In this document: piece after piece, positions 1 through 64,000 of the stretch
Numbering within the stretch: the first letter of the stretch is position 1
How the letters are laid out: each line of letters begins with the position of its first letter
NCBI GenBank assembly: GCA_002269645.1
Contig: NIVC01003530.1
Span: forward strand, 1 to 64,000
Length of the DNA: 64,000 nucleotides
Direction of reading: 5' to 3'
DNA from: Macrostomum lignano
Taxonomy: Eukaryota
Program-made: the position numbers and the translations under genes
Notes under the pieces: generated by a model
The model's input: the letters and a program-made list of their open reading frames with translations, nothing else
What the model was told of the DNA's origin: nothing
Database searches by the model: none

Positions 1-441
1 GATCTGAGCTGCTTGGAGAAGTCCCTCACTGCTGATGTAGTGTGTGGGATCTGAGCTGCTTGGAGAAGTCCCTCACTGCTGCATGGGGTGGTGTGGGATC
101 TGAGCTGCTTGGAGAAGTCCCTCACTGCTGCATGGGGTGGTGTGGGATCTGAGCTGCTTGGAGAAGTTTCTCACTGCTGCATGGGCTGGTGTGGGATCTG
201 AGCTGCTTGGAGAAGTCCCTCACTGCTGCATGGAGTGGTGTGGGATCTGAGCTGCTTGGAGAAGTCCCTCACTGCTGCATGGGCTGTGTGGATCTGAGCT
301 GCTTGGGAAGTCCTCACCGCTGCATGTAGTGGTGTGGGATCTGAGCTGCTTGGAGAAGTCCCTCACTGCTGCATGGGGTGGTGTGGGATCTGAGCTGCTT
401 GGAGAAGTCCCTCACTGCTGCATGGTGGTGTGGGATCTCAC
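1..441 (-). repeat. 49-bp intronic minisatellite (kinase intron 2, copy A)
   Basis: Unit TGGGATCTGAGCTGCTTGGAGAAGTCCCTCACTGCTGCATGGGGTGGTG. Confidence 0.95.
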
Positions 442-831
442 CTGCTTGGAGAAGTCCCTCACTGCTGCCTCATCGAAGGGCCGTCGCTGCAGCTGCATCA
501 GCTCAGAGAGGCTGTGGCCGGAGATCAGCTCGGTGAAGATGCACAGCTTGCCCTTCTGGATGCGCTCAGACTTGAGGAACTGCACGATGTTCGGGTGCCG
601 GATGGCCTTCAGGACGGAGATCTCCGCGTTCTCTATCTTGATGGCCTCGTCCATCAGCCTGGCGCTGCTGGCACCTTCCAGCCTGACGATCTTGACAGCC
701 ACAGTCTGGCGCTTATCGGTGAACGCCTTGTACACCTTGCGAAGCCGCCTGCTCCGAGCAGCTGCTTGTTGCCGTCACCATCGAGAAGGAAGTCCCAGCT
801 GTAGAAGGCGGGGTCCAGAGACGGCCTCGCA
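442..831 (-). pseudogene. Kinase N-lobe exon (exon 2) of ankyrin-kinase copy A
   Basis: Paralogous to 38595-38985 (GAGGF-, VAVK, HPNIVQF). One base shorter than B, with a deletion in the G-loop codons near 741. Confidence 0.88.
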
Positions 832-985
832 CTGAAAGAGGAGAGGGTTGGAGACTGAAGCACTGCGGGATGGCTGCAGAAATGGGGAACTGAGCAGGCA
901 GGGAGAGAGTCTGTCAGGTGATCATTGTGAGCCACTCTTAGCTGAACGAATGCAATTTCCCAAGTGAAAAGTGGAATACGCCTGC

Positions 986-1916
986 CTTGCTGACGGAGTC
1001 TCCTCGGACTGCGCGTCCACCGCCCGCCGCAGCTGCAAGCCCGACATCGCCTGGCCCAGCCTCCGCTCTTCTCCATCACGCTGGTGCCGCCGCTGCTCTG
1101 CGATCCACTCCCGAATCCGAGCTCCGTGCTGAGAGTTCCGCTCTGCGTAGTCGGCCACCGACTTGCCACCGGAATCGAAAAAGTCGAATGGGGCGAGGCC
1201 GAGAGAGTCCGCGATGAGGCGGAGCGAGTCTAGGTCGTGATGCTGAGCAGCCAGGTGAGCAGGTGTGGCTCCGTTTGAGTCTTTTTCCAACAGACAGGCC
1301 GGACCGAGCTCAGAATGAGCCACTTGAGACAGGAGTTGGTCTCATTCATAGCAGCAAAGTGAATGGCAGTGCGTTTGCAATTGCCAGGCTGATGGAAGCA
1401 GTCGGATCCGAGGACTGATTTGAAGAACTGCATGGAATCGGCGCCCTGAAACTTAGCAGCGAGATGGACGGAGTGTCTCCGGCTTGGTCTCGAACGGAGA
1501 GACAGTCGGTTCCGCACTCGTTCACAGCCACTTGAGACAGGAGTTAGTCTCATTCCTAGCGGCCCGGTGAATGGCAGTGCGTTGTAAGTAGCCAGGCTGA
1601 TGGAAGCAGTCGGATCCGAGGACTGATTTGAAGAACTGCATGGAATCGGAGCCCCGAAACTTAGCAGCGAGATGGACGGGAGTGTCTCCGGCTTGGTCTC
1701 GAACGGAGAGACAGTCGGTTCCGCACTCGTTCACCAGCCACTTGAGACAGGAGTTAGTCTCATTCATAGCGGCTTGGTGAATGGCAGTGCGTTGTAAGTA
1801 GCCAGGCTGATGGAAGCAGTCGGATCCGAGGACTGATTTGAAAAACTGCATGGAATCGGCGCCCTGCTTCCAAGCAGCGAGATGGACGGGAGTGTCTCCA
1901 TCTTGGTCTCGAACGG
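986..1916 (-). pseudogene. Ankyrin-repeat/kinase gene copy A, remainder of exon 1 after the Polinton
   Basis: Continues the ankyrin units ([19 protein letters not shown]...) and the C-cap seen in copy B. Three 1-bp deletions relative to B near 1315, 1490 and 1525. Confidence 0.88.
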
Positions 1917-2238
1917 AGTAGAAGGCATGAGGGGGCTTCTGGGACAAAATTTTTCACCTCCTCCATAATCCTTTTAAATCCATCCATATTATCCCTGACA
2001 GAATCAGAAAAAAGGGGGGTCGCACTCGCTCACAAAACATCCTCCACAATCCTATTAAATCCATCCATATTATCCCTGACAGAATCAGAGCATTATCCCT
2101 GACAGAATCAGAGCATAACAGTAGGACACCTGTTATGCTCACTGACACTGACATAATCCACTGACATCCACCCATAGCATCTTCGAAACAATCAGAAAAT
2201 AATCTGCATTCTTCTCCCCACATTCAATCCGCAACGTG
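1917..2238 (+). repeat. Left terminal inverted repeat of the Polinton (degenerate similarity continues to ~2300)
   Basis: Reverse complement of 17548-17952, apart from one extra ~82-bp subunit on the right and a 1-bp homopolymer difference. Confidence 0.95.
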
Positions 2239-2888
2239 CTACCACATCCCTAAAACTTTAAATCCCCTAACCCAGGGTCCTTACCATTGAAAAAAAATAA
2301 ATAATTTTATTATTCATTAGTAAGAATTATATATTTAACGGTTGCACAACTGATAGGATATGTATTAACTATTACAAGATTATCAAAAATGGTAGAAAAA
2401 ACAGACACTATGTAGGATCTGCGTTAGAATTCTTCAACAACATACAGAGCCAGCCTAGCGTTCCTTTGAGCCAGCAGCTAGATTCTCTAACGCCGTTAGA
2501 ATTTTCTATGTGAAAATTTGGTGTGCCCAAGCTTATCATGCGGGAAGCTTTTCACATAGAAAATTCTAACGGCGTTAGAAAATTTCTACCCCCCTCTATT
2601 TAACCATACAGAGCCAGCCTAGCTTTCCTGTGAGCCAGCAGCTAGATTCTCTAACGCGTTAGAATTTTCTATGTGAAAATTTGATGTGCCCAAGCTTATC
2701 TTGCGGGAAACTTTTCACATAGAAATTTCTAACAGCGTTAGAATTTAAAACCCACCGACTGAGTTGCACACAGTACTGAGAAAATTGCTACCCTCCTCTA
2801 CTTAACCAATCGGCTGTCTCCAGTTGTTGAATCTTCTCTTTGAAATTCTAACGCGTTAGAAAAATTCTAAATGAACTGAATTTAAAAA

Positions 2889-3566
2889 TTACACAACTTT
2901 CCACGCAGGATCACTGGCCAAAATTTCTTCTAGAAACTTCATCTTAGAGTTTAGTTCCCTAATTGGCATTGACACCTGTCTCAAGCCTGGGTAGGTAACA
3001 GACAGTTTGTACAGACGAATGTACAAATAGCCAGTTGATTCCTGGATGTTTACATTTTTACACAAATGGGCGAACCGCACTTTAACATCTTGTCCAAAGT
3101 TCTCGGTGCGATAAGTTTTTAGCAGCCGCCCAACTTCGAGAATCCAATGTAGACCTCCAATTTGAGTCTTCTTGTATTTTGCTAGAGCCGCCTTCACCCT
3201 AGTGATGATGTTCTGCTCGCCAGATGGAAGCTGGTGATCAACAGCGTCCATCAGCTGATCAGCTAGTGTTACGCGGGATGCGTACAACTTCTCCCTGAAT
3301 ATCTGCAGATCCGCCATCTTCTTCTGCAGAGCCGCCGCCTTCTTCTCTTCGCTACTCACATTTTGCGCTTCATTCGCTGCGGCGATATCATCAGGGGCCA
3401 TGGCGAAAAACTCGATTGGTAGGTCGCCAGTTTCTAGACCGAAAAAGGTGGTTAGTTCCTCTCTTCTTCTTGCTTGTAGATGTGACGGAATATCCTGTAA
3501 AACTCTTTGTAGCATGGCACAAAGGCCTTGCTTATCTGTCAAATGAAGATTCCACTCGACTTCCAT
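2889..3566 (-). CDS. Polinton accessory protein (225 aa): coiled-coil N-half and a possible DUF3102-like helical C-domain
   Basis: Clean non-repetitive ORF inside the element. The C-terminal pattern ILEVGRLLK...F...C....I..STGYLYIRLY resembles DUF3102 from memory only. Confidence 0.6.
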   Translation of the reverse strand: MEVEWNLHLTDKQGLCAMLQRVLQDIPSHLQARRREELTTFFGLETGDLPIEFFAMAPDDIAAANEAQNVSSEEKKAAALQKKMADLQIFREKLYASRVTLADQLMDAVDHQLPSGEQNIITRVKAALAKYKKTQIGGLHWILEVGRLLKTYRTENFGQDVKVRFAHLCKNVNIQESTGYLYIRLYKLSVTYPGLRQVSMPIRELNSKMKFLEEILASDPAWKVV

Positions 3567-4444
3567 TTTCTAAATCTTCTTGTCTTCTAATCTTCTAGTT
3601 TGGCGGACAATTTCTTAGATCACTTTCAGCGTGCTTAAGTTCCTGCAGTCGTCGTTTCTCAGTCGCAGTTGATGGCATATGCGGGGAGAATCAACCCGAG
3701 TGTTTCTGCATTTGCTTAAATACAGCTATACAGCTAGAAAATTCCAGAAAATTCTTAGACTGTACAATCTTGGAGTCAAGCAGGGAAAAAATAATCGATA
3801 TAGCTCAGTGAACGATAGAACATGAGGCGTGTGAATGTGAGGGTGAGCGATCGATTCCCTCCACCCGCTTGAAGTCCCCATACATTTCCTTGGTTGATTG
3901 GGTTTGTCAAAGCGGAAAGGAAAGCACGCGTGGAACTTGTACATTCGCAAAATCGATTAGAGGGCTGCGCTCCCTCAGCAAATAGCAGTTACCCCACCCC
4001 CCTTCTGCTTCTACTTTTCAAAATGCAGCTGTTGCGCTTGGTTAGGGCTGAGAATAATAGTTAAGCCCTTCCCGACTCAAGCGCCCCTCTCTACCACCCC
4101 CCATATTTTCATACCGTAGAGACCAACTAGGCGGGCCACATTCCGAGGCCAAATCGGCGGGCCGAGGCCAACTCGGCGGGCCAACTGGCCTCGCAATTTG
4201 GCCAATAATCAATATCAATCAAGGAGGGAATCTCAACATACACAGTCCATGCATGCTAATGGCGGCGAAGCGGTTGACTTTTTATTTTCTGCTCTTAGCT
4301 CTCTGGAGAATGAGAATCTCTCTTGTGCGCAACTCTTTAGGGAATAAAAAACTGTACTTACTCAAATCCACACTTGCTCATGCCCTTCCCGATTCAAGCG
4401 CCCTTTCTACCCCCAGCTCTTTCAGCAGTCTTCCCAATTTCTTG

Positions 4445-4891
4445 TTAGGAGCGCACAAAATAAACCCTACTCCCAAGCCTCCGCCCTCTCTCCCCGTGCA
4501 CTCGCCCTCTCTCCCCAAACACCGCCCTCGGCGTACACCCCAACCCCAGTTTTGTCTTACTAAAAATAACAGCTTTAACTAGCTTCCGAGCGATCGACTC
4601 ACGAAATCCGCTTGAAGCCCCTATATTGTCTAGTCTCTTAAGCATTTCTTTGTCCCAACGATTCTTCTCCTCAGGAAAATCTCTATATTTAACGTCGTGC
4701 CACATGCAGACAGAGTCTAGCTCGTTCACAGGCTCATGCCCAGGATGTGGATTATTGTTTTTATCTAGCTGTATTTCAAGTGGATTCAAAGGCCCGCAAT
4801 ATTTATAGCCGGGAAGTGTCCAGCCTTTGTTTGGATGAGGAAGCTTTTCTATCAGTCCATGTGAATCTATTTTACCACCAGAGCGCTGCAT
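4445..4891 (-). CDS. Parvovirus-type phospholipase A2 (adintovirus PLA2X-like), 148 aa from MQRSGG
   Basis: LPGYKYCGPLNPL Ca-binding loop and PVNELDSVCMWHDVKY catalytic HD motif. The listed ORF start (5134) overlaps INT; the ATG at 4891 is the plausible start. Confidence 0.88.
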   Translation of the reverse strand: MQRSGGKIDSHGLIEKLPHPNKGWTLPGYKYCGPLNPLEIQLDKNNNPHPGHEPVNELDSVCMWHDVKYRDFPEEKNRWDKEMLKRLDNIGASSGFRESIARKLVKAVIFSKTKLGLGCTPRAVFGERGRVHGERGRRLGSRVYFVRS

Positions 4892-4921
4892 TATTTTATT
4901 TAAAATTTTCTTTTTAAATAA

Positions 4922-5952
4922 ATGACAGATCAGAAACTTAAAAAACTCTACTACAGCGACAAAGGATTCTTTGTAGGCAAAAATGCCGTTAGTAAACTCA
5001 TGGAGCTGAGTAAGGAACCAAAAGCTACAGTAGAAAAATGGCTCTCTAAGCAGGCTCTCTTTCAAGTCTATTTCCCACCAGTAAAATTTACAAGACCTCA
5101 CTTTAACATCTATAAACCTAACGAGGCGCACCAAGCAGATCTTTTGTTTCTCCCAACGACTCAGGCTACAAGTATGCTCTTACAATTACAGACGTTGCTC
5201 CAGATATAAGGAAGCGAGACCGCTTAAGACGAAGAAGTCAGAAGCAGTTGCAGCCGCCCTCCAAGATATTTATAAAAACTCTCCGCTCACATACCCCAAA
5301 TCTTTATGACCGACCCGGGTAAGGAATTCATGGGTGTAGTGAAATCCCTTATGGAAAAGAAAAACACAGAGATTCGCTATGGCAGAACAAACTTGCACAG
5401 AGACCAGGCTTTTGTGGAAAGATTCAATCTAACTCTAGCCAAGAGACTATTCACTAAGCAGACAGCAAGACTCAAACTGAGTGCGGGCAGTACTATACCA
5501 AGTGGACAGAAAGACTCCCCACTGTTATAGAGCAACTGAACAATGAAGTCACACGCATGACTGGATTGAAACCATCCCATGCAATTAAACAAGACACTGT
5601 CGAACTTAAGGCATCTCATAGAACAGACAACAACACGACAACCCCACACAACACACACAACACAAAACACACCTCGAACTACCCTAAGCTTCCAGGAGTT
5701 GAATCACCATACATACTGACAAACTCTGAGTTTCTACGCTTTTTATATCTACCTGGAGAGCTAGAGAAAGACACCAAAAGAAGAGCTACAGATCCATACT
5801 TCAGCCTTGATGTACATAAAATAGACAGACATTTTACCTCCGACTCCGGTGACTATTACTTTTTATCTCAAGCCTTTAACCCTAAATCCCCCACGCGGTC
5901 ATTCACTAGAGCTGAACTCCTAGTGATACCAGCTGACACAGAAATTAATTAA
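4922..5952 (+). CDS. int: Polinton retroviral-like (rve/DDE) integrase, split by several 1-bp frameshifts in this sequence
   Basis: Joining frames gives HQADLLFLP-NDSGYKYALTITDVA-SRYKEARPLKTKK...TDPGKEF...QAFVERFNLTL...KWTERLPTVIEQLNNEVTRMTGLKP, which contains the D-D-E triad. Confidence 0.9.
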
Positions 5953-5968
5953 AATATTAAAATAAAAA

Positions 5969-6420
5969 ATGACAAAGATTGAAACCAGAACCATCAATAA
6001 ACTCAATAAAATCATTGAATCAAAGAAACCAGGTCTTATATCAATTAAAGGTGCCAAAGTAAAAGTCGATCCCACGCAGCAAATAGTTCAGTGTAATGAG
6101 CAAAGACACAGCATCACAGATGAAAAGTCAGGAGGAATCCTACCATTAGCAGCTCTTATTCCGATCATTGCAGGCGCTGTAAGTGCCGCAGGTGGTGTAG
6201 CTGGAGGTGTAGCAACTGCTGTTAAAGCTGGGAATGATAGAGCCCACCAGCTGGAATTGCAAAAGATTGCAAGAGACAAAGGTATAACAATTAAGGCAGG
6301 AGAGGCTGCCCGATTGATGATTGTGATGATTGTGAGCATGAAAATTCTGTAAGCAAGTCTGACATTGTCAAAGCCATCATGACACTGCACAATGCTGGGT
6401 TTACAATAATGCGGATGTGA
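5969..6420 (+). CDS. Adenovirus pX (mu precursor)-like virion core protein; listed ORF 5969-6352, probable frameshifted C-terminus to 6420
   Basis: KSGGILPLAALIPIIAGAVSAAGGVAGGVATAV parallels the adenovirus pX C-terminal MRGG/ILPLLIPLIAAAIGAVPGIASVAL. An alternative frame continues ...DIVKAIMTLHNAGFTIMRM*. Confidence 0.7.
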
Positions 6421-6541
6421 TGAGGTTTAAAACCCACTTTATCCAGCTTCATAAACCTAAAGCTACTATAGGATGTAGAAACAGTTCAACTTTTCTATCA
6501 GGGTGGTCACCCTCAAAATTTTTTTTATATTTTCGAGAAAA

Positions 6542-9500
6542 ATGCCAAAAGCCAATCCAGCAAGAGATTTAGTCAACAAATATTTTTCAAAAGGCGTCTC
6601 ATTTCAAGACAAAAGTAATTACTAAGAGAAGCATGCAAACAAAAGTTCAACACCGACCCTGGTCACCTGGGAAGCTATGAAAAACAGTTGGAAATCATCA
6701 ATCAATTAGAATCAAACCAGTATGCGCCTATAAAAAATTCTGCAAAGGAACACCAAGAGAGGAGTCGCAACTTAGTTAACAAATATGAAACTCTCACTGG
6801 TGAAAAAGCAAAGTACCCACAAAATAAGCAGGAACAAGAGAAATTAGAGCAATTAATCCATTTAAAAGAGTCGGAGCTTGCCACTGAAGAGATTAATTTT
6901 GCACAGACGAAGTTTACAGAACATTACATAGAGTACACAATCCCAATAACGGCACCAACGGTACCACCGCAAACATCTACGACTATAAAGACAGCATCCA
7001 ATCAGTTGTTGATCACACACTCAAAACACGCAAGACTTTAAACTACAGATATCATTCAAGATTGCGTTTTATATGCCTGCAAAACCCACTGAGCATCTCG
7101 AGTATTACATGACAACAAAGGCAAAGCCATTCACCCCAACAGACACACTGGATCCTTTCCTTCAAGATGTCAATAAGAAAATTGAAGCGTTTACATCCAG
7201 AGGTTCCGGATGGGTCGTGGGAGGGATTCAAAGAGCGACTGTCATGGTCATGAAATATGACCCACTTAAAGCCTCCTCTTATATAGAGCTCCCGCATAAG
7301 CTAGCCGGCAAAAAAGCTTGCATAAATGTTAAAAATAAAGACAATTGCTGTGCTCTATGGGCAGTTCTTTCTGCACTTTTTAGTGTACCTCACCACCCCG
7401 AAAGAACCTCAAATTATCAAAATTATTTCAACTACTATCTCATGAATGCGAAAAGAAGGGAATCAGGTTTGACAAAGGAGGCTTGGCGATCTCTCAGATC
7501 CCAAAGCTAGAAGAAGTGTTTAATAACAAAATTAGAATCACAGTCTTTGAGTGGAGTGAAAAAACTGAGAAAGTTCAACCGGTCAGATGTAGCAAAGACG
7601 TTTTAGATCCGAGGGGAAAAGGCGGACTGAAGTGGATCTTCTAGTGATTGGTAATTTACTAGAGGAGGCTCACTATGTTTGGATTAAAGATCTTTCAAGA
7701 CTCATTCACAAGCAGTTGAATAATCATCACGAGGCTGTTGCCATCTGCCGCTTGTGCCTTAAGCATTACAGTGGACCTGAACGCTTTGAAAACTAACAGA
7801 GCATGAATTATCATGCGAGGATCACCCGACAAACTGCTCTCTTCCTTCAGCTGAAGAGAAGTATCTCCGTTTAAGAACTATCACAAGATGGAGAAGCTCC
7901 CATTTGTTGTATATGCTGATTTCGAATGCTCAATCATGCCGGAAACACAAAAACAAACTCAAACTCAAAAACATGTCCCCAATTCAGTAGCATATGCCTT
8001 TATTAATACAAAAGGACTTGTTGAGTATAATTATTTCTTTGGAGAGCAGTGTGTGGAGCAGTTTATTGCCAGAATGTTAGAGTTGCAAAAAGTGATTAGC
8101 ACCCTTCAACCTGTTCCAATAATGATGACTGAGGAGGATGAAAGCAATTTCCTATCAGCAACTCATTGCCACATCTGCAGGAAACATTTAACTTGCACTA
8201 ATATTAAAAACCCCACCGTTAGGGACCACTGCCACTATACTGGGAAATTTAGAGGTGCAGCGCATAACACCTGTAATCTAAAGCTAAAATCGAACATTCA
8301 TGATCTAACGATATTTTGTCACAACGCAAAGAACTATGACATGCATTTAATAGTTGAAAAAATCGGCATGATTCCAGACATACACCTTGATTGCATCGCA
8401 GAGAACAAGGAGAAGTTTAAGTGTGTTGATATTAAACAGGATAATTCGGGTACAGGTAAAATAAGACTGAAGGATTCATATCAATTTCTAGCTGCCAGTC
8501 TAGACGAACTAAGCAAGAATCTAAAAGATGAACAATGTACATATACAAAGATGTTTGCAAGTAAAATTAACAACACTGATGAATCATTTAAACTCCTGAG
8601 AACCAAAGGCTTCTACCCCTATGAAAATATTACTGGGTATCACGTATTTGAAGAAGGTTTACCACCACAGGAGAAGTTCTTTTCAAAGCTAACAGACTCT
8701 GGAATCTCTGACAAAGACTATGAGCACGCGAAGCATGTCTATAATTACTTTAATTGTCAAAACTTCTTCCAGTATCACCTGCTTTACCTCTTCACAGATG
8801 TGTTTCTGCTGGCTGATGTGTTTGAAACCTTCAGATGCACCTGGTACACAGCATATGGCCTCGATCCAGCACATTATGTGTCTCTGCCTGCCACTAGCTG
8901 GGAATCTTTGCTTAAAATGAAATGGGATCAAGATCCAGATTGGTACATTGAACTTCTTACAGACATTGACATGTACAATTTTGTCGAATCGTCAAAGCGA
9001 GGGGGAATCTCAATTTGCACAGTATGCAAAAGCAAACAATCCCTACATTGAATCTTACAATAAGGAGCAGCCCTCAAACTACATTACTTACTTGGACGCT
9101 AATAATCTCTACGGGTGGGCGATGAGTCAAGATCTTCCAGTTAGAGATTTTCGATGGCTACCCTCATCAGAATTAAATGGGACTTTTCATTGGCTGCCAT
9201 TTATGAGGTTGATGTTTACATTCCACCAGAGCTTCACGACTATTTCTCTGACTTTCCACCCTTCCCAGAGAACATCAAGTGCCCGAAAATAATCGAAACT
9301 CCCAATGATAATAATGGAACTTGGCACCTGTCAGGAACAGAAAAAGAACATACAGAGAAACTAACACAGAATCTAAACAACAAGACACGTTACAAAATCC
9401 ATTACAAACTGCTTCATATTTTATCTCACTTGGTTGCAGGGTCACCAAAGTTCACGGGCTCTTACATTTACAGAGGAAGCGTGGATGAAACCCTACATTG

Positions 9501-10342
9501 ATAAGAACACCCAGTTTAGGACCAAAGCAACCAACGACTTTGACAAGAACCTCTTTAAGTTGGCCAACAACTCTGTCTATGGCAAGACTCTTGAGAATGA
9601 GCGGAAAAGAACAAACCTGAAACTTGTTACCTCATCAGAGCCTGATGTTATTCAGGCAAATATGTCAAAGCCAACATTCAAAGAACTCCATATCTTTAAT
9701 AGCTACTTAGGTGTGATCATATTTTACAAAACCAAGGTGACGCTGCGCAAGCCGATCTATACAGGTGTCACTGTTCTCGACGAATCAAAACGTCTGATGT
9801 ACCAGTTCTTCTATGGCATGAAGCAGCAGTACAAGGATAAAATGAAACTCTTGTACACTGACACAGACAGTTTTATTATGGACATTCAAACAGAAGACAT
9901 TTATCAGGACATGCTGCAGCAAAAAGATTTGTTTGACTTGTCTGAGTATGATGAATCTTTCAGGACAGAATGGTGATCAAGTGTTTGACGCCACTAACAA
10001 GAAAGTGATTGGGAAAATGAAGGACGAGATTGCTGGTGACATAATCACTGAATTCATTGGGTTGAGAGCAAAGTCCTATTTTATAAAATGTGAGTCGTCA
10101 GACCCAATAAAAAATCAAAGGGAATTCCGAAACGTGTGGTTAGGAAGGAAATTAATGAAGCTGAATACAGAGACGCCTTGAATTGCAACAAAAAGACATC
10201 ACATGAGTTCTCAAAGCTACAATCTAAAAACCATATTATTCACACAATTCAGCAAAAGAAGATTGGACTGTCAGGTGCAGATAACAAGAGATTCATTTTT
10301 GATGACAATATCAACAGTCTACCGTTCGGGCACTGGAGTTAG
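6542..10342 (+). CDS. polB: Protein-primed family B DNA polymerase (pPolB), fragmented by frameshifts across ORFs 6688, 7073, 7888, 8948, 9154, 9434, 9933 and 10136
   Basis: Polinton N-terminal GSGW...YDPLKASSYIELP...CINVKNKD; ExoI YADFE; Zn-like CHIC...RDHCH...HNTCN; ExoII HNAKNYD; ExoIII YLFTDVFLLADVFE; motif A YLDANNLYGWAM; motif B KLANNSVYGKT; motif C YTDTDS; KVIGKMKDE...EFIGLRAKSY. The 5' start (6542) is tentative. Confidence 0.93.
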
Positions 10343-10431
10343 GTTTAGGAGGTGGGTTAGATTGGTGGATTGGGTTTAGGAGTTGAGATTGGGTTTAGGT
10401 TTAAGAGAAAGTTTAATAAACCTCATAAAAA

Positions 10432-10832
10432 ATGACGACAAATAACTTTCTTGAAGATTTGGCTAACGAACTGGAAATCCCAAACTTTAGAGGAATATTT
10501 ATGAGGGACACTCTGCCTGATTTTCCTCTAAGAAAGGAATGCGGCATCATGAACTTTGACACCACCGATAAGCCAGGATCTCATTGGGTTTGCTGGGTGA
10601 TTGATCCCGATCGCAAGCACAAGTGTTATTACTTCGATAGCTATGGGACGGCAGTACCAGAAGAGCTAAGAAATTATATGAAGGGAAAAAATAATAAAAA
10701 ATTTATCGCTCAGACTTTATTCTCCAAGGTCTTAGCAGTGATATTTGCGGTGAGCTGTGCATGACTGTTTTGTATGCAATGACCAAAACACGAAAGACCT
10801 ACAAGGAAATTATTCTTGGCTGTGTTTCATAG
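10432..10832 (+). CDS. Adenain-like cysteine maturation protease (one frameshift in an A-run near 10700)
   Basis: Catalytic His (GSHW) and Asp (YFDSYG). The corrected frame gives IYRSDFILQGLSSDICGELC (Gln and Cys) ending in TAG at 10830-10832. Confidence 0.9.
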
Positions 10833-10836
10833 GGGT

Positions 10837-11493
10837 TCATTGTGCATTTCTCGTTGTACTTCTCGTTGTCCTTCTTTCCGCATAATGTTGAAAAACTTTC
10901 TCGAGTTCATTTCTCAGCTGACTCATGTCATCAGTACCGACCATGTTCAAGTTCATTCGAATTGATTGTTCATAAAGATCCTGAATGGTTTTGAACTCAT
11001 CCTCTGAAATGAACTTATCCTCGATTGCCCTTGAAATGTACCCTATGATTGATGTGTGCACCCCTTTCTCTTTTACTTGCTTCTCCTGTAGCTGCTTTAG
11101 TTTTTTTCGCCTGTTTCGCGCTACTGCTCCAGTAATTGCTGAAATAAGTCCACATGCAGCACCCACAGAGCCGAGCGGGATTGCGATTGGGGCTGTGATG
11201 ACTGGCAACACTGAGACAGCTGCAGCAGATCCAGATAGAACAGACACAGATCCTAGAATCATATTGCTGTAGTCGAAAAATTTACAGTGGCTTTCATAGC
11301 GTTTAATTTTCTTTGTGTTGTGGAAAATATTTTTTTCAAGATCATCTCGCATTTTTTGAATCTCTACCAGTCGAAACTGTTGAGAGTTACAAGTAATGAC
11401 GGGGTAGAGTTTTTGTTGCTCATATTGGGGTGCACTAGGTGCACTAGGTGTTGTGGGAGCGTTCGGATCATAAAGAGAATTTTGAGCATCCAT
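10837..11493 (-). CDS. Membrane-hairpin protein resembling adintovirus GasderminX-type proteins (218 aa)
   Basis: LYP...FRLVEIQKMRDDLE, then a long hydrophobic hairpin (MILGSVSVL...GLISAITGAVA), a basic RNRRKK and ISRAIEDKFISEDEF. Family assignment is from recollection. Confidence 0.65.
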   Translation of the reverse strand: MDAQNSLYDPNAPTTPSAPSAPQYEQQKLYPVITCNSQQFRLVEIQKMRDDLEKNIFHNTKKIKRYESHCKFFDYSNMILGSVSVLSGSAAAVSVLPVITAPIAIPLGSVGAACGLISAITGAVARNRRKKLKQLQEKQVKEKGVHTSIIGYISRAIEDKFISEDEFKTIQDLYEQSIRMNLNMVGTDDMSQLRNELEKVFQHYAERRTTRSTTRNAQ

Positions 11494-11601
11494 TTTTAAG
11501 GGAATTTTTTTTAAAAAATCGGCAACTAGTTGGTGGTGGTTAGATTTGTTTTACGGTTGATTGCTTCGTCTGCAGTCACGGCAACGGGTCTCTGAATCTG
11601 C

Positions 11602-12345
11602 CTATTCATTATCTGTGAGCTCCATTCTACGCATGATCTCAAACAAGTCGGTTGGATCACTTGTTTCCCTTGTGGTCTGTGGTGCCTCTTCAGCGTCAAT
11701 GTTTTTGAGATTATGCAAGCGTTCAAGACGACCGATTCTTCTCACCGATTTCTGCCATTCGGTAAAAACTAAATCTACAAAGACTTTATTTGCAGTAATT
11801 CTTACTTTGATTTGATCATGCAACGCTGTTGACTGAGTCATGAACTCTTCTAAATTCCTCACTTTACATGTGTTGGTTGCGACGTTTTCTTTAATTCTAT
11901 CATGCAATGCTGTTGACTGGTTCATGAACTCTTCTAAATTCCTCACTTTAACTGCGTTTGTGAAAACTCCTTCTTCAAGAATGCGCATCCGCCTATCAAT
12001 GGAGTTTCTCAGAAGATTAATTGTCGATGCTAAATTTGTTCTTAAACCGTTGATTTGCGAGACTATCGAAGTTATTTCTGACCTAAGTTCATTAGTGCTG
12101 TGATCAAACTGTGCATAAAGCTTATCACTGTCAAACTTCTGTCTAGCTACTTTAAGCCTGAGATCTTCTATGTTTATCTGTAGCTGGTGCATGGAGCGCT
12201 CTAATTGTTTCAGTCTGTTTTTATTCAGTTTGATCTCTGGGATCTTTTCGTCGCTGTTGATATATCGCCTGTCAAGGATGGATACTTGAGCTGATGTAAG
12301 AGCGCTGTTGCCAGAAATGGATTCACCTGCAAAGTTTATTGACAT
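11602..12345 (-). CDS. Coiled-coil protein (247 aa), possible fibre/spike-like
   Basis: Clean ORF with heptad-rich sequence and an internal 28-aa duplication (KVRNLEEFM[N/T]QSTALHD[R/Q]IK). Confidence 0.6.
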   Translation of the reverse strand: MSINFAGESISGNSALTSAQVSILDRRYINSDEKIPEIKLNKNRLKQLERSMHQLQINIEDLRLKVARQKFDSDKLYAQFDHSTNELRSEITSIVSQINGLRTNLASTINLLRNSIDRRMRILEEGVFTNAVKVRNLEEFMNQSTALHDRIKENVATNTCKVRNLEEFMTQSTALHDQIKVRITANKVFVDLVFTEWQKSVRRIGRLERLHNLKNIDAEEAPQTTRETSDPTDLFEIMRRMELTDNE

Positions 12346-12361
12346 CTTTTAATAGCAAATT

Positions 12362-13162
12362 TTAAATTACAGTTCTTTTTTCTTTGCTGATAATCACAAA
12401 CTGGTAAGGCTGATTCCACTTGTCATAGCAAAGATTAACGAATTCCTCTTGTGAAATCTTTCTGCTTGAGTTTTTTGTTGGATTTATGAAATAGGCAGGC
12501 GCAATGACCTCATTGTAAAATCTTTTTAACCTGTCCTGTGGAATGGTTGGAAACAGGAGAATCAGATTGCAGTTCCCACGAATTGTTTTGTTCGGGAGCT
12601 CGAACCAGTTCTGTGCAATGTAAATTACATTACAATTGTTATGTCGCCCTCTTGTAAAATAGTTTTCTATCTGCTTCTGTGGGCCTGTCATACAATCATC
12701 AAAGACGATCAAATGCTTTCTCCCCTTTTCTAGCTCATCTGGTTGGGGTAGAAGTTTGGTCTTTGGATCAGCCTGTGGATCTCCATAGGTGAACACTTTA
12801 ATGTTCTGCCATTTTTCATTGTCTTTGAGGTGCTTTGCATATTCGGCAGCTACAATTTCAGGGTTACTGGGAAGGCTCATTTGGTTATTAAAACATGCAA
12901 TAATGTCCTCTTTGTTCAGCTTGTTTTGAAGCCCTGCAATCAGCATTCTATACTCATCTTGATACAGTGTGGGAGAGTAGATGTGCAGAGTGTCATAGTC
13001 GATAAATCCAGGTCTAAGAAGCATGTTAAAGACTCTGAATGTTTTACCTGAACCTGACGAACCAACAACAATGCATCTGAAGTGACTCGGGATTGACTCA
13101 TGATGAGAAAACTTAATCTGATTACGCGTCCAGTGAGGATTGAAGTCGTTTGAAAAGTCCAT
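12362..13162 (-). CDS. A32/FtsK-HerA-like genome-packaging ATPase
   Basis: Walker A VVGSSGSGKT, Walker B LIVFDD, arginine motif FTRGRHNNCNVIYIAQ, and IRGNCNLILLF. Confidence 0.95.
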   Translation of the reverse strand: MDFSNDFNPHWTRNQIKFSHHESIPSHFRCIVVGSSGSGKTFRVFNMLLRPGFIDYDTLHIYSPTLYQDEYRMLIAGLQNKLNKEDIIACFNNQMSLPSNPEIVAAEYAKHLKDNEKWQNIKVFTYGDPQADPKTKLLPQPDELEKGRKHLIVFDDCMTGPQKQIENYFTRGRHNNCNVIYIAQNWFELPNKTIRGNCNLILLFPTIPQDRLKRFYNEVIAPAYFINPTKNSSRKISQEEFVNLCYDKWNQPYQFVIISKEKRTVI

Positions 13163-13204
13163 TTTTTTCTATGATGAAAAAAAAATAATTAAATAATAAA
13201 TAAT

Positions 13205-13393
13205 TTAGATGTGTCATTTTGGGACTTAGATGTGTCATTTTGGGACTTAGATGTGTCATTTTGGGACTTAGATGTGTCATTTTGGGACTTAGATGTGTCA
13301 TTTTGGTACTTAATTGTGTCATTTTGGGACTTAGATGTGTCATTTTGGGACTTAGATGTGTCATTTTGGGACTTAGATGTGTCATTTTGAGAC
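13205..13393 (+). repeat. 21-bp tandem repeat (TTAGATGTGTCATTTTGGGAC) x~9 inside the Polinton
   Basis: Read directly from the sequence, between the ATPase gene and a core-protein gene. Confidence 0.95.
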
Positions 13394-13436
13394 TAGTCTT
13401 GTACCTTTACATTTCTTGTACCCTCGGAAAGTACCT

Positions 13437-13823
13437 TTAGTCAAATTTGAAACCACTTCCTTTTTTAATGCTTGCTCTCATCTTCTCATAGACTGCAGGG
13501 TCCACACTGTCTGGGTTTGGGGCCAGCGGGGCCAGCGGAGCCAGAGGTTGAATCTCTTGTTTAGGTGTTACAGTATCCTTTATCTTTTTGGCTGCTGTGG
13601 CTACACTGCCAGCCGCTTCGGCAACGTTCTTGATGTTCTCTTTGTTCTCTCCAATGACCTTAAAAATCTTAGCCCCCTGAGCGATCAAATCGGCAAGGCC
13701 ATTCCCGGAGCGCTCTTTTCTTGGATAGTGGCCTGCAGGGAAAAGTCCAGATCCGCGTTTAATAAGATTAAGTTCCTCTTTGTCATAGTATTTGTCAATG
13801 TCTTTTTCGAAAATAAGTGGCAT
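13437..13823 (-). CDS. Putative virion core/membrane-lytic protein with GxG motifs (128 aa from MPLIFE)
   Basis: KRGSGLF, RSGNGLADLIAQGAKIFKVIG (amphipathic helix after GxG) and KKGSGFKFD. ATG at 13823 follows an A-tract. Confidence 0.6.
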   Translation of the reverse strand: MPLIFEKDIDKYYDKEELNLIKRGSGLFPAGHYPRKERSGNGLADLIAQGAKIFKVIGENKENIKNVAEAAGSVATAAKKIKDTVTPKQEIQPLAPLAPLAPNPDSVDPAVYEKMRASIKKGSGFKFD

Positions 13824-13839
13824 TTTTACTTGAAATAAA

Positions 13840-15023
13840 TTATTTTTTGTTGAACCGCGAAAGCAGAAGCTCTCTCGCCCTTTTATCGATGTATTTTCTC
13901 TCAAGCATTTTGTCCAGGATGTTGACAAATTCTTTTCTATTCTCGTCTTTCATTCCGGTCTTTGCCGCTCCTAGAAGAACCGCTACTCGCTTGTAGATTT
14001 CAGCTATTCCTTTTCCAGATTTGGGTGGTTGGTCTTGGGGTTGTGGAGTTGGTTGGGCTTGTGGCTGCTGGGGAGGTGATCCAAAAGACTGCTCACTTTC
14101 AGAGATGGAACTGTCATGTGGCGCCTGTCTTTGTTGAGGTGTGAAAACTCTTTGCTTGATTCTGTTCATTCGATCTGGAGAGTGTTGTTCTAAGTTTGCC
14201 AGTCTGTTGGGTGATCATTTTTATACTTAGCTACTTGAGTCGGATCTGCATTTTCCAGTTGCCTGAGTACTTGTTCTTCTGTGAAATGTTGCTGCTGTTG
14301 TGGCGGTTGCTGTTGTTGCTGTTGTTGTTGTTGTTGTTGTCTTATGACCTCTTCCTGATCCGGCAAACCAAACCATTGTTTAAAGTATTTGTATTTTCTA
14401 AATCTGTTCAAGACAATCCCGTTTTCATGTAAAATTTTCAAAACACCGTTGTTCTTGAGCATATCTATATCCCTATCGAGAGCAAAGGTAACAAGATCTT
14501 TGTAATTTTTGAGCTGCTTTTTAGACGTATTCTCTAGATTTTTAGTCATGTAATCAAGTAAAGTTTGAGTGAACTGGATTCTTTTAGTTTTTGCGCCTTT
14601 ATTGATTGAAATGTTTTCCTTTGTCACTTCAATGTTGTAATCCACCGGTTCCTTGGTAATTTCTTTTCGCCAGGCGCTAATTCCAAAAATATATTTTCCA
14701 TCATCCACTACGGGGCCAAAAAAGTTATCCGTCACTTTCATCTGCACCGGTTGTCCTGGTTCCTGAGCCTGTGGTTGTCCTGGTGAAGATGGGATTTTAC
14801 CCAATGTGTTTTGCAAGTGGCTCTCTTGAATATCATCAACTGCTTCCTTCACAGTGTCGAGGTTTTTCTTCGCTTCTGTGTATCCGGGTTTGTGAAATTC
14901 GGTGGCTGCTTGGACAAACTCATTGTAGGATTGTTGCTCCTTATTTATTAGCCCGGTAACTCGTTTCTCTGCTTGTGCTAGCTTCTCCAATTCAGATATC
15001 TGCTGTGTACTTTTTCGCTTCAT
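13840..15023 (-). CDS. Polinton PZ-like conserved protein; probably one gene split by a frameshift near 14190
   Basis: N-terminal coiled-coil with EFHKPGY, a polyQ stretch, and C-terminal KSGKG...KRVAVLLGAAKTG...EFVNILDKML...I. The two ORFs join with a single frameshift (…NLEQHSPDRMNRIK). Confidence 0.6.
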
Positions 15024-15053
15024 TTCTTATTTTATTTTATTTTTAGTTAAAAA

Positions 15054-16340
15054 ATGAACGACCCACTGACACCAGTTTTCTACAAAATTAACAAGCCTAT
15101 TTTGAGTGATGATAGCACAATCAAAGCGACTCAGGTAAGAGTTCCCAGTCAGGAAAATCAGAATGAAACTAATCTTGGTCCTGGCCAAACACTGACATTT
15201 ACATACAATGGATGTTCGTCTTTGGTTAGTGTGCACAGTCTTAAGAGCGGCTTCCATATGACATTTCAATTCAAGACAAAGGGTGGTGCGGATGCGGCTC
15301 GTGCTAACGTTGACAAGCATGATGCGGATGTGGCTCTGATCAGTAACTTTTGGGCGTACATGTTCAAGGAGTTTAGTGTATCGAATGGGAGCACTGAGTT
15401 GGAGCGAATCGCCAACTTTGGAATTGTCTATGACGCTCATTGTTTGATCGAGAATCCTGATTTTATTCAGTTGGGAAGTGGTGCGGGTTTTATCGCAGAT
15501 GAAAAAGAAGGAGACACCAATGACAGTGGCTATAAAAAGAGGAAGAAGAGATACAACTATGCATTGCAAGGTGCAGATGATGCTGCTAAAAACCCGCTGT
15601 ATCGGTCTGTTGATGTATTTGTACCACTGAGATTCATGAGTGGATTCTGTAATACATTTAATCGACTGACTAGTAACTTTAGCTACACCTTTAGGATGAC
15701 TAGAGATGATCGCAGTAGAGTGTTGTGGACTGGGGCGGATCACACAAGGATGGAGGTGAAGCTAACCGGAATCGAGCTGTATTTGGAAGTCATTGAGCCA
15801 AAGACTGCACTAAAAGCGGATTATCTTAAGGCAATAGAGAAGGACATTGATGTTGCATACACGGCCTACATGTGTCGAGATGAGCGAAACGAAACTAGAA
15901 CAAACATCTGCATTAAAGAGGGATCATGCAGCAATCCACGGTATATTATTATTAACATGAGAAACCCAAATAGCATTATACGCTACATGCATGGAGACGT
16001 GCGGTCCATTCAGCATGAAATCAGTGATAATCTTTACCCTGCACTGCCACAAAATGGAGATTTCAGTCAGAACAAGATTAGCAAATTTTACAGCGAGTTG
16101 GTCGACTTGGCTGTGAAAGAGAACAATGGAATTGCTATCACTGCTCTTCAATATGGAACTCTATATCCGATGTTTGGCGCTGATGTGTCTGCCAGACAAA
16201 TGCCTACTGATAACAGCCCTGTGAATATCGTGACTAACATTGAAAGGACTACCGCAACACCCGTGGACCTGTACATTATCTATGCATTTGAGAGGAAGGT
16301 GAAGCTTAACATGATCAACAATTCATCCAGTAAAGTTTAA
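15054..16340 (+). CDS. Major capsid protein (double jelly-roll, Polinton PY/hexon), 428 aa, intact
   Basis: Size and position fit, with the pattern DDSTIKATQ...NLGPGQTLTF...LISNFWAYMFKEFSV..GSTELERIANFG and beta-rich composition; lies directly upstream of the penton-like gene. Confidence 0.82.
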   Translation: MNDPLTPVFYKINKPILSDDSTIKATQVRVPSQENQNETNLGPGQTLTFTYNGCSSLVSVHSLKSGFHMTFQFKTKGGADAARANVDKHDADVALISNFWAYMFKEFSVSNGSTELERIANFGIVYDAHCLIENPDFIQLGSGAGFIADEKEGDTNDSGYKKRKKRYNYALQGADDAAKNPLYRSVDVFVPLRFMSGFCNTFNRLTSNFSYTFRMTRDDRSRVLWTGADHTRMEVKLTGIELYLEVIEPKTALKADYLKAIEKDIDVAYTAYMCRDERNETRTNICIKEGSCSNPRYIIINMRNPNSIIRYMHGDVRSIQHEISDNLYPALPQNGDFSQNKISKFYSELVDLAVKENNGIAITALQYGTLYPMFGADVSARQMPTDNSPVNIVTNIERTTATPVDLYIIYAFERKVKLNMINNSSSKV

Positions 16341-16364
16341 ATATTTTTTTTGTGGGTGAAAAAA

Positions 16365-17228
16365 ATGGAAGCTATAGCCGAAAGACTAAACAATATTATT
16401 TCGCACTCCAAGGAGAGCATTCCTATTACAATAACTGGGCGGATTAATGACTCAAACGGGATATTTGTTCAAAAATTAGAGCAGGCGATTAGCCTGGATC
16501 CAGGTGCTAATTACCATGTCTATCTTAACGACTTCACTGGTTGGTCAAACGTTCCCAATGTGACGGCAGCAAATAATAAGTTTTATTACAAATGGAAAGG
16601 TGCAGCAGCAGAACCTGTGGTATTCCCTGTGAGCACGCAAAGTGTGGATACCTACAATTACTTTCAAGAAAACGTCTTTACTAAAAGAGGCCATTTTGAG
16701 ACACCTGATATGAGTAAGCCAGAGAAGAAACTGTTCCCTGTTAAACTAACCTATGATCTCACTGTAATGAGAGTGGTCATGCAAGTTCACAAAGATGCGG
16801 AGGTTGAGTTTAAAGATGACACTTGGTATAGGGAATTGGGATTCGTGAAGAAAGTTTATAAGGCAGAATCCACAGCGCGGACTGTCACTCAAGCATCGGG
16901 GGCCGTTAGCATGGCCCGGGAAAGTGTACGCGGTTTGTTCTTAGCACCCAATATAGCAGACATTGTAAAGGGTTTGAATATTCTAATCAGAACTAATCTC
17001 AGTCTTGATTGGGTATTTAAGGGAAAGCGAACTAATATTTTGTACAACATCTCCAACTCTGTAGCTGGAGGACAGATGGTGGTAGAGAAACCAAATCCAG
17101 TGAAAAGAGTTGTATTGAGTAATAAGGAGATTCACGAGATTGTGCTTCAGTTTGAGACTGAAGATGGGATGGGCGTTGATTTTAATGGGGAAGAGTTTGT
17201 ATTGACGTTAATCATTGAGAGAATGTGA
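16365..17228 (+). CDS. Minor capsid protein (penton, single jelly-roll, Polinton PX), intact
   Basis: AISLDPGANYHVYLNDFTGWSNVPNVTAANNKFYY and C-terminal IHEIVLQFETEDGMGVDFNGEEFVLTLIIE are typical Polinton penton patterns. Confidence 0.8.
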   Translation: MEAIAERLNNIISHSKESIPITITGRINDSNGIFVQKLEQAISLDPGANYHVYLNDFTGWSNVPNVTAANNKFYYKWKGAAAEPVVFPVSTQSVDTYNYFQENVFTKRGHFETPDMSKPEKKLFPVKLTYDLTVMRVVMQVHKDAEVEFKDDTWYRELGFVKKVYKAESTARTVTQASGAVSMARESVRGLFLAPNIADIVKGLNILIRTNLSLDWVFKGKRTNILYNISNSVAGGQMVVEKPNPVKRVVLSNKEIHEIVLQFETEDGMGVDFNGEEFVLTLIIERM

Positions 17229-17232
17229 GAAA

Positions 17233-17499
17233 TCACAATTGCCTAATGATTTCTGCAAAGTTATAGTAGCTGTCATAATCTTTTACATAGGTTACTCCAT
17301 ACTTATGAAACCAATGTCTTTGGAGAGCTTGATTAATATTAGGGACATTGATTTGAACGTCGGGCCAATATTTTCTCATGTATTCGCTGCATTCAAGTTT
17401 GCATCGGTACTTACTCTTGTAATTAGGCTCGTGCGTTTTGTAATAAGAACCTGGAGAGACAACTGGAAACATTTTTATTGAAAATTTAATTTTTTTCAA
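17233..17499 (-). CDS. Small orphan ORF (79-88 aa) convergent with the penton gene
   Basis: Tyr/Trp-rich, non-repetitive ORF filling the gap before the right TIR. No recognised motif. Confidence 0.4.
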   Translation of the reverse strand: MKKIKFSIKMFPVVSPGSYYKTHEPNYKSKYRCKLECSEYMRKYWPDVQINVPNINQALQRHWFHKYGVTYVKDYDSYYNFAEIIRQL

Positions 17500-17547
17500 A
17501 GGGTAAGGACCCTGCGCTGATGATTTAAAGTCTTAGGGATCTGGTTT

Positions 17548-17952
17548 CACGTTGCGGATTGAATGTGGGGAGAAGAATGCAGATTATTTTCTGATTGTTT
17601 CGAAGATGCTATGGGTGGATGTCAGTGGATTATGTCAGTGTCAGTGAGCATAACAGGTGTCCTACTGTTATGCTCTGATTCTGTCAGGGATAATGCTCTG
17701 ATTCTGTCAGGGATAATATGGATGGATTTAATAGGATTGTGGAGGATGTTTTGTGAGCGAGTGCGACCCCCCTTTTTTTCTGATTCTGTCGGGGATAATA
17801 TGGATGGATTTAGGTGGATTATGGAGGACGTTTTCGGAGCGAGTGCGACCCCCCTTTTTTTCTGATTCTGTCAGGGATAATATGGATGGATTTAAAAGGA
17901 TTATGGAGGAGGTGAAAAATTTTGTCCCAGAAGCCCCCTCATGCCTTCTACT
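17548..17952 (-). repeat. Right terminal inverted repeat of the Polinton
   Basis: Inverted copy of 1917-2238 with internal tandem subunits (TGATTCTGTCAGGGATAATATGGATGGATTTA...). Confidence 0.95.
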
Positions 17953-19021
17953 GAACGGAGAGACAGTCGGTTCCGCACTCGTTCACCAGCCACTTGAGAC
18001 AGGAGTTAGTCGCTCTATTCACAGCGGCACAGTGAATGGCAGTGCACTGGAGTCGGCCAGGCTGATGGAAGCAGTCGGATCCGAGGACTGATTTGAAGAA
18101 CTGCATGGAATCGGCGCCCTGCTTCCAAGCAGCGAGATGGACGGGAGTGTCTCCTTGTTGGTCTCGAACGGAGAGACAGTCGGTTCCGCACTCGTTCACC
18201 AGCCACTTGAGACAGGAGTTAGTCTCATTCATAGCGGCATGGTGAATGGCAGTGCGTTGGAAATTGCCAGGCTGATGGAAGCAGTCGGATCCGAGGACTG
18301 ATTTGAAAAACTGCATGGAATCGGCGCCCTGCTTCCAAGCAGCGAGATGGACGGGAGTGTCTCCATCTTGGTCTCGAACGGAGAGACAGTCGGTTCCGCA
18401 CTCGTTCACCAGCCACTTGAGACAGGAGTTAGTCGCTCTATTCACAGCGGCACAGTGAATGGCAGTGCACTGGAGTCGGCCAGGCTGATGGAAGCAGTCG
18501 GATCCGAGGACTGATTTGAAAAACTGCATGGAATCGGCGCCCTGCTTCCAAGCAGCGAGATGGACGGGAGTGTCTCCATCTTGGTCTCGAAAGGAGAGAC
18601 AGTCGGTTCCGCACTCGTTCACCAGCCACTTGAGACAGGAGTTAGTTTTTTCATTCGTAGCGGCCCAGTGAATGGCAGTGCGTTGGACTTGGCCAGGCTG
18701 ATGGAAGCAGTCGGATCCGAGGCTGCGGTGAATGAGCTCCATCCATGACTCATCTCGAAACAAGGCAGCCAGGTGCACAGGAGTGTTGCCTCTTTCGTTG
18801 GTGCAGGTGAGGCAGTCGGGTCCCAGTTTCTTAATAAGAGCCTCAAAGCAGCGGAGACCGTCGGATAGATAGGTCACGTGATGAGCAATGGACTGCTCCA
18901 ACTGTTTGATGTTGAGTGCGAAGTTGGCGTCGAGCTGCCGGCAGAGGGGGAAGAGGCGGCCTGCGTCCTTGGCACGGAGGGCTGCAGCGACTTCTTCGCG
19001 CACTGAGGCTTGCCGGGCCAT
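17953..19021 (-). pseudogene. Ankyrin-repeat/kinase gene copy A, 5' part (interrupted by the Polinton)
   Basis: MARQASV... N-terminus identical to copy B. The ankyrin array is cut at the GAACGG TSD. Confidence 0.9.
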
Positions 19022-19070
19022 GTCTGCAGAGTGGCGCGGACTGCGAGCGCGCTGGGCTGCTCTGTGCCGC

Positions 19071-19077
19071 TTTTATA
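19071..19077 (-). promoter_or_regulatory. TATA box (TATAAAA) ~50 nt upstream of the ankyrin-kinase copy A ATG
   Basis: CCGCCCATATAAAAGCGGC on the minus strand, identical in copy B. Confidence 0.55.
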
Positions 19078-19215
19078 TGGGCGGTGCGGAGAGGCGGGCT
19101 GAGCGGCACCCGAGCCAGACTACTGTGAGTAGGCAAAGCAGAGTAAACTGCAGATGCTGTGCCGAGTCTGTCAGTTCTGAGCTCGGAACTCAGCGAGACC
19201 GACTGCTGGCCGCAG

Positions 19216-19935
19216 GTGCGCGACACGGGAAGGTGAGCGACACGGGAAGGTGAGCGACACGGGAAGGTGAGCGACACGGGAAGGTGAGCGACACGGGAAG
19301 GTGAGCGACACGGGAAGGTGAGCGACACGGGAAGGTGAGCGACACGGGAAGGTGAGCGACACGGGAAGGTGAGCGACACGGGAAGGTGAGCGACACGGGA
19401 AGGTGAGCGACACGGGAAGGTGAGCGACACGGGAAGGTGAGCGACACGGGAAGGTGAGCGACACGGGAAGGTGAGCGACACGGGAAGGTGAGCGACACGG
19501 GAAGGTGAGCGACACGGGAAGGTGAGCGACACGGGAAGGTGAGCGACACGGGAAGGTGAGCGACACGGGAAGGTGAGCGACACGGGAAGGTGAGCGACAC
19601 GGGAAGGTGAGCGACACGGGAAGGTGAGCGACACAGGAAGGTGAGCGACACGGGAAGGTGAGCGACACGGGAAGGTGAGCGACACGGGAAGGTGAGCGAC
19701 ACGGGAAGGTGAGCGACACGGGAAGGTGAGCGACACGGGAAGGTGAGCGACACGGGAAGGTGAGCGACACGGGAAGGTGAGCGACACGGGAAGGTGCGCG
19801 ACACGGGAAGGTGAGCGACACGGGAAGGTGAGCGACACGGGAAGGTGAGCGACACGGGAAGGTGAGCGACACAGGAAGGTGAGCGACACGGGAAGGTGAG
19901 CGACACGGGAAGGTGAGCGACACGGGAAGGTGAGC
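19216..19935 (+). repeat. 17-bp minisatellite (GTGAGCGACACGGGAAG) x42
   Basis: 714 bp / 17 = 42 units, upstream of ankyrin-kinase A. Confidence 0.95.
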
Positions 19936-20448
19936 CCTGCATAAAGGGAAGGGGAAACTAAGATTGCGGTACAGGAGAATGGGGACAAATTGAAGAACAA
20001 AATGAGCACAAGATATATATCCAGCGCTCCGAATACTGACTCGAACTCAATCCAGCACCTGAATTCTCGAATGTGCAGATCACATGCAGCAGCTGCTCAG
20101 CATCAGTGAGCACTGTTGCACAGGAATTCATGACAGCCGATCAGAGGCCCCTGACGTCACCATGAGCGCCGTCATTGCAGAGCAGCATCAGTGAGCAAGT
20201 GAGCACAGCGCAACTCACAGAGGAATATTTTACAATCGATTGCAGCTCATAAATCAGACAAGCTGAAGTCGACACTCAGAGCGCAGCCTTCTCAGCAACT
20301 GCTTGAGCACCTTTGTTTTGCATCAGCCAGCAGGTGGACAGCAGCTTGGAGTGGAGCCACCGATTTTGAGCACTCTGCTTGCTGAGTAATGTACATTAAT
20401 GTACTGATGTGCTTAGTGCTGTACTTTTGCAATAAACCGTTATGTTTT

Positions 20449-20667
20449 AGAGTGCTCCATCACCGGTACAGAGTGCTCCATCACCGGTACAGAGTGCTCC
20501 ATCACCGGTACAGAGTGCTCCATCACCGGTACAGAGTGCTCCATCACCGGTACAGAGTGCTCCATCACCGGTACAGAGTGCTCCATCACCGGTACAGAGT
20601 GCTCCATCACCGGTACAGAGTGCTCCATCACTGGTACAGAGTGCTCCATCACCGGTACAGAGTGCTC
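20449..20667 (+). repeat. 21-bp minisatellite (AGAGTGCTCCATCACCGGTAC); paralog at 42776-42929 is three units shorter
   Basis: Read directly from the sequence. Confidence 0.9.
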
Positions 20668-21085
20668 AATAACTAACAAAACACGCAAATCTGTGACTTC
20701 AGTTTCTGCAGAAGCAGCAACGATGCTCTCCAGACTCTGTCGAGTCCAGCAAATTTCTCCAAAGTGCAGAATCCTCAGAGCCTCATCAAATATATTTAGT
20801 CATCAGGCAGGGCGGCAGGGAGGCGTCAAGCGCTCAGGAAGCTGGCAGTTCTGGCACCAGACTCTGCTCAGAGCTGCTCACAAATCTGCACTCAGCGGGC
20901 TGGCTGAGGCCTCGCAGCTCTGATGGGATTTGAGAAGCTGCTGAAGTTGAGCACTGCGGGACCTGAGCGACTGGAGCAGGGAGGGACTTAAGCTGATGAG
21001 GCTGTGCGAGCGACTCTAAATGCAATGCTCTGGGAGAGTGGGGAGAGGGAGAAAAAGGGATGGAGAAGAGAAGAGAGGTAGAATG

Positions 21086-21498
21086 GAGATGCAGCAGTGG
21101 GAAGATGCAGTGTGCGGGCACAGCACGGGTGCAGCAGTGGGGAGATGCAGTGTGCGGGCACAGCAGGGGTGCAGCAGTGGGAGATGCAGTGTGCGGGCAC
21201 AGCACGGGTGCAGCAGTGGGAGATGCAGTGTGCGGGCACAGCACGGGTGCAGCAGTGGGAGATGCAGTGTGCGGGCACAGCACGGGTGCTGCAGTGGGAG
21301 ATGCAGTGTGCGGGCACAGCACGGGTGCAGCAGTGGGGAGATGCAGTGTGCGGGCACAGCACGGGTGCAGCAGTGGGGAGATGCAGTGTGCGGGCACAGC
21401 ACGGGTGCAGCAGTGGGGAGATGCAGTGTGCGGGCACAGCACGGGTGCAGCAGTGGGGAGATGCAGTGTGCGGGCACAGCACGGGTGCAGCAGTGGGA
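21086..21498 (+). repeat. 36/37-bp minisatellite (GAGATGCAGTGTGCGGGCACAGCACGGGTGCAGCAGTGG)
   Basis: Read directly; paralog at 43349-44116 is longer. Confidence 0.9.
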
Positions 21499-22179
21499 GG
21501 CGGTGGGTTCGCATCTGACAGACTCAATAAAAATTCAATTAACGCACAATGAGCAGCGAATGTACATCAGTGTAAATTACAGATCAGTCTGGGAAAGGAT
21601 TGCTAGCCCAGCTCCCTACTCTATTGGGATGAATCCTCAGCTTAAATCCCAAAGCATCCCAAAGCTCAGGGTCAGACTAGCAATCCACTCCCCGACCCCG
21701 CTGGGCCCAGCAGCTCACAGCGGGTGCACACAGCAATTTCAGCTTGCGGATTCGGCAGGGACAACAAAAAGAGTCACAACAAAGAGCTGATGGGGACAAG
21801 CGGCAGGTGCAGGGGATCACAGACAGCGGTGCACAGGCGGGGCCAAGCAGTGCATTCTGAAGTGCAGGAGGACTTCAGCGAATTGCCAGAGGCAGAAATT
21901 TGCACACAGAAATATTTTTTGCAGTGCGAGCTGAGCGAATTCGGCAAAGCTGGGAAGAGGGCGCAGCAGCCGCGGCTCTGCGGCATCTCCGTGTGAGCCG
22001 CCCCGGATCTGCCGCTCCTTGGCTAGACTAGCAATCCACTCTGTTTGTGGAATCCAGCAAACCAGGCCCGGGAGCGCCAAGGTCAAGTCAGTAAAAGTAC
22101 ATCCTGTCACATCCAGGGCATTGCTGATTGACAGTTCAGTCCAGCTGCATGGGGCCGGGGCTCGAGCCCCGCACCTCCC

Positions 22180-22404
22180 CTAGGAGGCCAGCGGCAGCTG
22201 CAGCAGGCTGCCGTCCCGTGGCGAGAAGCCGGCGTTGTGGCGCTGCAGGAACAGGTGCACCTCCCGGAACCGCGGCCTGCAGGCTTCGTCCCGCTGCCAG
22301 CACTCGCTCATCAGGTCGAAGAGCTCGCGGGGGCACCGCGGGGGGCGGGGCAGCGCCTGAGCAGCGCCGTTGCAGAGCATGACGTGCTGGCAGTTGGCGA
22401 CCAC
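22180..22404 (-). CDS. ddr: Duplicated DDR terminal exon
   Basis: Same translation as 44824-45048. Confidence 0.8.
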   Translation of the reverse strand: MVANCQHVMLCNGAAQALPRPPRCPRELFDLMSECWQRDEACRPRFREVHLFLQRHNAGFSPRDGSLLQLPLAS

Positions 22405-22472
22405 CTGGCAGTGATGGGGAGCGGGAGGCTGCGTCAGGACACAGGTTCAGAGTGGATTGCTAATCTAGCCTA

Positions 22473-22677
22473 TGTAATGCCACTCTGGCCAGTACTAGCT
22501 TGAACATTGTATTAGCACGTACATGTCGCTACTCAACTTATGTACGTAAGGCACGCGGCTCAATTGTGCACGTTGCAATCAGATCGCTTCCAAATATAAA
22601 TATCGTCTCACCCTACTTGGAGGGTTAAGGCTTTTTCTCGCACGCCACAAACACTGCCTGACTCCTGAGTCATTACA
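22473..22677 (+). repeat. 5' LTR of the Gypsy element
   Basis: TGTAATGCC...GTCATTACA, followed by the PBS. Confidence 0.95.
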
Positions 22678-22698
22678 TTGGCGTCGCAAGGCTGAACC

Positions 22699-23135
22699 AT
22701 GGCCTTCCTACAACTGCCGGCCCCAGGTAACTTTAGCATTAGAGACGACCCCCACTCCACAAGCAAGCGCTGGCAGGAGTGGTCATCCAACCTTCTACGC
22801 TACCTGGCGGCCACGGGCATCACAAACGAGACACAGAAACGCCAGATCCTCCTATACACGGCAGGCAAAGAAGTAAGCGACCTGTATAGCGAGATCATAA
22901 CAACAGAGACCGACACAACAGAAGGCGAACCTACAGTCGAACCCACGGTCGACCAGCTGATCGCTCTGTTCACCAAGCATTTCCAAGGTCGCGACAACAT
23001 TGTGTTTCTCCGCTACCAATTCCGCCAGTGCGTGCAGGACGAAGGCGAGTCGATAGACGCCTGGCACAGCAGACTCTGGAGCGCCTCGGAAGCCTGCCAG
23101 TTCGAGAGCCTACGTTATTCGCTCGCCAGGGACCG
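22699..23135 (+). pseudogene. gag: Truncated Gypsy gag (N-terminal/capsid part)
   Basis: RWQEW...YLAATGI...QKRQILLYTAG...FRQCVQDEGESIDAW pattern; cut at the deletion junction near 23135. Confidence 0.8.
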
Positions 23136-24763
23136 AGCAGCGCTACTCCCAGACGGAGCGGGAGGCGCTCGCGGTGAAGTACGGTGGCCTGAAGTTTCAT
23201 CACTACCTCAGCGGCGGCGGCAACTTCAAGGTAATCACCGACCACAAGCCGCTGGTATCCCTGTTCAGCCCGGGGTCGCGGCCGCCGCCCCGCATTGAGC
23301 GCATGGCGCTGCGACTGCAAGACCTGGTCTTCCAAGTGGTTTATCAACCCGGAGCCGGCAATCCGTCCGACGTCCTGAGCCGCCAGCCGCTGCCAATGCC
23401 GCCGAACAACGTCGGTGAGCAGGCGGATGCGATCTACGTGGCCACGGCAGTGCGGGCGGCCACCCCGGTGTCCATCAGCCTGACCATCATCAAGGCCGCC
23501 TCCGACCAAGATTCCACTGTCCAAGCAGCTCTGCACGCCATCCGCGGGAACCAGTGGGACAAGAGCGACACGCGCCTACAGGGACTGCACGGCGTGGCCC
23601 ACGAGTTGTCCGAGCTGGACGGCCTGCTGCTGTGCCGCAGCCAACTGTACATGCCGACGGCTCTGCGGTACCGGTGCCTGCAGCTGGCCCACCAGGGCCA
23701 CCAGGGCGTCAGAAAAACGCTGGACCGCCTACAACCGAAGGTTTGGTGGCCCGGCATGCGAGCATCCGTAGAAGCGCACGTGGCAGCCTGCATCAGCTGC
23801 CAGGCCTGCACCCGCGAGACCGCGCCGAAATCCACGCCACTCAAGCCGACCGAACTACCGGAGGGCCCCTGGCTCGAGCTGGGGCTGGACTTCCTCGGAC
23901 CAGTAAGCGGCAAGTCGCTGCTCGTCTGCACGGACCACTTCTCCAGGTTCCCGCTCGTGGAGGTCATGCCCAGCACCACCGCCTCCGCCGTCACCAAGGT
24001 GCTGCGCCGGTGGTTCAGCATCTTCGGGCAGCCGACAAAGGTAACTACAGACAACGGCCCGCCCTTTGCATCGGCCGAGTTCAGCAGCTTCCTGGCGGAC
24101 CAGGGCGCCCGGCACCATCGAATCACGCCTCTCTACCCTCAGGCCAACGGCGCAACGGAGCGGTGCAACCAGGGGCTGAACAAGGCTATTCGCGCGGCGG
24201 TCCTCGAAGGTCGGGACTGGACGCTGGCCTTGGACGAATACCTGGCAGCGTACAGGCGCACTCCACACTGCGCCACAGGCGTCGCACCGGCTAGTCTGCT
24301 ATTTGGCAGGCAAATCAACGACGTGATCCCGAGCCTCCAACACTCGCAGCCCATCGACGCGACAAGAGCGGCCATCGCCGACCGCGACCGCCAGGCCAAA
24401 GAGGAGATGAAGCGGCTCGCCGACCAACGCTCCAGGGCAGCAGACCACGCCATCCGTCCGGGCGACCGCGTCCTGAGGCGTCTGCAATCCCGGCAGAAGA
24501 CCGACGCCTTCTACGAGCCAGTGCCATGGACCGTGGCCGAGGTCCAGGGCGACTCCCTGCTCATGCAGCGCGACGAGGTCGTCTGCCGCAGGCACGCTAC
24601 GCAGGTCAAGCGGCTGTCCGAGCAGCCTAAGCAGTCCGAAGGGCAGCCGCTCCAGCCGCCTGGCCCCCCTGAGCCCACGGAGCCGATCGCTGCCCGGCCG
24701 CATCCCCGGCAAGCAAAGGACCCGGAGAGGAACTACAAAGAGCCCGACCTGCGCAGAAGCTGA
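23134..24763 (+). CDS. pol: Gypsy pol 3' part: RNase H C-terminus plus complete integrase
   Basis: EQRYSQTEREALAV, VITDHKPL, HHCC finger (AHQGHQG...CISC), DFLGP...DHFSRF, TDNGPPF, ANGATERCN. Open frame to the stop at 24763. Confidence 0.9.
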
Positions 24764-24877
24764 TTGACTTGATTGATTGACTGTCTCTCAAATGGACTGC
24801 ACATGCATGAACTGTTAGTCACTTTTTATGGTTCCCTTTGTGTTTTCACCGTTACTTTTAATCCACTCGAGGAGGAA

Positions 24878-25082
24878 TGTAATGCCACTCTGGCCAGTAC
24901 TAGCTTGAACATTGTATTAGCACGTACATGTCGCTACTCAACTTATGTACGTAAGGCACGCGGCTCAATTGTGCACGTTGCAATCAGATCGCTTCCAAAT
25001 ATAAATATCGTCTCACCCTACTTGGAGGGTTAAGGCTTTTTCTCGCACGCCACAAACACTGCCTGACTCCTGAGTCATTACA
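24878..25082 (+). repeat. 3' LTR of the Gypsy element
   Basis: Same sequence as the 5' LTR, preceded by a polypurine tract. Confidence 0.95.
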
Positions 25083-25351
25083 GCCTACACAAATGGATTG
25101 CTAATCTAGCCTACACAACTGCACAAATGGATTGCTAATCTAGCCTACACAGCTGCACAAATGGATTGCTAATCTAGCCTACACAGCTGCACAAATGGAT
25201 TGCTAATCTAGCCTACACAGCTGCACAAATGGATTGCTAGTCTCGCAGATCTCGCAGGCAATCCAATGCTACTCAGTTATGCTACTCTACTGCCTACTTC
25301 CAGTAGTGCAAGTGCAGCCAGTCAGACAAACACCGAGCAGCAGCCGCTCAC

Positions 25352-26169
25352 CTGCTGGTCGGTGAGGTGAGCAAACGGCTGCTCCCTGCAGAAGGTGAGC
25401 ATCTCCCAGAGCGTCACGGCGAAGCTCCAGACGTCGCTGCGGCAGGAGAAGCGGCCGTGCAGGACGGCCTCCCAGGCCATCCAGCGGATCGGCAGCGAGG
25501 CGCCGCGACCTCCGTCCAGCCTGCAGTAGTCAGCGGAGTAGAGAGGCTGAGACACGCCAAAGTCGCAGATCTTCACCTGGTAGTCTTCACCCAGCAGGCA
25601 GTTGCGGCAGGCCAGGTCTCGGTGCACCAGCTGCAGGGACTCCAGGTACTTCATGCCGCTGGCAATCTGAGCTGCCAGGTAGATGAGGCAGCCGTGAGAC
25701 AGCGGTGGCTCAGGTGATGCTGCTGCAGCGGCTGCCCTGGAGCGCAGGAACTGGTGCAGGTCCCCATGCTGCATGAACTCCACCAGGATGCACTGCTGCG
25801 CTGCTGCGTCCTTGGTTGCCACGCCCAGCACCCTGACGATGTTCGGGTCCTGCAGGCGCGCCAACAGCCGCATCTCGCGCCGGAAGTCGCGGCGCGCCTG
25901 CGGCCCCGCGCCAGGCCGGAGAGTCTTGGCCGCCACCAGCAGCAGCCGGCCGCCAGGAGCGGCCCACTCGGCCAGGCGGACCTCGCCGAACTGGCCGGCA
26001 CCAAGGCGCTCTTTCAGCGCCACGGAGCCCGGCGCCACCTCGAGAGCGGCGACCGCGTCGGAGTCGGCGCCGCCGTCCAGATCGTCAGGGACTCCAGCGA
26101 CACGCCGCAGTCCATGGCGGAGGCGAGGTCCGCGTCCGAAAAAGGCGTAGACTGTGTTGCCCGAGCAGC
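25352..26169 (-). CDS. ddr: Duplicated DDR kinase exon
   Basis: Same 818-bp length as 45425-46242. DFGVS instead of DFGMS, and compensating +1/-1 indels near its 5' end. Confidence 0.8.
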
Positions 26170-27014
26170 CTGCGGATTAGGGGAGTAGGGGAGTGGATTT
26201 GAGGGGATTGTTGGCATTTAGAAGGCCAGCTGCAGCTGGTGATGGGGAATGGCGCTTGCTCAGATTCCGGGAAACTCGGACACCAGCAGCTCAGAAATCA
26301 GGTGCTCCATCAGCTCAGGACTCGGAGCCTGCCTTCGCTGCTGCCGCTCGCTCACGCCTCAGGAGTTCAGCGCAGACTGACAGCTCGAAGAGGCTGAGCT
26401 GGCTGCTTCATCTCAAGCTGGTGCCGGTGAGGCAAAGGCATCGAGAGGCTGGCCAAGTGGCCCATCAGTGACAGACCGGACTGCGGTTACGCAATGAGCT
26501 CTGCTCCCCAGCAGAATTCCCTCCTCTCTGCTGTCTGCCTCACCGGCAGGAAATGGCTGAGCTGCCTCATCTCTCTCCCAGCCTCTCAGCTGCTCAGTTG
26601 ATCACTTTCCACCTGATGCGGCTGAGAGGCTGGGACAAAGAGCTGCTCGCGTGGCTGATAAGTGTTTGATGCTGGGAGCTTCATCAGTGGGGATCTGAGC
26701 AGGAATGCGGATTGAGGAGACTCATGTGTCACCTGATGGCACTGGTAGAGCTCAGTAGGAAATATGAGATGTTGAGGCATTTCGGTAATCCCCAAATCCT
26801 CATCACAGGTGAGTCAGGCCACCTGTTGATGTGCATGCCGTGAGGCTATGAACATGCTGACCCACTGACCCACTGACCTGCTGACCCATTGACCCACTCA
26901 CCCCAAAGACTCACTGACTCGCTGACCCGCTGACCCACTGACCCACTATTACACTCTCGCTGACCCACCGACCCAGCTCCATCCCGATGAGGGCCCGGGT
27001 TCGAATCCGCCCAC

Positions 27015-27908
27015 CTTGAATGCTGAGGTCCGACGGGAACCGCGGCACCGGCGGAGGTGGCGAGTTCGAGGCGAACGGCGCAGCGGCCGCAGGCCTCGGC
27101 AGGCCGGGCAGGGCGGGCCGCGACTGCCTGCCGAGCTGCTGGAGGCCTCCGGCATCGACAGCGGCGGCGGTGGCGGAGTTGGCGACCTGCCTGAGCGGCT
27201 GCTGATGCGGCTGCCCGGTGCCGGTCATGACGAGGCGGGGCCGCGCGTACGTGCCGAGCCCGCTGGCGTACAGGCCGCTGGCGCCGCTGAGGCCCGGGAA
27301 GGCCGGCGGCTGCTGCGGGCCGTACAGCGTGGCGCTGGCGTACTCGCGAGCGGCGCCAGAGACGGCGGCGGCGGGGGCGAACTGTGCAAAAGAGGCGGGC
27401 GCGTAGGTGTAGCAGCAGTCCGGCGCGCTCAGGTCGGTGCGCTGCTCCTCCTCGTCCTCCGAGTTGGGCAGGCTGGTGTAGATGCTGCCGTTGGCTGCCT
27501 TGCCGTTGATCAGCATGGCTGGCCGGCCGCTGCTGAAGTCCAGGTGGATGCTCTCCGCGTTCTTGACCTGCTGGTGCACCGCCGACTGGCGCCGGCCCGC
27601 CGCGTGTCCGCCGCTTCGCTGCTTCTTGCGAAGGAGGCGCCGCCGCAGGCAGAGGAAGGCGATGGCGAGCATCAGCAGGACGGCACCCAGCAGGATGGAG
27701 ACGATGATGGCCACGTAGGTGGTGGTCTCGCTCTCCCTGCCTGCGCTGCCTCCGCCCTGCTCGATGCGCTCGTTGTGCGAGGAGCCTCCGCGACCTGCGC
27801 TCGGCGGCTGCGGCGGCTTTGGCCTGCCGGAGTTCGGCGGCTGCGGCCGCTGCGGCGGCGACGGCGGCTGCGGCGTCGCTTCCGTGGGCGGCGGGTTGGC
27901 GACCAGCT
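27015..27908 (-). CDS. ddr: Duplicated DDR transmembrane/juxtamembrane exon
   Basis: Near-identical to 47121-48017 (one Ala codon fewer), with intact AG/GT sites. Confidence 0.8.
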
Positions 27909-27919
27909 CTGAGGGGCGG

Positions 27920-28780
27920 ATGAAGACAGCAGCAGGTGAGGCGGATGGAGACAGCAGCAGGTGAGGCGGATGGAGACAGCAGCAGGTGAGGCGGATGGAG
28001 ACAGCAGCAGGTGAGGCGGATGGAGACAGCAGCAGGTGAGGCGGATGGAGACAGCAGCAGGTGAGGCGGATGGAGACAGCAGCAGGTGAGGCGGATGGAG
28101 ACAGCAGCAGGTGAGGCGGATGGAGACAGCAGCAGGTGAGGCGGATGGAGGCAGCAGCAGGTGAGGCTGATGAAGACAGCAGCAGCTGAGGCGGATGAAG
28201 ACAGCAGCAGCTGAGGCTGATGAAGACAGCAGCAGGTGAGGCGGATGGAGACAGCAGCAGCTGAGGCTGATGAAGACAGCAGCAGGTGAGGCGGATGGAG
28301 ACAGCAGCAGGTGAGGCGGATGGAGACAGCAGCAGGTGAGGCGGATGGAGGCAGCAGCAGGTGAGGCTGATGAAGACAGCAGCAGCTGAGGCGGATGAAG
28401 ACAGCAGCAGCTGAGGCTGATGAAGACAGCAGCAGGTGAGGCGGATGGAGACAGCAGCAGCTGAGGCTGATGAAGACAGCAGCAGGTGAGGCTGATGAAG
28501 ACAGCAGCAGCTGAGGCGGATGAAGACAGCAGCAGGGGAGGCGGATGAAGACAGCAGCAGGTAAGACGGATGAGGGGCGGAAGAGGGGAGGATGAAAGGC
28601 GGATGAGGGGCGGATAAGGGCGGATGGAGAGTGGATGAGGGGCGGATAAGGGCGGATGGAGAGTGGATGAGGGGCGGATAAGGGCGGATGGAGAGTGGAT
28701 GATGGGCGGATAAGGGCGGATGGAGAGTGGATGAGGGGCGGATAAGGGCGGATAAATACGGGTGAGGGCGGATGAGGGGC
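27920..28780 (+). repeat. 25-bp intronic minisatellite plus a purine-rich repeat next to the DDR TM-exon acceptor (paralog 48027-48680)
   Basis: Unit GAAGACAGCAGCAGGTGAGGCGGAT and variants. Confidence 0.9.
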
Positions 28781-30553
28781 GGATAGAAGGCAGGTGCTGA
28801 AGCCCTTCTTTCCAATTCCCAGATGTCTAAACTCCTCAGTTAAGCACAAAATTCTCTCACAGCTCCGCCAGATCCCAAAACCACTGCCGATGCCCCAGCC
28901 CGAGTCTGCCGACCCATCGAAGAGCCGCAAAGTGAAATCAGGTCAAGCGAGAGGGCAGGTGCCTCACAATGTCATGAAGAACAATTTTCCCCAGAATCTT
29001 CAGACCCGCCTGCAAAGCGAAGACTTTCTGCTCGGATATTGTGGAATATCTGGCCAAGGATCACGATCAACTGGGACCCGCAGTTCCAAGATGAAGGGGA
29101 GGCTGGGAGCGGATGCAGCTTATAATAACCTGGAAGCTGTCCGCGGGAGTCACTTCAGAGACGCCAGGAATTTCAATTGCAGAGTTTGCGCAGAATCCCT
29201 CCGTGATCTGCGGTGTTTTCCCAAGTGGGAGACTCCGGCTCAGTGAGGGGTTTCTGGGAAATTGTTCCTGATTTCAGGGAGGATTTCTGGGAAATTGTTC
29301 CCGAGTTTAGTGAGGATTTCTGGGAAATTTTTCCCGATTTCAGTGAGGGGTTTCTGGGAAATTGTTCTTGATTTCAGTGCTGCAAGCATTTCTATGTAAA
29401 TTTCTCATTTAAATAACCGCCGCTGTCATATTTCTCTGGAAAATTTTCGTGATTTTGTTCCGGAATCTTTTTGACATTGCTTATCCGAGCTCACTGCTTC
29501 TGTTTGTGTAATTTAAAGCAAATTTGATTGGTCACAATGGCCTCAATAAGATGTTTATTTATCCATTCTTACATTTGTCTTCCATCATTTTACTACAGGT
29601 TGCTTTGTTTCTTGGGGTATTGAAATGCGCACCGTGAAGTGACGTCAGTCAAATCCGGCTTTCAGGCGCTGAACCGTTCTGAGCAGCAATGGTTTTCTCA
29701 AGTAGAGTAATTGAAGCATGGGCTTTACTTTGCAGTAACTTGATGTTCAATTCTCAGTCATCCTTTTCAAGCATGCCGGCAATTTCAAATGTTGGTCAGT
29801 GGCCACAGTTGGATACCCTGGCGTTGTAAATTCATGAATCATGAATCTTTGAACTGGTTCATAATGATGAACAAGACATTTACACCGTAATTGCGCTGGC
29901 ACAGAAACTCAAGCGGCTCTCCCATGAATTTTCACATCCTGCTGTGTCAGCAGGAACTTTTCCTTCCCATTTCGCTCCGCCCAATTCCTTTCCATTTCAT
30001 TGTTCCCGCTTCACCTACAGGGGAGCTCATCCTATAGCGATTCAACACGGAAGTGAACCAGCTCTGAACTCCAGCACTCGAACGCTGAGGGATTATCAAT
30101 CCAGTTATAAATACGGCAAAAGCTATGCTTGGAATAAACGTCACGAACAAGACCTCCCTGATAGTGAGTCATCAGTGAGACTGGATCCTTATTGATAATG
30201 AATATTATTTTCTATTGAAAAGGCCATAAAAGCCAAAGTTAATTGCCTGATCTTATCAGCGATATCCAAAAAAGGTCAAAAAAGGTTGAGCCAAGCCGCT
30301 CAACATGGCCCACTGCACTCATAAGGCGCCTCTGATAGTAAGGCAGGTTCGCTTAACCTCAGCTCTTATTTATTGATTTCCACGGTCCAGTTGCATTGCC
30401 GCCAGCGCTGCAAGTTAAGCAGAGCCGGCCGTGGTTAGTACGCAGATAAACAGGCTTGCGTCAGGCAGCTGAGCTCCAGTTCAGGCTCGCATTTCTATTC
30501 CATAATCCCATTTGGTTGCTATGCTGGTTACTGTGCTGCCACCTCACCGACAG

Positions 30554-33500
30554 AGGTACCTGGCCCTGCCGCAGCCCGAGGACAAGGTGCAGTGCATGTA
30601 CATCTGGATTGACGGCTCCGGGGAGAACCTGCGGGCCAAGACTCGAACTGTTGAAACCGTGCCGAAAGATCCCAAAGGTGAGAAGTTGAGACTGAGTTGA
30701 TGAGGCACTCAGGGCTAAAGTACAAAGCTCTTAATGCTTAGCGCGCTTTTTCAGGTGGCATCGGGCGCTCGGGACTCAGTGAGTTCTCTGATTTCTGTGC
30801 CACTGATGAGGCTGGGAGACTGGGGATTGGGAAAGCTGTGAGTTCTCTGATTTCTGTGGCATTGATGAGGCTGGGAGACTGGGGATTGGGAAAGCTGTGA
30901 GTTCTCTGATTTCTGTGTCATTGATGAGGCTGGGAGACTGGGGATTGGGAAAGCTGTGAGTTCTCTGATTTCTGTGTCATTGATGAGGCTGGGAGACTGG
31001 GGATTGGGAAAGCTGTGAGTTCTCTGATTTCTGTGGCATTGATGAGGCTGGGAGACTGGGGATGGGGGCAGTGAGTAGAGTGGGGATGGGCAGTGAGTAG
31101 ATTGAGGATGGGGCAGTGAGTAGAGTGGGGATGGGGCAGTGAGTAGAGTGGGGATGGGCAGTGAGTAGAGTGGGGATGGGGCAGTGCAGAAAGCCAGCCA
31201 CTCCTGCCAGCCCACAGAAACTGGGTGCCCCCACAAGCCAAGCTGCAGGCTGAGCTGGCCTGAGCAGCGGCTCACAAAGGCTGCATCGATCTGTGGCAGC
31301 TCACCTGGCAGAGGCTGTGAGAATTCAGAGAGCCCTGCCACCGGGCTCCTCTGAATGAATTGTGCAGGACCCGTCTCCCCCCACCGCCCTGCCGTCAGGC
31401 AGCTCAGCTTGCAGCTCAATGCACTTCAAAGACAGGCGAACTCAGAGACTGAGATGCTGTTCCATTCTTACCTTTTGAATTTCTCAGCTGCCTTTGCATT
31501 CCACCCAGTGGATTGTGTTTCACACCCAAGTTTTCCCTTTCAGCCTCTCAGCTTGTATTTGCACTTTTGTTGCTAGGATACCAGTGAGACTCAACAGGTG
31601 ATGCGTGGAAAATGATTCAAAACATGATACTACTTATAAGGAATCTAAGAAAAGTAGTATACTGGGTAATTCAAGTAGGCCAGCCGACTTGCCTGCCATA
31701 AATCATAAGAACAATTAGTAATATGAGAATATTATACATTTAGTATATGTGGACTAGCTCACAGCCCCCCTTAGGGGTTCATAAAGTAATATATAATATT
31801 TTCTGCACCTTGTTACAGGCTGAAAATGATGCTAAATATGTGTAGACATACATCAACTTCCCAAATTATCCCATGAGTGCACTCGCACCTAAATTCACTC
31901 CCCGAGCTCCCGCAGACCTGCCCATCTGGAACTTCGATGGCTCCAGCACGGGCCAGGCGGAGGGCCAGAACTCTGACGTCATGCTGCACCCCGTGGCACT
32001 GTTCAGCGACCCATTCCGCGGCGGCTCCAACAAGCTGGTGCTGTGCGAGACCTGCGGCCACGACGGCGAGCCGCTGCCCAGCAACAAGCGGCGCACCTGC
32101 CAGCAGGTGATGGAGCAGGCCAAGGAGTTCAAGCCCTGGTTCGGCATCGAGCAGGAGTACACCATGCTGGACACCGACGGGCACCCGTTCGGCTGGCCCA
32201 AGAACGGCTTTCCCGGGCCACAGGGTCCCTACTACACCGGGGTCGGGGCCCGCAATGTCTACGGCAGGGACGTGGTGGAGTCTCACTACCGGGCCTGCAT
32301 GTACGCTGGGGTGAAGATTGCCGGCACCAATGCTGAGGTCATGCCGGCTCAGTGGGAGTTTCAGGTGAGCTGCTGTGACATTCTGCTTGATTGTCTGACA
32401 TTTTTCTTGATTGTCTGACATTCTGCTTGATTGTCTGACACCCTGCTTGATTGTCTGACATTCTGCTTGATTGTCTAACATTCTGCTTGATTGTCTGACT
32501 TTCTACTTGATTGTCTAACATTCTGCTTGATTGTCTGACAACCTGCTTGATTGTCTGACATTCTGCTTGATTGTCTAACATTCTACTTGATTGTCTGACA
32601 CCCTGCTTGATTGTCTGACATTCTGCTTGATTGTCTAACATTCTGCTTGATTGTCTGACACCCCGCTTGATTGTCTGACTTTCTACTTGATTGTCTAACA
32701 TTCTGCTTGATTGTCTGACAACCTGCTTGATTGTCTGACATTCTGCTTGATTGTCTAACATTCTACTTGATTGTCTGACAACCTGCTTGATTGTCTGACA
32801 TTCTGCTTGATTGTCTGACAACCTGCTTGATTGTCTGACACCCTCCTGGTCCCTGAAACACATTGGCGATTTCCAGTTAGAGTGAACTGCAAGAGAAATG
32901 AAAATCCCTTCTGCCCTACTCAAACAGTGGCGGGCAGTAGTAGTTCATACCGCACACTCACACAGACAGCCGACCCAAACCCCGTCGCCAGGTCGGTCCC
33001 TGCGAAGGCATCGACATGGGCGACCACCTATGGCTCGGCCGCTTCCTGCTGCACCGGGTCGCCGAGGACTTCGGCGTCGCCGTCTCCTTCGACCCGAAGC
33101 CGATGCCGGGCGACTGGAACGGCGCCGGGGCGCACACGAACTTCAGCACGCTGCAGATGCGCCAGCCAGAGGGCATGAAGGCCATCATCGAGGGCATCGA
33201 GAGGCTCGGCAAGCGGCACGCCGCCCACATCCGCGCCTACGACCCGCACGGAGGCGCCGACAACAAGAGGCGGCTCACGGGGCTGCACGAGACCTCCAGC
33301 ATCGACGACTTCAGCTACGGTGTGGGATCGGGATCTGGGATCGGGATCTGGGATCGGGATCTGGGATCGGGATCTGGGATCGGGATCTGGGATCGGGATC
33401 TGGGATCGGGATCTGGGATCGGGATCTGGGATCGGGATCTGGGATCGGGATCTGGGATCGGGATCTGGGATCGGGATCTGGGATCGGGATCTGGGATCGG

Positions 33501-34157
33501 GATCTGGGATCGGGATCTGGGATCGGGATCTGGGATCGGGATCTGGGATCGGGATCTGGGATCGGGATCTGGGATCGGGATCTGGGATCGGGATCTGGGA
33601 TCGGGATCTGGGATCGGGATCTGGGATCGGGATCTGGGATCGGGATCTGGGATCGGGATCTGGGATCGGGATCTGGGATCGGGATCTGGGATCGGGATCT
33701 GGGATCGGGATCTGGGATCGGGATCTGGGATCGGGATCTGGGATCGGGATCTGGGATCGGGATCTGGGATCGGGATCTGGGATCGGGATCTGGGATCGGG
33801 ATCTGGGATCGGGATCTGGGATCGGGATCTGGGATCGGGATCTGGGATCGGGATCTGGGATCGGGATCTGGGATCGGGATCTGGGATCGGGATCTGGGAT
33901 CGGGATCTGGGATCGGGATCTGGGATCGGGATCTGGGATCGGGATCTGGGATCGGGATCTGGGATCGGGATCTGGGATCTGAAATCCTCAAAACCCCCGC
34001 AGGCGTGGCGCACCGCGGCTGCTCCATCCGCATCCCGCGGCAGTGCAGCGATGACGGCTGCGGCTACCTGGAGGACCGGCGGCCGGCCTCCAACTGCGAC
34101 CCCTACTGCGTCACCGAGATGCTGGTGCGCACCGTCTGCCTGAACGAGTCCGGCTGA
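30554..34157 (+). CDS. glul: Glutamine synthetase (GSII); exons 30554-30677 (start at 30521 or in an upstream exon), 31916-32364, 32992-33319, 34003-34157
   Basis: [86 protein letters not shown]...YLEDRRP. GT-AG junctions join in frame. Confidence 0.97.
30779..31185 (+). repeat. 59-bp and ~23-bp minisatellites in a glutamine synthetase intron
   Basis: Read directly from the sequence. Confidence 0.85.
32374..32842 (+). repeat. 20-bp minisatellite (TTGATTGTCTGACATTCTGC) in a glutamine synthetase intron
   Basis: Begins just after the donor at 32365. Confidence 0.9.
33322..33980 (+). repeat. 13-bp (GGGATCGGGATCT)n array filling the last glutamine synthetase intron
   Basis: About 50 near-perfect units between the donor at 33320 and the acceptor at 34002. 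Confidence 0.95.
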
Positions 34158-34387
34158 CACGCCAGGGACAACAGAGCTGTCTTGCGGACAAAAGTGAACA
34201 GAAAAAATTCTCGTCTTATAAAACTGAGCACAATTCACTCAATGTAGATCCGAGCTTGCAGAACTTTGCACTTTCCCTGTCAATCTACGCCCGTATGAGC
34301 AATCAATCGATCAGGTTCGGTTGATTCAACTGAAATCAGTTGATATCAAGATACTTTAATAAATACACGGCACTTGATAGAACTATC

Positions 34388-35094
<707 letters not shown>

Positions 35095-35099
35095 GATGG

Positions 35100-35700
35100 A
35101 GTCGCAGCGGCCTGTGCCCGGTGCCGTGGCTGCTCCGCAGAGCAGTCAACGCCCGGCGGTGCGTCTGCAGCTCGAAATTCCGGCCGAATAGGCTGAAATT
35201 TTATCGTTCGCACGCGAAGATGCACACCAGAGCTTCGCGCTCGGAGGCGGAGCGCTTGCGTTCTGCCGCGCTCAGCGTTCTTGAAGCGAAGGCCACGGGG
35301 CGGCAGTTGCCGAGCTCCTCTTCTTGGGCGAGGACTGCGCCGGCTGCTGTGGCTGAGCTGTCACAAGAACTTCAGGCATGGGGGCGACACGATCAGCGAC
35401 TTCAGAGCCTCAAATGCTTGCGAACGCGAAGGCGCGTCCTTCCGCAGAAGCTGCAGCAGAGGTTCCGCCACCGTCGACAGGATGTCCAGAAAGTGGCCAC
35501 AGAACTGCACCATGCCGACAAACGAGGCGACCTCCTTCTGGCACTTTGGACTCTTGATGCTCGTGATGGCGTCCACGTTGAATGTGGTCGGTCGGAGCCC
35601 TCACTGCTGAGAATAGCCGAGGAACTCCACGCGGTCTCTGGCCCTCTGGCAATTCTCTGTTTAGTCAAATCGCTGCTCCAAGATTTGCACGGAAACCCCA
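35100..35700 (-). pseudogene. Degenerate Ty3/Gypsy RT-connection/RNase H fragment
   Basis: VEFLGY, IKSPKCQKEVASFVGMVQFCGHF...AFEALKSLI, RPVAFASRTLSAAERK..SEREAL, with stops and indels. No LTRs seen. Confidence 0.8.
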
Positions 35701-36261
35701 AACCAGCTACTGACAGTAGAAACGAAAGCAAAAGCCTGTCAATCGTGCAAACTCAGTCAGAAATTGCACAAAATGTCATCAGAAACTCGGTGACAAAAAC
35801 ATCACGCGCTGCCCCGGTGCCCAGAGCTGGGGTGGCTGCTCGCACAGACAGGCAGGCGGGCGGCCTTCAATCTCTCTCTGCAGTCTCTCACAGTGCCTGC
35901 GAACTTCTGTTTTGCATCACGCCACCTGAGTGCATCGCCCCACCTCTGTGCTCGAGCCCTCCGAGTCTCCGAGCCCAGACCGCAGCCCCAGAACAATGGG
36001 GCTCTCCGGCCCCCTCACCGTCCCCGCCCTGCGGCTATCAAAGCCAGCGGCGGCTCTGAGGTGAGCGGCAGCTCGAGTCTCAACTGTTGCCATGGTGACC
36101 GGGCAGATGGGGCAGGTGAGGCTTTACTAATTGCTGCTGCAGGTGCGGCTGGGCTGGAGAGGGCTCTGCTTTTTTATGACTGTTTTGTTATTCTCAGCTG
36201 CTGCGACCTGCCTGCTCAGAAAGTGCAAAGTAAAGAGTTGGACTGCTTTGTGGCATCAGCC

Positions 36262-36790
36262 TGCCTGTGCTGTCTCCCTCTGCTGTCTCCCTCTGCTGTC
36301 TCCCTCTGCTGTCTCCCTCTGCTGTCTCCCTCTGCTGTCTCCCTCTGCTGTCTCCCTCCGCTGTCTCCCTCTGCTGTCTCCCTCTGCTGTCTCCCTCTGC
36401 TGTCTCCCTCTGCTGTCTCCCTCTGCTGTCTCCCTCTGCTGTCTCCCTCTGCTGTCTCCCTCTGCTGTCTCCCTCTGCTGTCTCCCTCTGCTGTCTCCCT
36501 CTGCTGTCTACCTCTGCTGTCTCCCTCTGCTGTCTCCCTCTGCTGTCTCCCTCTGCTATCTCCCTCTGCTGTCTCCCTCTGCTGTCTCCCTCTGCTGTCT
36601 CCCTCTGCTGTCTCCCTCTGCTGTCTCCCTCTGCTGTCTCCCTCTGCTGTCTCCCTCTGCTGTCTCCCTCTGCTGTCTCCCTCTGATATCTCCCTCTGCT
36701 GTCTCCCTCTGCTGTCTCCCTCTGCTGTCTCCCTCTGCTGTCTCCCTCTGCTATCTCCCTCTGCTGTCTCCCTCTGCTGTCTCCTTCTAC
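36262..36790 (+). repeat. 13-bp pyrimidine-rich repeat (CTCTGCTGTCTCC)n
   Basis: Read directly from the sequence. Confidence 0.93.
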
Positions 36791-37278
36791 TTTCCGCTCG
36801 TGTCTGTGCCTGCAGTTGCCATGGACAGAAGGGGATAAAAGAATAAATATATGAGGCGAGATAAAACCAAATGGAAAGTTTCAAACAGAAAAATATATTT
36901 CAAATCGGTGCCAAACAGGTTGAATATAAAAATTTTTCCTCATCTTCATCATTTGAAAAATGAAATCGGGGAATTCGGCAGACCGGGGCAGCGGGAAAAT
37001 CCCAGGCTCTGGAGAAGCCGCCGAGATTTTTCTGAGCAGTGCTCAAGACATTCTGGGATAAGTTGGGTGCTTACAGAAATTGGATACGCATGAAACTTAA
37101 AAGCACAGTCGGGTGCACCCGAAGTACTGAAGATTACATAAGAGTTTAATGGGGTTTGCGATCTGCATCTGAATATTAAATAAATTTGTGCTAAATACCA
37201 GCACAGCATGGGAGCTCAGCTCAGTGAGTGGCGCACTTTGGATACACGGCAACATAAGTGCTTATCTTAGAGTTCTGT

Positions 37279-37650
37279 CATGCCAGTCTGTCACTGACTC
37301 ATGTCAATCTGTCACTGACTCATGCCAATCTGTCACTGACTCATGCCAATCTGTCACTGACTCATGCCAATCTGTCACTGACTCATGCCAATCTGTCACT
37401 GACTCATGCCAATCTGTCACTGACTCATGCCAATCTGTCACTGACTCATGCCAATCTGTCACTGACTCATGCCAATCTGTCACTGACTCATGTCAATCTG
37501 TCACTGACTCATGCCAATCTGTCACTGACTCATGCCAATCTGTCACTGACTCATGCCAATCTGTCACTGACTCATGCCAATCTGTCACTGACTCATGCCA
37601 ATCTGTCACTGACTCATGCCAATCTGTCACTGACTCATGCCAGTCTGTCA
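37279..37650 (-). repeat. 20-bp minisatellite beginning at the ankyrin-kinase B stop codon
   Basis: Minus-strand unit CAGTGACAGATTGGCATGAGT includes the last codon and TGA. Confidence 0.93.
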
Positions 37651-40600
37651 CTGCAGAAATTTGTGCTCCAGCAGCTCCGCGGTGGCCGCTCGCCTCCTCG
37701 GCTCCCTCTGGACGCACCGTCCGTAGAAGTCCCTCAGCAGGGCGGAGGTCCCGGCCGGCAGCTGCGGCATGTCGTGGTTTCGAATCCTCAGCGGGATCTG
37801 CTGCCACATGAGCTGCCAGTTCGGAGGCTGCATCTCTAGCATCTCGAACACGGAGCAGCCGAAAGCCCACACGTCAGTCTTGGGTGAGTACACGATTCTT
37901 CCGTCCTCACTGAACAGCTCAGGAGCCATGAAGTAGGGGGTGCCGCAATCCCTCTTGGTGCTGCGCATCGTGGCGAAGACCTCCTTGGCGAGACCGAAGT
38001 CGATCAGCTTGATGAGGCCTTCGTTGGTGAGCATCAAGTTGGAGCACTTGATGTCACGGTGCAGGGTGACAGGACTGCGGCTGTGCAGGAAGTTGAGCGC
38101 TGCGCAGATCTGTGAGTTGGGGAGCGAGTGAGCAGGGGTGGTGTGGGATCTGAGCTGCTTGGAGAAGTCCCTCACTGCTGCATGGGGTGGTGTGGGATCT
38201 GAGCTGCTTGGAGAAGTCCCTCACTGCTGCATGGGGTGGTGTGGGATCTGAGCTGCTTGGGAAGTCCCTCACTGCTGCATGGGCTGGTATGGGATCTGAG
38301 CTGCTTGGAGAAGTCCCTCACTGCTGCATGGGGTGGTGTGGGATCTGAGCTGCTTGGAGAAGTCCCTCACTGCTGCATGGAGTGGTGTGGGATCTGAGCT
38401 GCTTGGAGAAGTCCCTCACTGCTGCATGGGGTGGTGTGGGATCTGAGCTGCTTGGAGAAGTCCCACACTGCTGCATGGGGTGGTGTGGGATCTGAGCTGC
38501 TTGGAGAAGTCCCTCACTGCTGCATGGGGTGGTGTGGGATCTGAGCTGCTTGGAGAAGTCCCACACTGCTGCATGGAGTGGTGTGGGATCTCACCTGCTT
38601 GGAGAAGTCCCTCACTGCTGCCTCATCGAAGGGCCGTCGCTGCAGCTGCATCAGCTCAGAGAGGCTGTGGCCGGAGATCAGCTCGGTGAAGATGCACAGC
38701 TTGCCCTTCTGGATGCGCTCAGACTTGAGGAACTGCACGATGTTCGGGTGCCGGATGGCCTTCAGGACGGAGATCTCCGCGTTCTCTATCTCGATGGCCT
38801 CGTCCATCAGCCTGGCGCTGCTGGCACCTTCCAGCCTGACGATCTTGACAGCCACAGTCTGGCGCTTATCGGTGAACGCCTTGTACACCTTGCCGAAGCC
38901 GCCTGCTCCGAGCAGCTGCTTGTTGCCGTCACCATCGAGAAGGAAGTCCCAGCTGGAGAAGGCGGGGTCCAGTGACGGCCTCGCACTGAAAGAGGAGTGG
39001 GTTGGGAGACTGAAGCACTGCGGGATGGCTGCAGAAATGGAGAACTGAGCAGGCAGGGAGAGTCTGTCAGCTGATCATTGTGAGCCACTCTTAGCTGAAC
39101 CGAATGCAATTTCCCAAGTGAAAAGTGGAAGACGGCCTGCCTTGCTGACGGAGTCTCCTCGGACTGCGCGTCCACCGCCCGCCGCAGCTGCAAGCCCGAC
39201 ATCGCCTGGCCCAGCCTCCGCTCTTCTCCATCACGCTGGTGCCGCCGCTGCTCTGCGATCCACTCCCGAATCCGAGCTCCGTGCTGAGAGTTCCGCTCTG
39301 CGTAGTCGGCCACCGACTTGCCACCGGAATCGAAAAAGTCGAATGGGGCGAGGCCGAGAGAGTCCGCGATGAGGCGGAGCGAGTCTAGGTCGTGATGCTG
39401 AGCAGCCAGGTGAGCAGGTGTGGCTCCGTTTGAGTCTTTTTCCAACAGACAGGCCGGACCGAGCTCAGAGATGAGCCACTTGAGACAGGAGTTGGTCTCA
39501 TTCATAGCAGCAAAGTGAATGGCAGTGCGTTTGCAATTGCCAGGCTGATGGAAGCAGTCGGATCCGAGGACTGATTTGAAGAACTGCATGGAATCGGCGC
39601 CCTGCTTCCCAGCAGCGAGATGGACGGGAGTGTCTCCGGCTTGGTCTCGAACGGAGAGACAGTCGGTTCCGCACTCGTTCACCAGCCACTTGAGACAGGA
39701 GTTAGTCTTCTTATTCATAGCGGCCCGGTGAATGGCAGTGCGTTGTAAGTAGCCAGGCTGATGGAAGCAGTCGGATCCGAGGACTGATTTGAAAAACTGC
39801 ATGGAATCGGCGCCCTGAAACTTAGCAGCGAGATGGACGGGAGTGTCTCCGGCTTGGTCTCGAACGGAGAGACAGTCGGTTCCGCACTCGTTCACCAGCC
39901 ACTTGAGACAGGAGTTAGTTTTTTCATTCGTAGCGGCACAGTGAATGGCAGTGCACTGGAGTCGGCCAGGCTGATGGAAGCAGTCGGATCCGAGGACTGA
40001 TTTGAAGAACTGCATGGAATCGGCGCCCTGAAACTCAGCAGCGAGATGGACGGGAGTGTCTCCGGCTTGGTCTCGAACGGAGAGACAGTCGGTTCCGCAC
40101 TCGTTCACCAGCCACTTGAGACAGGAGTTAGTAGCTTCATTCCTAGCGGCCCGGTGAATGGCAGTGCGTTGTAAGTAGCCAGGCTGATGGAAGCAGTCGG
40201 ATCCGAGGACTGATTTGAAGAACTGCATGGAATCGGCGCCCTGAAACTTAGCAGCGAGATGGACGGGAGTGTCTCCGGCTTGGTCTCGAACGGAGAGACA
40301 GTCGGTTCCGCACTCGTTCACCAGCCACTTGAGACAGGAGTTAGTCTCATTCACAGCGGCACAGTGAATGGCAGTGCACTGGAGTCGGCCAGGCTGATGG
40401 AAGCAGTCGGATCCGAGGACTGATTTGAAAAACTGCATGGAATCGGCGCCCTGCTTCCAAGCAGCGAGATGGACGGGAGTGTCTCCATCTTGGTCTCGAA
40501 CGGAGAGACAGTCGGTTCCGCACTCGTTCACCAGCCACTTGAGACAGGAGTTAGTCGCTCTATTCACAGCGGCACAGTGAATGGCAGTGCACTGGAGTCG

Positions 40601-41143
40601 GCCAGGCTGATGGAAGCAGTCGGATCCGAGGACTGATTTGAAAAACTGCATGGAATCGGCGCCCTGCTTCCAAGCAGCGAGATGGACGGGAGTGTCTCCA
40701 TCTTGGTCTCGAAAGGAGAGACAGTCGGTTCCGCACTCGTTCACCAGCCACTTGAGACAGGAGTTAGTTTTTTCATTCGTAGCGGCCCAGTGAATGGCAG
40801 TGCGTTGGACTTGGCCAGGCTGATGGAAGCAGTCGGATCCGAGGCTGCGGTGAATGAGCTCCATCCATGACTCATCTCGAAACAAGGCAGCCAGGTGCAC
40901 AGGAGTGTTGCCTCTTTCGTTGGTGCAGGTGAGGCAGTCGGGTCCCAGTTTCTTAATAAGAGCCTCAAAGCAGCGGAGACCGTCGGATAGATAGGTCACG
41001 TGATGAGCAATGGACTGCTCCAACTGTTTGATGTTGAGTGCGAAGTTGGCGTCGAGCTGCCGGCAGAGGGGGAAGAGGCGGCCTGCGTCCTTGGCACGGA
41101 GGGCTGCAGCGACTTCTTCGCGCACTGAGGCTTGCCGGGCCAT
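37648..41143 (-). CDS. Ankyrin-repeat + STE/MAP3K-like Ser/Thr kinase, copy B (exons ~39141-41143, 38595-38985, 37648-38109)
   Basis: Seven 70/71-aa double-ankyrin units, then [36 protein letters not shown] and DVWAFG. Exon 2/3 GT-AG sites and phases are consistent. The exon-1 donor is uncertain (possibly GC-AG, AAG|GCAGGC). Confidence 0.9.
38135..38594 (-). repeat. 49-bp intronic minisatellite (kinase intron 2, copy B)
   Basis: Same unit, derived from the exon-2/intron junction. Confidence 0.95.
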
Positions 41144-41192
41144 GTCTGCAGAGTGGCGCGGACTGCGAGCGCGCTGGGCTGCTCTGTGCCGC

Positions 41193-41199
41193 TTTTATA
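41193..41199 (-). promoter_or_regulatory. TATA box upstream of ankyrin-kinase copy B
   Basis: Same motif, 50 nt upstream of the ATG at 41143. Confidence 0.55.
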
Positions 41200-41337
41200 T
41201 GGGCGGTGCGGAGAGGCGGGCTGAGCGGCACCCGAGCCAGACTACTGTGAGTAGGCAAAGCAGAGTAAACTGCAGATGCTGTGCCGAGTCTGTCAGTTCT
41301 GAGCTCGGAACTCAGCGAGACCGACTGCTGGCCGCAG

Positions 41338-42261
41338 GTGCGCGACACGGGAAGGTGAGCGACACGGGAAGGTGAGCGACACGGGAAGGTGAGCGACACG
41401 GGAAGGTGAGCGACACGGGAAGGTGAGCGACACGGGAAGGTGAGCGACACGGGAAGGTGAGCGACACGGGAAGGTGAGCGACACGGGAAGGTGAGCGACA
41501 CGGGAAGGTGAGCGACACGGGAAGGTGAGCGACACGGGAAGGTGAGCGACACGGGAAGGTGAGCGACACGGGAAGGTGAGCGACACGGGAAGGTGAGCGA
41601 CACGGGAAGGTGAGCGACACGGGAAGGTGAGCGACACGGGAAGGTGAGCGACACGGGAAGGTGAGCGACACGGGAAGGTGAGCGACACGGGAAGGTGAGC
41701 GACACGGGAAGGTGAGCGACACGGGAAGGTGAGCGACACGGGAAGGTGAGCGACACGGGAAGGTGAGCGACACGGGAAGGTGAGCGACACGGGAAGGTGA
41801 GCGACACGGGAAGGTGAGCGACACGGGAAGGTGAGCGACACGGGAAGGTGAGCGACACGGGAAGGTGAGCGACACGGGAAGGTGAGCGACACGGGAAGGT
41901 GAGCGACACGGGAAGGTGAGCGACACGGGAAGGTGAGCGACACGGGAAGGTGAGCGACACGGGAAGGTGAGCGACACGGGAAGGTGAGCGACACGGGAAG
42001 GTGAGCGACACGGGAAGGTGAGCGACACGGGAAGGTGAGCGACACGGGAAGGTGAGCGACACGGGAAGGTGAGCGACACGGGAAGGTGAGCGACACGGGA
42101 AGGTGAGCGACACGGGAAGGTGCGCGACACGGGAAGGTGAGCGACACGGGAAGGTGAGCGACACGGGAAGGTGAGCGACACGGGAAGGTGAGCGACACGG
42201 GAAGGTGAGCGACACGGGAAGGTGAGCGACACGGGAAGGTGAGCGACACGGGAAGGTGAGC
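41338..42261 (+). repeat. 17-bp minisatellite x54
   Basis: 918 bp / 17 = 54 units; paralog of 19216-19935. Confidence 0.95.
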
Positions 42262-43348
42262 CCTGCATAAAGGGAAGGGGAAACTAAGATTGCGGTACAG
42301 GAGAATGGGGACAAATTGAAGAACAAAATGAGCACAAGATATATATCCAGCGCTCCGAATACTGACTCGAACTCAATCCAGCACCTGAATTCTCGAATGT
42401 GCAGATCACATGCAGCAGCTGCTCAGCATCAGTGAGCACTGTTGCACAGGAATTCATGACAGCCGATCAGAGGCCCCTGACGTCACCATGAGCGCCGTCA
42501 TTGCAGAGCAGCATCAGTGAGCAAGTGAGCACAGCGCAACTCACAGAGGAATATTTTACAATCGATTGCAGCTCATAAATCAGACAAGCTGAAGTCGACA
42601 CTCAGAGCGCAGCCTTCTCAGCAACTGCTTGAGCACCTTTGTTTTGCATCAGCCAGCAGGTGGACAGCAGCTTGGAGTGGAGCCACCGATTTTGAGCACT
42701 CTGCTTGCTGAGTAATGTACATTAATGTACTGATGTGCTTAGTGCTGTACTTTTGCAATAAACCGTTATGTTTTAGAGTGCTCCATCACCGGTACAGAGT
42801 GCTCCATCACCGGTACAGAGTGCTCCATCACCGGTACAGAGTGCTCCATCACCGGTACAGAGTGCTCCATCACCGGTACAGAGTGCTCCATCACTGGTAC
42901 AGAGTGCTCCATCACCGGTACAGAGTGCTCAATAACTAACAAAACACGCAAATCTGTGACTTCAGTTTCTGCAGAAGCAGCAACGATGCTCTCCAGACTC
43001 TGTCGAGTCCAGCAAATTTCTCCAAAGTGCAGAATCCTCAGAGCCTCATCAAATATATTTAGTCATCAGGCAGGGCGGCAGGGAGGCGTCAAGCGCTCAG
43101 GAAGCTGGCAGTTCTGGCACCAGACTCTGCTCAGAGCTGCTCACAAATCTGCACTCAGCGGGCTGGCTGAGGCCTCGCAGCTCTGATGGGATTTGAGAAG
43201 CTGCTGAAGTTGAGCACTGCGGGACCTGAGCGACTGGAGCAGGGAGGGACTTAAGCTGATGAGGATGTGCGAGCGACTCTAAATGCAATGCTCTGGGAGA
43301 GTGGGGAGAGGGAGAAAAAGGGATGGAGAAGAGAAGAGAGGTAGAATG

Positions 43349-44116
43349 GAGATGCAGCAGTGGGAAGATGCAGTGTGCGGGCACAGCACGGGTGCAGCAG
43401 TGGGGAGATGCAGTGTGCGGGCACAGCAGGGGTGCAGCAGTGGGAGATGCAGTGTGCGGGCACAGCACGGGTGCAGCAGTGGGAGATGCAGTGTGCGGGC
43501 ACAGCACGGGTGCAGCAGTGGGAGATGCAGTGTGCGGGCACAGCACGGGTGCTGCAGTGGGAGATGCAGTGTGCGGGCACAGCACGGGTGCAGCAGTGGG
43601 GAGATGCAGTGTGCGGGCACAGCACGGGTGCAGCAGTGGGGAGATGCAGTGTGCGGGCACAGCACGGGTGCAGCAGTGGGGAGATGCAGTGTGCGGGCAC
43701 AGCACGGGTGCAGCAGTGGGGAGATGCAGTGTGCGGGCACAGCACGGGTGCAGCAGTGGGAGATGCAGTGTGCGGGCACAGCACGGGTGCAGCAGTGGGA
43801 GATGCAGTGTGCGGGCACAGCACGGGTGCTGCAGTGGGAGATGCAGTGTGCGGGCACAGCACGGGTGCAGCAGTGGGAGATGCAGTGTGCGGGCACAGCA
43901 CGGGTGCTGCAGTGGGAGATGCAGTGTGCGGGCACAGCACGGGTGCAGCAGTGGGGAGATGCAGTGTGCGGGCACAGCACGGGTGCAGCAGTGGGGAGAT
44001 GCAGTGTGCGGGCACAGCACGGGTGCAGCAGTGGGGAGATGCAGTGTGCGGGCACAGCACGGGTGCAGCAGTGGGGAGATGCAGTGTGCGGGCACAGCAC
44101 GGGTGCAGCAGTGGGA
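43349..44116 (+). repeat. 36/37-bp minisatellite, expanded paralog
   Basis: Read directly from the sequence. Confidence 0.9.
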
Positions 44117-44823
44117 GGCGGTGGGTTCGCATCTGACAGACTCAATAAAAATTCAATTAACGCACAATGAGCAGCGAATGTACATCAGTGTAAATTACAG
44201 ATCAGTCTAGGAAAGTATTGCTTTGTTGTCCCTGCTCTAAGTATTGCTAGCCCAGCTCCCTACTCTATTGGGATAAATCCTCAGCTTAAATCCCAAAGCA
44301 TCCCAAAGCTCAGGGTCAGACTAGCAATCCACTCCCCGACCCCGCTGGGCCCAGCAGCTCACAGCGGGTGCACACAGCAATTTCAGCTTGCGGATTCGGC
44401 AGGGACAACAAAAAGAGTCACAACAAAGAGCTGATGGGGACAAGCGGCAGGTGCAGGGGATCACAGACAGCGGTGCACAGGCGGGGCCAAGCAGTGCATT
44501 CTGAAGTGCAGGAGGACTTCAGCGAATTGCCAGAGGCAGAAATTTGCACACAGAAATATTTTTTGCAGTGCGAGCTGAGCGAATTCGGCAAAGCTGGGAA
44601 GAGGGCGCAGCAGCCGCGGCTCTGCGGCATCTCCGTGTGAGCCGCCCCGGATCTGCCGCTCCTTGGCTAGACTAGCAATCCACTCTGTTTGTGGAATCCA
44701 GCAAACCAGGCCCGGGAGCGCCAAGGTCAAGTCAGTAAAAGTACATCCTGTCACATCCAGGGCATTGCTGATTGACAGTTCAGTCCAGCTGCATGGGGCC
44801 GGGGCTCGAGCCCCGCACCTCCC

Positions 44824-56001
<11,178 letters not shown>

Positions 56002-56089
56002 CTGGGCGGAAGGTGAGGTAGGCTGGGAAGGTGAGTTAACGAGCTGGTTTGGGGGCCGCAAGGTTTGGGGATTTAAGGGCCTTTTGGTC

Positions 56090-56785
56090 TGGGGATCTTT
56101 TGGATCTGGGGATCTTTGGGATCTTTTGGATCTGGGGATCTTTGGGATCTTTTGGATCTGGGGATCTTTGGGATCTTTTGGATCTGGGGATCTTTGGGAT
56201 CTTTTGGATCTGGGGATCTTTGGGATCTTTTGGATCTGGGGATCTTTGGGATCTTTGGGATCTTTGGGATCTTTTGGATCTGGGGATCTTTGGGATCTGG
56301 GGATCTTGGGATCTTTTGGATCTGGGGATCTTTGGGATCTTTTGGATCTGGGGATCTTTGGGATCTTTTGGATCTGGGGATCTTTGGGATCTGGGGATCT
56401 TTGGGATCTGGAGATCTTTGGGATCTGGGGATCTGGGGATCTTTGGGATCTGGGGATCTTTTGGATCTGGGGATCTTTGGTATTTGAGGATCTTTGGGAT
56501 CTGGGGATATTTTGATCTGGGGATCTTTGGGATCTGGGGATCTTTTGGATCTGGGGATCTTTGGTATCTGAGGATCTTTGGGATCTGGGGATCTTTTGGA
56601 TCTGGGGATCTTTGGTATCTGAGGATCTTTGGGATCTGGGGATCTTTTGGATCTGGGGATCTTTGGGATCTGGGGATTTTAGGATCTGGGGATCTTTTGG
56701 ATCTGGGGATCTTTGGTATCTGAGGATCTTTGGGATCTGGGGATTTTTTGGATCTGGGGATCTTTGGGATCTGGGGATTTTAGGA
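56090..56785 (+). repeat. GGATCT/GGGATCTTT-based compound satellite in a DDR intron
   Basis: Read directly from the sequence. Confidence 0.93.
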
Positions 56786-57559
56786 TCAGGGAATTTTTCA
56801 GGCTCGGAATACATAATTTTCCCGCCAATGACGCGATAGCCAAAGTTAATATTCATATTGCTCCCGTTCATATGCACTTTAACGCGAGAAATAAGCAACA
56901 GTTTGCAGAGAGATTCGTACGATCCCAAGTCGCTCTGCAACTTGTTTGCCTCCCCCCCCCCACAGCGGGAGCGCTAAATAATATTCCCAATAATACTCGC
57001 GTTAATCGCAGTTCGCGTGCAAAAAGCATTCAATCAAACGGATGAGGGCTGGGTGAGTAAGTCACTGACCCCAGCGGATCCTCAGGAAGAACTCTTCGAG
57101 AAGGAGCGCCCGCCCCGCTCCCTCTTCCCATTGTCTTTGTGCTTGAAATTGAAAGTGAAAAAAGCTGCCAGAGGAGAGGAGACCGCAGACGGGCACTCCT
57201 GGGGGGGGGGGGTCAATTGAAAGTTTGGGAGATCTGACCGCAGCCCGGGTGTGACATTTGAAAACCCTCCCTGTCCCCCGACTGCTGCGTGGGATCTGAG
57301 ATCTGGGATCAGACTGCCCGGGGAGTGGCCGGGGCTTCTTGGGGAGCAAAAGTTGAGGAGGGCTTAAGGAGGCGGGGCCAGCCCAGCAAGAGGATTATCC
57401 CCAGCCCGAGTGCGAGGCCTGGGCTGGATTAGGAGGTTTTCCCCTTCTGTTGTGTTTTTTAAAAATCTTTTTTTCGGTAAGGGAAATGAATCACTGCGGC
57501 TGATGCTCGAAATCCGCCGCCAGAGCTGCCTCCCCACTAGCGCTCGGTTCGAAGGGAGG

Positions 57560-58375
57560 CAGACAGGGAGAGGCAGGGAGACGGAGAGAGGCAGGGAGAC
57601 AGGGAGACGGAGAGAGGCAGGGAGACAGGGAGACGCAGAGAGGCAGGGAGACAGGGAGACGCAGAGAGGCAGGGAGACAGGGAGACGCAGAGAGGCAGGG
57701 AGACAGGGAGACGCAGAGAGGCAGGGAGACAGGGAGACGCAGAGAGGCAGGGAGACAGGGAGACGCAGAGAGGCAGGGAGACAGGGAGACGCAGAGAGGC
57801 AGGGAGACAGGGAGACGCAGAGAGGCAGGGAGACAGGGAGACGCAGAGAGGCAGGGAGACAGGGAGACGCAGAGAGGCAGGGAGACAGGGAGACGCAGAG
57901 AGGCAGGGAGACAGGGAGACGCAGAGAGGCAGGGAGACAGGGAGACGCAGAGAGGCAGGGAGACAGGGAGACGCAGAGAGGCAGGGAGACAGGGAGACGC
58001 AGAGAGGCAGGGAGACAGGGAGACGCAGAGAGGCAGGGAGACAGGGAGACGCAGAGAGGCAGGGAGACAGGGAGACGCAGAGAGGCAGGGAGACAGGGAG
58101 ACGCAGAGAGGCAGGGAGACAGGGAGACGCAGAGAGGCAGGGAGACAGGGAGACGCAGAGAGGCAGGGAGACAGGGAGACGCAGAGAGGCAGGGAGACAG
58201 GGAGACGCAGAGAGGCAGGGAGACAGGGAGACGCAGAGAGGCAGAGAGGCAGGGAGACAGGGAGACGCAGAGAGGCAGGGAGACAGGGAGACACAGAGAG
58301 GCAGGGAGGGAGGCAGGTAGGGAGGCAGGGAGACGGAGAGAGGCAGGGAGGCAGGGAGACGCAGAGAGGCAGGGA
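57560..58375 (+). repeat. 26-bp purine-rich minisatellite (AGAGAGGCAGGGAGACAGGGAGACGC)
   Basis: Read directly from the sequence. Confidence 0.93.
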
Positions 58376-61300
58376 GAAAGTCGCCCTTGGCAGGCCACCG
58401 GCCCGGGTGGCCAGATGGGCGCTAGAAAATCTTGACACTCAGCTAGACACTCCTGGGCACTCTTCTGAGCACTCTTTTGAGCACTCTCCTGGACAACCTA
58501 CCTACTGAGCTCATCTCCGGCTATCATCCAGAGCTGAGCGCTCTCATTGAAAGCAAAATATTAAATTTCAAACAGGTAGAAAGCATCTCTCGGGCTGAGC
58601 AGGGACAGAGGCAGGCAGACAACAAGCTGAGGCACACCTTGATTGACACCTGCCACCCGAGATCAGCCGCACTGGATTAAATCCAAACCCTATGGACAGA
58701 CACGAATAACTAAGGACTACACCATAAATCCTCATTGGAGGAGGGGAAGCTGCGATGAAGCGGCAGGGGCAGCAGGTGACAGACTGTTCTGACAGGCCAC
58801 AGATGGCGCCAGAGATTGCAGATGACGGATCAGCGATGGAGAAAGATGGGAAATGGGAGGAGAGAGATGGGGAGAAAGTCACTGGGGAACGAGTGCTGCT
58901 CGGTAAAATGAGGAAAACTGTTGCGTAACACCGGAGAACTGTTGAACCGTGAAACTGCTCAGTGAGACTGCTCAGTGAAACTGCTCATTAAAAGTGCTCA
59001 TTCAAACTGCTCATTCAAACTGCTCATTCAAACTGCTCACTCACCGATTTAGACTGCAGCTTGCCCTGGCTGAAGCTGAGCATGCTGTAGTTGCGGAACT
59101 GCTCAGCCTCGCTGCGCCGGTACTGGATGAACAGCTGTTTGGACTGCTCGCCCTGCAAAGAGAGGGCGGGGCCGAACAGCCATTGAAGTGTTTGCAGCAG
59201 CAAATGTATCTACAGTGTATCCGTGAGCTCAACTGCAACTGGCAACAAAAAAGGGATTAAAAAACACACGAGAGGCGAGGACAAAAGGCGGAGCAGCTGA
59301 AAGACTAGAATTGCTACTTCCCGGCCTCAAACTGCTCAAGCAAACGCAACACAGAAGCGCTACTCTCCGTTTGAGTCGCTGACTCGGCCGCGCCCACCTT
59401 GCCGCATCTGCAGGCAGGAGAATCGATGGAGCCGCCATTTGCCCGCATCGATCCGCCCCCCCCCCCCTCCGGGTAACCGGAGACTCCGGAGACTTCGGTG
59501 GGGGATCGCAAGCGGATTAAGAGAGAGAGAGAATCGGGATTCCTTCGTTGATCCCTAAAATCTGATCCCCCGGAGAGACACCTGCCCCTCCCCCAGTCAG
59601 CTAGCTGAGCTGGGCAATAATTAAAAACTAATTGCGCTCTCGAGTGCCCAAAAGCCGGAGGGAGGCCTCCTAATGAGCTGAGCAGCGCCCGGCGGCAATG
59701 GCGCAGCTCATGAGCGATGAGGCGCTGAGGCTGGCTGGGGATGAAATATAATTCACGGCATCAAAAAAATCCCCATCGCGTGCCGCTCCCATCGTGGGGC
59801 CGAAAATTCCCGCCCCACCGGAACTCGCGCCGCCAACTGGTAGCTCAAGTGACCTCGCGGTGACCGGCCGCTGCCTGCCATTGTCTACCATTCCCTGATA
59901 ATCCCAATAATTCCCCAGCGTTCCTTAATACTCCACAATAAATCCCAATATGCCCTAATAATATGAAACATTCTCATATTGAAAAGCTGGATTTTCCGCC
60001 CATCTTCAGAGCGGCATGCGGGGCAGACTTTGCCCTCCCCAGAGTGCAGCAAAGGAATTCCAGGGCAGAACAGGGTCAGCTGGGACTCGACGGAACAGCG
60101 ACGAGCATGAGCATGAGCTCTGCTTGGGGGGGGGGCTCAAATGATAGGGTATGCGGTCCCAGCATCCCTGAGTTATTTAGCCGGAGGCCGCCCCTCCCCA
60201 TCAGCCGGCACTGGATGCATATGAAGGGAATTCTCCCCCCACTTTTAGAAAAAAAGTTTGCGGACCAAGTCAAGCGCAGGGATTTGCACTCTGGCGTCGA
60301 GGGGCGGGGGGAGGGGGGGGCGGCGCCGCTGCAGCTGCCCACACGGCGCCGCATCATCGGGCGAAATCCCAGACAGCTTTGGGGGATCTTGAGAATCTGG
60401 GCGGAGAAGGCAACGGCTGCGGCAGTTTTCCTCTCAAGTGGGGGGCGGCGGTCTTTAGAAAATAAATAATTCAGAGGGGATCCCCGAAACTTGGCCGCGA
60501 CTGTGGAAGTGCAGCACTGGATAGAGCAAACTGCCCCATCACTGGGCATCCAGACTCTCCCCTCCGCTGCTTATTCAAGCTTGTCAGATTGCTCGGGCCC
60601 AGAAGGACGACAGGGCGACGATGACAAGCGGGACGACAACAAAAAGCAAATATTTTTGTCGTCAACGTGCAAAACTTTTTAGCGAAATTAGATATGGAAA
60701 ATCACGCGAAAGCCCCTGTCTATGGCCATAAATCATTACGAGCCGCACTAGCGGGCTCTCTAGGGAGGCATAAAAATCCCTTGGATAGATAAGTTTTACT
60801 GCGCAGTGACAGCTGTCTGAAGTCGTTAAAATAATTTCCTTCATAGAGGCTGCGGTTGAAGGCTGGGACACTACTCTACTCATACTTTCCCTTTTCTCTG
60901 CGCGAGAGGCTGAGCTAATTTGCAAAATAGAGGTTTTACGGTCTCTAGAACTGCCGTCTCCGAGCTCCGTGAGCACGGTGTCCCCCCCCCCCCACGGAGG
61001 CACTGGAGCGGGCAGCGGCGGTGCTTTGAGTCGGAGCGGAGAAAGCAGCAGCTCACTTAGGCAGAAGTTGAGAACCGCATGCAGCCTGCTAATCAGAGCT
61101 GCAGCTCCCCAGACGGACAGGAAGAGAGACAGAAGGAGGACAGGGGGCAGCCTCAGGCTGCTTCCGTTTGAGCATCCCCGGCGCACTGAGGACGGCTTTG
61201 ATGTGCCGAGCAAACAGAGGCGGACGGCCTCAGCTCTGCCAGCCGGCACCGAAGTCGCTGGCCCGTGAGACTCCCGGGATGACTTAATTAGCAAGATGAG

Positions 61301-62089
61301 ACACTGGCAAGAGCGGCTGAGTGGATGAGTAGCTGCGGGGAAGAATCTCCCATCTCAGCAACACCCCGGGCCGTCACCTCGCATCACCTGGTCCGGGCCT
61401 GAAAGCCCAGCGACCGACCAGATTGAGTGGCGCCGCACCGCCAATTATGCCAAATTAATGCGCCAGCGCACCTCGAGATCGAGATGAATGGCCGGATGGG
61501 GCGGGCCGGGGAGGCTGCGCATGAAATCAAAGTGGGAAGCTGCTGGACTGTTAAAAAGCCGAGGACAGAAGTGCACGATGCTGAATGATGCAGATGCAGA
61601 TGCAGGGCAATCCCCCAGCCTCCAGCTGGCTTTTGTCAGCTCGAGTCCTCCAGCAGCCTACGGCTCAAGTTTCCACCTCCTATGCTTCTCCATTTCACTG
61701 CATCGGCCGCCGACTTTCGGATTTCTGCTGCAACACAGAAATTCCCCCCATGCCGACCGTGAGACTCTGCGAGATCCGACAGGGGGACAGAAGGCAGCCT
61801 CGCCAGGCCTGCCATATTTGGAAGGAAACAAAAGCGCGCAGTCCATTGCAGCTGCTCTTTTTCTCTTTCCTTCCCTCCCTCTCTCTCTCTGCAATTTTTT
61901 CTCTAATTTTTCTCTTGTCTCAGCAGCAGAAAAGCAAACTGCAAGTCAGTCAGGGAGGCGCGCGTGTTTGCTGAATTTGCTCTCTTCTCTATGCATGCGG
62001 CAGCCCAGCGGGGCTGTGTTTGTTTTTCGGAGATGCGGCCAGCCACGGACTTCATTTAGGCTCCTTTGCTCTGCATGGGCCTTTGAAAT

Positions 62090-63150
62090 AGACAGGCTCT
62101 GCCATAGACAGGCTCTGCCATAGGCAGGCTCTGCCATAGAGGGGCTCTGTCATAGACAGACTCTATCATACAGGCTCTGCCATAGACAGGCTCTGCCATA
62201 GACAGGCTCTGCAATAGACAGGCTCTGCCATAGACAGGCTCTATCATAGACAGGCTCTGCCATAGACAGACTCTATCATAGACAGGCTCTGCCATAGACA
62301 GACTCTGCCATAGACAGGCTCTGCCATAGACAGGCTCTGCCATAGACAGGCTCTGCCATAGACAGAATCTGCCATAGACAGGCTCTATCATAGACAGGCT
62401 CTGCCATAGACAGACTCTGCCATAGACAGGCTCTGCCATAGACAGGCTCTGCCATAGACAGGCTCTGCCATAGACAGACTCTGCCATAGACAGGCTCTGC
62501 CATAGACAGGCTCTGCCATAGACAGACTCTGCCATAGACAGGCTCTGCCATAGACAGACTCTGCCATAGACAGGCTCTGCCAGAGACAGGCTCTGCCATA
62601 GACAGGCTCTGCCATAGACAGGCTCTGCCATAGACAGAATCTGCCATAGACAGGCTCTATCATAGACAGGCTCTGCCATAGACAGACTCTGCCATAGATA
62701 GGCTCTGCCATAGACAGGCTCTGCCATAGACAGGCTCTGCCATAGACAGACTCTGCCATAGACAGGCTCTGCCATAGACAGGCTCTGCCATAGACAGACT
62801 CTGCCATAGACAGGCTCTGCCATAGACAGACTCTGCCATAGACAGGCTCTGCCATAGACAGACTCTGCCATAGACAGAATCTGCCATAGACAGGCTCTAT
62901 CATAGACAGGCTCTGCCATAGACAGACTCTGCCATAGATAGGCTCTGCCATAGACAGGCTCTGCCATAGACAGGCTCTGCCATAGACAGACTCTGCCATA
63001 GACAGACTCTGCCATAGACAGACTCTGCCATAGACAGGCTCTGCCATAGACAGGCTCTGCCATAGACAGACTCTGCCATAGACAGGCTCTGCCATAGACA
63101 GACTCTGCCATAGACAGACTCTGCCATAGACAGACTCTGCCATAGACAGG
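62090..63150 (+). repeat. 16-bp minisatellite (CATAGACAGGCTCTGC)n
   Basis: Read directly from the sequence. Confidence 0.93.
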
Positions 63151-64000
63151 CGCCCTCGGAAGCGAAAGCCAATTTCCTGGGGCCCCAAGCGGAGCCGAGT
63201 CTGAGTCATCCCGGTCTCGCGTGCGTGGCCGAGTTATGATTTCTTTAGCTAAGCTATTAATATGAAAAATTGGAGGCCAAAAGCAGAGCAAAGCGGGCCA
63301 AAGAGAGTTGGCCCCAAGTCATTGCTTGCCCTGCCTGTGTGATGTCACAACTGGACGGCCGAAATTGGATAAATCTGGGAGTTATGGCGGAAAGCGTGAC
63401 GCACAAGAGCAGCTTGGCTGATGCAGAAGAGAGCAGACAGCAGTCGGTGTGTTATTAGCGACCCTGGGGGGTCCGCACTCGCCACCTTATCCATTGGGGT
63501 TCTCGGGCCGGGCATTTCGCACAGTTGATTAATCCTTGATGGGGAATTACCGCGCCGGGTGAAGAAATCCTCCGCCGAGCTAATGAAAGGAGACAAATGC
63601 GTGCGCGGCCGGAGTGACTCAGGGCCTGACTGTAATTGAAGCTGAGGGGCCACCGCCGGCTCGGGCAAAACAAACCGCCGCTGTCGTCTCCCCATAGCCT
63701 CCGGCTGTCTGCGTCGCTTATGATTGACAGCGCCTGGGCACGGAGTGATGAAGCTGGGGAAGCAGAGGAAGCTGGGCCCGACATCAGTCATCATCAGAGC
63801 CAACAACAGGTTGCCAGATGATCTGCCTAAGATCCCCAAAAAAGCGCTGCTTTGAACTCATCCTGAATGATTTAAAAAAAGTTATTCTAGCGTCTAGGGC
63901 GCAGTTTTGCTCTCATTAAAGGTTGGTTAGAAGGGAGAATTATCCCTCGATGCGAGGGTCCTTTGTTCCCAGATCGCTTCTGTCAAAGGCGCGGCCTAAT

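Follow-up and report, generated by a model that had tools for sequence, protein, structure and literature searches.

The DNA analysed here, a 64,000-nt stretch of Macrostomum lignano contig NIVC01003530.1 (the window), carries an element of 16,036 bp (1917-17952) that an initial annotation described as a complete adintovirus or Polinton with intact ends. All genes named there are present: integrase (INT), pPolB, protease, ATPase, major capsid protein (MCP), penton and core or entry proteins including phospholipase A2 (PLA2)-like and pX-like ones. As assembled, the gene set is not complete and intact: INT lies in five pieces, pPolB in at least nine and the protease in two, and a further break probably divides one of the core genes. 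The initial annotation does not mention these breaks. The locus raises the question whether these breaks reflect decay of the element or errors of the assembly. With a probability of about 0.7, we regard it as an integrated Polinton/adintovirus-type copy, likely young and likely one among tens, which inserted into an ankyrin-kinase gene with a 6-bp duplication and whose breaks are most likely assembly errors.

Insertion site, termini and copies of the element

The first bases of the element are AGTAG and the last CTACT, which agrees with the AG...CT termini reported initially, and GAACGG stands on either side as the perfect 6-bp target-site duplication (TSD) claimed. The flanks align to an uninterrupted paralog within the window (38147-40080 and 40075-42057), and the two alignments overlap by exactly one GAACGG. 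As the motif occurs once at this empty paralogous site, the TSD is not a chance repeat. The 5′ part of the host ankyrin-repeat gene is 97.5% identical to the paralog with zero gaps. An animal host, which is part of the definition of Eupolintoviridae, is indicated by the kinase exon, which shares 99% identity with a protein of Macrostomum lignano; its top-scoring match outside Macrostomum reaches 56% identity. The coordinates of all features are compiled in Table 1.

Table 1. Positions of the element, its genes and the interrupted host gene in the window
Feature	Positions	Strand	Basis or remark
Host ankyrin-repeat gene, 3′ part, then kinase exon	412..1910	-	Sequence and paralog alignment
Left TSD, GAACGG	1911..1916	+	Single copy at empty paralogous site 40075-40080
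Left TIR, begins AGTAG	1917..2301	+	Internal 82-nt and 23-nt subrepeats
Non-coding stretch, palindromic repeats spaced 163 nt	2441..2875	.	Opens variable segment ~2520-4420
225-aa ORF, cargo in variable segment	2889..3566	-	Sequence
Parvovirus-type PLA2-like protein, predicted entry factor	4445..4891	-	PF08398 E 4.5e-14
rve-type INT, five pieces as assembled	4922..5952	+	Profile of locus integrases
pX-like core protein	5969..6352	+	PF05829 E 3.2e-7
pPolB	6363..10342	+	PF03175 E 1.7e-10, PF02945 E 1.5e-4
Adenain-type maturation protease, two frames as assembled	10432..10830	+	PF00770 E 0.003
218-aa protein, long hydrophobic segment	10837..11493	-	Homologs in 2 of 26 loci, profile E 3e-16
247-aa predicted coiled-coil protein, internal 84-nt duplication	11602..12345	-	Sequence
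A32/FtsK-type packaging ATPase, single ORF	12362..13162	-	PF04665 E 3.6e-6
Intergenic 21-bp tandem array, ~10 copies	13163..13415	.	Repeat listing
128-aa probable core protein, several Gly-x-Gly motifs (putative protease sites)	13437..13823	-	Sequence only
Two overlapping frames, 277 aa (14190-15023) and 109 aa (13840-14169)	13840..15023	-	
MCP, single 428-aa ORF	15054..16340	+	PF21738 E 2.9e-5
Penton (minor capsid protein), single 287-aa ORF	16365..17228	+	Structure model
Right TIR, finishes CTACT	17486..17952	-	One 82-83-nt subrepeat more than left
Right TSD, GAACGG	17953..17958	+	Same 6 bp as left
Host ankyrin-repeat gene, 5′ part, cut by insertion	17959..19021	-	Ank_2 E 2.9e-30

The terminal inverted repeats (TIRs) were found as described, and over the outer part the two arms agree at 322 of 322 aligned bases; the right arm contains one additional 83-nt subrepeat, followed by about 60-70 nt at lower identity (in the left arm, beyond 2238). 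This identity, together with long contigs of other runs that differ from the window by just 2-8 substitutions per 460-1100 nt, upholds the proposed recent insertion, although identical TIRs may also result from homogenisation during replication and would date the last replication only.

Words from 4900-12400 were recovered to 64-74% in 20 of 24 listed runs, covering eight studies of one organism. In two runs, X1 and X9, the summed contig depth, which is no copy number, amounted to 489-2054 (X1) and 6480-22353 (X9) over the body of the element and to 5-11 (X1) and 159-1098 (X9) over 2520-4419. Substitution rows (240) and internal-deletion joints represent many variants, and the family looks multi-copy. 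By contig depth, the segment at about 2520-4420 is rare among family copies; the family looks to carry a variable cargo segment. The 225-aa ORF within it gave no Pfam match above cutoff, no homolog in 26 related loci and no named family in the Atlas, where shared-feature counts were low. None of the listed runs is recorded as RNA; contigs of two runs guessed to be RNA fell into 30 of 30 bins, TIR included, which is no measure of expression or of gene ranking. Among the contigs, which do not show the ends of molecules, no position was found at which many molecules start or stop.

Gene content

The initial annotation had made its case depend on jelly-roll folds of MCP and penton, and these were recovered by structure modelling. 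The MCP model (pLDDT 93.9) is a double jelly roll similar to the Sputnik MCP (E 5.9e-20, TM 0.65), whereas the MCP sequence searched against the PDB gave 0 matches. The model of the second protein (pLDDT 78.9) resembles the penton of mavirus (Z 13.2, with 237 residues aligned at rmsd 6.2); each of its six top structure rows is a capsid structure (Z 11.4-13.2), and it also matches BFVD pentons and adomavirus LO5. In the Atlas, solely unnamed or DUF5901 clusters were found for it. Both capsid genes are unbroken, and their predicted viral-capsid folds, a double jelly-roll MCP and a single jelly-roll penton, are those that characterise Polintons/Mavericks. The ATPase displays Walker A and B motifs and has homologs in 14 of the 26 related loci. 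Like the adenovirus-like cysteine protease, this packaging ATPase is among the genes expected of the group. Protease homologs occur in 11 of these loci (best E 9e-23); in the window its His and Asp motifs lie in one frame and the Cys motif in another, as the frame changes ahead of the catalytic-Cys motif.

Two further Polinton/Maverick hallmarks, the rve integrase and pPolB, are present and broken as assembled. A profile from 17 locus integrases matched INT in order over its five pieces (positions 2-236 of 347), between which the frame switches four times. Pfam rve was matched by the three locus proteins closest to INT, while the INT pieces and most pPolB pieces on their own had no relevant match in Pfam; a chromodomain was sought on INT and none was found. 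For pPolB, nine profile-matched pieces in order span positions 124-1214 of 1219 with at least eight frame switches. They show Exo and Pol motifs, and 4257 homologs were retrieved, most at 37-43% identity. Its N-terminal pieces match the homolog profile and contain candidate Cys and His motifs, with no Pfam match there to the OTU domain that Eupolintoviridae have at the PolB N-terminus.

Among the remaining proteins, the PLA2-like one has homologs in 6 of the 26 loci, and the pX-like one has a weak hhalign match (E 0.001, probability 22) to the post-penton core family found in related loci. The 218-aa hydrophobic protein resembles the adintovirus 'cupiennin' class. No match to the 247-aa protein was found in the 26 related loci, and profile matching of the 128-aa, 247-aa and 277-aa ORFs gave none. 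The 277-aa and 109-aa ORFs are tentatively read as parts of what is probably a single PZ-like core gene with a break near 14.2 kb: the shorter ORF shows weak similarity to the C-terminal end of a family conserved in the related loci (E 0.014; hhalign E 7.5e-4) and is devoid of the A-rich start context seen on other ORFs.

Origin of the broken frames

INT, pPolB and protease together contain at least 13 frame switches as assembled. Errors of the assembly are their most likely cause, because the host left flank shows a similar loss of bases and the right flank none, and because at many break sites contigs of four studies disagree with the window in length. Alignment to the paralog places 18 gaps in the 1937 nt of the left flank, 16 of them bases absent from the insertion copy, and 0 gaps in the 1248 nt of the right flank (p 1.3e-4 and 1.3e-3). 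Inside the element, the left 5.9 kb contain 13 frame switches and the right 6.4 kb one probable switch (p 6e-4). Contigs differ from the window in 89 gap rows; in 12 of 12 that were listed the window is the shorter sequence, and in all four runs for 11 of them. Of these listed rows, nine of the ten in profile-mapped genes sit in frame-switch zones, which make up 11% of gene length. PMC5730564 describes published assemblies of Macrostomum lignano as PacBio-based, with 32-64% REAPR error-free bases.

Several observations fit assembly error less well. The contigs pool all family copies and cannot prove that the copy at this locus is unbroken, and in DNA runs often just part of the depth has the other form. 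The 12 listed gap rows, out of 89, fall on only 6 of 13 mapped switches (9 of 13 if loose ends are included). A contig of 785 nt that spans 2884-3668, within the part presumed to be rich in errors, differs nowhere, and the stretch compared with contigs does not reach as far as 14.2 kb, near which the core gene is probably split. Homopolymers were not enriched at the gap places, 4 of 12 being located at runs of at least 3 against a background of 27%.

This missing homopolymer bias would also suit a truly decayed, non-autonomous provirus, in which real small deletions hit INT, pPolB and protease after insertion while other copies may be whole. The frame switches themselves, and substitutions in the window where almost every contig differs, point in the same direction, and vertebrate Mavericks are mostly degraded, as stated in PMC8097293. 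We nevertheless consider decay unlikely, at about one chance in five. The one-sided base loss extends through the host left flank and ends on the right, and the TIRs are identical. Moreover, gaps are about as frequent as substitutions in the long contigs (five and four, respectively, per 1106 nt). Such a frequency of indels is far above that of usual neutral decay.

Early domestication, with host selection keeping MCP, penton and ATPase while replication and integration genes decay, could account for 13 switches in the INT-pPolB-protease half and one probable switch in the capsid half. It is very improbable, since the asymmetry tracks position rather than function and includes host DNA on the left, the protease needed by virions is among the broken genes, and intact TIRs and a multi-copy family point to a mobile element. 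Equally improbable is an assembler misjoin between the element and the ankyrin gene, or a contaminating organism as source: the assembly is rich in errors, the GC content of the element (0.41) is unlike that of the remaining window (0.57) and adintoviruses are known contaminants of other datasets (PMC8502044), but the exact 6-bp duplication agrees with the empty paralog and the family is found in 20 runs from eight studies of one organism (2015-2024).

For a young integrated copy with assembly-derived breaks, the established Polinton model would apply as follows. The copy would be released as linear DNA, which the protein-primed polymerase would replicate from the TIR ends and the rve integrase would re-insert. 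Genomes would be loaded by the ATPase into capsids built of double jelly rolls and bearing pentons at their vertices. Maturation of the core proteins would fall to the protease, and entry may involve the PLA2-like and hydrophobic proteins. A bolder proposal, which we consider doubtful, is that Macrostomum lignano harbours a still-active Polinton virus family of a divergent capsid lineage, with cargo swapped beside the left TIR and particles formed in laboratory worms. If true, a transgenic, stem-cell-rich flatworm would make Polinton virions and piRNA control directly testable.

Relation to known Polintons and adintoviruses

More than 20,000 pPolB1 copies were reported from 960 genomes, with complete Polintons common in invertebrates (bioRxiv 10.1101/2023.08.22.554363); the architecture found here is therefore not surprising. 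That survey demanded an ORF of 900 aa, and frame-broken assemblies can hide families such as this one from surveys filtering on a long pPolB ORF. The value of the locus lies in its host, which is kept in culture as a transgenic model and has been used in piRNA research. The supposition that such viruses may be poorly described in this invertebrate lineage is supported: no published Polinton report was found for Macrostomum lignano in the literature searched, the scope of which ended short of the nematode-survey supplements, which may list Macrostomum, and the repeat table of Wudarski. In the accessible part of the Starrett et al. supplement, the terms Macrostomum, flatworm, Platyhelminthes and Schmidtea were not found. 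As direct evidence for animal Polinton particles is still thin, a young family whose capsid genes are unbroken offers a practical starting point.

The nearest MCPs carry no annotation beyond 'hypothetical protein', and no MCP locus was confirmed among 170 viral_contigs and 210 metagenome_contigs pattern matches. Ten proteins from Logan, ENA and JGI assemblies (P0001-P0009 and P0130) include seven that are 70-78% identical to the window MCP and two, P0007 and P0008, at 43-44%. In a quick tree of 43 mostly full-length rows, hand-chosen from about 160 matches, the window clade comprises ten rows (SH-aLRT 100, branch 1.05, calculated without bootstrap). Judged by sequence, the MCP and unnamed environmental proteins together form a divergent clade; named MELD/adintovirus MCPs in BFVD are 8-12% identical to it in structure alignments. 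The IMG/VR Polinton-like contigs L006, L009 and L014 share the pPolB type (35-39% identity), protease, ATPase and penton with the element, and in part also the PLA2-like (L009, L014) and hydrophobic (L006, L014) proteins, but their MCPs are about 22% identical and lie outside the window clade, and their gene order is different.

The adintoviruses of Starrett et al. (PMC8502044) correspond to the family Eupolintoviridae, renamed in PMC12451622. Like these, the element has an animal host, adenain, FtsK, hexon, penton and integrase, as well as PLA2-like, pX-like and hydrophobic accessory proteins; unlike these, it showed no chromodomain on its integrase. The similarity of its pPolB to PF03175 is weak (E 1.7e-10), a trait of the Beta class, whose marks are GasderminX and cupiennin, whereas PLA2X marks Alpha (PMC8502044). 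The weak PF03175 match and the protein that we label cupiennin-like lean towards Beta and the PLA2-like protein towards Alpha, an assignment made by descriptions rather than against reference sequences; in Alpha modules PLA2X is a fusion, while PLA2 and pX are separate genes here.

With its size of about 16 kb, TIRs of about 400 bp, 6-bp TSD, pPolB and rve integrase, and with ATPase, protease, MCP and penton common to both, the element resembles Polintons/Mavericks (class Polintoviricetes). According to PMC8097293, intact vertebrate Mavericks average 16.9 kb with TIRs of 402 bp; they differ by (AG)3 or (AGT)2 end motifs, in place of AGTAG...CTACT, and by a two-module layout, in place of the gene order found here. 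By the definition of 'intact' given there, the assembled element would fail, its core ORFs being broken by what are probably assembly errors. TIRs, TSD, pPolB, rve integrase, ATPase, protease, MCP and penton all speak for the Polinton/adintovirus identity proposed at the outset. The element carries the genes usual for Polintons and is a further member of a kind already known, in a model host for which no report was found.

Boundaries and insertion site

The Polinton/adintovirus-type element is real and well bounded. It spans 16,036 bp (1917–17952), begins with AGTAG and ends with CTACT, and has a GC content of 0.41 versus 0.57 for the remaining window. The outer parts of its terminal inverted repeats (TIRs) are identical at all 322 aligned bases; the right TIR carries one additional 83-nt subrepeat, and the inner 60–70 nt are less alike. 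GAACGG is present on either side. The host region recurs elsewhere in the window, matching the left flank at 38147–40080 and the right flank at 40075–42057; there the aligned flanks share exactly one GAACGG at the paralogous empty site. The flanking duplication is therefore a true target-site duplication (TSD), and the intact ends reported in the initial annotation are confirmed. The same alignment reveals that the element interrupts an ankyrin-kinase gene within an exon that encodes ankyrin repeats. The insertion is probably young.

The two host copies belong to a tandem segmental duplication containing the ankyrin-kinase gene, satellites and a DDR-type receptor kinase; the second duplicate, which has no Polinton, served as the empty site, and the Gypsy-type pol of the first duplicate appears to be absent from it. 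The insertion-site motif occurs in 10 repeat units across the window, nine of them empty. The DDR-kinase exon is 99% identical to a Macrostomum lignano UniRef protein and 56% identical to its top-scoring match outside Macrostomum. Among the runs listed, 20 of 24 (8 studies, one organism) contain 64–74% of sampled words from 4900–12400.

Features of the element and the surrounding window
Feature	Position	Form	Remark
Nested palindromes	2441-2875	163-nt repeat spacing	adjoining left TIR
225-aa ORF	2889-3566 (-)		in rare segment
Spacers of two divergent gene pairs	4892-4921; 15024-15053	common, 30 nt, AT-rich	
Probable core gene	13840-14169; 14190-15023	two overlapping ORFs, different frames	
Major capsid protein (MCP)	15054-16340	428-aa ORF	weak PF21738 match
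Penton	16365-17228	287-aa ORF	structural match to mavirus penton
Packaging ATPase		single ORF	PF04665; homologs in 14/26 related loci
PLA2-like gene		separate ORF	E 4.5e-14
pX-like gene		separate ORF	E 3.2e-7
Hydrophobic protein		218 aa	homologs in 2/26 related loci; presumably 'cupiennin-like'
Tandem segmental duplication	1-29400; 38100-49000		95-98% identical
Gypsy-type LTR retrotransposon pol	~22700-24800	RNase H, integrase	first duplicate
Glutamine synthetase-like host exons	31846-34157	read from translation	intron with long short-unit tandem repeat
Host ankyrin-kinase gene	38807-41194 (-); 37648-39074	many near-identical 70-71-aa ankyrin units, then protein kinase domain	

Capsid proteins and sequence relatives

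The initial annotation had named the absence of jelly-roll folds in MCP and penton as one possible refutation; predicted models of both match capsid proteins. The MCP model (96 sequences, pLDDT 93.9) matched the Sputnik virophage MCP first (E 5.9e-20, TM 0.65), followed by the MCPs of PBCV-1, iridovirus and mavirus, and MELD and adintovirus entries at 8–12% identity. The penton model (14 sequences, pLDDT 78.9) aligned with the mavirus penton over 237 residues (Z 13.2, rmsd 6.2); its top six matches are all capsid structures (Z 11.4–13.2), before a drop to 7.9 at the seventh, and in BFVD it matched pentons, minor capsid proteins and adomavirus LO5.

A word search with the MCP returned nine matches, all unnamed proteins, seven at 70–78% and two at 43–44%, and a profile search gave 538 matches at E up to 0.001, 23 of them at 1e-30. 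A quickly built tree (43 rows, no bootstrap) places the MCP in a clade of 10 rows whose branch is long (SH-aLRT 100). The largest piece of the protein-primed polymerase (pPolB) has 4257 homologs, mostly 37–43% identical; those with names come from insects and molluscs. It also matched 26 Polinton-like IMG/VR loci. In one of these (L003:10220-11254), a PLA2-like domain and a maturation protease share a single 344-aa ORF. AAA immediately precedes ATG at 8 of 13 ORF starts of the element versus 38 of its 584 ATGs.

Interrupted reading frames

The completeness originally claimed does not hold for the element as assembled, because INT, pPolB and protease are broken and a core gene is probably split. 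The integrase (INT) lies in five pieces, in order across positions 2–236 of a 347-position profile, and pPolB in nine matched pieces spanning 124–1214 of 1219 positions, with extra N-terminal pieces that remain unmatched. Within the protease, a change of frame separates the His and Asp motifs from the Cys motif. For the core gene, an E value of 0.014, an hhalign probability of 25 and an atypical start context point weakly to a split.

We attribute these breaks to assembly error rather than decay, with a probability of about 0.75–0.8. Compared with the uninterrupted paralog, the left host flank aligns with 18 gaps over 1937 nt, of which 16 reflect bases that this flank lacks, versus none in 1248 nt on the right (p 1.3e-4). 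Frame switches likewise cluster by position, with 13 in the left 5.9 kb versus one probable in the right 6.4 kb. Contigs of four runs from four studies were compared over 1760–13150 (11.4 of 16 kb, MCP and penton lying outside). Among the 12 gaps listed of 89, the window is always the shorter sequence, 11 recur in all four runs, and nine of the ten within mapped genes fall inside switch zones, which make up 11% of the length. Gaps are as numerous as substitutions in long contigs (5 versus 4 in 1106 nt; 3 versus 4 in 787 nt), which also favours assembly error. Published Macrostomum lignano assemblies are PacBio-based and of modest base accuracy (PMC5730564).

Several observations, however, speak against assembly error. 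The compared contigs derive from the entire family, a listed gap coincides with only 6 of 13 switches (9 of 13 counting loose ends), and gap places show no homopolymer bias (4/12 versus 27%). Moreover, one contig of 785 nt from the rare segment shows no difference from the window, which may reflect short-read polishing effective on unique sequence. Assembly error nevertheless remains the preferred explanation.

Copy family, mechanism and classification

Summed contig depth, which is no measure of copy number, reached 5–11 and 159–1098 over 2520–4419 in two sequencing runs (X1 and X9, respectively) versus 489–2054 and 6480–22353 over the element body. This contrast indicates that many copies have INT to ATPase in common, mostly without the 2520–4419 segment. 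Together with contig joints skipping parts of 3.8–4.6 kb, which fit copies lacking the segment, it identifies the interval between left TIR and PLA2 gene as a variable cargo slot, which in this copy holds a 225-aa ORF of no known family alongside palindromic repeats. The C-terminal part of this ORF may resemble DUF3102-type helix-turn-helix proteins. Contigs of two runs guessed to be RNA end a short way upstream of the ORF start, at positions 3668 and 3678, which faintly hints at a transcript; a DNA contig extends past these points to 3843. The 240 substitution entries reveal a spread of variants.

The data establish the gene content, the capsid folds (as predicted models) and an integration that created a 6-bp TSD. 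By analogy with the established Polinton model, pPolB would replicate the element primed at the TIRs, the rve-type integrase would insert it, the protease would carry out maturation, the ATPase would package DNA into jelly-roll capsids and the PLA2-like protein might assist entry. An active family with putative particles in Macrostomum lignano seems unlikely; if true, it would place an active, particle-forming Polinton family in a tractable model animal.

Our searches of open-access literature listings found no report of a Macrostomum Polinton; the family may already be catalogued in supplementary data of genome-wide surveys. Flatworm Polintons in general are probably no novelty, since planarian ones are, we assume, present in Repbase. 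The element likely belongs to the Eupolintoviridae and may be of either the Alpha or the Beta class. Except for intactness, it displays every defining feature of Polinton/Maverick elements; it is one of them and works alike.

What the first reader, a model, noticed from the sequence alone, without database searches (positions are those of the whole stretch)
39400..40910. Natural DARPin-like hypervariable ankyrin array fused to a MAP3K-like kinase: candidate diversifying sensor/immune receptor
Seen: the 210/213-bp double-ankyrin units are almost identical in DNA and vary at only a few codon clusters: DQ[D/A/Q]G, HLAA[WK/KF/EF/GK], QPG[RLQC/YLQR/NFQR/NCKR/QVQR]T, AIH[C/R/H/Q/W/F], AA[VNRA/VNE/RNEA/TNEK/MNKK/MNE]. 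Established: these match the beta-hairpin and first-helix residues of the ankyrin binding face, the positions randomised in DARPins. High-identity repeats with hypervariable surface codons are the hallmark of fungal NLR sensors such as HET-E. Seen: the units are mosaics, with the same variant blocks recurring in new combinations. Inference: a cytoplasmic sensor-kinase whose specificity is reshuffled by unequal crossover or gene conversion under diversifying selection, possibly an undescribed invertebrate innate-immune or allorecognition receptor family.
Basis: partly seen in the sequence, partly recalled or inferred. Interest (0 to 1): 0.88.

Follow-up and report, generated by a model that had tools for sequence, protein, structure and literature searches.

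The report
Flatworm hypervariable ankyrin array fused to kinase
A flatworm (Macrostomum lignano) gene encodes a kinase led by six almost identical double-ankyrin repeats that differ only at the predicted ligand-contact residues. The same repeat "cassettes" are shared with sister genes that carry a caspase instead, so this looks like a fast-reshuffling recognition-receptor family of a kind so far described mainly in fungi.

Summary
The window is the first 64 kb of Macrostomum lignano contig NIVC01003530.1. On the minus strand (37648-41143) lies BOX15_Mlig018440g1, an annotated "hypothetical protein" of 951 aa. Its parts are an N-cap, six 71/70-aa double-ankyrin units, a C-cap, a helical linker and an STE-group kinase.

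I compared 40 intact units from seven genes.
- **Where variation sits:** nine codons are hypervariable and 60 are nearly invariant. Eight of the nine match DARPin library positions 2, 3, 5, 13 and 14.
- **How strong it is:** non-synonymous diversity at these codons is 15 times the synonymous diversity of the framework.
- **Shared framework:** framework DNA is about 99% identical even between kinase and caspase paralogs whose caps are only 74-84% identical.
- **Shared blocks:** the variable blocks are the same nucleotide haplotypes re-sorted among units and loci.
- **Two copies in the window:** they have identical caps (0/730 mismatches) but differ at 28% of hypervariable-codon bases.

The best reading is a cytosolic variable recognition module driving a kinase, or a caspase in sister genes. 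It would be kept diverse by unit exchange plus diversifying selection. This is analogous to fungal HET-E-type receptors but lacks a NOD domain.

An immune or allorecognition role is plausible but untested. "MAP3K-like" is only partly supported. I rate it a new variant of a known kind.

The parts
40766..41143 (-). Start of exon 1 (ATG at 41143-41141). It encodes the N-terminal capping region, including a first capping ankyrin repeat and a first B-type repeat ([19 protein letters not shown]).
   Evidence: ORF. The gene model is identical to annotated protein P0266. The AF2 model has pLDDT 96.
39494..40765 (-). Six double-ankyrin units: 40765-40553 (213 bp), 40552-40343 (210), 40342-40130 (213), 40129-39917 (213), 39916-39704 (213), 39703-39494 (210). 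Each unit reads [69 protein letters not shown](x)T. The hypervariable codons are unit positions 22, 24, 32, 33, 56, 57, 59, 64 and 67, with 69 and 70 moderately variable. Codon u of a unit that starts at plus coordinate S covers S-3(u-1) down to S-3(u-1)-2.
39141..39493 (-). End of exon 1. It encodes the diverged C-terminal capping repeat ([47 protein letters not shown]) and a long helical linker ending ...QSEETPSA.
   Evidence: helix 620-661. It is 100% identical in copy A.
38986..39140 (-). Intron 1, phase 2, with a GC donor (AAG|GCAGGC) and acceptor TTTCAG|T. Caspase paralogs have a phase-2 intron at the homologous place.
   Evidence: Indels between copies A and B cluster here. The junction is confirmed by annotated proteins P0001 and P0266. 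Caspase genes.
38595..38985 (-). Exon 2: kinase N-lobe (GAGGFG glycine loop, VAVK).
38110..38594 (-). Intron 2 (GT-AG). It is almost entirely a 49-bp minisatellite derived from the last 27 nt of exon 2 plus the first 22 nt of the intron. The donor GT is changed to CT in all nine extra copies.
37648..38109 (-). Exon 3: kinase C-lobe ([20 protein letters not shown]) and the stop codon.
17953..19021 (-). Copy A, 5' part: an identical N-cap plus three units, cut off by the insertion after ...CLSV.
1919..17952 (.). A 16-kb insertion with about 40% G+C and terminal inverted repeats, flanked by the direct repeat GAACGGAG. It is a Maverick/Polinton-like element that splits the ankyrin array of copy A.
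1..1918 (-). Copy A, 3' part: three more units, C-cap, linker, intron 1, kinase exon 2 and the start of the intron-2 minisatellite. The gene runs off the window. Four frameshifting single-base deletions relative to copy B lie in coding sequence, so this is a probable pseudogene.

Best explanation
The locus encodes a cytosolic two-module protein of Macrostomum lignano. One exon encodes an ankyrin solenoid whose internal repeats form a coding minisatellite (210/213-bp double-ankyrin units). Two further exons encode an intact STE-group Ser/Thr kinase.

**Shown**
- The framework of the units is kept about 99% identical at the DNA level. This holds within the gene, between the two tandem copies in the window, and between unlinked paralogs, including genes that carry a caspase instead of the kinase.
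- Nine to eleven codons per unit are hypervariable. They sit at the loop and first-helix positions that form the ligand-binding groove of ankyrin domains.
- The variable blocks are a shared pool of nucleotide haplotypes re-sorted among units and loci.

**Inferred**
- Unequal crossing-over and gene conversion move whole or partial units within and between arrays. This homogenises the framework and creates new combinations of contact residues. Selection retains diversity at the contact codons.
- The array is therefore a rapidly diversifying recognition surface.
- Ligand binding to the groove controls the C-terminal effector, by relief of autoinhibition or by ligand-induced clustering. In this gene that would start an STE/MAPK-type phosphorylation cascade. 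In the caspase paralogs it would cause proximity-induced protease activation.
- The most likely biological setting is recognition of fast-evolving partners: pathogens, mobile elements or conspecific non-self. This setting is the least certain step.
For: **Gene and protein**
- Gene model and identity.
- Ankyrin fold: Pfam; AF2 pLDDT 96.3 and pTM 0.91; Foldseek TM 0.70-0.75 to ankyrin domains.
- Intact kinase motifs, and no hydrophobic segment that could be a signal peptide or membrane span.
- STE-group similarity.

**Hypervariability**
- It is confined to 9-11 of 71 codons in 40 units.
- piN at hypervariable codons is 0.435. Framework piS is 0.029 and framework piN is 0.0033.
- Allele counts N:S are 44:8 at hypervariable codons against 7:9 in the framework, p = 0.002.
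- 8 of 9 hypervariable positions are DARPin library positions, P = 4e-7.
- A second subfamily, about 50% identical and separately homogenised, varies at the same topological positions.

**Unit exchange**
- Framework identity is 0.984-0.995 within and between genes. The caps of kinase and caspase genes are only 83% and 74% identical.
- The 52 amino-acid block haplotypes are encoded by 54 nucleotide haplotypes, and these are shared across genes.
- Tandem copies A and B show 0/730 mismatches in the caps, 4/1060 in the framework and 57/204 in hypervariable codons.
- Unit number ranges from 3 to at least 11 among paralogs.

**Modularity and precedent**
- The sensor exon ends at the same phase-2 intron in kinase and caspase genes.
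- Genes sit in tandem clusters.
- Precedent for this evolutionary regime in recognition receptors: PMC4986451.
Against: - No functional, expression or ligand data exist for this gene (literature searches).
- No comparison between individuals or strains was possible. All DNA comes from one assembly of one inbred line.
- Omega computed inside the hypervariable codons alone is only about 1.6. Synonymous diversity is also raised inside the clusters: piS is 0.27 overall, and the invariant Q58 has CAG/CAA variants. So locally elevated mutation, or long persistence of old block haplotypes, cannot be separated from positive selection.
- There is no NOD or death-fold domain that would tie the protein to known innate-immune machinery.
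- Surface exposure of the variable residues rests on homology and on the secondary structure of the model. I could not obtain atomic coordinates from the tools.
Confidence: 0.62

Rival explanations
1. Neutral by-product. A coding minisatellite was amplified recently and is being homogenised by recombination. Surface positions are simply unconstrained and drift, with no selection for diversity and no special recognition role.
For: - Synonymous diversity is also high inside the variable clusters, and omega there is only about 1.6.
- M. lignano DNA in this window is full of minisatellites, so repeat amplification is common in this genome.
Against: - If the variable sites were merely neutral, homogenisation should erase them as it erases framework synonymous sites. 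Instead they are 15 times more diverse.
- The N:S ratio is significantly higher than in the framework.
- Variation is restricted to the binding-face positions rather than to all exposed positions. Helix 2 and the convex face are invariant.
- A second, separately homogenised subfamily varies at the same positions.
Confidence: 0.13
2. Endogenous adaptor function. The arrays recruit varied host substrates or regulators to a kinase or caspase, for example in stem-cell, regeneration or reproductive biology. Diversity reflects subfunctionalisation or sexual conflict rather than non-self recognition.
For: - Ankyrin domains commonly act as substrate or partner adaptors.
- Ankyrin-prodomain caspases of flatworms are discussed as apoptosis initiators (PMC11463336).
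- The sequence contains no immune-specific domain.
Against: - Stable endogenous partners would not favour continual reshuffling.
- Two gene copies with identical flanks already differ in 4-5 of 6 units.
- Blocks are exchanged between genes with different effectors.
Confidence: 0.18
3. Programmed or targeted diversification. The variable codons are mutated or assembled by a dedicated mechanism, either somatic cassette assembly as in lamprey VLRs or targeted hypermutation.
For: - Nucleotide diversity is sharply localised.
- It includes synonymous changes within the clusters.
Against: - The germline gene is a complete open reading frame, identical to the annotated protein.
- Variable blocks are discrete shared haplotypes, not a cloud of point mutants.
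- All four bases occur at variable columns, so there is no adenine-specific signature as in diversity-generating retroelements.
Confidence: 0.03
4. Assembly artefact. The array composition results from mis-assembly or read errors in a repeat.
For: - All evidence comes from a single long-read assembly.
- Copy A has single-base deletions, three of four in runs of the same base, that could be read errors.
Against: - Differences are codon-structured and in frame, and they recur as identical blocks on four other contigs.
- The arrays are only 1.3 kb, well within the length of single long reads.
Confidence: 0.03

Closest known systems
Fungal NLR/STAND receptors with highly internally conserved repeats (Podospora HET-E/HET-D/HET-R WD40 arrays; PNP_UDP-NACHT-ANK and NB-ARC-TPR genes)
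   Same: - Repeats are about 85-90% identical inside a gene.
- Concerted evolution and repeat exchange occur within and between paralogs.
- Repeat number varies.
- Hypervariable sites lie on the binding face (inner helix and hairpin loop for ankyrin repeats).
- Interchangeable effector domains are attached to similar sensor arrays (PMC4986451).
   Different: - No NACHT or NB-ARC domain is present.
- The effector is C-terminal and directly fused.
- The host is an animal.
- The unit is a pair of non-identical ankyrin repeats of 35 and 36/35 residues.
- Function is unknown here, whereas several fungal genes are proven incompatibility genes.
DARPins (synthetic consensus ankyrin libraries)
   Same: An identical framework with diversity at positions 2, 3, 5, 13 and 14 of each repeat, flanked by diverged N- and C-caps. 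That six positions per repeat are randomised comes from PMC9611651. The position numbers come from my own knowledge of Binz et al. 2003.
   Different: - Natural and germline-encoded.
- Two alternating repeat types.
- Position 33 is invariant, and position 10 of repeat B is variable.
- Cysteine is allowed at variable sites.
- Fused to an enzyme.
PRDM9 zinc-finger minisatellite
   Same: An animal coding minisatellite with concerted evolution and rapid change focused on the ligand-contact residues of each repeat (PMC8925151 abstract).
   Different: - A different fold and a different ligand (DNA).
- A single gene rather than a family that shares units between genes with different effectors.
Platyhelminth ankyrin-prodomain caspases
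   Same: The sister genes P0002, P0009 and P0016 carry an ankyrin array followed by Peptidase_C14 with the QACRG motif. This is the architecture reported for flatworms (PMC11463336).
   Different: - The window gene carries a kinase, not a caspase.
- The paper describes ANK caspases as specific to parasitic flatworms and does not mention hypervariable arrays.
Ankyrin-kinase proteins of animals (TNNI3K, ILK, RIPK4/ANKK1, DAPK1) and STE kinases (SLK/STK10, MST3/4, PAK, MAP3K5/ASK1)
   Same: - Ankyrin repeats and a protein kinase occur in one chain.
- The catalytic domain is 30-35% identical to STE20 and MAP3K kinases.
   Different: To my knowledge those proteins have diverged, non-hypervariable repeats, and their kinases belong to other groups (TKL, CAMK). 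No orthology was found: every hit with E below 1e-59 is from M. lignano.
Lamprey variable lymphocyte receptors
   Same: A solenoid repeat protein used as a variable recognition surface, diversified by copying of repeat cassettes.
   Different: VLRs are assembled somatically from an incomplete germline gene and are made of LRRs. Here the germline gene is complete, and no somatic process is indicated.

Membership tests
Ankyrin repeat superfamily | Sequence match to ankyrin profiles above the curated threshold | tested here: met
   Ank_2 scores 178.8 bits against a cut-off of 27.3; Ank scores 142 bits.
Ankyrin repeat superfamily | Helix-turn-helix plus loop repeats stacked into a solenoid | tested here: met
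   The AF2 model has pLDDT 96.3 and shows paired helices per repeat. Foldseek gives TM 0.70-0.75 to the EHMT1 and Espin ankyrin domains.
Eukaryotic protein kinase, STE group | Complete catalytic motifs, and closest similarity to STE kinases | tested here: met
   [21 protein letters not shown] and APE are all present. Pkinase E = 3e-32. Nearly all of the 60 best solved-structure hits are STE20 or MAP3K kinases.
MAP3K (MEKK/ASK) family | Closer to MAP3Ks than to other STE kinases | tested here: inconclusive
   STK10/SLK score 137-138 bits and MST3/4 134 bits, against 118 bits for MAP3K5. MAP3K15 is the first non-Macrostomum kinase hit, and a plant MEKK is 42% identical over the C-lobe. Kinase-only homolog searches timed out.
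NLR / STAND receptors | Central NACHT or NB-ARC nucleotide-binding domain | tested here: not met
   Pfam scans of the exon-1 reading frame and of ORFs covering nearly all of exons 2 and 3 found only ankyrin and kinase families. The protein is fully accounted for by caps, units, linker and kinase.
Hypervariable receptors with highly internally conserved repeats (HET-E type) | Repeats at least about 85% identical over at least 100 aa | tested here: met
   Mean unit identity is 90% (minimum 83%) across about 426 aa of array.
Hypervariable receptors with highly internally conserved repeats (HET-E type) | Concerted evolution and repeat exchange within and between paralogs | tested here: met
   Framework nucleotide identity is 0.984-0.995 within and between seven genes, while caps are 74-93% identical. 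Block haplotypes are shared.
Hypervariable receptors with highly internally conserved repeats (HET-E type) | Variable sites on the ligand-binding face | tested here: met
   8 of 9 hypervariable positions are DARPin positions 2, 3, 5, 13 and 14. They lie in the loops before helix 1 and at the end of helix 1 in the model. This rests on homology; solvent exposure was not computed.
Hypervariable receptors with highly internally conserved repeats (HET-E type) | Positive diversifying selection at those sites | tested here: inconclusive
   piN at hypervariable codons is 15 times framework piS, and the N:S contrast gives p = 0.002. But omega within the hypervariable codons is about 1.6, and no site model was run.
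Hypervariable receptors with highly internally conserved repeats (HET-E type) | Repeat number or content polymorphism between individuals | not testable with these tools
   Only one assembly of one line is available. As a proxy, two tandem copies with identical flanks differ at 28% of hypervariable-codon bases.
Hypervariable receptors with highly internally conserved repeats (HET-E type) | Role in non-self recognition or cell death | not testable with these tools
   No functional data were found. Sister genes carry an intact caspase domain.
Diversity-generating retroelement targets | Adenine-specific substitutions copied from a template repeat, next to a reverse transcriptase | tested here: not met
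   Variable columns use all four bases (A 27, G 25, T 20, C 15). Variants are discrete shared haplotypes.
VLR-type somatically assembled receptors | Incomplete germline gene completed from flanking cassettes | tested here: not met
   The germline gene is a complete ORF, identical to the annotated protein. Somatic variation itself was not testable.

The most novel reading that the evidence does not exclude
A metazoan recognition-receptor system that works without a NOD domain. A common pool of DARPin-like double-ankyrin cassettes would be continually exchanged among a cluster family of genes, and wired directly to either a MAPK-cascade-type kinase or a caspase. Newly generated binding specificities against pathogens, mobile elements or conspecific non-self would then trigger signalling or cell death. 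This would be an animal counterpart of fungal HET-E-type allorecognition and immunity, reached independently.
Probability: 0.3. Interest if true: 0.9.

Novelty: new variant of a known kind. Interest (0 to 1): 0.72.

Why it matters
Repeat arrays that stay almost identical but vary at contact residues are a rare way of generating recognition diversity from the germline. They are well documented for fungal NLRs and for PRDM9. A survey found highly conserved ANK/TPR/WD repeats in only about 0.8% of metazoan repeat proteins (PMC4986451).

If this reading is right, a flatworm has built such a system from ankyrin repeats and coupled it directly to kinase or caspase effectors, with cassettes shared between effector classes. 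That would have three consequences.
- It would give a tractable animal model for how recognition repertoires evolve without NOD domains or somatic recombination. M. lignano is, to my knowledge, transgenic- and RNAi-amenable.
- It would suggest a function for the puzzling ankyrin-prodomain caspases of flatworms.
- It would provide natural examples of DARPin-style binders whose framework tolerates a 35+36/35-residue double repeat.

Tried and rejected
- **Single-sequence AF2 of the whole exon-1 protein** gave pLDDT 51 and was discarded. A model built with a family alignment was used instead.
- **Atomic coordinates** are not exposed by the tools, so solvent exposure of the variable residues could not be computed.
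- **Two kinase-only homolog searches** timed out. The representative search with the C-lobe plus cluster look-ups gave only a coarse STE/MEKK-like placement.
The annotated protein P0266, found later, proved identical to it.
- **Literature searches** for the gene identifiers, and for Macrostomum plus ankyrin, found no description of the family's hypervariability.
- **Rejected hypotheses:** NLR membership (no NOD domain); secreted or membrane receptor (no hydrophobic segment); DGR-like mutagenesis; VLR-like incomplete germline gene.
- **An extended hairpin insertion in repeat B,** which I first assumed, is not needed. Starting repeat B at G55 aligns its variable residues with canonical positions 2, 3 and 5.
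Full report
**Where the window comes from, and the gene**

The ankyrin array lies on the minus strand. [quoted passage not shown] A contig look-up then showed that the window is the first 64 kb of contig NIVC01003530.1 of assembly GCA_002269645.1.

I built a three-exon model: 41143-39141, 38985-38595 and 38109-37648, giving 951 aa. It is identical, residue for residue, to the annotated "hypothetical protein BOX15_Mlig018440g1" (P0266) after that protein's first eight residues, which translate the sequence just upstream of the start codon. This also confirms an unusual GC-AG phase-2 intron 1.

The protein consists of:
- an N-terminal cap;
- six 71/70-aa units, each made of two different ankyrin repeats;
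- a diverged C-terminal cap;
- a long helical linker;
- a complete kinase domain with [21 protein letters not shown] and APE.

No hydrophobic segment suggests secretion or a membrane span. No NACHT, NB-ARC or death-fold domain is present.

Among solved structures the kinase is closest to STE-group enzymes. STE20-type kinases (SLK/STK10, MST3/4, PAK) score slightly above MAP3K5, and a plant MEKK is among the nearest non-flatworm relatives of the C-lobe. "MAP3K-like" is therefore not wrong but not specific; "STE-group" is what the data support.

**The observation**

Tandem Repeats Finder reports a 213-bp period with 6.5 copies at 39474-40844. A DNA alignment of the twelve units in the window shows differences confined to a few codon clusters and, apart from changes private to pseudogene copy A, only one synonymous polymorphism outside them.

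I enlarged the sample with DNA of three other contigs that carry the same unit: one kinase paralog and four caspase paralogs. This gave 40 intact units from seven genes. Numbering the unit from the N of NSCLKWL:
- Codons 22, 24, 32, 33, 56, 57, 59, 64 and 67 carry 1.3-2.65 bits of amino-acid entropy.
- Codons 69 and 70 are moderately variable.
- The other 60 codons have less than 0.4 bits.
- Thirty-four of 50 variable nucleotide columns fall in 12 codons (P = 8e-25).

**Mapping on the ankyrin fold**

With a family alignment, AlphaFold2 gives a confident model of the N-cap plus two units (pLDDT 96.3, pTM 0.91). Foldseek matches it to ankyrin solenoids (TM 0.70-0.75).

If repeat A starts at D20 (DQxGxTPVHLAAxx...) and repeat B at G55 (GxxQxTAIHxAAxN...), the hypervariable residues are positions 3, 5, 13 and 14 of A and 2, 3, 5, 10 and 13 of B. 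Eight of these nine belong to the set randomised in DARPin libraries (2, 3, 5, 13, 14, 33). That set comes from my own knowledge of Binz et al. 2003; that six positions per repeat are randomised is stated in PMC9611651. The overlap has P = 4e-7.

In the model these residues lie in the loop before helix 1 and in the last turn of helix 1. Helix 2 and the inter-repeat loops are invariant. Position 10 of repeat B is one helical turn before positions 13/14, so I infer that it faces the same groove.

A second subfamily has a different framework, about 50% identical to this one and homogenised separately. It varies at the same topological positions: 2, 3, 5 and 13 of A, and 2, 3 and 13 of B.

**Evolutionary regime**

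Framework codons show purifying selection and very recent common ancestry: piS = 0.029 and piN = 0.0033. The nine hypervariable codons have piN = 0.435, which is 15 times the framework's synonymous diversity.

Counting alleles gives non-synonymous:synonymous ratios of 44:8 at hypervariable codons and 7:9 in the framework (Fisher p = 0.002). Inside the hypervariable codons alone omega is only about 1.6, and synonymous differences are also enriched there; for example, CAG/CAA variants occur at the invariant Q58. So formal proof of positive selection is lacking. The pattern fits old block haplotypes protected from homogenisation, as well as selection for new ones.

Framework DNA identity is 98.4-99.5% whether units are compared within a gene, between kinase genes, or between kinase and caspase genes. 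Yet the N-caps of those genes are 83-84% identical and the C-caps about 74%. Purifying selection cannot explain identity at synonymous sites, so units are exchanged between loci.

Each amino-acid block is encoded by essentially one nucleotide haplotype (52 versus 54). The same haplotypes occur in different genes and in different combinations. This means shuffling by recombination rather than convergent mutation. No base bias suggests a retroelement-type mutator.

Terminal units are conserved between paralogs while internal ones differ. To my knowledge this is what unequal exchange in tandem arrays produces.

**A natural experiment inside the window**

The window holds two tandem copies of the gene. 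Copy A (1-19021) is split by a 16-kb insertion. With the insertion removed it also has six units.
- Its caps and linker are identical to copy B (0/730 mismatches).
- The framework differs at 4 of 1060 sites.
- The hypervariable codons differ at 57 of 204 sites, and four or five of the six units differ in at least one block.

Array content therefore turns over much faster than the flanking sequence diverges.

**Family and modularity**

At least 30 M. lignano proteins share the double-ankyrin architecture fused to kinases. All hits with E below 1e-59 are from this species. Several genes with exactly this unit carry a caspase domain instead (Peptidase_C14 E = 9.5e-42, QACRG present).

In both kinds of gene, homology extends to the end of the sensor exon (...QSE[E/K]TP...), which is followed by a phase-2 intron. 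The sensor module and the effector are therefore separate exon sets, and effector swapping by exon shuffling is plausible. One member of the second subfamily carries a different kinase type (P0029). The genes lie in tandem clusters.

**Interpretation**

Three things are shown: a coding minisatellite, inter-locus homogenisation, and hypervariability at the canonical binding face. Three things are inferred: that the array is a variable recognition surface, that ligand binding controls the kinase (or caspase), and that diversity is maintained by selection.

The closest described system is the fungal NLR repeat domain of HET-E type (PMC4986451). An animal analogue of the evolutionary regime is the PRDM9 zinc-finger array. 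The protein is not an NLR, because it lacks a NOD domain.

An immune, allorecognition or genetic-conflict role is attractive but untested. An endogenous adaptor role cannot be excluded. I found no paper describing this family's hypervariability. A study of lophotrochozoan caspases reports ankyrin-prodomain caspases as specific to parasitic flatworms, which the M. lignano paralogs found here contradict.

**Verdict**

I rate the finding a new variant of a known kind, of considerable interest.

Noticed in passing
window 1919-17952: A 16-kb element with about 40% G+C is inserted inside the ankyrin array of gene copy A. It has terminal inverted repeats of several hundred bases and is flanked by the direct repeat GAACGGAG. 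Its ORFs include:
- a protein-primed family-B DNA polymerase (7888-9051, continuing at 9434-9976 in a separate ORF);
- an A32-like packaging ATPase (12362-13162);
- a double-jelly-roll capsid-like protein (15054-16340, below the Pfam cut-off);
- a parvovirus-type phospholipase A2 domain (4445-5134).

It looks like a Maverick/Polinton-type (adintovirus-like) endogenous element. I did not search for an integrase or protease.
   Followed up: partly
window 1-1918 and 17953-19021: Gene copy A is probably a pseudogene. Besides the insertion, it has four single-base deletions in coding sequence relative to copy B: two in the units (after KWL and in GDTP), one in the C-cap, and one in the kinase glycine loop. 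Three of the four lie in runs of the same base, so read errors are not excluded. The 5' part is intact and identical to copy B.
   Followed up: partly
window 38110-38621 (also 1-468 in copy A): Intron 2 of the kinase gene is a 49-bp minisatellite. Each unit is a copy of the last 27 nt of exon 2 plus the first 22 nt of the intron. All nine extra copies have the splice donor GTGAG changed to CTCAG, so only the first junction keeps a donor.
   Followed up: yes
window 38986-39140: Intron 1 uses a GC donor (AAG|GCAGGC...TTTCAG). This is confirmed by the annotated proteins P0001 and P0266.
   Followed up: yes
L002 1-3728 and 12455-13728; L003 about 8800-12562 and 21065-22562: M. lignano, a free-living flatworm, has tandemly arranged genes in which the same hypervariable ankyrin units precede an intact caspase domain. 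A recent survey describes ankyrin-prodomain caspases as unique to parasitic flatworms (PMC11463336). L003 gene 1 also contains units with frameshifts.
   Followed up: partly
window 41336-42261 and 19214-19935: A 17-bp minisatellite (AGGTGAGCGACACGGGA) starts about 190 bp upstream of the start codon of both gene copies, with 54.5 and 42.5 copies. The copy number therefore differs between the duplicates. Further minisatellites with 21-bp and 40-bp units follow in both.
   Followed up: no
window 22699-24763: A fragment of an LTR retrotransposon (RNase H, integrase zinc-binding and core domains) is present upstream of copy A. Judging by the spacing of the flanking repeats, it is absent from the corresponding place upstream of copy B.
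   Followed up: partly
window 25322-26038, about 45.4-46.1 kb, and 55267-56940: The neighbouring gene is a discoidin-domain-receptor-like tyrosine kinase on the minus strand (DS-like domain E = 1e-38; Tyr-kinase domain E = 5e-64). Repeat patterns suggest that its 3' part is included in the segmental duplication, giving an extra truncated copy; the second copy was not scanned. A glutamine synthetase gene (31873-34143, plus strand) lies between the two duplicated blocks and has a 13-bp microsatellite of 50 copies inside it.
   Followed up: partly
proteins P0122, P0006, P0121 (other M. lignano loci): Other family members carry two or three tandem kinase domains, or two complete ankyrin arrays in one protein. 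P0029 joins the second-subfamily array to a different kinase type. This suggests frequent domain shuffling in the family.
   Followed up: no
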